Source: Selaginella moellendorffii (Eukaryota; Plantae; Lycopodiophyta). Taken from it: a stretch of DNA of 64,000 nt. A program made the translations under genes and the position numbers. The notes under the pieces are model-generated. The model made no database searches and had not been told where the DNA came from. It was given only the letters and a program-made list of their open reading frames with translations. How positions within the stretch are numbered: the stretch's first letter is position 1; each line of letters starts with the position of its first letter. This document shows, piece after piece, positions 1-64,000 of this stretch. The stretch is taken from positions 1 through 64,000 of the forward strand of contig NW_003314343.1 in NCBI RefSeq assembly GCF_000143415.4, read 5' to 3'.

Positions 1-289
1 CCTAAACCCTAAACCCTAAACCCTAAACCCTAAACCCTAAACCCTAAACCCTAAACCCTAAACCCTAAACCCTAAACCCTAAACCCTAAACCCTAAACCC
101 TAAACCCTAAACCCTAAACCCTAAACCCTAAACCCTAAACCCTAAACCCTAAACCCTAAACCCTAAACCCTAAACCCTAAACCCTAAACCCTAAACCCTA
201 AACCCTAAACCCTAAACCCTAAACCCCTAAACCCTAAACCCTAAACCCTAAACCCTAAACCCTAAACCCTAAACCCTAAACCCTAAACC
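1..289 (+). repeat. Terminal telomere array (CCCTAAA)n, Arabidopsis-type; left chromosome end
   Basis: About 41 tandem CCCTAAA units from base 1 with one CCCCTAAA variant; C-rich strand on +. Confidence 0.98.
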
Positions 290-499
290 GATTCTGTCTT
301 GACCACGCCACAACATCAAGCCCACAATTGCAACCGCAATTGCACATGCCCGCCTCTGCTCCTCCAGCATCCTCTCCACCGTCAGATCTCCCGATCCAAC
401 GGTCCACGTGGTCCAAGCCTCAATCGTAAAAAATTCTAAGTCCCAGCACTTAGATTTTTTCTGGGCTATGGAGGAGAAAGATGCAAGGAGCAGCCACGG

Positions 500-2430
500 C
501 AGGGCATTCTGTCTTGACCACGCCACAACATCAAGCCAGGACAACTCCAAGCATGGCTCTGGATCCAGAGAAACCAGCCATGCTGTCCCTCTCTCCCCTC
601 GCCAGGGTCTGGCACAGCAAGTCTCCAAGCCAGGCATTTGCGTTGGCCCCTGTGTGCCGCACCTCGCTGCCACAGCGCCACAAAAAATCCCTGCCTGGAG
701 CTGCTCACTACCACTAAGAGTCCGGGAACTAGCTTGGCTTCTCGACACAGCAATCTCTTTGGTGTTTCCTGCGGCCCAGCTCCCCTGAATCGTGTCTGGC
801 ACAGCAAATTCCCCACAAAGGCTTTTTGCCCCTTTTGGTACAGTGCCTTGGCACCACCAAGAGATCATCAAAAATGCCAAGGGAGCTGCTCCCTGCCACA
901 CAGAGCGCCCACACCACCCAGAGATCACCACAGAAATGCTGTGCCTCACCAAAATCTGCCATGGGAGAAGCCTTTGCAACAGCAACAGCCACTGCAAAGG
1001 CCTCTTCTCTCTTCCACCGTCGGATCGCACAGATCCAACGGCTCAAGCGCTCAGCCTTCGAGTTGCCAGAAATTTCTAAGTCCTAGCACTTAGTTTTTGG
1101 CAATGGTAGAGGAAGCTATGGGAGCATGGCCGCTGTGTCCTGAGCACGCCACGGCCAGCTGCTCCAGCAGCAACAGCCACCGATGCAGGCAGCACCAGCC
1201 ACCGCAACAGCCCGCAGCTTGCTAACACCAACAGCTGCCGCGGCTGCTGCGCCAGCCAGCCAGCTAGCCATGCCACGGCCGGCCTCCAGCGACCGCCACG
1301 GCCAGCACTTAGGCCAGCACTCGCTGCCCAAAGCGCCAACGCTGTGGCTCGTCGCAGACCAACCCGTCAGTATCGTGTCCCAGCCAGCTGCCGCCCAGCA
1401 GCACCACCAGCGCTGCCTAGCAGCGCCCAGCTGCGCCAGGCACCACCACATGCTGCTCAGGGCCGCCACGTGCTGCCCAGAGCCGCTGCGTGCTTAGTGC
1501 CGCCCCATGCCGCCCAGTGCTGCTCACGAGTGCCCAGCTCACGTGTCAGCACCGCCCAGCAACGCGCTGTACTGCCAGCGACGCGCGGTACTGCACAATG
1601 ACGCACGGCACTGCCCAGCAACACGCGGTACTGCACAGTGACGCGCGGCACTGCCCAGCGACACGCAGTACTTCCAGAGACACGTGGCACTGCCCAGTAC
1701 CGCCTGGTACCGCCCAGTGCCGCCCAGCAGCTCCAGGCCGGGCATTTACGTTGGCCCCCCTGTGCTGCACCTCACCGCCAGGACGCCACAGAAATCCCTG
1801 CCTGGAGCCACTAAGAGTCTCGAAGCTAGCTCTGCATCTCCACACAACAGCTTTTCTGGCGTCTGGTGCGGCCCAGCTCCCCTGACTCAGGTCCGGCATA
1901 GCAAATGCCCCACAAAGGCTTTTTGGTCCCCTTGGCGGCTGCTTCGGCACCACCAAGGGATTTCCAAAAATGCTAGGGGGATTGCTCCCTGCTGTTGAGA
2001 GCGCCTGTGCCACCCAGACATCACCACAAAGCTGCTGTGATCTCTGGCACGATGCCCCTCACTCCCCTCGCACAGGTTTGGCACAGCATGTCTCCAGGCC
2101 GGGCATTTGCACTGGCCTCTGCGCGCTGTGTTCTGCCGCCAGAGCGCCACAAATAATCCCCACCTGGAGCTGCTTACGGCCACTAAGAGTTTGGGAGCTA
2201 GCTTGATATCTCCACTCAGCAGTCTTTCCAACGTCTAGCGCAGCCCAGCCCCCTGACTTGGGTCTGGTACAGCAAATCCCTCACAACGGCTTTTTGTCCC
2301 CCTCTGGTATGTTGCCTTGGCACCACCAAAGGATCACCAAAGATGCCAATGGGAATGCTCCCTGCCACTCCGAGCACCCAAGCTGCCTAGACATCGCCAC
2401 AACACTGCCAAAAATCGACCTAATCTGCCA
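500..2430. repeat. GC-rich internal repeats: three diverged ~330-350 bp units (~590-960, ~1730-2040, ~2060-2430) plus a short GCACTGCCCAGC-type array (~1490-1730)
   Basis: Recurring blocks ccactaagagt / gcccagctcccctga / ggcaccaccaa / tgctccctgc; 291-322 is also repeated at 506-537. Confidence 0.75.
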
Positions 2431-2639
2431 TGGAAGCACAAAACCAGCTTTGCATGCCAGCACTGGCCCTGCTACTGCAGAGCCAGACACTATGCCGATG
2501 GCACGGGCTCTCTCACCACCTCTGGTGCCAGATCCCTTGCAATCGCCACCCAGGCCAGCCCTTGCCACTGGAACAGAGCAGCGAGCCCTCTCGCCTTAAT
2601 GCTCTCCAGGACCTGGCCCAGTGCAGCAGCCACTGTCAC

Positions 2640-3445
2640 CTTTGCACTTGGCTCTGCTCTGCGTGTCCATGACACCACACTCAACACTCTCGACGAGTGC
2701 CTCGACACAACCAACAAATTGCCCTTCTATCGACGGAGGTACACAGATGACGGAGGGACAGGTACACGAGCAGGCCTCGAACGATGGCTCCGAGGATACG
2801 GCACGCTACGTCCCTCGATCAAGATCACCTCGGTGATCTCGCTCGAGGAGTTGGATATCCTGGATATCCTCGATATCCACTTCTTCAAAGGCCCTCGCTT
2901 TGAAGAGACAGGCTGCCTCGACTCGTCCACATTCCAGAAGCCGCTCAATGCCTACCAGTACCTCCCCTGGACGTCAGTTCACCCATGGCACCAGAAAGTG
3001 GCATTTATCCACAGTGAACTCCGGAGATACCTCCTCCGCGAGAGCACGGCCGATGGATTCCATGCCATGCGCACGCGGTTCTACCACTGCCTCTGTGCCC
3101 AGGGATACCTGATCTCCTTCCTCCAACACTGCCTCTCCAGCATCTCCTCTGACCAGTGACATCAAGCTCTCCTTGCATGCTTGCGCCACTCTAGTGACGC
3201 TTGTCGACGGGCCCCCCTCGCCTTTAAGCTGCCCTACACGCTTCACAGCATGCAGCTAGGCTTGGGGGACATCCTAAACCCTAAACAGGTGATGGATGAA
3301 GCTCCCGCAGACACACTCCCCTGAGTGATCACGTGCTGGAGATGCCTCCCGAACCCCAGTTCGTTCCTGGTCAAGGCTAAACTCGCGTTGCGAGCTCAGC
3401 CACATCTTCTACCACACTTTGCAAGAGACGGAAGCATATGATTGC
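2640..3445 (+). pseudogene. PLE reverse transcriptase remnant (motif C to thumb; most of the RT deleted)
   Basis: RRYTDDG, SIKITSVIS, LDIHFFKGPRFE, STFQKPLNAYQYLPW, AFKLPYTLHS are colinear with the RT at 53190-53800; contains stops and frameshifts. Confidence 0.9.
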
Positions 3446-3449
3446 ATCC

Positions 3450-4210
3450 TTCTCCGCATGACTGATGACCTTCAGGGTCTGGCCAATGGACTCTAGGTAT
3501 GTCCCAGTCACCCCAGGTCGTCCCCCACCGGTCAACGCCCGGTCAACGCCCAGTCTACTGTCCAAACAGGAATATTCCCGAATATTCCCTGACAGTCAGA
3601 TTGTTGACCGAGTCAACGAGGCCTACACCATTCGATTCTGCACCCCTTTCCAAGTGTGACTACGTTGGTCTCATCTCCTTACGATGGACACCACACCTTG
3701 GAAAGCTTGCGAATCTCATAATGGTGCCATGCGACGACGTCGACGCCACACGCGCCGACACCGCATACCCTATGACTCCCAGGGTCTGGCCGATGGACTT
3801 CAGGTATGTCCCAAGTCACTCCAGGCCACCCCCTTTCGAGTCAACGCCAGGTCAACGCGGAGTCAACGGTCAGAACGGAATATTCCCCAATATTCCGACT
3901 GTATCCCTGTTGACCGAGTCAAAACGGCATATACTGTTGGATTCCGCTCTTCCTTCCGATCGTGAATATGTGAGTTTCAACTCTGAACTCCACACACGAC
4001 TCGTGGAAAAGCGTGTATTCCGTTAAAACGGTGCCGCTCCCTCGACATCGGCGACACATGCCGACAGCTCGCGGGATGGCTCTCCCCTGCATCACCGCTG
4101 GACTCCGGGTATGTATGAGTGACCTCAGGCCCTCCACCATCCCAGTCCACACACGGTCAACGCAGGGTCAACGGTCAACGACGGAATATTCCCAGAATAT
4201 TCCCTGCAAA
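3450..4210. repeat. Tandemly duplicated 3' region of PLE-1 (two ~300 bp units plus a partial third) with GGTCAACG boxes and GGAATATTCC palindromes
   Basis: cagggtctggcc..tggact..aggtatgtccc at ~3473 and ~3780; ggaatattcc at 3569, 3877, 4183. Confidence 0.75.
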
Positions 4211-4540
4211 GTGAACCACGTTTTTCGTCACCGGGTACGTACGAGTGACACAAGCATTGTGGACGTAACGCATGCATCATATCATGCCGCGTTTACAAGT
4301 TATCTTGCGTCAAAGGTACGTCACCCGCCGGCTGAACGCTTACTGTCTTCGGCGATCCGCCGAAGTCATTCTCCGCAACTACCACTGCTGTGGAGTAACC
4401 AACACCAGCTGTGCTACGTTCGCACCCTCGCGAGCCAACGCTGCCACGCCACTTTGCATGGCCGCCACACGGACTTGCGCCACATGACAGAGCCAAAATA
4501 TAAGTAGAGTCGGCACCGAGCTAGGGTTAGGGTAGACACT

Positions 4541-4598
4541 AGACGACTACACCCGGCTGATGAGTCCCAAAAAGGACGAAACCGGTCTCGGGTTGTCT
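4541..4598 (+). ncRNA. Minimal type I hammerhead ribozyme (PLE-associated); predicted cleavage after C4587
   Basis: CUGAUGA, stem II GUCC/GGAC, GAAA, palindromic stem III ACCGGU, GUC triplet; stem I CCCGG/UCGGG plus AGACGA/UUGUCU. Confidence 0.93.
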
Positions 4599-4757
4599 CT
4601 TGTCCTCTCCCTCGCTCACGAATGAATGAAAATTCATTCCCTTGCCTCCTCTACTTGCTCTCGATCATGCCGTCTCGACAACGGCACACGGAGAATGTGG
4701 ATTGCACAAAGTGGTGCCGCAATCTCGCCGGATTGCAACACCGCGGGGTGTCTTTGA

Positions 4758-5153
4758 CCCTAAACGCCTAAACGCGCCTAAACCCTAAACCCTAAACCCT
4801 AAACCCCTAAACCCTAAACCCTAAACCCTAAAACCCTAAACCCTAAACCCTAAAAACCGGTAAACCCTAAACCTAAACCTAAACCCTAAACCCTAAACCC
4901 TAAACCCTAAACCCTAAACCCTAAACCCTAAACCGCGGGGTGTCTTTGACCCTAAACGCCTAAACGCGCCTAAATCCTAAACCCTAAACCCTAAACCCTA
5001 AACCCTAAACCCTAAACCCTAAACCCTAAACCCTAAACCCTAAACCGTAAACCCTAAACCGTAAACCCTAAACCCTAAACCCTAAACCCTAAACCCTAAA
5101 CCCTAAACCCTAAACCCTAAACCCTAAAACCCTAAACCCTAAACCCTAAACCC
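4758..5153 (+). repeat. Interstitial telomeric array (probable former chromosome end) containing a 42-bp copy of the PLE terminus
   Basis: CCCTAAA units with variants; 4741-4782 is repeated at 4933-4974. Confidence 0.95.
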
Positions 5154-5712
5154 ATATTAGTACGATCATTGCTTCTTGATGATGCATGTTTTTCACGTGT
5201 TTCTGGGATTGCACCCCAGTATTTCCACAGTTTGCCACTTGACCAGCCATCGGGGGAGGCAAGCACCACGGGTACACCAATAACTGGGATGAATGGGATT
5301 GCGATTGATGCAAACACAGCCAACTGAGGGGCAATGGTCGTAGTTACGATTCTCCGGTTTTCAAGCGAATGGAATGGATTCTAGCGGATTGTCAAGGCAG
5401 TCATCCACGGCCGCCGGGCGATAATAAAAGAAACTCATGATTGCCTTTCGCTGGTCGGTTTCATTACCACAGAGCCGCCCCCCAACTGGCTTGGTTCCAG
5501 AATGTAGAATCCATGTTGAATCACCACCTAGCATGACTACTGGGACTAGGTTCTCTGTCCCGGGCGGGGCACCAAGTGCACGTTTAAACCAGCCTACGGA
5601 TACTGGAGTGGATGCTAAAGAAATTCCATAAGGGTTCAAATATAGAGGGAAAGGGCCCATGAATAAGAGTGCACCCCCTTTTCCAATCGGTTAAGGGTCT
5701 TGGGATATTTGG

Positions 5713-5768
5713 GGTTAAGCGTCCTTAGGTTTGAATAGTATTGGGCTGGGTGACCTCCCAGGAATTCC
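5713..5768 (+). promoter_or_regulatory. 5S rRNA-derived internal Pol III promoter core (A box-IE-C box), not a complete 5S gene
   Basis: GGTTAAGCGTCCTTAGG..TAGTATTGGGCTGGGTGACCTCCCAGGAATTCC aligns to plant 5S GTTAAGCGTGCTTGGG..TAGTACTAGGATGGGTGACCTCCTGGGAAGTCC; followed by an LTR-like TTACA at 5781-5785. Confidence 0.8.
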
Positions 5769-5829
5769 AAATTCAGGAACTTACATTTATGTTTGTTTAT
5801 AATAGATGAGTCCATTGTGTTCTGCATAA

Positions 5830-7559
5830 CCTATTTTCTCTTCCGTTAGTAGCTCACATCTCTAGTGAGCATCTCGCACCTCTTGGTTCCTTAGCAACAC
5901 TTCTTGTGCTAGATCATCATTCTCATTTGCTATCCATACATCATCCCAAAAGGTTGTTATCGCGCTAGATAATGCCAACTTCAAGCTTGCCTTTCAACTT
6001 AGAGTATCTGCCACAATATTGCTCTTTCTAGGTTTATATAGAATTTTGCAATTGAACTCAGTCAAAGCATTAGCCCACTGACCTTATTTTCCTTTTAGGT
6101 CCGGCTGTGACAAGAAGTGTTTTGTTGCCACATTATCCGTGTAAACTTTGAAGTGTCTCCTAAGGTAGTGTCACTACTCCTTGAGTGCCTTAACCACCGC
6201 AAACAATTCCTTCTCGTGGCCAAGCCACTTTTGTTGAGTCTTGTCAAACTTCTTTGAGAAGAGTGCCACTGAATGGTTGTTTTGCTTCAAAACTGTGCTC
6301 AATGCAAAGTCTGAAGCATCCCTTCCTTCCTCAGCTTCCCTTTAAGGTGGATAAATGCCACCTCACATTTTGCTATCTATCCCTTTTCCCGTTTGGTCTG
6401 TTAAAGGCAAGACTATTTCCAAATAGTGTTTGATAAACTTTTGGTAGTAGTTGCATAAGCCCAAAAATGCCCTCAACTTGTGTATATGTGATGGTCGCTC
6501 CCATTCCTAAATTGCTTGGACTTTCTTAGGGTCCACCTTGAGCCCGTCCTTGCCCACCATATGCTCGAGAAACTTTACCTCTTGTTAAGCAACGTCACAT
6601 TTGCTCTCTTTAGCATATAACTTGTGTTCCCTTAGTTTCTCAAACACTTTCGTCAAGTGTTCAACATGCTCCTTTAACGTCTTGCTATAGATTAAAATGT
6701 CATCAATATAGATGACCACAAAGTGATCCAAATAAGGTCCAAAAGTGTGGTTCATCAGCGCCAAAAATGTTACCAATGTATTGCATAGCCCAAAGGGCAT
6801 CACCAGAAACTCAAACCTCCCATACCTTGTTTGACAGGTTGTCTTCTCGACATCTTCCTTTGCTACTCTGATCTGGTAGTATCTTGATCTTAGGTCAATC
6901 CTCGAGAAGCATTTTGCCTTTCCTAACCTATCGAATAGGTCCTCAATCCTTGGTTAAGGGTATTTGTTCTTCTTTGTATAGTTGTTGAGCAACAGGTAGT
7001 CTATGCATATGCGCATCTTTCTTTTTCACAAATAACACTGGCATCTTATACGGCGATTTGTTCAACCTAACATACACTTTATCCACCAACTCTTCTAGTT
7101 GGTGTTTGAGCTCGTCGAGTTCTTTTTTGTTCAAATGATAGAGAGGACGAACCACCGCCTTAGCACTTTTGATCAGCTCAATTTTATATTCTATAAGCTC
7201 CTCTGGCATAATATTTTGAAATTGGTCCAACACCTGCTATATCACTAAAGTTATGTCTTCTATTCCCGTCTTTTTGTCACTCCTCACTGAGAGTAAATAC
7301 AAAATTGCTATCATGGTTCCTTTAGTGAGTTGTCCTCTCATGGACACCAGGTTCAAACATAAGTGTTTGGCCTTACATTGTGCTACTTTTAGATCTTGGG
7401 CTTCCACCTTGGATCATTCTCCCCCGGCATTTGCCAATACCACAAGGTTCCTACTTTGTCTATGCAAGGCTACCACAAAACGATTGAACTAATCCATCCC
7501 AAAGATTACGTTAAATCCTACCATGTTCAACACGGTGAAATCCACGTATATTTTCCATG
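5830..7559 (-). mobile_element. Older degenerate Ty3/gypsy pol fragment (PR-RT-RH), interrupted by the younger copy; continues at 15734-16045
   Basis: [21 protein letters not shown], many stops; homologous to 11000-12700. Confidence 0.9.
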
Positions 7560-8686
7560 TGTAAGGAACCAACTCGCCGAGGTGTCGTAGGTTAAAGGAA
7601 CCCCGAAAGCATGACCAAAATGACAAAGAGTTCATCGGATGGGACCAAGTCGAAGATCGAGTCCAAGACCGACTCTAGGACCGAGTTCGAGATAGAGTCC
7701 GGAATCGAGTCCGAGACCGACTCGGGGACCGAGTTCGAGTCCGAGTTCGAGACCGAGTTCGAGACGGAGTCCGAGATCCGAAATCGGGTCCGAGGTCGGG
7801 TCCGAGATCGGGTCCGAGATCGAGTCCGAGACCGAATCCGAAGTCGGATCCGAAATCGGGTCCAAGATCGAGCCAGAGACTAAGTCCAAATACTAATACG
7901 GGTCAAGGGGTGAAAGCCCAAAGCGTGCGTCTCCCAGGGGGGGGGGGGGGGGGCTGCAGGAGGTTCCAAAAGTATAGTAGGGATAGTGAGGTCCAGGAAC
8001 CAGTTTTGAAGGGACTCTCCAGTTGGGCTTCCAAACCGACTTGAGGTTGAGACTGGGACCGAGGGGCCTTGGGTGGGAGTGAGCATAGACTTGGCTGGTG
8101 CCGGAGGGGCCATCCAAGGAAGTGCTCAAGAGCAGCTCTCACTCCCGAAAGGGAAACCGATTGCGGTGCTCCCGGCTCATGTGGAGTGGTGCCCCACTTG
8201 AGTACCATGCGGCTCATTGGTCCTCGCCCTTCCTAGGGGCTTGGGCCTTCCTTCGGGATGGAAGTGGGGGGGTAGAGGTACCCATACCGGGCTGCTAGGC
8301 CACGGTGTTTCACCCCGGCATCCCGAAGCAAGTGTTGCACTCAAGACTTGGGATTTAGAGGGTCCCATGATCAAGTCTTGTGGTACCCAAGGATGTTAGG
8401 AACCTGGAAGCTTGGTGTGTTTGGTTGCTTGTGCTTGCGGGGAGTGTAGCCGAACCTTAAGTCCAGTCTAACCCGGGGAGGGGGATTGGGAGAGATTGGG
8501 AATCCGTGGATGGATGGCTAACGCTCCGTTGCTCATGCAGTGAGTAGTTGAAACCAAGTAGAACCAAGTAGGAGTTGGTACCATAGGTGAGAACCTTGGC
8601 AAGGGAACTTAGCAAAAGCCAAGGCGGTGTCGGACGGATAGACGAGGTAAGCTGGCAAATGGGAAAGGAAAAATTTGTGGCTTACA
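7560..8686 (+). repeat. 5' LTR (1127 bp) with internal CGAGTC/CGAGAT-type hexamer array
   Basis: Starts TGTAAGGAACC, ends GGCTTACA; near-identical to 14577-15733 and, inverted, to 25682-26835. Confidence 0.96.
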
Positions 8687-8689
8687 ATT

Positions 8690-8701
8690 TGGTATCGGAG
8701 C
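8690..8701 (+). promoter_or_regulatory. Primer-binding site, tRNA-iMet type
   Basis: TGGTATCGGAGC 3 nt after the LTR (canonical TGGTATCAGAGC). Confidence 0.9.
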
Positions 8702-8745
8702 CTTTTCCTCAGTTCTAGCGAAGGATAGAGGCGGATTGCTGGGAG

Positions 8746-11700
8746 ATGGCAAGGGCAAGGCGTAAGCGAACCCAGGCGGAGACGGAACCTCCGCCAGAGC
8801 TGGAGCCTCCGGTCGAACAAGAGGCTATGGATGAGGAATCCTTGCATGAGGAGGACTCCAGTGAGGAAACTTCCAAACAGGAGTCCGGTGGCGAGGTTCG
8901 GTCGTCCAAAGCTCGATTGGACGTGCTAGAAGGACAGTTGGCACAGACCAATGCCCTGCTGGAGACTCTCGTACGCAAGCTAAAGCGTGACGAGAAGCGG
9001 AAGAAAAAGCGAAAGACTGCGGACGCTGGCAGCGCAGAAGGTGCGGACCCTTCGGCAGGGACTGAGGCAAAACCAGACAAGGTCGAACAGACCGAAGTGG
9101 AATCAGTCCCTCAGGCAGTTCCCAAGTACAAACCAAAGCCCCCACCGGTGTTCAAGAGAGTGAACGACTATAAGGTTGTGGAGGATTGGTTTTACGATAT
9201 GGAGGACTACTTCCGAGCGTTGCGGTTACCAAGCTCGGAGAAGGTCCCATGTGCAAAACCATACTTGGCAGATAATGCCAAGTCTTGGTGGAGAACGACG
9301 GAGGCCAACGAAGGACCGGTGGCCACCTGGGACATGATGAAGGCGAGGATCCGCGCAACATACGTTCCTCCGAATGCCACTCTGCATCTGAGGGATGAAC
9401 TAAGTAGGCTGAAGCAGACTAGAACCATCCAGGAATATGTGAATGTGTTCATGGCAAAGGGGATACTTGTCACGGACATGGGGGATATGGATGCGTTCCA
9501 TGCCTTCATATTAGGTTTGCAAACCTGGGCTCGCGGTGAGGTGATGCGCTGGAACCCGACCAACTACAAGGAAGCGTTGGATGCGGCCATCAAGGTGCAT
9601 TTCAACAATAACCTGCGAAAGGGGAACACGACGGGGTCGGGATCCACGTTTAGTAAAGGGGCCAAACCAAGGGGAATGTATAGCAGGGGGAAATTCAAGA
9701 AGAGTTTCTCTAAGAATGAGTCCTCGGGGTTCCGGAAAGGCAAATCCGGTGGCCAGCAAGCAAGTACGTGGGGGAGTCAAGCGAAAAAAGACAAACCCAC
9801 GGATAAGAAGGTCAAGTCGTATAGCAGCGTGGGAAACAACGTATGCTACAACTGCGGCGAAGCGGGACACTTCTCGAGGGAATGTCCCTACCCGAAGAAG
9901 GCCAGAGCCAATATGGCCATCAAGTCGGGTGAAGTCCAAACTGAGGTATGTGATCCAGCCCCTAACTCAAAGTTACTCATTACACGAGCAACTTTGGTAG
10001 AGAGTCGTTCGCGACATCTACTAGCCCTCCGAGGGAAGCTCGGAGGTAGCTTTGTTAAGATCCTTATTGACACGGGTGCTTCGGATAATTTTGTGGCTGC
10101 AGACATAGTCCGGCAAGCCGGACTAACGGTGCAGCGGCTAGGCGAACCAAGGACTATAGAGTTTGTTCAAGGTAGCCAAAGCACCGATGAGGTACTTCGA
10201 CAAGCGAGAGTCGAAGTGGGGACATGGAAAGTGGACATGGATTTCACCGTCTTGGACATGGCAGGATTTGACGTGATCTTCGGAATGGATTGGTTTAATC
10301 GGTTCGTGGTAGCCCTGCATGGACAAGGTAGGAACCTTGTGGTATTAGCGAATGCCCAAGGAAGAAGATCTAGGGTGGAGGCCCAGGATCTAAAGGTAGG
10401 GCAAAGCAAGGCCAAAGAGTCATGCTTAAACCTGGTGTCCACAAGAGGACAACTCACTAAGAAGGTCAAGTCGTATAGCTGCATGGGAAACAACGTATGC
10501 TACAACTGCGGTGAAGCGGGACACTTTTCGAGGGAATGTCCCTACCCGAAGAAGGCCAGAGCTAATATGGCCATCAAGTCGGGTGAAGTCCAAAACGAGG
10601 TATGTGATCCAGTCCCTAACTCAAAGTTACTCATTACACGAGCAACTTTGGTAGAGAGTCGTTCGCAACATCTACTAGCCCTTCGAGGGAAGCTCGGAGG
10701 TAGCTTTGTTAAAATCCTTATTGACACAGGTGCTTCGGATAATTTTGTGGCTGCAGACATAGTCCGGCAAGCCGGACTAACGGTGCAGCGGCAAGGCGAA
10801 CCAAGGACTATAGAGTTTGTTCAAGGTAGCCAAAGCACCGATGAGGTACTTCGACAAGCGAGAGTCAAAGTAGGGACATGGAAAGTAGACATGGACTTCA
10901 CCGTGTTGGACATGGCAGGATTTGACGTGATCTTCGGAATGGATTGATTCAATCGGTTCGTGGTAGCCCTACATGGATAAGGTAGGAACCTTGTGGTACT
11001 GGCGAATGCCCAAGGAAGAAGATCTAGGGTGGAGGCCTAGGATCTAAAGGTAGGGCAAAGCAAGGCCAAAGAATCCTGCTTAAACCTGGTGTCCACGAGA
11101 GGACAACTCACTAAAGGAACTAAGGCAGCCTTTTTGTGCTTACTCTCGGTGAAGAGTGACAAAAAGACAGGAACGGAAGAAGTACCTTTAGTGATCCAGC
11201 GGGTGTTGGAAAAATTCCAGGATACCATGCCGGAGGAGCTACCGGCGGGATTGCCCCCCGCACGACCGATAGAACATAAGATTGAGCTGGTCGAGGGCGC
11301 TGAAGCGGTGGTTCGTCCACCCTATCGTTTGAACGAAAAAGAACTCAAGGAGCTCAAGTGCCAACTAGAGGAGTTGGTGGACAAAGGGTATGTTAGGTTG
11401 AGCAAGTCGCCGTATGGAGCACCGGTATTATTTGTGAAAAAGAAAGATGGATCTATGCGCATGTGCATAGATTACCGGTTGCTCAACAAGTATACCAAGA
11501 AAAACAAGTACCCTTTGCCAAGGATTGAGGACCTGTTCGATAGGTTGGGAAAGGAAAAATACTTCTTGAGGATTGACCTCAGGTCAGGATACTACCAGAT
11601 CAGGGTAGCTGAGGAGAATGTCGAGAAGACAACCTGTCGAACGAGGTATGGGAGCTTTGAGTTTCTGGTGATGCCCTTTGGGCTGTGCAATGCGTCGGCA

Positions 11701-14172
11701 ACGTTTTCGGCGTTGATGAACCACATCTTTGTACCTTATCTGCATCACTTCGTGGTCGTCTATATCGACGACATCCTGATCTATAGCGAGACGCTAGAGG
11801 AGCATGCCGAACACTTGGCGAAGGTGTTTGAGAAACTAAGGGAACACAAACTGTATGCTAAAGACAGCAAATGTGACTTTGCTCAACAAGAGGTAAAGTT
11901 TCTCGGGCATGTGGTGGGCCAGGATGGGCTCAAGGTGGACCCGGAGAAGGTCCAAGCGATCCAGGAATGGGAGCGACCTTCGAATGTACATGAGTTGAGG
12001 GCGTTCTTGGGGCTATGCAACTACTATCGAAAGTTTATCAGACACTATTCGAGAGTAGCTCTGCCCTTAATGGACCAAACAGGAAAAGGGAAGATGGTAT
12101 GGACAGCGGAATGCGAGGCGGCATTCGTCCACCTCAAAGGGAAGTTGAGGAAGGCTCCGGTGTTGGCATTACCAGACTTTGGTAAGGACTTTGAGGTAGA
12201 CACAGATGCTTCGGACTTTGCGTTGGGCGCAGTTTTGAAGCAAGACAACCATCCAGTAGCGTTCTTCTCGAAGAAGCTGGACAAGGCTCAACAGAAGTGG
12301 CCTGCCCATGAGAAGGAATTGTTTGCGGTGGTCAAGGCGCTCAAGGAGTGGCGACACTACCTTGGGAGACACTTCAAGGTTTACACGGATAATGTGGCAA
12401 CGAAACACTTCTTGTCACAACCCGACCTGAGAGGGAAACAAGGTTGGTGGGCCAATGCCTTGGCCAAGTTTGATTGCGAGATTCTGTACAAGCCTAGGAA
12501 GAGCAACATCGTGGCAGATGCGCTAAGTCGAAAAGCAAGCTTGAGGTTGGTGATCTCCAGCGCAACAGCAACCTTCTGGGACGATGTGCGGACAGCATAT
12601 GAGAACGATGGTCTAGCACAAGAAGTGTTGTTGAGGAATCTGGAGGCGCGGGAAGCTCACCAGAGAGCTGAGCTGCCGACGGAAGAGAAAACGGGCTATG
12701 CGGAACGCAACGGACTCATATATTACAAGCAAACGAGGGTGTATGTTCCAGAAGGGGAACTAAGGAAGGTAGCCTTGGAAGAGTGTCATGACGGACCTCT
12801 CGCGGGACACGGCGGAGTGCCTAAGACGATGGGCTTACTCAAAAGGAAGTATCATTGGCCAGATATGGCTAAGGACGTCCAAGACTATGTAAAGACATAT
12901 CCAACATGTCAGCAAGTCAAAGCCGTGACGAAGGCTAGTGGGGGCTTGTTGCAAAGCATCCCCGTTCCAGATCGTCCGTGGAAATGTCTCACGATGGACT
13001 TCATCACGGGACTACCCCCAAGCGAGGGGTTCGATGCGATATTTGTGGTGGTGGACCGATTTTCAAAAATGGCACATTTCATACCCACCACAACGGAAGT
13101 GGATGGGGAAGGTGTGGCGAAGCTGTTCTTCGAACAAGTGGTTCGAGTGCGGGGAAGGCCGGAAGAGATTATCTCAGATCGAGATAAGATCTTCACCAGT
13201 AGGTTCTGGAGGACACTCCTAGAACAGTATCGCACCAAGTTGAAATTCAGCACAGCCTATCACCCACAGACAGGTAATGGGTATTAAGTCAAGATTGATG
13301 GCACTAACACTTCTTGACAGACGGACAAACGGAAAGGGTGAATAGGCAGCTGGAGGATTATTTGCGATGCTATGTCTCGGGAGAGCAGACCGACTGGGTA
13401 AGTCATTTGGGACTTGCGGAAATGTGTTACAACAACTCACCACATTCGAGCATCGGGGTGAGTCCATGGGAAGTCATCAATGGGCGAGCTATTGAAGGTC
13501 CTGTGGAACTCGGCGTGGCCGAGTATCATGGAGAGTTACCCGCAGTGGAGGCATTCACGGCGGAAAGACTCAACATTTGGAATCTAGTGAGGGATTCCTT
13601 GGAACGGGCTCAACAAAGGCAAACTAAGTACGCGAACCAAAAGCGTCGGGATGTGGAGTTCCAAGCTGGGGAAAAGGTGTGGCTGAACACCAAGAACCTT
13701 AGGCTACCAAGTGGGATCAGCCGGAAGTTGACCCAAAGGTAAAAATGCATGTATTCCTGTAAATGAATTGATCTTGAGTTCCTTAAGCAGGTTCGCGGGG
13801 CCTTACGAGATTGAGGCTCGAATCGGTAAAGTGGCTTACCATCTCTGACTTCCTCGAGAGATGGGGAAGATGCATCCCGTGTTCCACATGAACTTACTCA
13901 AGCTGTATTTTGAGGATCCGCTTCGCAAGGACCAAGTAAGACCTTTACCTGATGTTATCCAAGGGGAGGAGGAATACGAAGTCGAGGCCATCCTCAATGC
14001 GCGCAAGAGCAAGCGACAAGGACGCGAGGTGAGAGAGTTCCATGTGAAGTGGAAAGGATTTCCACACTACGAAGCAACATGGGAACCGGAGGAGAACCTA
14101 GCGAACGCGCGAGATCTAGTGGAGGAATTTTTGCATGGCAGAACTCTATGTACTTATGCAAAGTTCAATTAA
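8746..14172 (+). pseudogene. Single-frame gag-pol (gag, CCHC knuckle, aspartic protease, RT, RNase H, integrase, chromodomain) with a 654-bp duplication, 3 stops and two putative introns (13274-13320, 13739-13790)
   Basis: [73 protein letters not shown]; 8746 and 11089 are in the same frame. Confidence 0.93.
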
Positions 14173-14576
14173 AAGTATCAATTTGAGAAGTTGAGCAATG
14201 GCATATGTTGGGACCTGAAGGCGCGCCGAAGGTAAGCTAATTAGCATGGGTTAGCTAGGTCAACCAGGCGTAGGGAGCTACGCCCGACTCCCTGCGGGGA
14301 TGTCGAATCCGTAGACATATTCTATGGAGGTTGGGTTCGAGTCCCAACCCCCTAGTAAAGCAAGGCTGGGTTCAAGTCCCGACCCTATACTAGGGCGTGA
14401 TAAGGTGGGGAGTATAGGGACACCTATATTCCGTTGTCATGAGCTCTTGGCAGGGGAGGCTAACTTAGGCACACCGCTAACTGGGGGGATGCCCCCGGAG
14501 ACATGGTCAACAAGTCGTAGGATCAAAAGAGAGACGTTCGATGTGGGTATCGAACTTCTTCTATGGGTGGTAGAGT

Positions 14577-15733
14577 TGTAAGGAACCAACTCGCCGAGGT
14601 ATCGTAGGCTAAAGGAACCCCGAAAGCATGACCAAAATGACAAAGAGTTCATCGGATGGGACCAAGTCGAAGATCGAGTCCAAGACCGACTCTAGGACCG
14701 AGTTCGAGATAGAGTCCGGAATCGAGTCCGAGACCGACTCGGGGACCGAGTTCGAGTCCGAGTTCGAGACCGAGTTCGAGACGGAGCCCGAGATCCGAAA
14801 TCGGGTCCGAGACCGAGTCCGAGGTCGAGTCCGAGGTCGGGTCCGAGATCGGGTCCGAGATCGAGTCTGAGATCAAGTCCGAGACCGAATCCGAAGTCGG
14901 ATCCGAAATCGGGTCCGAGATCGAGCCAGAGACTAAGTCCAAATACTAATACGGGTCAAGGGGTGAAAGCCCAAAGCGTGCGTCTCCCAGGGGGGGGGGG
15001 CTGCAAGGGGTTCCAAAAGTATAGTAGGGATAGTGAGGTCCAGGAACCAGTTTTGAAGGGACTCTCCAGTTGGGCTTCCAAACTGACTTGAGGTTGAGAC
15101 TGGGACCGAGGGGCCTTGGGTGGGAGTGAGCATAGACTTGGCTGGTGCCGGAGGGGCCATCCAAGGAAGTGCTCAAGAGCAGCTCCCACTCCCGAAAGGG
15201 AAACCGATTGCGGTGCTCCCGGCTCATGTGGAGTGGTGCCCCACTTGAGTACCATGCGGCTCATTGGTCCTCGCCCTTCCTAGGGGCTTGGGCCTTCCTT
15301 CGGGATGGAAGTGGGGGGGTAGAGGTACCCATACCGGGCCGCTAGGCCACAGTGTTTCGCCCCGGCATCCCAAAACAAGTGTTGCACTCAAGATTTGGGA
15401 TTTAGAGGGTCCCATGATCAAGTCTTGTGGTACCCAAGGATGTTAGGAACCTGGAAGCTTGGTGTGCTTGGTTGCTTGTGCTTGCGGGGAGTGTAGCCGA
15501 ACCTTAAATTCAGTCTAACCCGGGGAGGGGGATTGGGAGAGATTGGGAATCTGTGGATGGATGGCTAACGCTCCGTTGCTCGTGCAATGAGTAGCTGAAA
15601 CCAAGTAGAACCAAGTAGGAGTTGGTACCATAGGCGAGAACCTTGGCGAGGGAACTTAGCAAAAGCCAAGGCAGTGTCGGACGGATAGACGAGGTAAGCT
15701 GGCAAATGGGAAAGGAAAAATTTGTGGCTTACA
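14577..15733 (+). repeat. 3' LTR (1157 bp), preceded by a purine-rich tract GGGTGGTAGAG
   Basis: Same termini and sequence as the 5' LTR; length difference lies mainly in the hexamer array. Confidence 0.96.
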
Positions 15734-16045
15734 CCATGTCCCTATAATGAGTAACTTTAAGCTAGGGACTGGATCATGTACCTTAGTTTGGTTTTTGCTC
15801 GACTTCATGGCCATATTGACTATGGCCTTTTTTGGGTAGGGACATTGTCTTAAAAAGTGTCCTGCTTCATTGTAATTAAAGCATATGTTGTTTCCCACGC
15901 TACTAGCTGATTTGACCTTCTTATCCATGGGTTTTTCCTTTTTGCCTAACTCTCCCACATATTTGCTCGTTGGCCACTGGATCTACCTTTCCAAAACCCT
16001 GAAGACTCATTCTTAGAGAAACTCTTCTTGAATTTCCCTTTGCAA
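15734..16045 (-). mobile_element. gag end/zinc-knuckle portion of the older interrupted gypsy copy
   Basis: KKVKSASSVGNNICFNYNEAGHFLRQCPYPKK, homologous to 9800-9990. Confidence 0.88.
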
Positions 16046-16059
16046 GAATGCATTGTAAC

Positions 16060-16400
16060 TTCTCAACCTGCTTCTCCGCTTGCTACTTGCATTGCTAGCA
16101 TATCGGGCAAGCACGAACATAGTCTGTAACATCACCTTCCATACAAGACCAAAAGAACCCCTTTTGTAACGAGGCAAGAGTCTTTCACTTGCCTCCATGC
16201 CCAATTGCTAGTACATCATGATGTTCCCACAGAAATATCCATTACAAATCCTTTGTGGGTAAATACAACCTCTCTTGTTTATAATATATAAGCCCATCTT
16301 TGACTGAGAAATAAAACTTTGCATTAGCATAATGTGCAACTTTTGTTGTATCACTACCATGAGTCTTCTTCACCAATTCCATATGTTCTCTTCACAGCCT
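16060..16400 (-). pseudogene. Gypsy integrase Zn-binding (HHCC) fragment of a different family
   Basis: Minus-strand reading DGLIYYKQERLYLP..EHHDVLAIGHGG..FFW..DVTDYVRACPIC with stops. Confidence 0.7.
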
Positions 16401-16669
16401 GCAAATCATCCTTGTAAGATGTTTAGATATCTTCCAACCAATCCAAGGTTACAGTTGAGATTGCCTGAAACTGCAAATGAAAGCTCAAGATTGTGAGCTT
16501 GATGCGACAGCCTCTAGAAGCTTTGATGTAAGTGCCACTTCAAAGATTGTCTTCTTTGCTAATGTTGCTTCTCTATGAGGGCCAGGAAGCTGCAAGTGTT
16601 GGGTTGTAGACCGTGGCACACCATGGTGTGCAGCAGCTAGCATGAATCACTAGTGTGGTTTAGGGAGTT

Positions 16670-16830
16670 TGTGTTGGGCCATGGCTATGCTCCGGTGACA
16701 ATGTCAGCTTTGGGCAAGGTGGCAAACAATGCATTGATGTGCTCCACACTCCCTACTTGCACATACCCCACCAGCAATGCATTCCATGACACGAGTGAAT
16801 CAATTGGAAAGATCAGGCTATTGAGTTGGT
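16670..16830 (-). pseudogene. PPR (PLS-class) gene fragment
   Basis: Minus-strand reading LVSWNALLVGYVQVGSVE..LFATLPKADIV then a stop. Confidence 0.55.
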
Positions 16831-19800
16831 GTTGCTCTAGTAATGCAGATTTCTAAGATGGAAATTGAGCTTCTTATTTATTTCTATTTTAGTAAATATT
16901 TTATAATTATTTAATACTAAAAAGTAGTGTTTGTTTGTAATTCAAATATGTATAGTATATGACCGAGATGAGAATACATTATATATAATATACTTTTATA
17001 GTTTATCAAAAGACTACTTTAAGGGGGCCAATGGGTTTCTTATGGGTCATATAGTTGTTGTTATAGTTAAAACTTAGAGCATACAAAAACTAAGAATTTT
17101 AATTTTTATAACTAAAAGTATAAGTTCTAATTATAAAATAATTTATAAAAATAAAATATGACCCATAATTAATAGCAAATAAATGTTTAACAAAATTAAA
17201 GACATTTGACACTCATAGCATACGTTAATGATTTATTTATTTATAAGTAAGTTGATACACCACATTATAATCGTAATTTGTAATGAACTTATCAAAGATA
17301 TATACCAATCACCTCAAATGAAACCAAATAAAAACACACTAATTTTTTTAAAGCGCTATGTTAAATATCTTAATATAAAAATTATAAAACATAATGTAAT
17401 TTTTATGTATTGTTTTGATAATATAACATTTTAGAATATGAAAACCCCATAAATATCTCTTTTCCTTTACCCACATCTTTAATAAGTTCTTTAATAGTTG
17501 GTATAATTGTGTTTTGTCTAAACTCAATTGTAAAAACCCCTTCATAATACTTATCAATACAAAAATAATAATTTATAATTATAATTAATACAAATAATAA
17601 ATAAAATAATCTTAAAATGCTTTAGTTTCTATTATGGCAACATGGTTGAACAGGACTGGCATTTGGAATTTTATTCCTTCAATCCCTTGCTATGACAGGT
17701 GGCTATATAGAATAAAGAAAACTGGTCAATGTAAGAAATACATCTTATTCTTGCTTGTTAGCACAAAACGTAACAAGGTTCTTATTTTTGGAATGATGCT
17801 CAGCGACAGCTTCCTTGTAAAGATAATAATCCCATTATAAGACCACAACCCATCAACAAAATTCAATAGCTCTAACATGTGACCCTGCTACTCTCTTCCT
17901 CCTTTTTCTTGTCTTTCTTCTCATACTCCCCATCTTTGTCTTTGGTTTCTTCCTCTGGTGCTAGTTTCCCCCTCTTAAGTGGCTTCCTCAAGTCAGAATT
18001 GCTCTTCACCTCTGTCAGCTCCATATCATAGACATCAAGTTTGCTATAGCAGCTATGAGTGATGACTTCCCAGCCCATATTCAAGTTCCTTGAGATCAAA
18101 CCAAGCTCATGGGGTTTCTTCACAACAAACAGTAGCGATTTAGAACAATAATTCATTCCCTGAGGTAAATTATCATCCTCCAAAAGCTTTGGTGACTGGA
18201 ACTCATAGAGCTTTGGGATTCTTTCTGGCAAGCTTCCTTGCTGTTTCTTGATCTTTTGATTCAAGGTAGTAGTGGGGAACAAGAAAGTGCCAGATCTTTC
18301 AGATCAATCCCAGCCATGAAAGAATCTAGGTCCTAAATAACCTTGTTCTTGAACCTGGGATCCAGCTTGAGAAAGTGAAGGCATGCTTGAAAGCCATTGA
18401 CTTCTATATATTGTTCCTGTAAACCCACTCATCTTGTTGTACACTTTAATATAAACTTAAAAAGATAATAAATATTTAGAAAAAGATTTATTTACATCAC
18501 TGTATCAATTATTTTTAAATATTAAATAATATTACAATAAATATTATATCTTATATATAGAAGTTCTATATGCTTAAATTAATAAAATTTTGATATTCAC
18601 ATCCAATATTTTAATTTATTCCAATAAGTATTTAAAATATTAATGAGTTTTGAAATATGCTAATAGTTATAGTATTAAATAAATTATAAGTTACTATTTA
18701 CCCAGTACTAATTCAATATTGTATTATTTTTTAGTTTAGATCTCATATTACCCATGTATCTTTCCAATATAAATTGTAATACCATATAACATTGTAATTT
18801 TTTTCATTAATTACAAGATTATCATCCTTTCACATACGAATGAAGACATTCAGTAACCTTCCTTGATATTTCAGTTTTCCCATATCAAAACCTTTCCAGA
18901 ATAAAGAACTAAAGTACAGTCTAATTGCATATATAAAGTATATATTTGATTTGGTATCTCATTTCTTAAGTCAAGAAAAATATAAAAAATTTGGTCCACT
19001 TTTTATGTAGGTTTTATAAATTAAAAAATATTTCCTTTTATCTAACAAATATATAAAAAAAATTGTTGGTTTAATACATATTCAATATCATTATCTATTA
19101 TATATGATATAGAGTATCTACCTTCTATATATTCTACTGATCCATATGTTACTAGATCATTTTCAACATGGAGTTCAAGCATTAATTAAGCTTCTCTTTG
19201 GAGTGACTTACCTGTATTTGATAAAATAAGAAAGTAATTGTATTACAATATGTTATAAAATATTTTTGTGAATATTAAGAAAAATAGTATGATATTCTAG
19301 AATATAAAAACCCCATAAATTCCTCTTTACTTTTATCTATAATAAGTTAATTAATAATTGGTATATTTGTGTTTTGTCTAAACTCAATTTTAATGACCGG
19401 GCTATATCAAATGGATTAAATAAAATTATACAAAGAGATGTGATAATTTTAATTTTAACAGTAAGCACTCTTAATATCCAAAATCTACAAAATACCTTTA
19501 TGTTACTTTAACTATTACTAATGTTATGGTAATCTAACTTTTAATCTTCAATCCAATTAAGGGAGCTAGTCAATCACATGGCTCATTTGTCAACTTAATT
19601 CTGGAATGGAGGTAGATAAGGAGCTCAAGTTCCAATCATTCACACTAGCAAGGAGAAACAAAATTCAAAGCATTTTTTGATTTGATTAGATTCTGGTCAA
19701 GGCACCAAAATATAAGCAAGACTGCATTTGTACCTTCTTACTGAGACTGTCAGTCAATGTGACACTTGAGAAGAAAAGTACATACATAGCCCAAGAAAAA

Positions 19801-19964
19801 CAAAACCTTTGTGGAAAAACTTCTACCCGTCATCGACCTGTTGTGAATGATGTTAAACTTGCATAGCAGACAATTCTCAACCACTTGTCTATGCAAGAAC
19901 AGTGGAAGTGGTGATTGCATGGTGGTCCATGGAAAATAATAAAAGTTTTTTCTGATATGAAGCC

Positions 19965-21197
19965 TTACCGCATCTTCCGAAGAGAACTCGCTCACGACGT
20001 CTTGATGATGATCAGCACGGTCTTTTTCGGCGATGGAGCCAGCTGCGTCATCATCGCTCCATTATATATACTCATCGTTCTGGATCCTCCAGGCCAGAGG
20101 CTTGCACGAAACCATTTGCTCAAACGTTTTCTTCTTCACACAGTTTCAGCAGAAAGGCTTCCACTGTCGTGCCTAGTCCAAACGCTACAAGAGCTCCACA
20201 CTGGCATGGATCTCCGCCACCTTTTGCCGCTCGTCTTCAAGCACAAAGAGACACGCCGTGCACGACATGTTTCCACACGTGTCAAGAACGTGTCAAGTTT
20301 GAGCTCCAAAGCTTGATCCGAACTCGAGACAGGCATCCAACAAAGTTGTGAAAGCTAAACAATGGACATATCAATTATAACAATTAGGGAACCATAATAG
20401 ACAGCGATATTCGTGGATATGGCTCGAGGTACGAGAGATCTACGCACCTTCGCAGCAAAGAACTCCTCACCGACTGGAAGCTGTGAGCCAGGCGATTGCG
20501 GTGGTGCCTCACACCAATCTCTCGCGGATCGTCCAGCTCGCGACATATCAGCATTCCCACCTCACCAGCTCGGTCCGCCATCTCCGCCAAGAGCAGCAGT
20601 TCATTGTCGAGGTTGATCGCCCAAGAGCAGTAGCTGGATCATCGTGTCGCGCAGCCGATCGCCCAAGAGCTCCTGAAAGACGAGATCTTTCCACTGGGAG
20701 AGGAGTCCATTGCCATCGCCATCGCTGGAAGGATCGAGCTTGAGGTAGAGCCTGGAGCACGGCACAGCGATGGTAGCGCACGCGAGGGAGTGGTAGTGTG
20801 GCGGCGGCGACGGTGGCCGCGATTGATCGAGTGGCACCGCCGAGGGAGAAAACGATCGATCGAGGAGTGCCAGGGATTAGGAGATCTAGGAGCCGCGGAT
20901 GCGGCGGAAGAGGAGGAAGGCCTTCGAGAGATGGAATGTGAGATGCGTCTTGATCTCCGCCACCGCGGATGCCAGCGCCATGGTGATGGGCTTGAAGAGT
21001 GCACGATCGTCCAGGCGGAGGAGGGAGTAGAGCTCGCGCTGGAAACCTGGAAGTGATCGAAGAGGGATTGTGACGAGCTGCTCGGCTTCCTCGTCCCGGG
21101 GGTTCTCCTCGGCGATTGTGATGCTGTAGCCCAGCTCCATGGGCTGCCAGATGTCCTCTTCCGCTCCTACAATGATGCCAGGAATCTTCATTTCCAA
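19965..21197 (-). pseudogene. Disrupted coding-like sequence of unknown family
   Basis: GC-rich island with ATG at 21197 and broken ORFs (20886-21197, 20601-20837); no recognisable motif. Confidence 0.3.
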
Positions 21198-21537
21198 GGG
21201 TCAACTAAACAGTTAAAAAGCAACGAACATTCTAACTAATAAGCTATACTTTAATATTTTAATATAAATTAAAATAAATTGCTGCGTGTTGCATTGCAGC
21301 AATGTTTAGTTCGCTTTTGTATTTAAATATTTTCTATTATTATATATAATTTATTGTGATTTGTCCAATAGCTATACCTGCTTTTGTATATATTATATCT
21401 TTGATCCATATATGATCTATTATTTTTTATAGTGTGTGTTGTCTGCTATTATTTGTTTATAACCTTCTTTCTCCATTATTATTTTTAATGGGTTTACTTC
21501 TTCACTGTGATAGTCTATCAAAGGGGACGACTGAGAA

Positions 21538-24156
21538 ATGGCGGCTGCATCGGCGCCCCATTCGAATTCCCGACTGGGCATTGTCGAGGACATGGCGAAG
21601 CTGGGCGTCTCATTAGGCTTGAAAGCTAGGCTTTGCATCCGGCAGTGCACCCTCCTGAGCAAGGCGATGGTGGAGGTGAGTGATCTGGTGAGGGAATGTG
21701 TGCTCTTCATCACTGCAGCCATTGAGGAGGAGCTGCTTGCCGCGATGAGAAACGGGGTGGAGCTCATCCGATCTTGCAAGACAAAAGGGACCTGGTGGAG
21801 AGGGCGGATCTCTGTGGGTTGGGTCATCACAGCTCTGCTTCATGAGGAGAGACGGTCAGAGTTTGTGGAGGCTTACGACGCACTGCTGGAAGCTGCTCGA
21901 ATCGCAATCTCCCCCTCTGTGGCAAAGCACGGTTACACCTCATCAAGTGCGAAGATCATCATCGGGCGACTGATGTCTGCTCAAGAATTGCTGAGCAACG
22001 AGGCGGACGCAGACAGAGATGAGCTCGTGAGATTGATACGTGACAGTTTGATTCTTCCCAGAGGACTGAAGCTCCTACGCAGCAGGCTAGTCGGTGCTTA
22101 CCCTCAAAACCATCTGCTGGCTAGTGAAGACATCGAACGGGGTCAGGTGCTTGGCCAGGGTGCCTACGGCTGTGTTTACGAAGCCAAGTTTCTTGGAATC
22201 CCGTGTGCTGCTGTCAAGGATATCATTGTCGCCAGAAGCCCCGGATCGGTTCACGATCAGGATCATCTTCCATTCGAGATCCAGGCTCATCTCACTGTGA
22301 AGCATTCAAGCATCGTTAGCGTTCTGGGATATTACAGTACCACTCGCAGCAGCAGATCCTCAGGCAAGCATCAGCAGCAGCAGCAGATCTATTCGCTGCT
22401 GATGGAGAGGATGGATAGGAACTTGACCGAGCTCATAGAAGAAGAAACCAAAACGTTGAACTCGTCGTCCACATCAACGTCGTCGACGACGACCCCGCCA
22501 TTTGCAATGCGAGAATCACTGTCCATCATGCTGCAAGTCGCCGCCGCTATGGAGCTCCTGCACTCCAAAGACATGATTCACAGAGATCTCAAGACGGACA
22601 ACATACTCGTACGCCAGCACCGGGACATCGTCCGGGTGAAGGTTGCCGACCTAGGGCTGGCCTGCGTCCACCTTGGAGGCCTCCACACCGACAGGCGTGG
22701 TACCAAGAACTTCATGGCACCTGAAGTGTACGCGTCCGAGACGTACTCGAAGAAGGCGGACGTCTACAGCTTCGCCATGGTGTGCTATCACGTACTCACC
22801 GGAACGCTGCCGTTCGCGGACGTCCTACGCAAACCCATGCACGAGTTCTTCGCCATGGTTTCTAAAGAAAAGAGGCGGCCTGTGATTCCCGGGAACTGGC
22901 CGATCGACTTGGTGGAGCTTGTGACGTCCTGTTGGAGGCATGAGCCGGAAGAACGTCCGACGTTCGCCATGGTTACGGAGAGATTGAAGCTGATACGTGC
23001 GTCCGTGGCTACCAACATCAGCGTCGAGGAGGTAACGCTGTTCTTGAAGCAGGAGGAAGAAGTTTTTCCTTTTGTGGAGGAAAACGTTTTGCCAGCGAAT
23101 ACAACAGCTTCGTTGGCCCAGTCTGATCATCAATCGAGTTTCGTGGATGACATTATCACCCGGCTGATCGAGGTTCGCAATGGCCGCCCCGCATGCCAGG
23201 TGCAGTTAGCTGAGTCCGAGATCCGGAAGCTTTGCCTATGTGCGAAGGAGATTTTCCTGTCGCAGCCGAACTTGCTCGAGCTGGAAGGGCCAGTCACGAT
23301 TTGCGGTGCGGTTTAAGGCTTTGATTTATCTTCTGATTTTGGAAATTTTGTTTTTCTTGTGTAGGTGATATTCATGGGCAGTATTGGGATTTACTCACAA
23401 TCTTTCAGGATGGCGGGTTTCCTCCACTGACGAATTATCTCTTCCTCGGTAACTATGTTGATCTTGGCAAGCAGAGCATCGAGACGATCTGCTTACTCCT
23501 TGCTTACAAGATCAAGTATCCAGAACTGTTCTTCTTACTTCGGGGAAGCCATGAATGCGCATCCGTGAACAGAATCTTTGGCTTCTACGACGAGTGTAAG
23601 AGGAGATACAACGTTCGATTGTGGTTGACGTTTACAGACTGTTTCAGCACCTTACCATTCTGCGCCCTGATCGACGATAAAGTCCTCTGCATGCACGGGG
23701 GACTGTCGCCGGACCTGAAATCTCTGGATATGATCAGGGAAATCGCTCGACCGACTGATATTCCGGATGCTGGACTAGTTTGTGATCTTGTCTGGGCTGA
23801 TCCTGATAAGGAAATCAGAGGATGGGGTATGAACAATGAGCATAGTTACAGATTTGGAGCTGATGTAGTTGCGGAGTTTTTACAAAAGCACGACTTGGAT
23901 CTCATCTGCCGAGCTCATCAGGTACGTAGAAACACCAGCCGGATTCGAAGCTGCTGATTGAATCTCTATTTTTTTTTGTTCCTGACTTGATATTCTTCAG
24001 GTTGTGGAGGATGGATATGAGTTTTTTGCAAGTCGGGGGCTTGTGACATTGTTCTCGGCCCCAAAGTTTGCCGGCAATGCTGGGGCCGTGATGTGTGTGG
24101 ATGAGCAACTCATATGCAGCTTTAAGATTTTTAAGCACGGAAAAACACGGGTATGA
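21538..24156 (+). CDS. Fusion protein (~826 aa): MLKL/MCAfunc-like helical N-domain + TKL/Raf-like protein kinase + degenerate PP1 phosphatase domain; exons 21538-23305, 23365-23921, 24001-24156
   Basis: Kinase [32 protein letters not shown]1 [35 protein letters not shown] introns of 59 and 79 nt keep frame (2481 nt); no stops. Confidence 0.9.
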
Positions 24157-25681
24157 GTTATTGTTTCAGAGGTACGATTTTGTTTGGATAGATACTACAA
24201 TGCTCAGAAACTAACATTCTTGCTGCTCAGCTTTTTTCATTTCGACTTCACAGGACGAACCCCTGCTGAACTTATTCAGATAGTGGGCAGAAAACACTTA
24301 GTTTTACAAACGCCTTACACCTCAGACTCCAAATGCACGCAAGCAGCAGCAGCTCATGAGGTTGAAACTCGGCGTCTGCTAGAAACCGTTCCACATCCTC
24401 AGCGAAGAGGCCACCAACAAGTACGTTCCGCTAGTCATCAGATTCGTGACGCGAGGCAGAAAAACGGCGACACAAGGCTTGCAAGCGGCACAGTACCAAA
24501 ACCAAAGTCGGTTTCATACAGCGGGAAACGATTCCAGCTTGTGATCGTAAAGTCGGATTCAGCATCGCAGGGACACACCAACGGCAGTCCAATGCACAGG
24601 AAAAAGAAATCGATTCCCAAATTTTAGGGCGTTTTGGGTATTTTTCAGAATTTCATTTTTGTCGGGACGGTATATTCTGGTGTATTCTGGTATATTCTAA
24701 TTATTCTAATTAAATTCTGGTATATTCTAATTATATACCAGTGTAGTAAAATCATTAGTAGCTTCCAAAGAGTTCCAAAACCCCCTCAAAGCCGAAGATA
24801 TTCTGGGCTTGCCAAAGCAAGTCAACTAGAACTCCACAAAAAAATTACCAGATTCGAAAACTAAAAATGCCCAAAACAGACGCATGTAAAGCAGATCTAG
24901 AGTCCAGAAAACGAGAAACAGAAGGCTAGGAGATAGGGTGTAACCGCAGTTTTCCATGACTGTCATTTGCTAATGTGAGGGCAGATCCTACAAAATCCAC
25001 AATAATGAGCTGCATACCAGAAAGTTGCATATGTCCAGAATAAAAAAAACACCAGTAGTTCCCAAAACAGCCCAAAACCCCCTCAAACCTGAAACCTTTC
25101 AGCCTTTCAGACACAAGTTTACCAAAACTCCATTGAAAAATCATGAAACCTAGGGGAAACCAATTTGTATTCATCTTCCCTCAGTACATCCTATCCAAAA
25201 CTGAAACCACCTTTACTGACTGATCAAACACTGATTCATCAAGCTCCCAATTAATCTATGAGTACTCAGACACTGATTTATTAAAATTAATCTGTTGGAT
25301 GCATGAGTACTCTCCCCAATTAATCTATTGGATGCATGAGAGTGCTCACCTTGATGTATTCAGATCATATACCCTGAATTTATATTATTAAAAAAAATTT
25401 CAAAGATAAGTATATAATGCCTACAATGCATTTCCACCATAGAAATATGCAATCCATCTCCAACACAAATTGAATTATTCCAAGTATATTTTGTTTTAGG
25501 GTTAAAGTTTTCTTATCTTCTGCCCACTGGAATAGATTCTTTGAAAATTGTTTTTGATGTCAAAGAAGGGAAATGTTGTGACATACAGCTTCCTGCAACT
25601 ATGAAAGGGCTTCTACGGCTTTTTATTCACCTCACCCTCAGTTTCACTTGGGCATTCACACATTCTTGAACTACTGTTGGA

Positions 25682-27823
25682 TGTAAGCCACAAATTTTCC
25701 TTTCCAATTTGCCAGCTTACCTCGTCTACCCGTCCAACACCGCCTTGGCTTTTGCTAAGTTCCCTTGCCAAGGTTCTCGCCTATGGTACTAGCTCCTACT
25801 TGGTCTCAGCTACTCACTGCACGAGCAACGGAGTGTTAGCCATCCATCCACAGATTCCCAAATCACTCCCAATCCCCCTCCCCGGGTTAGACTGGATTTA
25901 AGGTTCGGCTACACTCCCCGCAAGCACAAGCAGCCAAGCACACCAAGCTTCCAGGTTCCTAACATCCTTTGGTACCACAAGACTTGATCATGGGACCCTC
26001 TAAATCCCAAGTCTTGAGTGCAACACTTGCTTCCGGACGGCGGGGCGAAACACCGTGGCCTAGCGGCCCGGTATGGGTACCTCTCGCCCCCCACTTCCAT
26101 CCCGAAGGAAGGCCCAAGCCCCTAGGAAGGGCGAGGACCAATGAGCCGCATGGTACTCAAGTGGGGCACCACTCCACATGAGCCGGGAGCACCACAATCG
26201 GTTTCCCTTTCGGGAGTTGGAGCTGCTCTTGAGCACTTCCTTGGATGGCCCCTCCGGCACCAACCAAGTCCATGCTCACTCCCACCCAAGGCCCCTCGGT
26301 CCCAGTCCCAACCTCAAGTCAGTTTGGGAGCCCCACTGGAGAGTCCCTTCTAAACTGGTTCCTGGACCTCACTATCCCTACTATACTTTTGGAACCCCCT
26401 GCAGCCCCCCCCCCCCCCCCCCTGGGAGACGCACGCTTTGGGCTTTCACCCCTTGACCCGTATTAGTATTTGGATTTAGTCTCTGGCTCGATCTTGGACC
26501 TGATTTCGGATCCGACTTCGGATTCAGTTTCGGACTCGATCTCGGACTCGATCTCGGACCCGATCTCGGACCCGACCTCGGACTCGACCTCGGACTCGGT
26601 CTCGGACCCGATTTCGGATCTTGGACTCCGTCTCGAACTCGGTCTCGAACTCGGACTCGAACTCGGTCCCCGAGTCAGTCTCGGACTTGATTCTGGACTC
26701 GATCTCGAACTCGGTCCTAGAGTCGGTCTTGGACTCGATCTTCGACTTGGTCCCATCCGATGAACTCTTTGTCATTTTGGTCATGCTTTTGGGGTTCCTT
26801 TAGCCTACGACACCTCGGCGAGTTGGTTCCTTACAACTCCACCACCCATAGAAGAAGTTCGATGCCCACATCGAACATCTCGTTTTATCCTACGACTTGT
26901 TGACCATGTCTCCTGGGGCATCCCCCCACTTAGCGGTGTGCCTAAGTTAGCTTCCCCGGCCAAGAGCCCATGACAACGGAATATAGGTGTCCCTATACTC
27001 CTCACCTCACCACGCCCTAGTATAGGGTTGGGACTTGAACCCAGCCTTGCTTTACTAGGGGGTTGGGACTCGAACCCAACCTCCGTAGAATACGTCTACG
27101 GATTCGACATCCCCGCAGGTAGTCGGGCGCCTTCCTCAAATTCCCTTTGAGGTGGACGAATGCCGCCTCGCATTCCGCTGTCCATACCATCTTCCCTTTT
27201 CCTGTTTGGTCCGTTAAGGGCAGAGCTACTCTCGAATAGTGTCTGATAAACTTTCAATAGTAGTTGCATAGCCCCAAGAACGCCCTCAACTCATGTACAT
27301 TCGAAGGTCGCTCCCATTCCTGGATCGCTTGGACCTTCTCCGGGTCCACCTTGAGCCCGTCCTGGCCTACCACATGCCCGAGAAACTTTACCTCTTGTTG
27401 AGCAAAGTCACATTTGCTCTCCTTAGCATACAGTTTGTGTTCCCTTAGTTTCTCAAACACTTTCGCCAAGTGTTCGGCATGCTCCTCTAGCGTCTCGCTA
27501 TAGATCAGGATATCGTCGATATAGACGACCACGAAGTGATCTAGATAGGGTACAAAGATGTAGTTCATCAATGCCGAAAACGTTGCCGGCGCATTGCACA
27601 GCCCAAAGGGCATCACCAGAAACTCAAAGCTCCCATACCTCGTTCGACAGGTTGTCTTCTCGACATCTTCCTCAGCTACCCTGATCTGGTAGTATCCTGA
27701 CCTTAGGTCAATCCTCGAGAAGTATTTTGCCTTTCCCAACCTATCGAACAGGTCCTCGATCCTTGGCAAAGAGTACTTGTTCTTCTTGGTATACTTGTTG
27801 AGCAACCGGTAGTCTATGCACAT
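25682..27823 (-). mobile_element. Deleted copy of the gypsy family: 3' LTR (25682-26835), 3' UTR (to ~27130) joined directly to an RT fragment
   Basis: Reverse complement of the LTR; RT motifs in ORF 27254-27934; cut at 27823 by the DNA transposon end. Confidence 0.93.
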
Positions 27824-28265
27824 AAGCTCTATTTCGTTAAAGTGGGAATTGTCATTATCCCACTTGTAAAATAAGGTTTCCAAACCTTTATATAGTATAT
27901 AAATATAACAAAATTCAACTGCATTGAGGCACATGCCATTTTATTTTAAACAAGGAAATGTCTACTCAATCACTTCTCCTCCCCCTGCCACTGCTTCACC
28001 TCTCTCTTCTCCTTGTCATCGTCGTCCAATTTCTTTTCATCCTTTTAATATTGGCTCAGTTGCTCCGAGTCTAGGTGGAGCCCAAGTCCCCATTCAATCT
28101 TTACTTTCCCCTTATTAATAAAACAACTTCATAGACTTCCAATAACATGCTGTAACACTTCTAGTATAATGCAAATCCTCTCAAAGAATTGTCTTTTAAT
28201 ATTAATACAATGGCATGGAACCCCATGCCATAATAAGTTACATTTTTAAATAAATACATGCCATC

Positions 28266-31200
28266 TCAGACTGTTATTTTTTGCCTCCAACGCCTATACA
28301 ATAATCTTGGAATTTCATCACTCTCCACACTATCAGGATTTAAACCCAATAGTAATGCCATCTCTTCTCTAATACGTCCACGCTCATGTTCAGTGGTCGA
28401 AGAACCCATCTGGTTGAGCAGATTATGGAGATGCGGATAGTGCTTGGCTAGACAATATACATGCCATAAATGATGACTGGTGTCTGTCCGATCAAATGGC
28501 TTCTGATATACCGTTCCATCTGCCATTTGGTTGATTTCTGCAGCCACCTCCTGGACTGGCCGGTTCTCTATCACCATCGCTTCAAGCCGTTTTGCAAAGT
28601 CCCCCAGAACATACGGTTTCTTCTCCCTAGTTTCCATACTGCAAGAGATGGGGTGCACTGCATATGTGTGCGTGTTCGCTGCAGTTTTAATCGGCGAGTC
28701 ATCGATGATGAGGATTTCACTTGACCTAGCAGTCCGGTTCATCACTACAGCCTCTGGCTTGACGAAGATGGGCTTGCTACCCCTCACATGGACCATAGTC
28801 AAGCAATCCTCCTGCGTTAGGAGAAAGTCAAATGGTAATATTACTCGCGTCTGATCGTGCATCATCTGTAGCAACGTTAATGCATTGTGGCGCATCATGG
28901 ATGTCCAAACTCCCAATTGCAAATTGAACCCGGCCCTCTGTTTTAAGTGTCGCATGGTCATTATTAGATCTCGCAGTTTCTCCCGTGTGATTAATGTGAA
29001 TCTGTCTCTTTTGACCAACTTGCGACCGCAGGCTTTGGAGGGTGCAGTGACATTCGAGGACGAGCCACGCTCATGGGAGAAAAGGACACCGTTCAGATCA
29101 AAAACGATACAGTACTTTCGCCGTGACTCTGAAATGAAATGCGTCAGCATAAAAAATGGTACAAGTCAATTTTACCATCTACAATATTAGCGAATGGTGC
29201 TCCCGATGGTCATTCAGAGGGTTTTGGTCGAGGAAACGTGAAGGGCGGAAATACTCTCCTCTGCAATGTGGGGTCAATCGCATCCGATGGCATGTGGGCA
29301 CATGCCATTTCAGCTGTAGACTCTGGTACAACTGGCTCAACAGTGGCATGGGGTGGTTCCGATGGCGTGTGATCACACGCCATTTCAGCTGGTGCCTCCG
29401 TTGGCAAAGTGGACATGACCGAACAGGCAGCAGGGGCGGTGTAGGGAGGTTCCAACGGCGCGTAGTCAGACGATTGGGCACACGTTGAGTCCGTTGGAAA
29501 TGAGGATACGACCGGCTTGGCGGCTGGGGCAGCCTCATGCGGGTCCAATGGCGCCTGGTCACCGTCAGTTGGATACGTGGACAAGATTGACTCAGTGGTA
29601 TGGGCAGCATCAAGTGGAGCGTGGTCAGCTTGCTTGGCGTTGATATGGATAGTAGCCTCCACCAGCTCTGATGACTCTTGCAGGCAAGTAGAGTCCACTG
29701 GCAGATCCATATGCATGTCCAAATATCTCCCTTTGATTGAGATGGTATCCTCCCTACTGGCTACTAAAAACAAACTCATTAGCACATTGAATCGACTATA
29801 CTGTATTTACCATCAACTGCTATTGGGCGCACTGCTGATTCTGAAGGATTGGACATACGTTTCGACCCTTGCTTGGCACTATCCTTCCTCAACACTAAAG
29901 GCTAGAGTTTGTATCTTAATTCAACTGAATAATCTCTACTTACCATTTCTTCTGCGACCTACATGGACAATGTTAAAAATCGTAAAAGGTTAGGAATGGA
30001 TGTACTATTATTTACCTGATGGTTTGTCTTGTATGACCTTCCTCCGCTGCTCTTTGGCCACCTCAGGCTGGCCATCGTCGTCATCATCGTCATCGTCGTT
30101 ATTGTGATCGTCACCATTGTGAGGACCATCCAAGTCCTCTTCGTCCTCCTCTTCTTCGTCCTCCTCTTCTTTGTCCTCCTCTTCGTCCTTCTGCTCTTCC
30201 TGCTCATTATCTTTCTCTGGCTCCTCATCCCCCTCCTGCATTTCTTCCATAGGCTGCTCAGGCTGGATGGCTTGTTTTTCCAGGACCATCTTGGGAAAAT
30301 CATCTGGCCGAGTCTCCATCTCAAAATACAAGACATCCATAGCCTGTTTCAGTGCTTGACCTAGGACCGTATCCTCACCCGACTGTCTTAACATGGTTTC
30401 TGCACGTTCTTGCACCCTTCGAAGACGACGAGATGAGAAAAACGTGGCCCTGACTTGAAAAGCATCCCTCATCCATTGTACCTCTCCATTGAGATTGGGG
30501 AAGGGGAGTCCGCCATAGGAATCTGAGTCAGGAGGTGGTGACTGGCTCCTTTCACTCAGCCCTTGATCTGCAATGAATGGCATGAGCACACACGCCATAA
30601 CCGCGAGGCATTACCTATCATCTTTTTGTTGCCCTTCTTCCTTTTCCAATCAAACGCCTCTGATCCCGACGACTGTCCAACGTGCTTTTGCTTTTTATGA
30701 CCACTGTCAGTTTGAGCTTGGCTGGTGCTTGCCTGTTTTGCCTTTGAAGAAGTGTCTCCTGCAAGGAATGGCATGAGACCACACGCCATTGCAAATATAA
30801 TTTGTACCTCCTTTTTTCCTATTGCTTGTCTGTTTGTCCTTCTTCAACGCGCCACCAGTGCGCTTTTCAGTCCTCGTGTCTGAATATTCACAACGATCTA
30901 TAATCAAAATGGCGTGAGGCCTCACGTGACCTTACCTTGTGCAGGTTGTGAGCTCGGCCTAACATCAGTAGCTGTTAACGCCGTTTCAGCATCTGGGGGT
31001 GGCCACGCTCCTGCATACAGAGCTTGTGAGATAACATTTAAACTTAAAGTGCGTACTCACCAGGTTCGCAGAGAAGATACTGTTTTTCTTTGGCAACTGT
31101 AATTATATGCTCCATTGAAGTCACCTCTTCAATGGAGTTTGTCACCACAACACACGGGACACCCTTGAGTAGTGCGGCTCGAAAGAATAGTCCGCCGCAG

Positions 31201-33621
31201 TTGTACTCGACAACGCATTTGCCCTTGGTGTCACCCGCTATTGCGTTGAAGACCCAGCTGAGCATTTCCCATGCTACACTTGGAGCTTTCTTTGGATTCG
31301 AAAGCTCCATAGCCGTCTTCAGTTCCTCAGGCACGGGTAAATTGACCTCCCTCAGATCAATTCGATCGGCCTTGTCGAACGAAGCTGGGAAGTCACTCCA
31401 GTCCCACTCTGCTGCAGGACCAATAACAAGGGCGAGTGTGAAGATGCGGACATTCGTCGGTATCTTCTTCTTAGCCATTATCCTATGGATCTCCCGCATC
31501 TCCTTGCCTTTCAACCGAGCCTTCACCTCGTTCAAGGCCTTCCAGAACTTGTGATAGGATTCGGAGTCGTAGATCATATAGTGGACTGAAGATTCCACCT
31601 TTGCAAGTCCCACCATTAAGTCAATGATGGAGCTGACTTCGTCTGCATGAGTGATCTCTTCGTTTGTGAAGTCCATCACACAAAAGATGTTCTTGACCTG
31701 CTCATCTCCGCGGGAAACGATGCTCCTCCACCTTTGATCCTCATCCGAATTCACGTATACCCGGTAAGGTTCTCGATAGGCCTCTGCTGCGGGGTCGAGC
31801 TGTTTCTGAAGCCGGCGGTCGACATCCCTCTTAATGAAATTTGGATACTGATCCAACTTCTCAGCTTTACTTTTCGTGGCATCCCGCAGCAGATCGATGA
31901 ACTTGGGGGCCCCCTTCACGTACTCGTCGATGTCTTCATTTGACAACTCCAGCTCTTCCATCATCTCTTGCGTGGTGTCGATGCTCACCCTCTCCACGGC
32001 CACTTGCTCGAAGATCCAATCCTTCAATAGCGCACGAGCTCTCAGAGTCGTGCACAAGTCCTCGTATGTCACAATATGGCCGGGAGTCATTTTGGTCTTG
32101 TTGAAGACTACCTCACCACGTAGAAGAGCATTAGCCACTGTCAGAAGGTCTTCGTCGTCTAGAGACCGCGAGAAACGCAAGGCATTGAGCTTCAAATCAT
32201 TGGGCTTCCGGCCGTCCTCCACACCCATTGAGTTTAGCAACTCCCCGTCATGGTACCTCCTCAGCACATCTACCCATTTGTCAAAAACAACTTTTGTCGC
32301 GAGTATAATGTTATGGATGCTGAGTGTGTCATTGACCCCCAGTGTTTTCGAGAGAAGACTCGAGAATTCCTGCAATGGAAATGGCGTGAGGCCATATGCT
32401 ATGCCACATGCAACGAGGCTTACCTGCCAGGCGCTAGTTGCTAGTGCACGTCCTTGTCCTGGTTTTGTGGCTTCTTTAGTTGAACCCAGAGCTTCCGTGT
32501 TCGTGCCAATGTCTCGTGCAGACCCGATTTGTAGCACGTTTCTTGCTTGACATTCTGCGCGTGGGAGATGGATATGATAGATCGGAGGGGCGAGTTGCCT
32601 TTTATCAGGCGGACAACTCTTGTCTTGAAGACTTTCTTCACCTCCTCGCCCACCATAATATCCACAACTATCTCTTGCATCGCCAAGCTAGAATGCTGCC
32701 CGGAGACGGCATAGAACCGGATGTTCTGATCGTCCAACACCTCCTATTGATCAAGTTTGGAAACCTCGTCTTGCCCTTCATTGTTTGGTAGTAGGGGATC
32801 ACGTCTGCGATGTCGGGTGTTACTAGACTTGCCAGCATCTTCTGCTTCAGTTTCTCCACCCACTCATCAGATACTAGCCTGTGGTTGTATTTGCTTTGGA
32901 TGTCAATACGGCTCACGTTGATTGTATATACTTTGTTGGAATAGTAACAAGTACTATTATCTGCGACGATTTTTGCTGCCTCTTCTTGCTCTTTCTGCTC
33001 TTTGCGGCTCTTCTTTTTGGTGGGTGTAGTGTTCGAACCCGAGGCAATGGCATCACCGAGTAGCTTCTTTTTTGGAGCAGCAGAGTCGGACGTCGGCTTG
33101 AGCTTGACCACCCTTTTCTCCTTCGGGGTAGTTTCCAGATCGACCCCCTTCCCCTTCGCTTCGCGAACTGGAGGCACTCTCAACGGCTCAATGTTGGAAT
33201 ATAGTTTTTGAACATCACCGTAGGTGAGGTCCGTGGATTCCATGTGATCTTCATAGACCCGCAGCGTCTTTGAAATTGTGGGCCTCCTGGACAACCTCTC
33301 CCTAGCTCCCTCTAGGAATTCCTCACAGCCGCTGCCCCCCTCCGGGAAGCCACTAGGATGTGCAAGGTGGATCTTGAAGGCGGACGCTGTCTCTACCACA
33401 AGTGCCAGTCCATATTCTTGCATGGAACTGCATAGAGTGTCTGTCACTTGGATGAGGATCCCCATGCATTCTTTTCTCCCACCATCTGTGTTGTACAGCA
33501 TCAGATCCTCGCCTTCCATCCCGAAAGTCCAACTGGTGAGCTCCTCCCCCTTCTCTGCATCCACATTGACAGTGGCTGGAAGAAGAACGCAATTCCTCGC
33601 CTGTTCAGAAATGCACAACAA
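28266..33621 (-). pseudogene. Multi-exon cargo gene: ParB-like domain, degenerate beta-class amino-methyltransferase-like domain, acidic/low-complexity linker, FCP1/NIF-type HAD phosphatase; 5' end probably further upstream (~33840)
   Basis: Nine 47-57 nt GT-AG introns (32370-32423, 31011-31060, 30880-30935, 30759-30807, 30568-30614, 29959-30015, 29895-29943, 29764-29810, 29129-29175) join the ORFs in frame. Motifs VSGQHS; KAP..CVVEYNCGG..AALLKG; VFDLNGVL..GVWTS..IIDDSPIK. Two stops and two frameshifts. Confidence 0.72.
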
Positions 33622-36600
33622 TTAGAGCTGACAGATGAAAAGCTAGCAGCTGGAAATAACGTGAGGCCACACACCATTCACCACTGCATCAGATGTCTTG
33701 AGGCTGCATCCTAAGATGGCGTGAGGCTACACGCCATCTGTAACTGGACTACACTTGAGAGCCCAATCGGTGCATGCCAATGTTGCTACTGAATGGCATG
33801 TGGCCTCATGCCATTTTCTACTTGGCCTAAAAGACTTACCATTTGAAGCCGAATGGAGGCCGTGACAATCGAGGCCGGACTCGCTGGCGAATGTGCACTG
33901 TGTATGCAGCGGATCGTAGCAGCAAGGCTACTCTGCCACTTACAGTTGGAGAGTGGCGCTGAAATCTCCCGGGACGCCAAGTGGGCTGCGTGTGGGTGGC
34001 AGAGTGGGCGGCGGAGTTGGCGGCGAAGTTACAAACTGGGTGTGTCTTGAAGTGGACGCCGATGCACACGAGCGCGATGCGAGTGCGAGTGTGATGCAAG
34101 CGCGAGTGGACGCCGATGCACACGAGAAACCTGTAGAGAAGGTAGATGAGCGCGAGTGGGAGCGCGATGCGAGCGGGAGTGCGAGTGTGCGAGCGCGAGT
34201 ACGAAGCAAAATGCAAAACCTAACCTCACACGCGTGAAATGTCACAACGGTTGGTAATCCCGCCACGTCATCATTCCTCGGACTTGGGCGCCACCATTAA
34301 TTTCTGGATTGCCGCGCGCATGCAAGCACGCAAAATCCAAAAGAAATCCACAACGTCATCATTCCTCGGACTGCATGCATGCGAAATCCAAAAGAAAGAT
34401 CATGATTGGGATATCATTTAATACCCTCGCTATATTTATACCATGCATGATTGGATATTCCAAAGCATCTTGTATTTCCAAAAATGGCAAATGTTTAGCT
34501 AAATAAAGAAATTCTATCTGTTTCTATTTTTCTCTCAAATCAATATTATAGCGTATGGGCTCATGCAATTTTGAACCAAAGAAACCCAAAAAACGTTGGA
34601 CCCAAAATATTTTGAAAAAACCCAAAAAACCCTAAACATTTTAAACCCAAAAATCCAAGCGTCCTGTGGCGTTATTCCTTGAATGGCGTGTGGGCGCATG
34701 CTATTTTCAGGGCCAAATGCTGAATGGAGAAAAATTCCCTTTCAGTGCAAATGCTGCAAGAGGCAGATGCCGAGCACAAAGGACTGTAACTACCTCACAT
34801 GACACAGATAAACTTTTCTCTATTTGGCAAAGATAAACTTTATAGCGTGTGGGCTCATGCAATTTTGAACCCAAAAAATGCACGGAAAAATTCTTGGCAT
34901 CATCTGGCATTATCTCTTGAATGGCGTGGGGCCGCATGCCATTTTCAGGGGCACATAGGAGTATATTCCTAGGATATTCTGACACGCGCAAGATTTTTTT
35001 GAGTTTTCTGGAGATCCAACCGTTAGATCGCAACTAGATTTTACAGAATGGTATACAATGTCTTCCTTGATGACCCTGCAAAGAAGCATCTCGATCGGAC
35101 ACCACATGAGACCACACGAGCCTTACAATGTTTCAGAGGCATTTGCCATAGATCCGACCGTTATTTTGCTCCAAGATTTTACAGTTTGGTGTGCATTGAC
35201 CTTTCCATCGACACTGCAAAGGGACATCACAATCAGATGCGGGATCACAAGAAACTAACTTCACTAACTCTGGTTTCACCAAGATCTACGTAAGGAGTTA
35301 TGAAATGAAAGGACCTTCTCTATTGAAATGTGTTTATAGTCCTAGGGGCATTGTGACATATCAAAGGATTTTGCATCAAGTTCTGTATTTGCATGTTTAT
35401 CAAGCTACTGAATTGCTAAACCCTAAACCCTAAACATGTGGCAAATGCTGCGTGAAGAAAGATGCCCTTTCTGGGCAAATGCTGTAAGAGGCAGATGCCG
35501 AGCAGATGTATCTCAGGCTAGGGAAGGGGACAAACGAAAGCTAACTATAAACATGACGGGATGCAAATAGATTACTAGGCTGGTCCTGCGAAAATCAAAA
35601 ACCATAATTGAAAACATTGAAAATGCAAAAAGAAAAGTTTATAATATTTTTGAATTTTAAGCAAACCAAAGGAATGTAAGTAGGGCATGTGTTTGTAAGT
35701 TTAAAAATGCCTCAACCACTTAAATTCCCAAGTAAATAAAGCTGTTTCTATTTTTGGTACAGGTAAACTTTATAGCGTGTGGGCTCATGCAATTTTGAAC
35801 CCAAAAATGCACCAAAAAATGCTCGACTAGCATTATTCTTTGAATGGCGTGTGGCCTTATATTGCCATAAATGGACGTACACACACAGCATAATTATTCC
35901 TTTACACGGCGAATAATCTTGGCGCGGATCGTTGACATGGCATGGCAAAGTTCGAATCACTGACATGGCACAGCTGGATCGAGGCAAGGACATGATGTGA
36001 CAAAGTTCAACCTCCGACAGCAAAGTCTAGAAGCTACTCAGTTTGAAATTTGTCAGAGGAGTCATAAAATCTGGTTTGTCAGAGGATTTGATATGACGTT
36101 CAAACGTGTGTTATTTTTGAATTCTCGAACTCATTCCTAGGTCTATCATTTTTGTGCGCCGTGTTCTTGGTTCCGCTGAGCGCAGTGAGCACTGCTTGTG
36201 TAAGCGGCGTTGTGAGCTGTGGTTTATGCGTCTACGAGCGGTTGTGGCATTGCGAGCGCCATTGCGAGCGGCAGTTTATGCGAGTGGCAATTTGTGCGAG
36301 CGGCGCTACGAGCAGTTGCAGTGTTGCGAGCGGCACTGTCTTTGGTGTGGCTACCGCTTCCTCTTGATATTCGGCACTTGTGCTTCCTGGTATGTTCACC
36401 ATGGAATGGCTTAGGACCACATTTAGAAATGGCATGAGGCCACATGCCATCTTGGGCCCTTGCAATTTCATGGCTAGCATATTGTCATGTATGTTTTTAC
36501 TTGCCTGCAACTGTGTGTATATCAAGATGGCATGAGGCCTCATGCCAATTTTGTGAATGCGAAATTTCACGTGGGTGTCAATAGCATGTTTGAATAATGG

Positions 36601-36700
36601 CATGTGGTCTCATGCTATTGAGGTTGTTTGGTATGTTATGATTTAGGCCATTCTCCAATCATTTTTTGTATGGTCTTAACTTCTTTTCTGCACTTTCAGA

Positions 36701-39700
36701 ATGGCCTTCAGGGTTGGGGAAAAGGTTTACATTTTGAATGGTGGGAAGAGAGTTGCAAAAGGGACCCTTGTGTCTATGGATCGGAACTTTGTTATACACT
36801 GTCAAAGGCTTGGGGAACGCAATGCTGCTGTATCAGTAGAGACTGTCTTCGATGGGAATGTGGTCGCTATTGAACGAGAGATAGTCGTTGGGGTAAATGT
36901 TGTTGTTGCCTTAAAAAATCTTCAGAAGAAAGCAGATGTTGGGGACAGCGCAAGTGTGACGCATGTTCCCTCCGTGGATCTTAAGAACCGTGCTACATGG
37001 ATTCAGGCGAAGGTGTTTCTAAACAACCCCGAGGGGGAGGTGGTAGCTGAGGGCTTAGCCACAACTGTCGATCCAAGAGATGCGGTTGCTAATCAAGAAT
37101 TGAGCTGGGATGATATTGGAGTTGCGATTTTAGAGGTTGTTGACACAGAAGAAAACAGTCTGACTATTGGAAGCATTGTGCAGTGGAAATTGAGGCACTT
37201 AGTGTTTGAGAATGTGAAGGATTCACAATCAAACACCACTACAACTGATGACAGAACATCTCTTCATGGGAAAAGAAAGTACACCTTCCTAAAGCGCAGC
37301 CAAAGGGATCTGAGCAACGAACCGAGAAGGCAGAAAATGGCGATGGAGGTTCGAATGGTCTCGACAGTTGCTTGTTGCAAGAGGAGGTGCTGTCAACAAA
37401 CTGATTGGGATGCTATTGAAGAGGAGAGAGCAAGATACAAGACATTGTCCTGGAAGGCAGCTCGCAATTTTGTGTATGAGGCATTACGGTCATCTGTTGA
37501 TGCTTCAGAACATCAGGTGGGGGGCATGGTCTTCCAGAGGGGTTTGGTCTGCATGAAGGCATGGAGAATCATTTATGGAGTCCTTCGAACCACATTCTAC
37601 AGAATCAAAACTGAGTTCGAGGAACAAAGGGTTTAACAGGCAGTCCATGGGAACGACGGTACGCACAAAACCAAGGGTCATGTTGTATATGGAGAGGCAA
37701 TCTTCAAGAGGTTTGTCGAGACATGTAGCAAGCAGCAACCACATAAAACCCGCCTCTTGGATGATGGAACACGAGACACCCAACAAGTTCTCCCTTCCAT
37801 GTATACCAAGGGGGCCATATTGGAAGATGTGAATCGGGAACTCCAGAGTAATGGCTACAGGAAGCTGAGCCAATCTAGATTTAGTAGATTGTGGAGCAAC
37901 AGGTTCAGGGATGTGAGTATAGGAAAGTACTCCAGCTTTTCAAAGTGTGACGAGTGCACTGCTATCAAAATGGCTTTGTCGAAGAATTCTTGCAGCGCTC
38001 AAGAGCGAGAGACGTTGGTTAGAAGGCGGCTCGACCACAACATCGAGCAGAGAAGCTGCAGGACTGCATATTATCATAACAGGATTCTCTCCATGAAGAG
38101 ACCTGACTCTTACCTCTGCATCATCCACGACAAAATGGACCAGAAAAAGACGTGCTTACCTCGACTCAATCCTGCCCCCAAGGCAATCTCTTCATCCATG
38201 CAACTGCCTGTGTCTCTGTTTGGCATAATCGCTCATGGGCATGGTGCCCAGAACTATGGGAACTTCTTTGTACCTCTATGGGGTGGCGGGGGTGCAAACA
38301 TGATGATTGCGTCCCTAGCAAAACACTTAAGGTCTCTGCAAAGTGCGCAGACTGAGCTGAACGGCCAACCCTTGCATAAGGCCCTTGTCAATCGAACCCC
38401 ATACAGGGTTCAGCTGGAGGAGGAGCAAAGGCTTGCAGTATCGCGTGGGGCCCCATGCCATCCCAGTGAATATGTTGGCCGTCAGATTGTAGGGTTATCA
38501 CATGAGGCCTCATGCCATTCCGACGAGGCTAGTCGCCCGGTGAATGCACAGCCTCATCCAAACAAAGCAGAATCTCAAGGAAGTTCTTGCGGCCGATATG
38601 GCCTTCCACCCCATCTTCTGCTCCAAACAGACAATGCTGGCAGTGAGAACAAAAACATGTACGTCTTCGCGTACTTGGCGATGCTTGTTGCCAAAGGCAT
38701 ATTTGAAACGGTTACACTTGGCTTTCTCATGGTTGGGCACACTCATGAAGACGTCGATGCCATATTCAGTCACCTGGCAGAGTCCCTCCGGCGATCCAAT
38801 GTCCTCACCCTCCCACAACTCTACGATGAATTCCAAAATTGCATCAAAGGCACTGTTGAAGCTGCACTTCTGACAGAGGTTCCAGACTTTAAGGGGTTTG
38901 TAAGAGGCTACATCAGGGACGGATCCGAAACGCTGATTGGCCACTCCAAGCCTCTTCAGTTTCATTTCAGCATGTGTGACGGTGCTCCAGTGATGAGGTA
39001 CAAGATGAGAGAATGGGACACAGTGTGGCTGCCAGTGGATGGCATTGAACTCTTCAAGAGAGATCCCATAACTGGGGAACCTATGATTCCTCAGGGTTCC
39101 CCATGGCCGATGCACCCGGATGGACTCAAAGACCAAGAAAGTATAGTGGCTGGGATTAGACAGCATATTGCCTTCTGGAAGAGGGGGTTGGTGTTTGGTG
39201 GAGAATCCTATTTTCAGAGGTGCAAGCCTTTGCTCGAATACTGGGAGAAGATTATATCTGCTATCCAAAATGGGCTGGTTGTATATGAAGAATTGGAAGA
39301 GTCCTTTTGGCCAGAACCCAGAGCACCAGATAGTAGCGGAACAATATCCTCTGGAAATGCAGTGACAGATAATGATGTTGAGGATCACTATTGTGGGCCA
39401 AGGAACAAGAAGCCGGATTCAGCATTCAATCCAGTATAGGTCTGCAAAGGAATGGTTGTGCTTGTCAGACCCAGTAATAAAAAACAAATGATATGGGTGG
39501 GGCGCTACATCACTGATGCAGAGGAGGACGCGGAAACTAACTCCTTCAATGTAACTGTGGAGTGGTTCAAGCCAAGTTCCGGATATACGAAGGATTGCCT
39601 AGAAAAGAGATGGGTGCTGAATCCAAGGGATCCCAGCATGAGCATATCGGTGGATAATGTTGTGCATGGTTGGATGCGGAAGCAGAGTGCCACCATCACC

Positions 39701-39839
39701 TTGCCAGACCATGCAAGAGATGCAGCAAGAGCATTCATAACCCGGGTTCAAGGTGAGATTCATTAATATTCCTTTACTAAGTTTCTAATGTATTTTATTT
39801 CAAGGTGAACAATCCGAATCTGAATCAGAGGAGGCGTGA
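36701..39839 (+). pseudogene. Sola-like DDD transposase (~1020 codons) with two in-frame stops (37634-36, 39437-39)
   Basis: Three ORFs in one frame; KCDEC, IIHDKMDQKK, QTDNAGSENKN, FLMVGHTHEDVDAIFS; probable short last intron near 39753-39804. Confidence 0.8.
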
Positions 39840-40385
39840 TGGCATGTGGCCTGAGATGATGTGACATATGCATTTACCAATCACACATGCATAAATCTAA
39901 TAATATGGCGTGTGGCCCATATTAATGGCACATAAACCCATATTGTGGGCTTACGTGCTTTATGTACCATCATTCCCTTGCAGCGTGTGTGTTGGTTTCC
40001 TTTTATAACACAACGAACTCCATATTTTAGGGTGAAGAGCGTTCTCATGGCAAGCACAAAATCTGTAAATGAGGCAGAAAAGGAGACGGAGAAGGAGATA
40101 GGTGAAGATGTAGAATATATAAGTCTTCCAAACTCCCCGTACTATACTCCAGGTGATCATTTTTCTGAACAAACGGCAACATTAACAACTATCGAGAACG
40201 CCCCAATAACGTCAGAGACAACAATCCAAAGCAAAACAACTGACCCAGAGAAGGATGATAGTACCGCTGAGAGTACCAAAAAGGAGGTGTCCACTAGCGC
40301 TTAGGCTTATAATGGCGTGTGCCCTCATGCCATTTACTTGATCACCAAATACCTTTTTCCCTTTGCACTAGTATATCTTAATACC

Positions 40386-43300
40386 GGTAAAGGTCTTACT
40401 TGGTCCTTGCGAAGCGGATCCTCAAAGTACGGCTTGAGTAAGTTCACGTGGAACACTGGGTGCATCTTCCCCATCTCTCGAGGAAGTCGGTGTCGGTAAG
40501 CCACTTTACCGATTCGTGCCTCAATCTCGTAAGGCCCTGTGAACCTGCTTAAGGAACTCAAGATCAATTCATTTACAGGAATACATGCATTTTTACCTTT
40601 GGGTCAACTTTCGGCTGATCCCACTTGGTAGCCTGAGGTTCTTGGTGTTCAGCCACACCTTCTCCCCAGCTTGGAACTCTACATCCCGGCGCTTTAGGTT
40701 CGCATACTTGGTTTGCCTTTGTTGAGCCCGTTCCAAGGAATCCCTCACTAGATTCCAAATGTTGAGTCTTTCCGCCGTGAATGCCTCCACTGCGGGTAGC
40801 TCTCCATGATACTCGGCCACGCCGAGTTCCACAGGACCTTCAATAGCTTGCCCATTGATGACTTCCCATGGACTCACCCCGATACTCGAATGTGGTGAGT
40901 TGCTATAACACATTTCCGTAAGTCCCAAATGACTTACCCAATCGGTCTAGTCTCCCGAGACATAGCATCGCAAATAATCCTCCAGCTGCCTATTCACCCT
41001 TTCCGTTTGTCCGTCTGTCAAGAAGTGTTAGGACCACCAAACTTGACTTAATACCCCATACCTGTCTGTGGGTGATAGGTTCTGCTGAATTTCAACTTGG
41101 TGCGATACTGTTCCAGGAGGGTCCTCCAGAACCTACTAGTGAAGATCTTATCTCGATCTGAGATAATCTCTTCTGGCCTTCCCCGCACTCGAACCACTTG
41201 TTCGAAAAACAGCTTCGCCACACCTTCCGCATCCACTTCCGTTGTGGTGGGTATGAAATGTGCCATCTTCGAAAATCGATCCACCACCACGAATATTGCA
41301 TCGAACCCCTCGCTTGGGGGTAGTCCCGTGATGAAGTCCATCGTAAGACATTTCCACGGACGATCTGGAATTGGGATGCTTTGCAACAAGCCCCCACTAG
41401 CCTTAGTCACGGCTTTGACCTGCTGACATGTTGGACATGTCTTTACATAGTCTTGGACGTCCTTAACCATATCTGGCCAATGGTACTTCCTCTTGAGTAA
41501 GCCCATCGTCTTGGGCACTCCGCCGTGTCCCGCAAGAGGTTCGTCATGACACTCTTCTAAGGCTACCTTCCTTAGTCCCCCTTCTGGAACATATACCCTC
41601 ATTTGCTTGTAATAAATGAGTCCGTTGCGTTCCGCATAGCCCGTTTTCTCTTCCGTTGGCAGCTCACCTCTCTGGTGAGCTTCCCGCGCCTCCAGATTCC
41701 TCAACAACACTTCTTGTGCTAGACCATCGTTCTCATATGCTGTCCGCACATTGTCCCAGAAGGTTGCTGTTGCGCTGGAGATCACCAACCTCAAGCTCGC
41801 TTTTCGACTTAGCGCATCTGCCACGATGTTGCTCTTCCCAGGCTTGTACAGAATCTCGCAATCAAACTCGGCCAAGGCATTGGCCCACCGACCTTGTTTC
41901 CCTCTCAGGTCGGGCTGTGACAAGAAGTGTTTCGTTGCCACATTGTCCGTGTAAACCTTGAAGTGTCTCCCAAGGTAGTGTCGCCACTCCTTGAGCGCCT
42001 TGACCACCGCAAACAATTCCTTCTCGTGGGCAGGCCACTTCCGTTGAGCCTTGTCCAACTTCTTCGAGAAGAACGCTACTTGATGGTTATCTTGCTTCAA
42101 AACTGCGCCCAACGCAAAGTCTGAAGCATCCGTGTCTACCTCAAAGTCCCTACCAAAATCTGGTAATGCCAACACTGGAGCCTTCCTCAACTTCCCTTTG
42201 AGGTGGACGAATGCCGCCTCGCATTCCGCTGTCCATACCATCTTCCCTTTTCCTGTTTGGTCCGTTAAGGGTAGGGCTACTCTCGAATAGTGTCTGATAA
42301 ACTTTCGATAGTAGTTGCATAGCCCCAAGAACGCCCTCAACTCATGTACATTCGAAGGTCGCTCCCATTCCTGGATCGCTTGGACCTTCTCCGGGTCCAC
42401 CTTGAGCCCGTCCTGGCCCACCACATGCCCGAGAAACTTTACCTCTTGTTGAGCAAAGTCACATTTGCTCTCCTTAGCATACAGTTTGTGTTCCCTTAGT
42501 TTCTCAAATACCTTCGCCAAGTGTTCGGCATGCTCCTCTAGCGTCTCATATAGATCAGGATATCGTCGATATAGACGACCACGAAGTAATCCAGATAGGG
42601 TACAAAGATGTGGTTGAGTTCTTTTTCGTTCAATCGATAGGGTGGACGAACCACCGCCTCAGCACCCTCGACCAGCTCAAGAGATGGGGAAGATGCACCT
42701 AGTGTTCCATGTGGACTTACTCAAGCCGTACTTTGAGGATCCACTTCGCAAGGACCAAGTAAGACCTTTACCTGAGGTTATCCAAGGGGAAGAGGAATAC
42801 GAAGTCGAGGCCATCCTCAATGCGCGCAAGAGCAAGCGACAAGGACGCGAGGTGAGAGAGTTCCATGTGAAGTGGAAAGGATTTCCACACTGCGAAGCAA
42901 CATGGGAACCAGAGGAGAACCTAGCGAACGCGCGAGATCTAGTGGAGGAATTTCTGCAAGGCAGAACTCTATGTACTTATGCAAAGTTCAATTAAAATAT
43001 CAGATAATGCCAAGTCTTGGTGGAGAACGACGGAGGCCAACGAAGGACCAGTGGCCACTTGGGACATGATGAAGGTGAGGATCCGCGCAACATACGTTCC
43101 TCCGAATGCCACTCTGCATCTTAGAGATGAGCTGAGTAGGCTGAAGCAGACTGGAACCATCCAGGAATATGTGAATGGGTTCATAGCAAAGAGGATACTT
43201 GTCACAGACATGGGGGATATGGATGCGTTCCATGCCTTCATATCAGGTTTGCAAACCTGGGCTCGCGGTGAGGTGATGCACTGGAACCTGACCAACTACA

Positions 43301-43749
43301 AAGAAGCATTGGATGCAGCCATCAAGGTGCATTTCAACGATAACCTGCGAAAGGGGAACACGACGGGGTCGGGATCCACGTTTAGCAAAGGGGCCAAACC
43401 AAGGGGAACGTATAGCAGGGGGAAATTCAGAGGGTCCCATGATCAAGTCTTGTGGTACCAAGGGATGTTAGGAACCTGGAAGCTTGGTGTGCTTGGCTGC
43501 TTGTACTTGCGGGGAGTGTAGCCGAACCTTAAGTCCAGTCTAACCCGGGGAGGGGGATTGGGAGTGATTTGGGAATCCGTGGATGAAGGGCTAACACTCC
43601 GTTGCTCGTGCAGTGAGTAGTTGAAACCAAGTAGGAGCTGGTACCATAGGCGAGAACCTTGGCAAGGGAACTTTGCAAAAGCTAAGGCAGTGTTGGACGG
43701 GTAGGCGAGGTAAGTTGGCAAATTGGAAAGGAAAAATTTGTGGCTTACA
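40386..43749. mobile_element. Scrambled mosaic of the gypsy family: pol on - (40386-~42680), chromodomain on + (~42681-42995), gag on + (~43000-43428), LTR 3' part on + (~43429-43749)
   Basis: Each block matches 7560-15733; both introns retained (40545-40596, 41015-41061). Confidence 0.9.
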
Positions 43750-46700
43750 TCTTCATAGATTACCACCTTCAGTCCGAGCCACTCTATAGCACATGTGGTT
43801 TTGACCCTTTATCCTATGGTGATTTACCATAGGATAACCACGAAACGGAACCTAAACCCTCCATGTGCCAGGTGTTATATGCCATGTGTCACATGCCACG
43901 TGTCCACAGGACAGTGGTGTGAAACCCAGGTTTAACCTTGGACCACTGAATGAAAGAACGGTGCCAAACTCCTAAGCATAGAGCCAAGGAGCAATAGCAC
44001 TGGAGCACAGAACGACTCCCGAGCATACAGCTTAAGGAGTGAAGGGACAGGAGCACAGAACGACTTGGAACAGTCCTAGAGCAATTAGCATCCCAATGCC
44101 AAGACCAGCATGCAAAACGGAGCCAAATGAAGTTTGGTGCTATTTCGCTATACCGGTGGCCTAACACAAGAACATGGGTGCCTCACCAGCTAACATAGTG
44201 TGGAGCTTGGGCTTAGACCCAAGCTGGACGTAGAACAAAAATAGGCAAGCAAGCGGGAGCTAGGCTATACCTTAGGTTGGTCAGCCATGCCCGACCTACC
44301 CACTATCTCTACTATACATTTGAAACCACCCCCTTTCCTTAAGGAACACACCCTTTGGGCTTTCACCCCAAGCCTTCCTTAGTACCAGGAGTTAATCTCT
44401 AGAACAAGCTCCAAACGTACTAAATATGGAATGTCCCTAAATTGCAAATTTGGACATGGAACGAACACCATTGTGTTCAGGACAATCTCTACATTCTATA
44501 GATGTGCCAAATGAGTGAATGTAACACTTTCCATAAATAACATTTGGGATCGAAATGAAACTAACATGATAGCAAGGGTGTTTGGTAGACATGGTAAGCT
44601 ATCATCTAGCGTTATTGAGGGACTAGTCTCAATACGTGAGGGTTCTTGTCACTAGCCAGTGCAAGACATAACGAGACAGGAACTCCTTACCGGGCTAAGT
44701 ATGCTTAGCTAATAACACGTAGGAATTTCGTCCTTATGCTTGTCCGGTCTAAGTACACTCAAAATGCCCAGTTAACTCCACTAGCACAAAAGGGACTGAT
44801 AAAGGGTCCAGCAATACCGACCTTTTGCCGTTATAGTAGTAAGGAAAGAGTGTCCATAAGGAATGGCCGATAAATAACTTTCGATACCCAAAGTCACATT
44901 CACAACACTCTCCCCCCCTTAAGGAAGATCAATGTTCTCGTTGATGCATACTTGAGTCTAGAATACCGTCAAAGAAATAACTCCAGAAAAAGTTCACGGT
45001 ATTCACAAATGCACCAACTTAAATGAGTTAGGGTAACCTTTTTGTCTAACGCGGATGTGCTACCAACTCAAACACCTTCCAGCCGTCACCGACAAAGAAA
45101 TGACCAATGGAGTTAGCCACCCTTGTTGCTTTGGGTGTCACTTAGCTTACAAAAGTGTGATATGCCCCTGCCCATAGGTGGCATAGAAGCCAAAGGCCCC
45201 AACCCTCATGAGCAAAGAAACCATACCCATTAGTAAAGTTTAGATAGACTACTGTAAACAGGTAGTTAGAGTTGTTTACACGGTCATGCCCTTTGTAACG
45301 AAATAAGGAACATCGACAGAGAAGCGGGTGATGTGACCAATCGACAGTAGATACCCCATGACTAGAGATTTCACCATGCACATGAAATGCCGAAGCCAAT
45401 CTGCCTATACTGGCCCAAACTCAAAGATCAATAATTGAATAATATCAAAGTCATAAATAATGATATCTTAGAGACTTAAGTATTAGTGATTAAATCTTAG
45501 ATTAGAACACAAAAGTATTCCAAGTAAGTTATCATTCGATAAACCAGTAGTAGAGGAACCACCAAGATCACTATAAGTGGAAAACATAGGATTCACCATC
45601 CAACAAAATTTAATAGTTAGTGTATCATCAAGGACACTCAATAACAAAACATAATTATCAAAGATTACAGACAAAATGCCAAACAACTTACGAAAGATAA
45701 CTCAAAAAATATAAAGTATCATTGACTGGCAAGCAAGATGCTCGCGAATGTATCACCCAAAGGTAATAACATTTAATTAATCAAAAGTAGCTTAAGCAAC
45801 AATCAATAGAATAGAATGAATATGGTAAGACCAACAAACACCTATTTATGTCAACTATCACAAAAGCTAATCTGAATAAATCCTGGTCAATAATACCAAG
45901 GAACCAAAGATGCTCAAGCAAGCATTAGCAACATCCTACTGATATCTCAAACCCAAGAGATCAATCATGCTTTATTTCGTTAAAGTGGAACTTATTCAGT
46001 AAAGTGGGACATTACTTAGCATGTGTCCACATGCCATTTCCTAGTACTTAATTAATATTTATTAATATTTCTATCAGTTTTTTAATTTATTTTTTATATT
46101 TCACAATATTATAACACAAAATCATATGAAAAGTTTTTAATTTATAAATTATAAAGCTAAAACTTCAATTTTTTATTGTTGTTATAAAAATGGCATGTGG
46201 CCACACACCATAAGTGGGATAATGAAAAGTTCCACTTTAACGAAATAAAGCATAATCCAGAACAAACTACAAAGAACATGTGGTATTGCAAAAAAACCAT
46301 AAGCGATCAAATAGCACAATTAACTATCATAAAAGATCATCAATCATCCCATCAATAAAGAAATGTATAATCATTGTTGAAGAAAGAATCTACCATCCCG
46401 AAGAACAGCAAATCACTCTATACCAACAATAATCAAGCAAAACCCTTGACAAGGATAATCAACTATCCTTGATGATAGTCAATCATCACTAATGATTGCT
46501 AAATGCAAACTTCAACATCGAAGCTAATAAGCCAAAATGCGTTCCTTAACAACTTCTAACAAATCGACCACAAGCATGAAAACTCAAGGAACCAAAAGTT
46601 CAAAGAAGTCTATAGCCAAGTCTTGCCTGACAATGATCATGAGTCTCATATGAACCAACTTTTATGATAAAGAAGAAATCATGGTATAACCCACAATATC

Positions 46701-49537
46701 CTCCTCAACACATCTAGAAGTCAAACTTCATAATACAAAGCTAATGGAAAGCATACTTGCATCAATCTAAAAGCAAAGCACAACAAAACTATGCTTAACA
46801 AGTGATCACTAAACAATCCTCATGAATCTATATATAGTAAGACGTAACTCATTTCATAACAAGCACAAGAAGAATCATCAATGATCAATATATTCCAACT
46901 CAAATCCAACAAGAATTCAAACATTTCAATATTAATCATTAACTCTTCTTCTCGTAAAGTTAGTATAGTCCATGACCAAATCACTTTTCAAGGAAAAGCT
47001 CAAAGCTTAACAAATAATCTCGTTTATAACACAACTAACTCAAACTTGCCACTCAGCTCGTTTGAACGCTAACATAGTTGCTAACTCGCAAATGCACAAA
47101 TGCCAATAGCACAAAGCTATAGCTAAATCATCAACATCGAGACTAATGAAACTTGATATCAATCATGTCAATGACAAGGCATCACTTCAATGCCATCAAC
47201 ACCATAACAAAGTTAGAAGAAAGTACAAATGAATCACCACTCAAAATTCTATAGCACCTAAGTTAACCAAAGTCGAAGATACTTTACTCAGTATTTGAGA
47301 CCAATCCTTCAGCAAAACTCAGTTACAGATAACACTTCCTCAAGGAGTGAATCACCACATCCAAGACTCCATGAAATCCAACACTACAGACAAAACGTAT
47401 CTAAATGATATCGACAGAGATAAAATTGATATGCCTACATAGGAAAACCATGCAAGCCTAATGACACAATTCTCCGCAACACCATCTGATAAAGCAAGCC
47501 CACCACTATTAAATCTTCATTGAGTGAAGCAAGTGTCAAAAGTCCTTGATAAAGTCTACAAGTAATCACTAGTCGCAAAACAACCAACAATCACTTTTTA
47601 ACTTGTCTTCACAAAACCCTAACACTAAAATCTTGCCATCGAGTCATATACTTGGCCACCATGAACGTAATACCCTAGATACAAAATAAAGGTTCATAGA
47701 CAAGCATAAACTAAATAACCACTCGAATTCAACTCAACCACAATAAGCTCACTAATGCATTTAGCCAATAACTCTGAGCATGCCTTGAAGAGGCTACTTA
47801 TACATGATCAACACTCAATTGAAACTAAAGTGAAGACCATGAGATGGACTCATATCGGTACACAACTTCCTCATAGACAAAACTATAGTACGGGTACCAA
47901 CATTTCAAACTTAAACAACTAAGGTGGACATTACTATCCTCAGCCAAGGCGTATGGCCACCAAAACCAAATCAAGATTAGTGAGAGCTCACTACTCTCAT
48001 AGAGTTTAACAAAATGCAAGGTGCAACTTGCCACCAAACAGAACACTATAGAAGAAAAGCACAAGGGTCACCCTTCTTAGAAAAACACAACGGCCACTTT
48101 TCTACACCAACTCCAGACTTTATTCAACTCAATTGCCTTATCCCCAAAAGTTAGCATCCCTTTCAGGCCGCATCATACAAACTATCTACTAAGGTCTAAG
48201 CTAACTGAAGTCAACTCCAACTCTTTCACTAGTCTGTACTAGCTTACAAAAACGGAATGGTTTTCGAGCAAAATGATTAATAGATCAGCCATTGGAAAAG
48301 TTTAAGAAAATTTATGGAAAATTTTCCATCCTAGAGAAAGAATGATTCTTAGTCCAGGAATGCAATCTTTCAAGACTCAGTCAACTTCCTCCTACTAACA
48401 ACTTCACATAAGTTCACCTTAACACAAATTCTCAAGGCCCATAGTATGCTTAAGCATCAAACATCTTTGCCTATTTTTCTGACATCCAAAACCGACATCC
48501 GTAAAATGCAAAATGAACATCTAAGCTTGATCACAAAGACCATATCTCTGGATATCCACATTGTACTAACACTCTTCTTCAACCACCTTCAAGATCTAAT
48601 GTGAAGTCAAAACACTAATAAGAAAATGACATAGAAAATCAAGGTCTAAGGAAAATTCCTCATCACTCAAAAAATAAAAATGCCACTTCCACTAACATAA
48701 ATATTAGTGATGTTAATGCCTTAACTACACACTTTTTCCATCCGACAATCTACTCCAAATGCTATGGATAAACCAACAAGCCATAGCAAGTGAATGCTAT
48801 AACCCTTTCCAAACACCTTATGAGCAAACTCAAAGAATTAAGGAACCAACTTAAGCTTAGCATAATGGACCACCATTGAGAATTTAGTCAAAACTATTAC
48901 AATACTACTATATGTAAGTAGACTAACTTCACCATCAACCACCTTGGGGTTGATCATCGTTTAACCAAGTAACTTCGTAAACACATTGCTCATTTTCACA
49001 TAGATATGATATAAAACTCACAATAACTTGATCATCAATTGAGCAACACCATGAGCAATGCATATGTCACTACTATAAAGGTTTATGTGAGTATCGAATG
49101 TCAAATCGACTTGACAAAATGCAACATAAATGCCACACTCCACCGATAGAGATTTACAACACCTAACACCACTAACTTTTATTCACAACACGGACAACCT
49201 CATACCATTCTCTTTCTGACCAAACTCAAAGCTAATCCAACACCAAGCTACTCAAGGAGCAATAACAAAGTTCCCTGAAAAAGAATTGAGCATTGTAACC
49301 CAAGTCTTCCAATAGCAAGCCTTTTGTCTAACGCTTCACTACTATCCATCCCATAACTCACCACTTGTAAAACTATTATAACCAACATGCATCAAGATAG
49401 GGACTCTTGATTGCACAATGTGAATATGGGCAATGAGTCATACCTTGTTGCAAATCATCTCTCCAAGAAAAGAAGATGATTTATGTGTTTGATCCTTTGT
49501 CCTTGACGACTCTATTTTCAGTCTCATAACCTCAAGC
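43750..49537 (-). mobile_element. Old, heavily decayed LTR retrotransposon of another family: LTR ~43750-44907, PPT 44908-44920, degenerate internal region
   Basis: Minus strand AAGGGGGGGAGAG-TGTTG (PPT-LTR junction); LTR motif shared with other families at 44357; no intact ORF. Confidence 0.55.
45967..46253. mobile_element. 287-bp MITE of the Sola-like family; 27-bp TIRs, 4-bp TSD AATC
   Basis: ATGCTTTATTTCGTTAAAGTGGAACTT / AAGTTCCACTTTAACGAAATAAAGCAT; AATC at 45963-66 and 46254-57; family palindromes at ~46016 and 46189. Confidence 0.9.
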
Positions 49538-49579
49538 TTTAGGTTTAGGGTTAGGGTTTAGGGTTTTTAGGGTTTTAGG
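49538..49579 (+). repeat. Short degenerate TTTAGGG tract at the PLE junction
   Basis: tttaggtttagggttagggtttagggtttttagggttttagg. Confidence 0.9.
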
Positions 49580-50688
49580 CACTGCCATAACTAGAGAGTG
49601 TGGGTGTTGCTGTGGAGGCGAGTTTCTTCCCAAGCCATAGTGTTGGGTTCGTTCGTGGAGTGGGGTGTTGTTGTGGTGCTGTGAGGGCTGCATCTCTTGT
49701 CCTCTGGGAGGTGAAGGTGGTTTCTGGTTCTGAGTTGGCTGGTGTTGTTGGGCTGCTGGAGGAGGTCGTGGTGTAGTCTGGCGCCCTCGGCCGCTTGGCC
49801 AGTTCGGTTGGGACCGTGGGGGTCAACCATTTCCTCAAGACTGGCATTGGCCACCTCTGCCAGTCATGGCTGGCTGGGAACCAAGCACGGTTGGAGATTG
49901 CCGGTGCAAGGGACCCCTTGAAGAAAAACCCGGGGCATCGGAATGGGTGGGAGGAGTCCCAGTAACCACATTCTGCCCCTGCTCGTTTCCCTGCCGTCCA
50001 TGGGTAACGTCACATTCACCACTGGGGAGGGCAACCTTGCGTGTCTTTGAAGAGCCTGCTTCACGTATGTGGGGTGAGGTATCCGTCCTTTGCTGTGGTT
50101 TGCCTTGTGATCTGGTGCCTCTGCCAGCATCTTTGTGGTGTTGTCTCGGAATTCCATGCTCCCTCTCCTTCCACATCTTGTCAAAGCAGCTCTGGACAAG
50201 CATCTTCACAGTGTCTTCCTTTGGCAGTGTCTCCGCCTTGGCTCGTGCAGCATCCTCTGCAGCTTCCCTTTGCTTGTGAGCATTTTCCTTTTTGCTCTCC
50301 TCAACTCCATATGCCACTGCTCCAATTGCAGTCGCACGTTTGTATTCAGCTATCAACTGATGCTTGCGGGCATTGAGAGTATGTGTGACAGCCTCTCGTT
50401 GTGCATTGCCACAAGCCTGCAAAGCACAGTGAACAAAATCATCCATTCGATCATTAAAACGTTGAGAGAGTCCATGGTTGATGAGATCCGCAAGGGTAGC
50501 AGCCTCAGCCTCTCATGCCTTGAGCAGAGAATCAAGATGGTCCTTCAAGTATTGTTCGTGGATTGCTTTGATGCTGGCATCAAGAAGTTCCTGACCGTGA
50601 GAGGTCACCTCAAGCTTTGGCACATGAATGCAAAGGTCTTGAGGGAACTGCTTTTTATCACGGAGCTGAGTCAATCTCTTCACAGCCT
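49577..50688 (-). mobile_element. Inverted 1.1-kb copy of PLE family 2 ORF1 region (mirror of 50869-51979)
   Basis: Near-identical translated ORFs on opposite strands; 180-bp spacer. Confidence 0.95.
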
Positions 50689-50723
50689 GCATTTGTGCTA
50701 CTGGAAACACTCTTCCACAGCAG

Positions 50724-52034
50724 TTGCCACCTTTCCTTGCCCCTGGCAATGCCCTCACTAGCTCCTCGACTGAGGGACTTGGTAGGCTTGATGAGGCTCT
50801 TTCTGCCATCCTTGAATGCTCGATCAAGGAATTCATGAACGAGCTCAAGTCTCTGAATCAAGCTCACAAGGCTGTGAAGAGATTGACTCAGCTCCGTGAT
50901 AAAAAGCAGTTCCCTCAAGACCTTCGCATTTGTGTGCCAAAGCTTGAGGTGACCTCTCACGGTCAGGAACTTCTTGATGCCAGCATCAAAGCAATCCACG
51001 AACAATACTTGAAGGACCTTCTTGATTCTCTGCTCAAGGCACGAGAGGCTGAGGCTGCTACCCTTTCGGATCTCATCAACCATGGACTCTCTCAACGTTT
51101 TAATGATCGAATGGATGATTTTGTTCACTGTGCTTTGCAGGCTTGTGGCAATGCACAACGAGAGGCTGTCACACATACTCTCAATGCCCGCAAGCATCAG
51201 TTGATAGCTGAATACCAACGTGCGACTGCAATTGGAGCAGTGGCATATGGAGTTGAGGAGAGCAAAAAGGAAAATGCTCGCAAGCAAAGGGAAGCTGCAG
51301 AGGATGCTGCACGAGCCAAGGCGGAGACACTGCCAAAGGAAGACACTGTGAAGATGCTTGTCCAGAGCTGCTTTGACAAGATGTGGAAGGAGAGGGAGCA
51401 TGGAATTCCGAGACAACACCACAAAGATGCTGGCAGAGGCACCAGATCACAAGGCAAACCACAGCAAAGGACGGATACCTCACCCCACATACGTGAAGCA
51501 GGCTCTTCAAAGACACGCAAGGTTTCCCTCCCCAGTGGTGAACGTGACGTTACCCATGGACGGCAGGGAAACGAGCAGGGGCGGAATGTGGTTACTGGGA
51601 CTCCTCCCACCCATTCCGATGCCCCGGGTTTTTCTTCAAGGGGTCCCTTGCACCGGCAATCTCCAACCGTGCTTGGTTCCCAGCCAGCCATGACTGGCAG
51701 AGGTGGCCAACGCCAGTCTCGAGGAAACGGTCAACCCCCACGGTCCAACCGAACTGGCCAAGCGGCCGAGGGCGCCAGACTACACCACGACCTCCTCCAG
51801 CAGCCCAACAACGCCAGCCAACTCAGAACCAGAAACCACCTTCACCTCCCAGAGGACAAGAGATGCAGCCCTCACAGCACCACAACAACACCCCACTCCA
51901 CGAACGAACCCAATGCTATGGCTTGGGAAGAAACTTGCCTCCACAGCAACGCCCGCACTCTCCAGTTACGGCAGTGCCTGTGGACAGAAAAGGCAAGGCA
52001 AAAGTTTCTGGCTACCCTTGATTGCCCCACATGA
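50724..52034 (+). CDS. PLE ORF1 C-terminal part (predicted helical/coiled-coil, then basic disordered tail)
   Basis: 436-aa open frame upstream of and overlapping the RT frame; its N-terminal P/T/S-rich part is seen in the second unit (55628-57410). Confidence 0.65.
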   Translation: MPPFLAPGNALTSSSTEGLGRLDEALSAILECSIKEFMNELKSLNQAHKAVKRLTQLRDKKQFPQDLRICVPKLEVTSHGQELLDASIKAIHEQYLKDLLDSLLKAREAEAATLSDLINHGLSQRFNDRMDDFVHCALQACGNAQREAVTHTLNARKHQLIAEYQRATAIGAVAYGVEESKKENARKQREAAEDAARAKAETLPKEDTVKMLVQSCFDKMWKEREHGIPRQHHKDAGRGTRSQGKPQQRTDTSPHIREAGSSKTRKVSLPSGERDVTHGRQGNEQGRNVVTGTPPTHSDAPGFSSRGPLHRQSPTVLGSQPAMTGRGGQRQSRGNGQPPRSNRTGQAAEGARLHHDLLQQPNNASQLRTRNHLHLPEDKRCSPHSTTTTPHSTNEPNAMAWEETCLHSNARTLQLRQCLWTEKARQKFLATLDCPT

Positions 52035-53917
52035 AGCTTTACTTCATTTTGCCGGCAATCAAAAAGTTTCCCAGCTAGAAAATAGAGTGGAGATTAGTGC
52101 TGTTCACAATCTGTCTACTCGCATGTTGAGTGCCGCTGAAAAGCGCCTCCTTGCTCTTGGGCTCTCATTCATTCCTAATCCAGTGCCTCTCACGGCCAAA
52201 AAGATTATGGAATGCTTAGATGACTTTCAACGCTCAGTCCGTCTTCGTCATTTGTTTAAGGACAGCAACAGTCTTATACCAGAGTTTCGGGTTCCCAACC
52301 CAAACTTTGATCCTCCCCCTGCTTCCTGGCACATGGAGTCACGAGTTTCCCGCATTCGAGAGCACCTTCTCCAACGTCTTTCCTGTTGTAAAAGACCTCG
52401 ATCTTTTCTAAGAGGATGGAGACGTGATGCAGTCCTTGCGCTGCGACACGATCATAGTATTGTGATTAAGCCAGCCAACAAAAACCTCGGCATAGTTGTT
52501 CTGGACCGCACGTGGTACATTCAAGAGGCTATGCGCCAACTCAATGATCCTCTTGTCTACAAGAGAGTTGAGTCGATTCCACATCAACCCATGCATGAGC
52601 GCCTCTTTGAACTTCTCCTGAAGTATAAATCTTGCTCGTGGCTCGACAAGAACACAGCCAAGTACCTCGCCACTTTGCCCTCACCTCCACGTAAAGCTTG
52701 TTTGTTGTATTTTCTTCCGAAAATACACAAGCAGCCAATTCGTGGGAGACCAATTGCTAGCTATGTTGGCTACATTTGGGAGCCACTTGCAAAATGGCTT
52801 CACCGCCAACTTTTTGGCATTCTCCTCCAACAGGAAACCTTTCTTATGGACTCCCACACCCTCCTTCATGATCTTCATAAACAACAGCTCCCAAAAGACT
52901 GCCTCCTCTTCACTTTTGATGTGGAGTCGCTCTACCCGAGCATTCCCACACGAAGGGCTCTATCGCCTCCATAAATTTGTATATAGAAATTTTGGAGATT
53001 CAATGCAAGCACGCTTTATCATGGCTGCTGTAGGACTCATCCTTGAACACAATTATGTTGAGTTCGATGGGAGTTATTTCCTTCAAATCCGAGGCACTGC
53101 TATGGGGTCCAACTTTGCTGTGGTGTATGCTTGCCTTTTTCTTTGTTCCCTCGAGGATGAGTTTAAGGCCACCTCTTCTAAATGGCCAATATATCTTAAG
53201 AGATATATTGACGATGGTGTCGGAATTTGGGATGGATCAAAAGAGAGCTTGGAATGCTGGTTGGCTAGCTATGGAAGCCTCTGCAATTCTATAAAGATCA
53301 CCTCAGTGATCTCATTTGAATCTATGGATATTCTAGACATCCATTTTTTCAAAGGCCCACGCTTTGAGAAATGCAGGTGCCTAGACTCCACCACCTTTCA
53401 AAAGCCACTAAATGCATACCAATATCTTCCATGGAACTCAATGCATCCTCGACACCAAAAGATTGCCTTTATTCGTGCTGAACTTCGGTGTTACCTCCTA
53501 CGAGAGAGTAACCCTGAGAGCTTCTGTGCAATTCGCAAGCTTTTCTATACTCGTCTCCGTGCACGTGGATACCCAAGAGCCTTCCTTATTGAAACTTTTT
53601 GGACAATCCATTATACGAACCGAGATAATGTGCTCTACTCTCCATCACGCAAATCCAGTAGCAATAGTCTGTAGGCCCCCCTCATTTTCAAGCTGCCTTA
53701 TACTCTCCATAGTGCGGCACTTGATGTGGGGAACGCCCTAAACCCTAAAGACTCACTCCCCAGAGTGATCACATGCTGGACACGGTCCCCAAACCTTGCC
53801 TCCCACTTGTTCAGCGAGACTCCCACCATATGGATAAGCTACCTTGGACTTGCCCAAAGCTACCTCTTGCAAAGTCGGAGTGGAATATTCCTGGAATATT
53901 CTGATGCTTTGAAATAA
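51703..53917 (+). pseudogene. PLE reverse transcriptase ORF2 (one frameshift ~52955, one stop 53672-74), no endonuclease
   Basis: KPANKNLGIVVLD, LPKIHKQPIRGRPIAS, FDVESLYPSIP, GTAMGS, RYIDDG, FQKPLNAYQYL. Confidence 0.92.
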
Positions 53918-54638
53918 TTTTTGAGGTTAGCTATTAAACATGATGAGGAACAATGCTGCATCCATCACCATTCACAATATACTGCTATGAATAAGCTAAA
54001 GTCGGAGTGGAATATTCCTGGAATATTCTGATGCTTTGAAAAGGTTGGCTATTAAACATGATAAGGAACAATTAGGACGTGCTGCATGGCTGATATCCAT
54101 CACCATCACCGTTCACAATAAATAAGCTTCACACCACTAAGCTTGTTTATTTCCTATTTCAGTCTTTGAAATTTTCAACTTTCTTTGAAATTTCAATTGA
54201 TTATTATATCTTGTGCCTTGCACAGTGATGTCATTGAAGTTCACATCTATTCTCTACAAACCAAATTTGAGGGAAATATACTGAGCTAATTAAAATCACC
54301 ACCACCTCTTCTCTGAAATTTTTCTGAAATTTCAAGGGACTATCACATCTTGTGCCTTGCACAAAGGTGTCATTAAAACTCATATTTTATTTTCTACAAA
54401 CCAAAATTTGTAGAAAATAAACTCATAATAATAGCAATCAATACCACCATCATAATATATAAGATAAGTGGCTAGTGACAACCAAGTCTGTGAGGCTGTT
54501 CCTCCAAGCTTGCCTGCTCACACTCCATCACAAGATCTTTGAAATTCTAAAACAGTTGGATATTTTCAAAGCTTCTTGAATATTCTTAAGGCATCTGGGT
54601 ATAAATAGAGGAAAAGAGGGGCTAGGTTAGACCATTTT

Positions 54639-54700
54639 CATGGCGACTACACCCGGCTGATGAGTCCCAAAAAGGACGAAACCGGTCTCGGGTTGTCATG
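54639..54700 (+). ncRNA. Minimal type I hammerhead ribozyme; predicted cleavage after C54687
   Basis: Core identical to 4544-4597; distal stem I CAUGGCGA/UUGUCAUG; TATAAATA at 54600. Confidence 0.93.
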
Positions 54701-56197
54701 CCAATGTATTTCCTTTCCCTTTAGTGAATTTTTCATTATAAATTTTCTCTAGTTTTTCCTCTTATCTCAGATTGCCATAGCTGATCTCTAGCATTCTTGA
54801 GTTCCACTGGATCAAGCAATGTGGAGTGCTTTTGGCTAATTGCAATTCCAAAATCCTAAACACTTTCTAGCTCAAAAGCATCAAAGAGGCTTCACAAGCC
54901 CCACTTTGTTGCAAAAAGCATTCCTAAATCAGCTCTTCCATTCTCCAATTCATTTTACTTATTCATTGTCTCTGTTAGATCAAGTTCCAGGATTACATCT
55001 GTTGCTGCTAGATCGCTGGATTGCCAGAAAGTCCCAAATCACCAGATTGCAACGAGTATTGGATCATGGCCAGGAACGAAGAGTAAGTAGAAAGTGCCAT
55101 GCACTATGGTGCACAGAACACCATGGGGGATGACGCTGCCAAACAGCACCGCCATTGTGCTATTGCACTAAGTGGTTTGTTTGGCACTAACCCCAGCGAA
55201 CGTGCTAATAATCCAGCTCTTTATGGGACGCCCAAAAAAGGAGCCCTGCGGCTGCCACCAGCACTGCCAGCAGAGAATCAGCCCACTGGATCTCAATCTA
55301 GAGCCTCCACATGGAGTCTAGGGCTACAAAGAACGGGTGTAACTTAGTCAAGGATCTCCTGCTCTCAACCTTGACCGTCTGGAGGCTTGAGGGTGGATTT
55401 CTTGCACTAGTTCCTTGTGAAGAATTTATGGGTGTAACTCAGAGAAGGATCTCCTGCTCTTCTGCTGACCGTCTGGAGGCTTAAGAACAGATTTCTTTCA
55501 CTAGCTCCCCATGAAGGATGAAACGTGGATCTACACTCTCACCAAATGGCTTCATTACGATATTTCTTCTTAGGGATCTCAATCCCTTACACTTTCTGCT
55601 AGCTGTGACGGTCTGTGAGTAGTAGGCATGCAAGCTTCTAGCCCTTTTTCTTCATCTTCATCGCCACTTAGTCATAGTTTAAGTGCTGGAGTGCCCTTGA
55701 ATCTCATCTGTTCTATCAACGCTGCTGCAGATCAGGAGACACCAACGAATTCCCGGTCCCCCACACCGGAATTCTCACCTCCTGAGTCAAGGCAGAACAC
55801 ACACGACACGCTCGTCTTGCCTTCCCAACAGACACTTGTCTTGCCTTCTCAGCGTGCACAAGCTCCTCAATCTCATCGTGGACTGTGGCCGAATTTCTCT
55901 CACCAGGACGTTCGCTCATACTTCATCCGGGACTCTGGTCCAGGACCGATTGAGATTGAAGACACAGCTGCAACTTCTGGAGTAATGCATGACCAGTGTT
56001 CTCTTCCTCTTATGGCAAATGCTCCTCCATCACCTCCTCACATCGCTTCATCATCTTGTCAAACACCAAATCCTCCACCATCCAATTCCATTCATGGATC
56101 AGCCCCTATTCACGGATTTACACTCTCATCTCGTATCATACCATCTTCTTCTTCCACACCAAATACAACGCTGTCTTCCATACCAATTACAACACTT

Positions 56198-56482
56198 ACT
56201 ACCACGCACTCTACCAGCTCAAACGTCAGTTCCAACACCACTACCACGCACTCTACCAGCTCAAACGTCAGTTCCAACACCACTACCATGCACTCTACCA
56301 GCTCAAACGTCAGTTCCAACACCACTACCACTCACTCTACCAGCTCAAACGTCAGTTCCAACACCACTACCACGCACTCTACCATGTCAAATGTCAGTTC
56401 CAACACCACTACCAGGCACTCTACCACCTCAAACGTCAGTTCCAACACCACTACCACGCACTCTACCACCTCAAACGTCAGT
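56198..56482 (+). repeat. 42-bp tandem repeat, ~6.8 copies, within PLE ORF1 region
   Basis: Unit accacgcactctaccagctcaaacgtcagttccaacaccact. Confidence 0.95.
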
Positions 56483-57921
56483 ATATGCACTCACGACCGA
56501 GTCTCCTCCAGCTTCTCCTGAATTCTTGAGGGAACTGGCACTTACAGAGGAACGACACTTGGCTGAACGACACTTGGCTTCACGACCTGTCTCGGCACCG
56601 CTGTCAACGGCTACATGGTCCACTGTAGCATCAGTGAGAGATATGCAGCCCACTCTGCCTCCAGCAACTGCCCCAGTAGCAACTATGCCGCCTAGGAGAT
56701 CCGTTGTGCCACCTGTGACCGCCTCTACATCCCCTATGGCTGTGGCTACAACAAACTCACTCTCACCACATGCACCAGCATATACACCCATGTCTACGCT
56801 TGCATGTACCTCTGTGCTCACAACTACAACCATCCATACACCTACTCCATCGACAACTAGCCCTCTACTCTTTGCTACAACACCTCATACTCCACCAACT
56901 TTCTCCACCTCGCCTCCTGTTCCATTAACCTTCTCCACCACACCACCTTTCTCCATGGCCTCCACTTTACCAACACTCTTTTCATCAACAACTTCAATCC
57001 CACCACCTTTTTCATCCCCAGCTGTGCCATCATCTACTCCATTCTCTGGATTGGTAGACCTCTTCACAGTGTTGCAGAATAGTGCTGGCATTTCTGCTAC
57101 TGGAAACACTCTTCCACAGCAGTTGCCACCTTTCCTTGCCCCTGGCAATGCCCTCACTAGCTCCTCGACTGAGGGACTTGGTAGGCTTGATGAGGCTCTT
57201 TCTGCCATCCTTGAATGCTCAATCAAGGAATTCATGAACGAGTTCAAGTCTCTGAATCAAACTCACAAGGCTGTGAAGAGATTGACTCAGCTCCGTGATA
57301 ACCCTCAAGACCTTCGCATTCATGTGCCAAAGCTTGAGGTGTCCTCTCACGGTCAGGAACTTCTTGATGCCAGCATCAAAGCAATCCATGAACAATACTT
57401 GAAGGACAGCAACAGTCTTATACCAGAGTTTCGGGTTCCCAACCCAAACTTTGATCCTCCCCCTGCTTCCTGGCACATGGAGTCACGAGTTTCCCGCATT
57501 CGAGAGCACCTTCTCCAACGTCTTTCCTGTTGTAAAAGACCTCGATCTTTTCTAAGAGGATGGAGACGTGATGCAGTCCTTGCGCTGTGACACGATCATA
57601 GTATTGTGATTAAGCCAGCCGACAAAAACCTCGGCATAGTTGTTCTGGACCGCATGTGGTACATTCAAGAGGCTATGTGCCAACTCAATGATCCTCTTGT
57701 CTACAAGAGAGTTGAGTCGATTCCACATCAACCCATGCATGAGCGCCTCCTTGAACTTCTCCTGAAGTATAAATCTTGCTCATGGCTCGACAAGAACACA
57801 GCCAAGTACCTTGCCACTTTGCCCTCACCTCCACGTAAAGCTTGTTTGTTGTATTTTCTTCCGAAAATACACAAGCAGCCAATTCATGGGAGACCAATTG
57901 CTAGCTATGTTGGCTATATTT

Positions 57922-57937
57922 GGTTTAGGGTTTAGGG
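57922..57937 (+). repeat. Two TTTAGGG units at the 3'-truncation of the PLE
   Basis: ggtttagggtttaggg immediately after the YVGYIW codons. Confidence 0.8.
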
Positions 57938-60539
57938 CAGAGCAGGACGTTTGTATGGTAGTACAAGAGTCTAATAAGAGTTGCAGCTCAATTTCCATCT
58001 ACGTTTAGAACACACAAATCACCCTTTGTGCTAATTGAGCTTTTGCCAAATAAAGTAATTGAGAGGCTTTACACTATAAACATGGAACAGAGAGATATAA
58101 AGCTTGCTGCTAGGTGTAGGCATCAGTTTTGGAGACACTTTTACCGTCATTTTGATCTCTAAAGAATTAAAACATGTTAAGAGATATTAATAAAAGGTTT
58201 TGCTAAAAAGGTGAAATAGCCTTAGACAGTCCCAAAAATTCTAAAATATATTGCAAAGCTCAAAAATCTATCATACAAACTCAAAGACTTATATTAACCA
58301 TAACCACCCATTGGTGAAGAGGGTAGGGAGAAATTTGTCATGAAAAGAAATTTTTGTCTAAATCTGAAGCAAAGTTTTCCATAAATTAACTATCACATGT
58401 TTGAAAAGCTACCTAATATCATTCCACAAGCAAATTAATCTATGATAGGCTATTATGCACTAGATATTTTAACTCTTGTGTTGGTTCCATAGGGCAATTT
58501 CACATAATGGTCTCCACGCCCCGTTCAAATTAGTCTTTAATGTTGATCCAATTTGCCCAAAATTTACTAAGAGCAATAGGCCATTCTTTCTAATTCCACA
58601 GTTGTAAAGGTAAGGTTGGCTATAAGTCAAAGGGTAAGATCTATTGTGAAGTAGGGAAACTACTCCAGAATTCACTATCATGCGCTAAAGACCTTACATT
58701 GAATTAATCATAACTATATTAGGCATGGGCCAAAAGGGGAGAGATTAAGGATTGATGACCCTCCACTATCCTAATAGAAGTTGAATGGGGAATTAGGGTA
58801 GATAAAATAAAAATGTTTACTAGCAATCCACCACACCTATCAGAATATACATTTTGCTTATAGACCCTAACGAAAGTTAGTTAATCCCCACTCTGTGTAA
58901 CTAGATAAAAGTATAAGAAAGCAAAAATTATACTATCTTGTGTGCCAAACTAGGCCAGCAAATGATAGATTTAGCAAAATTATATAAAAAGCTGGACAAA
59001 TTACTAAGTAAAATACTTGATAATATTTTGCTCAAGGTATACAGAAGTTTGACTTCTAGTACCTTTACTATTGTTAAAAAATGTGTGCTAATATACTTAG
59101 ATTATTTTGTAGGTACACAGTGTAAGTGAGACTTATATCTGTGGAGTTACCTTCAAAAAAAGAAAATAGTACCAGGATTCATCCTAGATAGAGAGATAGT
59201 TTGCCTATCTGAGATAGATGCAAATCCTGAGTATTATAACATGCAAAGGATTTATAAATTTTTGCCTAGTAGACAATTGCTAAAATTTTATGCAATCTTA
59301 GGCATATTGTAGGAACTTTAATGGTCCATAATAAAGGTTGGATACCCATTGGCAAAAATACATTTGTTGATAATTGGGCTAATAGACATTGGATCATTTT
59401 CGAATCTAGATTGATAGGCAACAAAAGTTTGTGGAGTAAAAATCTCTGAAGGTGGACACACCTAAGCAAAATAGATACGTTGTAAAAAATAACATTTATT
59501 TCTCGAGAAATTTCTAAGACTTTCATATAGGAAATGTCTTGGATATTTAGCCTCTAAAGGAAACCCATCCCCATTTCAAAATTAATTAGAAAGCTAGTGT
59601 AAGCAATTAATTTTTTTATCTTACTTTAGTCACTTAATCATAGCTTTGACCATATGAAAGAGTTTCACTCTCAACCTCCATAAGTCCTATTCCAGACTTA
59701 GGGACTTGTTAGCCCCAAGAATGGCATCTATGCCACTCAACTATTGCATTTGCACTCACCTTGGGTGATCCACCTTGGATCACCCAAGTGATCCACATGT
59801 CAGATCCCATGACTGATACCCAAAGGTACCATTAACATATCAGCCCGTTATGCTAAAGCTATGCTCATCCACCTTTGTCAAACTGGTGGTCCGACACCAT
59901 TTGCATCACAGTCCCGTCTTTCAAAGACTGGGCCATCTATGCATGACTGATCATCCTAGATCCACTCTTTAGCATCCTTAGAATGCCTATAGATATGAGG
60001 AACAATCTTCCCCAATATCCCTTTTTCGGTCCCCACTAAGTCCCTTTCCGTCCATAGCCCACTGAGTCAAACCCCACAGGCCCAACCACTATGTTTTACT
60101 AACCTCTGGGACTTCCTTGTTATATGATAACATCCTTGGTCACCACACAAGTGGACTACTCCTCTCCCTTTCCATAGTCTAGGATTCTGGGATGACATTT
60201 CAAAACATTGCGGCCATATACGAGCTTCATGGGTACGCTTCCCACCATCTGCCTTTGGGTGCCCTAGCTAGGTGGCTAGAGCAAGGTTCTAATGAGCTAT
60301 GCCAAGTATCCAAGTAAGTAGTTCCACCCACACTTGGACTGGGAGTATGACCATTCGATCTCTTGGGGGAGCTAAAGCCAGCTTTTGAACACTTCACCAA
60401 ACTACCCTATTTCTCTGTCTATATTCACTCTAGCTTTGGACTTCCTAGTAGTTATATCATCACCCAACATATGGGTAGAGCCTTCTTGGGCCACATTGGT
60501 ATTTCCTAGCCAAATTGATTCCACTCGAGTCCAACCCCC

Positions 60540-61615
60540 ACCCTCCCCTCGGGGGATGATCACTTTGGGCTTTCACCCAACAGCCTGTATTAGTATTTAG
60601 ACTCAGACTCGGACTCGAACTCGGACTCGAACTTGAACTCGAACTCGGTCTCGGTCTCGGTCTCCATCTCAATCTTGGTCTTGGTTCCATCTCGGACTTG
60701 GACTTGGACTTGGTCTCGGTCTTGGTCTCAGTCTCGGTCTCAGTTCCATCTTGGACTCCATCTCGGGTCCATCTTAGACTCAATCTTAGACTCCATCTCG
60801 GACTCCATCTCAGACTCCATCTTGGAAAGAGCTTCAACCTCCACCCTGTTAATGTGTCCAAAAACGCCCCTTTGCTAACAACTCCACACCATCTAGTGGT
60901 CTAAAGATATATCAGGAGCAATTGGATCAATGAGTGATTGAGGCAGCCCCTTCATCAAGGAAAGGCAAAGCATTAGCTTCATAAGTCAACACCATTTTTG
61001 TAGCCAAGGAACTCTATAGAAAACAGCAAAAAGCTGCAACCACTTGAGCCCAAGCGAAGAAAAAGGCAGAAGAAGAAGACTCCATCTCGGGTCCATCTTG
61101 AATTCCATCTCAGATCCATCTCGGACTTCATCTTGGGTCCATCTCGGATTCCATCTCGGACTCCATCTCGAGTCCATCTTGGACTCAGACTCAGACATGG
61201 ACTCGGACTCGGACTTGGTCTTGGTCTCAGTCTTAGAGTTCATCTCAAACTCCGTCTCAGACTCCATCTCGGGTCCATCTCAGACTCCATCTCTAGTCTA
61301 TCTCAAACTTCATCTCGGACTTAGATTCGGACTCAAACTTGGACACAGACTCAGACTCAGTCTTAGTCTCGATCTCGGTCTCGGTCTAGGTTTTAGACTC
61401 CATCTCGAACTCCATCTCAGACTCTATCTCGGGTCCATCTCAGACTCCATCTCGAACTCCATCTCAGACTCTATCTCGGGTCCATCTCGGACTCCATCTT
61501 GGACTCCATCTCGGACTATATTTTAGGTCTATCTTGGACTCCATCTCAAACTCCATCTCTGGTCCATCTTGTACTCTATCTCGGATTCCATCTTGGACTC
61601 TATCTCAGGTCACAC
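60540..61615 (-). repeat. Degenerate LTR-type 6/12-mer arrays (ACTCCATCTCGG-like) of a related gypsy family
   Basis: Arrays at ~60600-60825 and ~61077-61610, preceded by ttgggctttcaccc..tattagtattt as in 26438-26470. Confidence 0.7.
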
Positions 61616-62237
61616 TTCTATGTGTCATGTGTTGGTCTTCTTGTGTCCCTTTTCTAGAGACTCACTTATTGCTCACTTCGTGCTCGTTTCTTAAGCACTT
61701 CATTGAGAGTTTCACTCCTGCTTTCAACTTTTCAAGTCGGAGCGTTTAATCCAAACGTGTTACTCTTATTTGGCTTCCGCTTCAGCCACTACCACATGGC
61801 ACCCTTTTGGCTCCATTTTTGGGGTTCTAGGATTTGTGTGTCACAGCTAGGTGCTTATTTATAAGAGTGACTGATAAGCCAATTTATAAGGGAAATACAT
61901 TGCATACCAAAACCCTGTATCACTCACTTCACAAACAAGGCATAATAATTAGGCCTGCCATAGTAGCAATGCCAACAGACTTTGAAATATATAGGCATAG
62001 ACTAACAATTGATTTTATCTATAAAGCTTTAGAAGCCATAGTCTTTATGCATATAATTGTCACTGCTTATACCAAACAAGGTAATAGATATACAATATTT
62101 CCCTCACAATCTGATGAGCAGAAGGTAGTCTGAAAAGAAGTATTCCCAAGATCTTGAACAAGATTACAAAACATGATATTTGCGATTTTAACCTCCTTTT
62201 AAAACAGACTAAATCTTTGCTCAACCAAGCTAGAGAA

Positions 62238-64000
62238 AATGACTTACCCAATCGGTCTGGTCTCCCGAGACATAGCATCGCAAATAATCCTCTAGCTGCC
62301 TATTCACCCTTTCCGTTTGTCCGTCTGTGAAGAAGTGTTAGTGCCATCAAACTTGACTTAATACTCATTACCTGTCTATGGGTGATAGGCTGTGCTGAAT
62401 TTCAACTTGGTGCGATACTGTTTCAGGAGTGTTCTCCAGAACCTACTGGTGAAGATCTTATCTCGATCTGAGATAATCTCTTCTGGCCTTCCCCGCACTT
62501 GAATCAATTGTTCGAAGAACAGCTTCGCCACACCTTCCGCATCCACTTCCGTTGTGGTGGGTATGAAATATGCCATCTTCAAAAATCGATCCACCACCAC
62601 GAATATCGCATCGAACCCCTCGCTTGGGAGGAGTCCCGTGATGAAGTCCATCGTAAGACATTTCCACGGATGATCTAGAATTGGGATGCTTTGCAACAAG
62701 CCCCCACTAGCCTTAGTCACGGCTTTGACCTGTTGACATGTTGGACATGTCTTTACATAGTCTTGGACATCCTTAACCATATCTAGCCAGTGGTACTTCC
62801 TTTTGAGTAAGCCTATTGTCTTGGGCACTCCGCCGTGTCCCGCAAGAAGTCTGTCATGACACTCTTCTAAGGTTACCTTCCTTAGTTCCCCTTATGGAAC
62901 ATACACCCTCGTTTGCTTGTAATATATGAGTCTGTTGCGTTCCACATAGCCCGTTTTCTCTTCCGTTGGCAGCTCACCTCTCTAGTGAGCTTCCCGTGCC
63001 TCTAGATTCCTCAGCAAAACTTCTTGTGCTAGACCATCGTTCTCATATGCGGTCCGCACATCATCCCAAAAGGTTGCTGTCGCGCTGGATACCCTAAACT
63101 TCAAGCTCGCTTTTCGACTTAGCGCATCTGCCGTGATGTTACTCTTCCCAGGCTTGTACAGAATCTCGCAATCAAACTCGGCCAAAGCATTGGCCCACCA
63201 ACCTTGTTTCCCTCTCAGGTCGGGCTGTGACAAGAAGTGTTTCGTTGCCACATTGTCCGTGTAAACCTTGAAGTGTTTCCCAAGGTAGTGTCGCCACTCC
63301 TTGAGCGCCTTGACCATCGCAAACAATCCCTTCTCATGGGCAAACCACTTCCATTAAGCCTTATCCAACTTCTTCGAGAAGAACGCTACTGGATGGTTGT
63401 CTTGCTTCAATACTGCGTCCAACGCAAATTCTGAAGCGTCCGTTTGTACCTCAAAGTCCTTACCAAAGTCTGGTAACGCCAACACGGGAGCCTTCCTCAA
63501 CTTCCCTTTGAGGTGGATAAATGCCACCTCGCATTCCGCTGTCCATACCATTTTCCCTTTTCCCGTTTGGTCCGTTAAGGGTAGAGCTACTCTCGAATAG
63601 TGTTTGATAAACTTTCGGTAGTAGTTGCATAGCTCCAAGAACGCCCTCAACTCATGTACATTCGATGGTCGCTCCCATTCCTAGATCTCTTGGACCTTTT
63701 CTGGGTCCACCTTGAGCCCGTTGTGGCCCACCACATGCCCGAGAAACTTTACCTGTTGTTGAGCAAAGTCACATTTGCTCTCTTTAGCATACAGTTTGTG
63801 TTCCTTTAGTTTCTCAAACACCTTGTTTGTGGGTTTGACTCTTTTTGCTTGACTCCTCCACGTACTTGCTCGCTGGCCGCCGGATTTGCCTTTCCGGAAC
63901 TCTGAGGATTCATTCTTAGAGAAACTCTTCTTGAATTTCCCTCTACTATACGTTCCCCTTGGTTTGGCCCCTTTGCTAAATTTGGACCCTGACCCCGTCG
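62238..64000 (-). mobile_element. Further gypsy family fragment (gag end joined by deletion to RT end-RH-INT)
   Basis: Homologous to 9630-9800 and 11820-13410; intron 1 retained at 62325-62371. Confidence 0.92.

What the first reader, a model, noticed from the sequence alone, without database searches (positions are those of the whole stretch)
21538..24156. Intact MLKL-like/kinase/pseudo-PP1 fusion gene: candidate integrated-decoy immune or cell-death protein
Seen: an uninterrupted three-exon frame in otherwise decayed surroundings. The kinase keeps its G-loop, VAxK lysine, HRDLKxxN, DLG and APE. The PP1 domain is well conserved overall but altered specifically at active-site positions: GDYVDRG to GNYVDLG (23451, 23463), GNHE to GSHE (23547), the NDRG arginine lost (NNEHS), and SAPNYCGEFDNAG to [10 protein letters not shown] (shortened beta12-beta13 inhibitor-binding loop). 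These are established metal- and phosphate-binding residues, so the domain should be inactive. The N-terminal ~130 aa (..[28 protein letters not shown]) resembles MLKL/MCAfunc four-helix bundles. Intron positions match plant PP1 genes while the kinase part is intronless, suggesting a DNA-level fusion. Inference: executor + kinase + decoy that senses PP1-targeting effectors or RVxF partners.
Basis: partly seen in the sequence, partly recalled or inferred. Interest (0 to 1): 0.85.

Follow-up and report, generated by a model that had tools for sequence, protein, structure and literature searches.

The report
Spikemoss MLKL-like kinase fused to dead PP1
The spikemoss Selaginella moellendorffii transcribes one gene that joins a cell-death-type helical bundle, a working-looking kinase and a phosphatase (PP1) domain with a broken catalytic centre. 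The design is real and unmatched elsewhere, but the PP1 part is changing so fast that a bait or decoy role remains unproven.

Summary
Window 21538-24156 (+) is Selaginella moellendorffii LOC9630262. My three-exon CDS equals RefSeq isoform X1 (826 aa).

- **Transcript:** Spliced ~3.0-kb contigs from three studies carry N-terminus, kinase and PP1 on one RNA. They also show a third intron in the 3'UTR.
- **Kinase:** All catalytic motifs are present.
- **PP1 part:** It is 75% identical to a consensus of 82 canonical PP1s. It carries D92N, R96L, N124S, R221E, Y272F and a shortened beta12-beta13 loop. The RVxF docking groove is kept.
- **Origin:** PP1 introns sit where moss and Amborella PP1 genes have them, so the fusion arose at DNA level.
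- **N-terminus:** It matches plant MLKL-type (DUF1221) N-termini by profile-profile comparison (96% probability, E 3e-9). It models as a four-helix bundle plus brace.
- **Uniqueness:** No comparable fusion was found among 5.8 billion proteins.

The decoy reading is untested and weakened. Against a ~2% diverged relative, pN/pS is about 1 overall and about 2 in PP1. Eight of 13 PP1 differences are losses of canonical residues in this lineage. The relative still has the full loop.

Earlier notes of this scan report other MLKL-like fusions elsewhere in this genome. I class this as a new variant of plant MLKL-like kinase fusion proteins, with function open.

The parts
21483..21537 (+). 5'UTR (the transcript contigs start at 21483, 21500 and 21511)
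   Evidence: table 8
21538..22128 (+). N-terminal MLKL/DUF1221-type helical domain plus brace (aa 1-197)
   Evidence: hhalign of A1 against A4 gives probability 96.1%, E 3.2e-9, 172 columns. The AF2 model has long helices at 34-57, 60-82, 103-131 and 135-171, then 174-187. Q36, C80, D159 and L163 are conserved across the family alignment.
22129..23007 (+). Protein kinase domain (aa 198-490) with G-loop, AAVK lysine, [11 protein letters not shown] and APE. It contains a Ser/Thr/Gln-rich insert at about aa 276-325.
23008..23142 (+). Linker (aa 491-535) between the kinase and PP1, inside the same exon and ORF
   Evidence: The relative's contigs break here, at 23069-23128.
23143..23305 (+). PP1 N-terminal part (STPPase_N, aa 536-583, and the start of the catalytic domain). 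Exon 1 ends inside the Gly codon of ICG|DIHGQ.
23306..23364 (+). Intron 1 (59 nt, GT..AG), at the same place as in Sphagnum and Amborella PP1 genes
23365..23921 (+). Exon 2: PP1 catalytic core with D92N (23451), R96L (23463), N124S (23547) and D220N/R221E/G222H plus a 1-aa deletion (about 23832-23843)
23596..23647 (+). Alternative 52-nt intron of RefSeq isoform X2 (P0001). It causes a frameshift and truncates PP1. It was not seen in the RNA contigs.
   Evidence: Coordinates were read.
23922..24000 (+). Intron 2 (79 nt, GT..AG) between RAHQ and VVEDG, the canonical PP1 intron place
24001..24156 (+). Exon 3 coding part: N271K, Y272F, C273A, a three-residue deletion in the beta12-beta13 loop, RVxF-groove strand LICSF, stop TGA at 24154-24156
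24172..24230 (+). Intron 3 (59 nt, GT..AG) in the 3'UTR, 15 nt after the stop
24231..24700 (+). 3'UTR exon (contigs run to at least 24631-24700)

Best explanation
This is a genuine, transcribed, lineage-restricted chimeric gene of Selaginella. An intronless MLKL-type gene (N-terminal four-helix bundle, brace and a kinase with every catalytic motif) became joined in frame, at DNA level, to a duplicated genomic copy of a PP1 catalytic-subunit gene with its introns.

The PP1 moiety is very probably a pseudophosphatase. Three of its metal or phosphate ligands (D92, R96, N124) are replaced, R221 is lost, and the inhibitor-binding loop is altered. The fold-defining residues and the RVxF docking groove persist.

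Inferred mechanism: the dead PP1 serves as a docking or bait module. It brings RVxF-type partners (host PP1 regulators, or pathogen proteins that mimic them) to the kinase and helical-bundle part. That part then signals, or possibly permeabilises membranes, as MLKL-type proteins do.

What is shown: architecture, transcription, splicing, origin and residue changes. What is inferred: loss of phosphatase activity, kinase activity, partner docking and any immune output. My sub-confidences are about 0.95 for architecture and transcript, about 0.8 for dead PP1, and about 0.3 for a selected docking or bait role.
For: - The CDS equals RefSeq isoform X1.
- One spliced ~3.0-kb contig with no mismatches appears in each of three studies and spans all domains.
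- Pfam finds Pkinase, STPPase_N and Metallophos.
- Kinase motifs are intact.
- PP1 matches solved PP1 structures at E 1e-145 to 1e-152 but reads GNYVDLG, GSHE, NNEH and [10 protein letters not shown].
- 26 of 175 invariant columns are changed, with enrichment at the catalytic core, p = 0.012.
- RVxF-groove residues D240, L243, F257, R261, V264, L289, C291 and F293 are kept, and I169 is V.
- Introns 1 and 2 lie at canonical PP1 positions. A paralog's N-terminus plus kinase is one ORF.
- The N-terminus links to DUF1221-type MLKL N-termini and models as a four-helix bundle.
- The relative shares N and L at the D92 and R96 positions, so inactivation predates the split.
- Literature: an oomycete effector docks on plant PP1c through KVTF, and a phosphatase-dead PP1c blunts it (PMC4740116). 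Pm13 is an MLKL_NTD plus active-kinase resistance protein (PMC10951266). The AtMLKL HeLo domain plus brace causes cell death (10.1101/681015).
Against: - pN/pS against the relative is about 1.08 overall, 2.1 in PP1 and 1.7 in the N-terminus. Only the kinase is lower, at 0.42. None of these differs significantly from 1.
- Eight of 13 PP1 amino-acid differences are losses of near-invariant canonical residues in the window lineage (R74T, L75I, Y78D, K150L, N157S, I169V and others). The loop deletion is also window-specific.
- The PP1 branch is about 20 times longer than the median canonical branch.
- Retention of the RVxF groove is not more than expected for invariant columns.
- No ortholog exists outside the close relative.
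- No biochemical data exist.
- The AF2 N-terminal model is only moderately confident (pLDDT 65). Its alignment included DUF1221 sequences, so it is not independent evidence.
Confidence: 0.45

Rival explanations
1. Young chimeric gene whose PP1 appendage has no selected function. After the fusion and the first inactivating change, the PP1 part drifts neutrally and is decaying. The protein works, if at all, only as an MLKL-like kinase, or the whole gene is on the way to becoming a pseudogene.
For: - pN/pS is about 1 overall and about 2 in PP1.
- Loss of canonical residues and the loop deletion are concentrated in the window lineage.
- The PP1 branch is very long.
- The gene is unique to this lineage.
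- It sits between retrotransposon copies.
- RefSeq also models a PP1-truncating isoform.
Against: - The 826-codon frame is intact, with three correctly spliced introns in three studies.
- Both longer indels against the relative are in frame, at 3 nt and 9 nt.
- 75% identity to the PP1 consensus and 149 of 175 invariant columns are retained.
- Changes are enriched at the catalytic core rather than spread evenly, p = 0.012.
- The kinase pN/pS is 0.42.
Confidence: 0.35
2. The PP1 domain is still an active or weakly active phosphatase. It acts in cis or in trans on the kinase activation loop, giving a self-resetting kinase-phosphatase switch.
For: D64, H66, D95, H125, H173 and H248 are kept. The fold is clearly PP1.
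Against: D92N removes the bridging metal ligand and N124S a metal-2 ligand. R96L and R221E remove both phosphate-binding arginines. Y272F and the shortened loop alter the active-site rim. From established PP1 and lambda-phosphatase mutagenesis, which I cite from my own knowledge, single changes at these residues reduce activity by orders of magnitude.
Confidence: 0.05
3. Annotation or assembly artefact: two neighbouring genes (a kinase and a PP1) wrongly merged, as in the older JGI model that called the PP1 part alone (SELMODRAFT_235294).
For: A separate 299-aa PP1-only model exists (P0242). Sporadic kinase-PP1 'fusions' in other plants, such as P0168, P0221 and P0222, may be merged models.
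Against: Exon 1 is one uninterrupted ORF from the start codon through the kinase into the first ~54 residues of PP1. Independent spliced contigs from three studies cover all of it with no mismatches.
Confidence: 0.02

Closest known systems
Pm13 (Aegilops longissima) and R3AK (wheat): MLKL-type four-helix bundle, brace and catalytically competent kinase, acting as resistance or helper proteins (PMC10951266; 10.64898/2026.08.07.743466)
   Same: An N-terminal MLKL-like helical bundle and brace are followed by a kinase that keeps all catalytic motifs. Both are classed as kinase fusion proteins.
   Different: They have no C-terminal PP1 or any third domain. They are Poaceae proteins of the MLKL_NTD cluster, whereas this N-terminus links to the DUF1221 side. 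The immune function is shown for them and is unknown here.
Arabidopsis AtMLKL1-3 (DUF1221 HeLo domain, brace, pseudokinase, Ser-rich tail; 10.1101/681015; PDB 6KA4, 6LBA)
   Same: The N-terminal region is homologous at profile level. It superposes on AtMLKL2 at Z 7.4, rmsd 3.6 A, over 134 residues with 18% identity. The kinase domains hit each other at E 1e-14 to 1e-19.
   Different: AtMLKLs are pseudokinases, while this kinase has every catalytic motif. The Pfam DUF1221 model itself does not hit this protein. The tail here is a PP1 domain. The family was described in seed plants only.
Selaginella paralogs P0002-P0009 (NCBI 'mixed lineage kinase domain-like'), which carry a C-terminal EDC4_C domain
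   Same: They share the N-terminal domain and kinase (28-33% identity over aa 21-499). The N-terminus plus kinase is intronless. A borrowed host domain sits at the C-terminus.
   Different: Their C-terminal module is an EDC4/VARICOSE end rather than PP1. They are tandemly repeated, whereas this gene is single.
Canonical PP1c/TOPP catalytic subunits (for example PDB 7n6g FAP15, 8pq7, 3e7a; Selaginella P0339 and P0340)
   Same: The full STPPase_N plus Metallophos fold is present, with 69-74% identity. Intron places are the same, and the RVxF groove is kept.
   Different: It carries D92N, R96L, N124S, R221E, Y272F, a shortened beta12-beta13 loop and a truncated C-terminal tail. It is fused behind a kinase. 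Its branch is about 20 times longer.
Kinase fusion proteins with integrated sensor domains in cereals (for example WTK4 with an HMA-like domain, 10.1101/2025.08.26.672365) and NLRs with integrated decoys (PMC9528084)
   Same: A signalling chassis carries a domain copied from a host protein that pathogens are known to target. PP1c is targeted by Pi04314 and RipAS (PMC4740116, PMC10273071).
   Different: No effector, no resistance phenotype and no evidence of selection for mimicry is known here. The plant is a lycophyte, and the integrated domain is a dead PP1, which I did not find described.
BSU1/BSL Kelch-PP1-like phosphatases (PDB 9tp7, hit at E 1.7e-60)
   Same: They are a plant-specific fusion of a PP1-like catalytic domain to another domain.
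   Different: BSLs are active phosphatases with an N-terminal Kelch domain and belong to a distinct PPP subfamily. Here the PP1 is a canonical-type PP1c that has lost catalytic residues.

Membership tests
Plant MLKL family (Mahdi et al., 10.1101/681015) | N-terminal HeLo/four-helix-bundle domain (Pfam DUF1221) | tested here: met
   Met at profile level only. hhalign of A1 against A4 gives probability 96.1%, E 3.2e-9. Bryophyte N-termini are hit by both the A1 and the DUF1221 profiles. The Pfam DUF1221 HMM does not hit directly, and A1 against DUF1221 alone was weak, at probability 6.9%. The AF2 model shows four long helices at pLDDT 65.
Plant MLKL family (Mahdi et al., 10.1101/681015) | Brace helices between the bundle and the kinase-like domain | tested here: met
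   Helices at 135-171 and 174-187 precede the kinase. D159 and L163 are invariant in all 21 aligned N-termini. The AtMLKL2 alignment covers chain residues 23-209.
Plant MLKL family (Mahdi et al., 10.1101/681015) | Pseudokinase lacking catalytic residues | tested here: not met
   [21 protein letters not shown] and APE are all present. In this respect it resembles Pm13 and R3AK.
Plant MLKL family (Mahdi et al., 10.1101/681015) | C-terminal serine-rich region without a known domain | tested here: not met
   The C-terminus is a complete PP1 domain.
PP1 catalytic subunit (PPP family), as an active enzyme | STPPase_N plus Metallophos fold with GDxHG | tested here: met
   Pfam E 4e-20 and 2.5e-36. 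GDIHGQ is present. PDB PP1 hits reach E 1e-152.
PP1 catalytic subunit (PPP family), as an active enzyme | GDxVDRG motif (D92 metal bridge, R96 phosphate binding) | tested here: not met
   It reads GNYVDLG. The relative shares this (contig 9).
PP1 catalytic subunit (PPP family), as an active enzyme | GNHE motif (N124 metal ligand, H125 general acid) | tested here: not met
   It reads GSHE. N124 is S and H125 is kept.
PP1 catalytic subunit (PPP family), as an active enzyme | R221, H248, Y272 and the beta12-beta13 loop | tested here: not met
   R221 is E, with a neighbouring one-residue deletion. H248 is kept. Y272 is F. Residues 275-277 are deleted.
PP1 catalytic subunit (PPP family), as an active enzyme | RVxF-binding groove | tested here: met
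   D240, L243, F257, R261, V264, L289, C291 and F293 are identical, and I169 is V. Binding itself was not tested.
Active eukaryotic protein kinase | G-loop, beta3 lysine, HRD, DFG and APE motifs | tested here: met
   DFG is DLG. Catalytic activity is not testable with these tools.
Integrated-decoy or sensor-domain immune receptors (NLR-ID, cereal KFPs) | Extra domain derived from a host protein that effectors target | tested here: inconclusive
   The domain is clearly PP1c-derived. PP1c is an effector target in Solanaceae (PMC4740116, PMC10273071). No pathogen or effector is known for Selaginella.
Integrated-decoy or sensor-domain immune receptors (NLR-ID, cereal KFPs) | Effector binding that triggers resistance or cell death | not testable with these tools
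   This needs binding and cell-death assays.
Integrated-decoy or sensor-domain immune receptors (NLR-ID, cereal KFPs) | Selection signature on the integrated domain (constraint or diversifying selection rather than drift) | tested here: inconclusive
   pN/pS in PP1 is 2.1 from 15 non-synonymous and 2 synonymous changes, not different from 1. There is one relative only, and 11 of its 51 differences were not listed.

The most novel reading that the evidence does not exclude
A lycophyte single-chain sensor-executor. An MLKL-type four-helix-bundle kinase uses an integrated, catalytically dead PP1c as bait for pathogen proteins that mimic RVxF regulatory subunits. On this reading the fast change in the PP1 part reflects an arms race rather than decay. 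The gene would be one member of a wider Selaginella repertoire of MLKL-kinase fusions carrying different borrowed host domains, such as the EDC4 end, forming a non-NLR intracellular surveillance system outside seed plants.
Probability: 0.2. Interest if true: 0.85.

Novelty: new variant of a known kind. Interest (0 to 1): 0.6.

Why it matters
MLKL-like proteins and kinase fusion proteins have only recently been recognised as plant immune components. The work so far is almost entirely in seed plants, and mostly in cereals.

This gene shows that a lycophyte builds the same chassis (helical bundle, brace, active-looking kinase) and has attached a copy of PP1c to it. PP1c is a hub phosphatase that pathogens hijack through RVxF mimicry, and here its catalytic centre is knocked out.

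If the dead PP1 is a bait, this would be a compact, directly testable sensor-executor in an early vascular plant, and a natural example of a PP1 pseudophosphatase. If it is merely decaying, it is a well-dated snapshot of how a chimeric gene is born, transcribed and loses one of its parts.

Both outcomes can be decided with simple assays and with sequencing of a few sister species.

Tried and rejected
1. **Pfam on the N-terminus alone.** No hit. The DUF6247 match at E 0.16 was dismissed.
2. **N-terminal profile A1 against the PDB.** Only chance G-alpha hits at E about 1.
3. **A1 against the 1.84 billion representatives.** Only the Selaginella family itself was found. The domain is therefore invisible to plain HMM search outside the genus.
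4. **hhalign of A1 against DUF1221 alone (A2).** Probability was 6.9%. The link became significant only through bryophyte intermediates.
5. **AF2 with the 8-sequence alignment.** pLDDT was 48.5 and the model was unusable.
6. **Fold searches with the better model.**
   - Foldseek gave no match at E <= 0.001.
   - VIA-align gave only generic four-helix bundles at Z up to about 10.
   - AtMLKL2 reached Z 7.4 and did not stand out.
   - The fold search therefore supports 'four-helix bundle', not 'MLKL' specifically.
7. **ESM Atlas look-alikes.** MCAfunc, DUF7792 and PUB10_N scored 0.75-0.79. The paralog's model matched RPW8-NLR at TM 0.52. I treat these as leads only.
8. **Fetching Selaginella PP1 loci for dS against the parent gene.** P0339, P0340, P0331 and P0242 are not on record. 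The age of the fusion could not be dated.
9. **ML tree of PP1.** The fusion's branch is too long to place and did not join the Selaginella PP1s.
10. **Search for an internal RVxF motif that might dock on the protein's own PP1.** None was found.
11. **Transposon capture.** I considered and rejected the idea that the flanking inverted repeats are transposon termini that captured the gene. They are parts of two Ty3/gypsy copies in opposite orientation.
12. **Two odd joints in the relative's contigs.**
   - One skips 620 nt at 21904-22525. The other skips 34 nt at 23094-23129, with 2 nt inserted.
   - Their short sides are only 27-30 nt, so I did not interpret them.
   - The second, if real, would shift the frame in the relative's linker.
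Full report
**What is there**

The window is from Selaginella moellendorffii. A search with exon 1 returned a 100% identical NCBI protein (P0001, isoform X2, 673 aa). Its cluster mate is P0121 (XP_024517226.1, 'uncharacterized protein LOC9630262 isoform X1', 826 aa). Joining 21538-23305, 23365-23921 and 24001-24156 gives a CDS whose translation is identical to P0121. Pfam finds three domains:
- Pkinase at aa 200-480, E 4e-42.
- STPPase_N at aa 536-583, E 4e-20.
- Metallophos in exon 2, E 2.5e-36.

Exon 1 is a single ORF. It runs from the start codon through the N-terminal domain, the kinase and a 45-residue linker into the first ~54 residues of PP1. The fusion is therefore written in the DNA. 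An older JGI model (P0242, SELMODRAFT_235294, 299 aa) called only the PP1 part.

**Transcription**

Three runs from three different studies each hold one ~3.0-kb contig. These contigs start at 21483, 21500 and 21511, and two of them run to the end of the stretch at 24700 (X5 ends at 24631). They have no mismatches and three GT..AG skips:
- 23306-23364, 59 nt.
- 23922-24000, 79 nt.
- 24172-24230, 59 nt.

The third intron lies in the 3'UTR, 15 nt after the stop codon. Precise intron removal shows that the contigs derive from spliced RNA. N-terminus, kinase and PP1 are therefore on one mRNA. The PP1-truncating 52-nt intron of RefSeq isoform X2 (23596-23647) was not seen, but contigs drop rare forms.

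**Kinase**

GQGAYG (206), AAVK (224), HRDLKTDN (348), DLG (371) and APE (394) are present. By sequence this is a competent Ser/Thr kinase. The Arabidopsis MLKLs are pseudokinases (10.1101/681015), whereas Pm13 has an active-type kinase like this one (PMC10951266).

**PP1 domain**

Against solved structures the domain matches PP1 at E 1e-145 to 1e-152. Against 82 canonical PP1s it is identical to the consensus at 221 of 294 columns. It differs at 26 of the 175 columns that are at least 97% invariant. In human PP1 numbering, the changes fall into two groups.

Changed:
- D92N and R96L (GDYVDRG reads GNYVDLG).
- N124S (GNHE reads GSHE).
- D220N, R221E and G222H, with V223 deleted.
- N271K, Y272F and C273A.
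- Deletion of residues 275-277 in the beta12-beta13 loop.

Kept: D64, H66, D95, H125, H173 and H248.

Five of the 11 catalytic-core residues are changed, against 21 of the other 164 invariant columns (Fisher p = 0.012). The RVxF docking groove is retained: D240, L243, F257, R261, V264, L289, C291 and F293 are identical, and I169 is V. That retention is no more than expected for invariant columns. From established PP1 enzymology, which I cite from my own knowledge, D92 bridges the two metals, N124 binds metal 2, and R96 and R221 hold the phosphate. Activity should therefore be lost. This is an inference and was not measured.

**Origin**

In the PP1 genes of Sphagnum magellanicum (L002) and Amborella (L003), exon boundaries fall at ICG|DIHGQ and at RAHQ|VVEDG. 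These are exactly the positions of introns 1 and 2 here. Sphagnum also has a third intron in the C-terminal tail. The paralog P0004 has its N-terminus plus kinase in one 547-codon ORF (L001 6001-7644). The gene therefore arose by joining an intronless MLKL-type kinase gene to a genomic, intron-bearing copy of a PP1 gene, close to the PP1 start codon.

In an ML tree the PP1 part sits on a branch of 1.78 changes per site, against a median of 0.09. It cannot be placed. I could not fetch Selaginella PP1 loci, so the fusion is not dated.

**N-terminal domain**

The first ~200 residues align from about residue 21-30 with Selaginella paralogs that NCBI names MLKL-like.
- A profile of this family finds nothing else among 1.84 billion representatives.
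- The same profile hits the N-termini of bryophyte kinases that had been collected only through their kinase domains. A DUF1221 (AtMLKL-type) profile hits the same proteins.
- Profile-profile comparison of the Selaginella family against bryophyte plus DUF1221 N-termini gives probability 96.1%, E 3.2e-9, over 172 columns (aa 15-190).
- Shared motifs are N..QC..L, E..V, C....W and D159...L163.

AF2 with the 21-sequence alignment gives pLDDT 65 and pTM 0.61. It shows long helices at 34-57, 60-82, 103-131 and 135-171, plus 174-187. Structure searches return generic up-down four-helix bundles at Z up to about 10. AtMLKL2 (6lba_A) comes in at Z 7.4, rmsd 3.6 A, 134 residues and 18% identity. 'Four-helix bundle plus brace' is thus supported. 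'MLKL-type' rests on the sequence profiles and the architecture, not on the fold search. The model is also not independent of the DUF1221 sequences in its alignment.

**Relatives and selection**

No other protein with this architecture and a related PP1 was found. The region search for long proteins returned only canonical PP1s and scattered, probably merged, gene models.

A fourth run, from a differently labelled organism, holds fragmentary contigs that are about 2% diverged. Its features are:
- The exon 1-exon 2 junction is present.
- N and L are kept at the D92 and R96 positions. Contig 9 has only four differences, none of them there.
- There is an in-frame 3-nt deletion at 23835.
- The sequence reads FAGEYDNAGA where the window has FAGNAGA. 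The loop deletion is therefore recent and specific to the window lineage.

Of the 40 listed substitutions, I counted 32 non-synonymous and 9 synonymous changes. pN/pS by region is:

| Region | pN/pS |
|---|---|
| Overall | 1.08 |
| N-terminus | 1.7 |
| Kinase | 0.42 |
| PP1 | 2.1 |

None of these differs significantly from 1. All are far from the strong constraint typical of PP1. I polarised the 13 PP1 amino-acid differences with the 82 canonical PP1s. In eight of them the window has lost the canonical residue that the relative still has (positions 552, 553, 601, 602, 605, 677, 684, 696). Only one or two changes go the other way.

Caveats: 11 of the 51 differences were not listed, there is only one relative, and the data come from contigs.

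**Reading**

The architecture, the transcript, the DNA-level origin and the residue changes are shown. The best mechanistic reading is an MLKL-type kinase with a dead PP1 used as a docking or bait module.

This is plausible because PP1c is docked by an oomycete effector through a KVTF motif. A phosphatase-dead PP1c titrates that effector (PMC4740116). RipAS also associates with a TOPP (PMC10273071). MLKL-type kinases act in resistance (PMC10951266; 10.64898/2026.08.07.743466).

They fit neutral decay of the PP1 part about as well as they fit an arms race. I therefore give the docking or bait function about 0.3 and the decay rival 0.35.

**Context**

The gene lies in a ~10-kb island between two 96%-identical copies of a Ty3/gypsy element in opposite orientation. 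Its paralogs carry a different borrowed C-terminal domain, EDC4_C, at 28-34 bits against a cut-off of 27. Earlier unchecked notes of this scan list further MLKL-like fusions elsewhere in this genome. No paper mentions this gene's identifiers.

**Verdict**

This is a real and unusual gene. I class it as a new variant of plant MLKL-like kinase fusion proteins, and its function is open.

Noticed in passing
window 7560-15722 (+) and 25692-27934 (-): Two copies of one Ty3/gypsy LTR retrotransposon lie in opposite orientation, with arms 92-96% complementary. They bracket the ~10-kb island that holds the gene. The left copy has long gag-protease and RT-RNaseH-integrase ORFs at 8746-10947 and 11089-13287.
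   Followed up: partly
L001 (GL377616.1 779208-799552), ORFs 6001-7644 and 12365-14152: There are tandem copies of the MLKL-like paralogs P0004 and P0006. Each has its N-terminus plus kinase in one ORF. Overlapping gene models span both copies. Several paralogs carry a C-terminal EDC4_C domain at or above the Pfam cut-off.
   Followed up: partly
window 22363-22512 (aa about 276-325): A low-complexity Ser/Thr/Gln-rich insert lies inside the kinase domain (..[13 protein letters not shown].. and ..[14 protein letters not shown]..). It recalls the Ser-rich tail of seed-plant MLKLs. Three of the relative's amino-acid differences fall in it.
   Followed up: no
window 23647: The relative has A instead of G here. 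This changes S684 to the canonical N. It also removes the AG acceptor of the PP1-truncating alternative intron used in RefSeq isoform X2.
   Followed up: no
window 26490-26764: About 16 overlapping copies of a 12-nt unit (GACTCGATCTCG-like) lie inside the right-hand retrotransposon copy.
   Followed up: no
window 16000-20000: An AT-rich block (29-33% GC) lies upstream of the gene. It has a pair of ~125-nt direct repeats 1.86 kb apart, at 17418-17538 and 19284-19398. Its nature is unknown.
   Followed up: no
window 37757-39439 (+): A 560-aa ORF carries DUF7869 (E 4e-42). It is probably part of the transposon noted by other first-stage findings on this window.
   Followed up: no
proteins P0168 (Erigeron), P0221 and P0222 (Malus): Other plant gene models combine a kinase with a canonical, apparently intact PP1. 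They may be merged neighbouring genes and were not examined.
   Followed up: no
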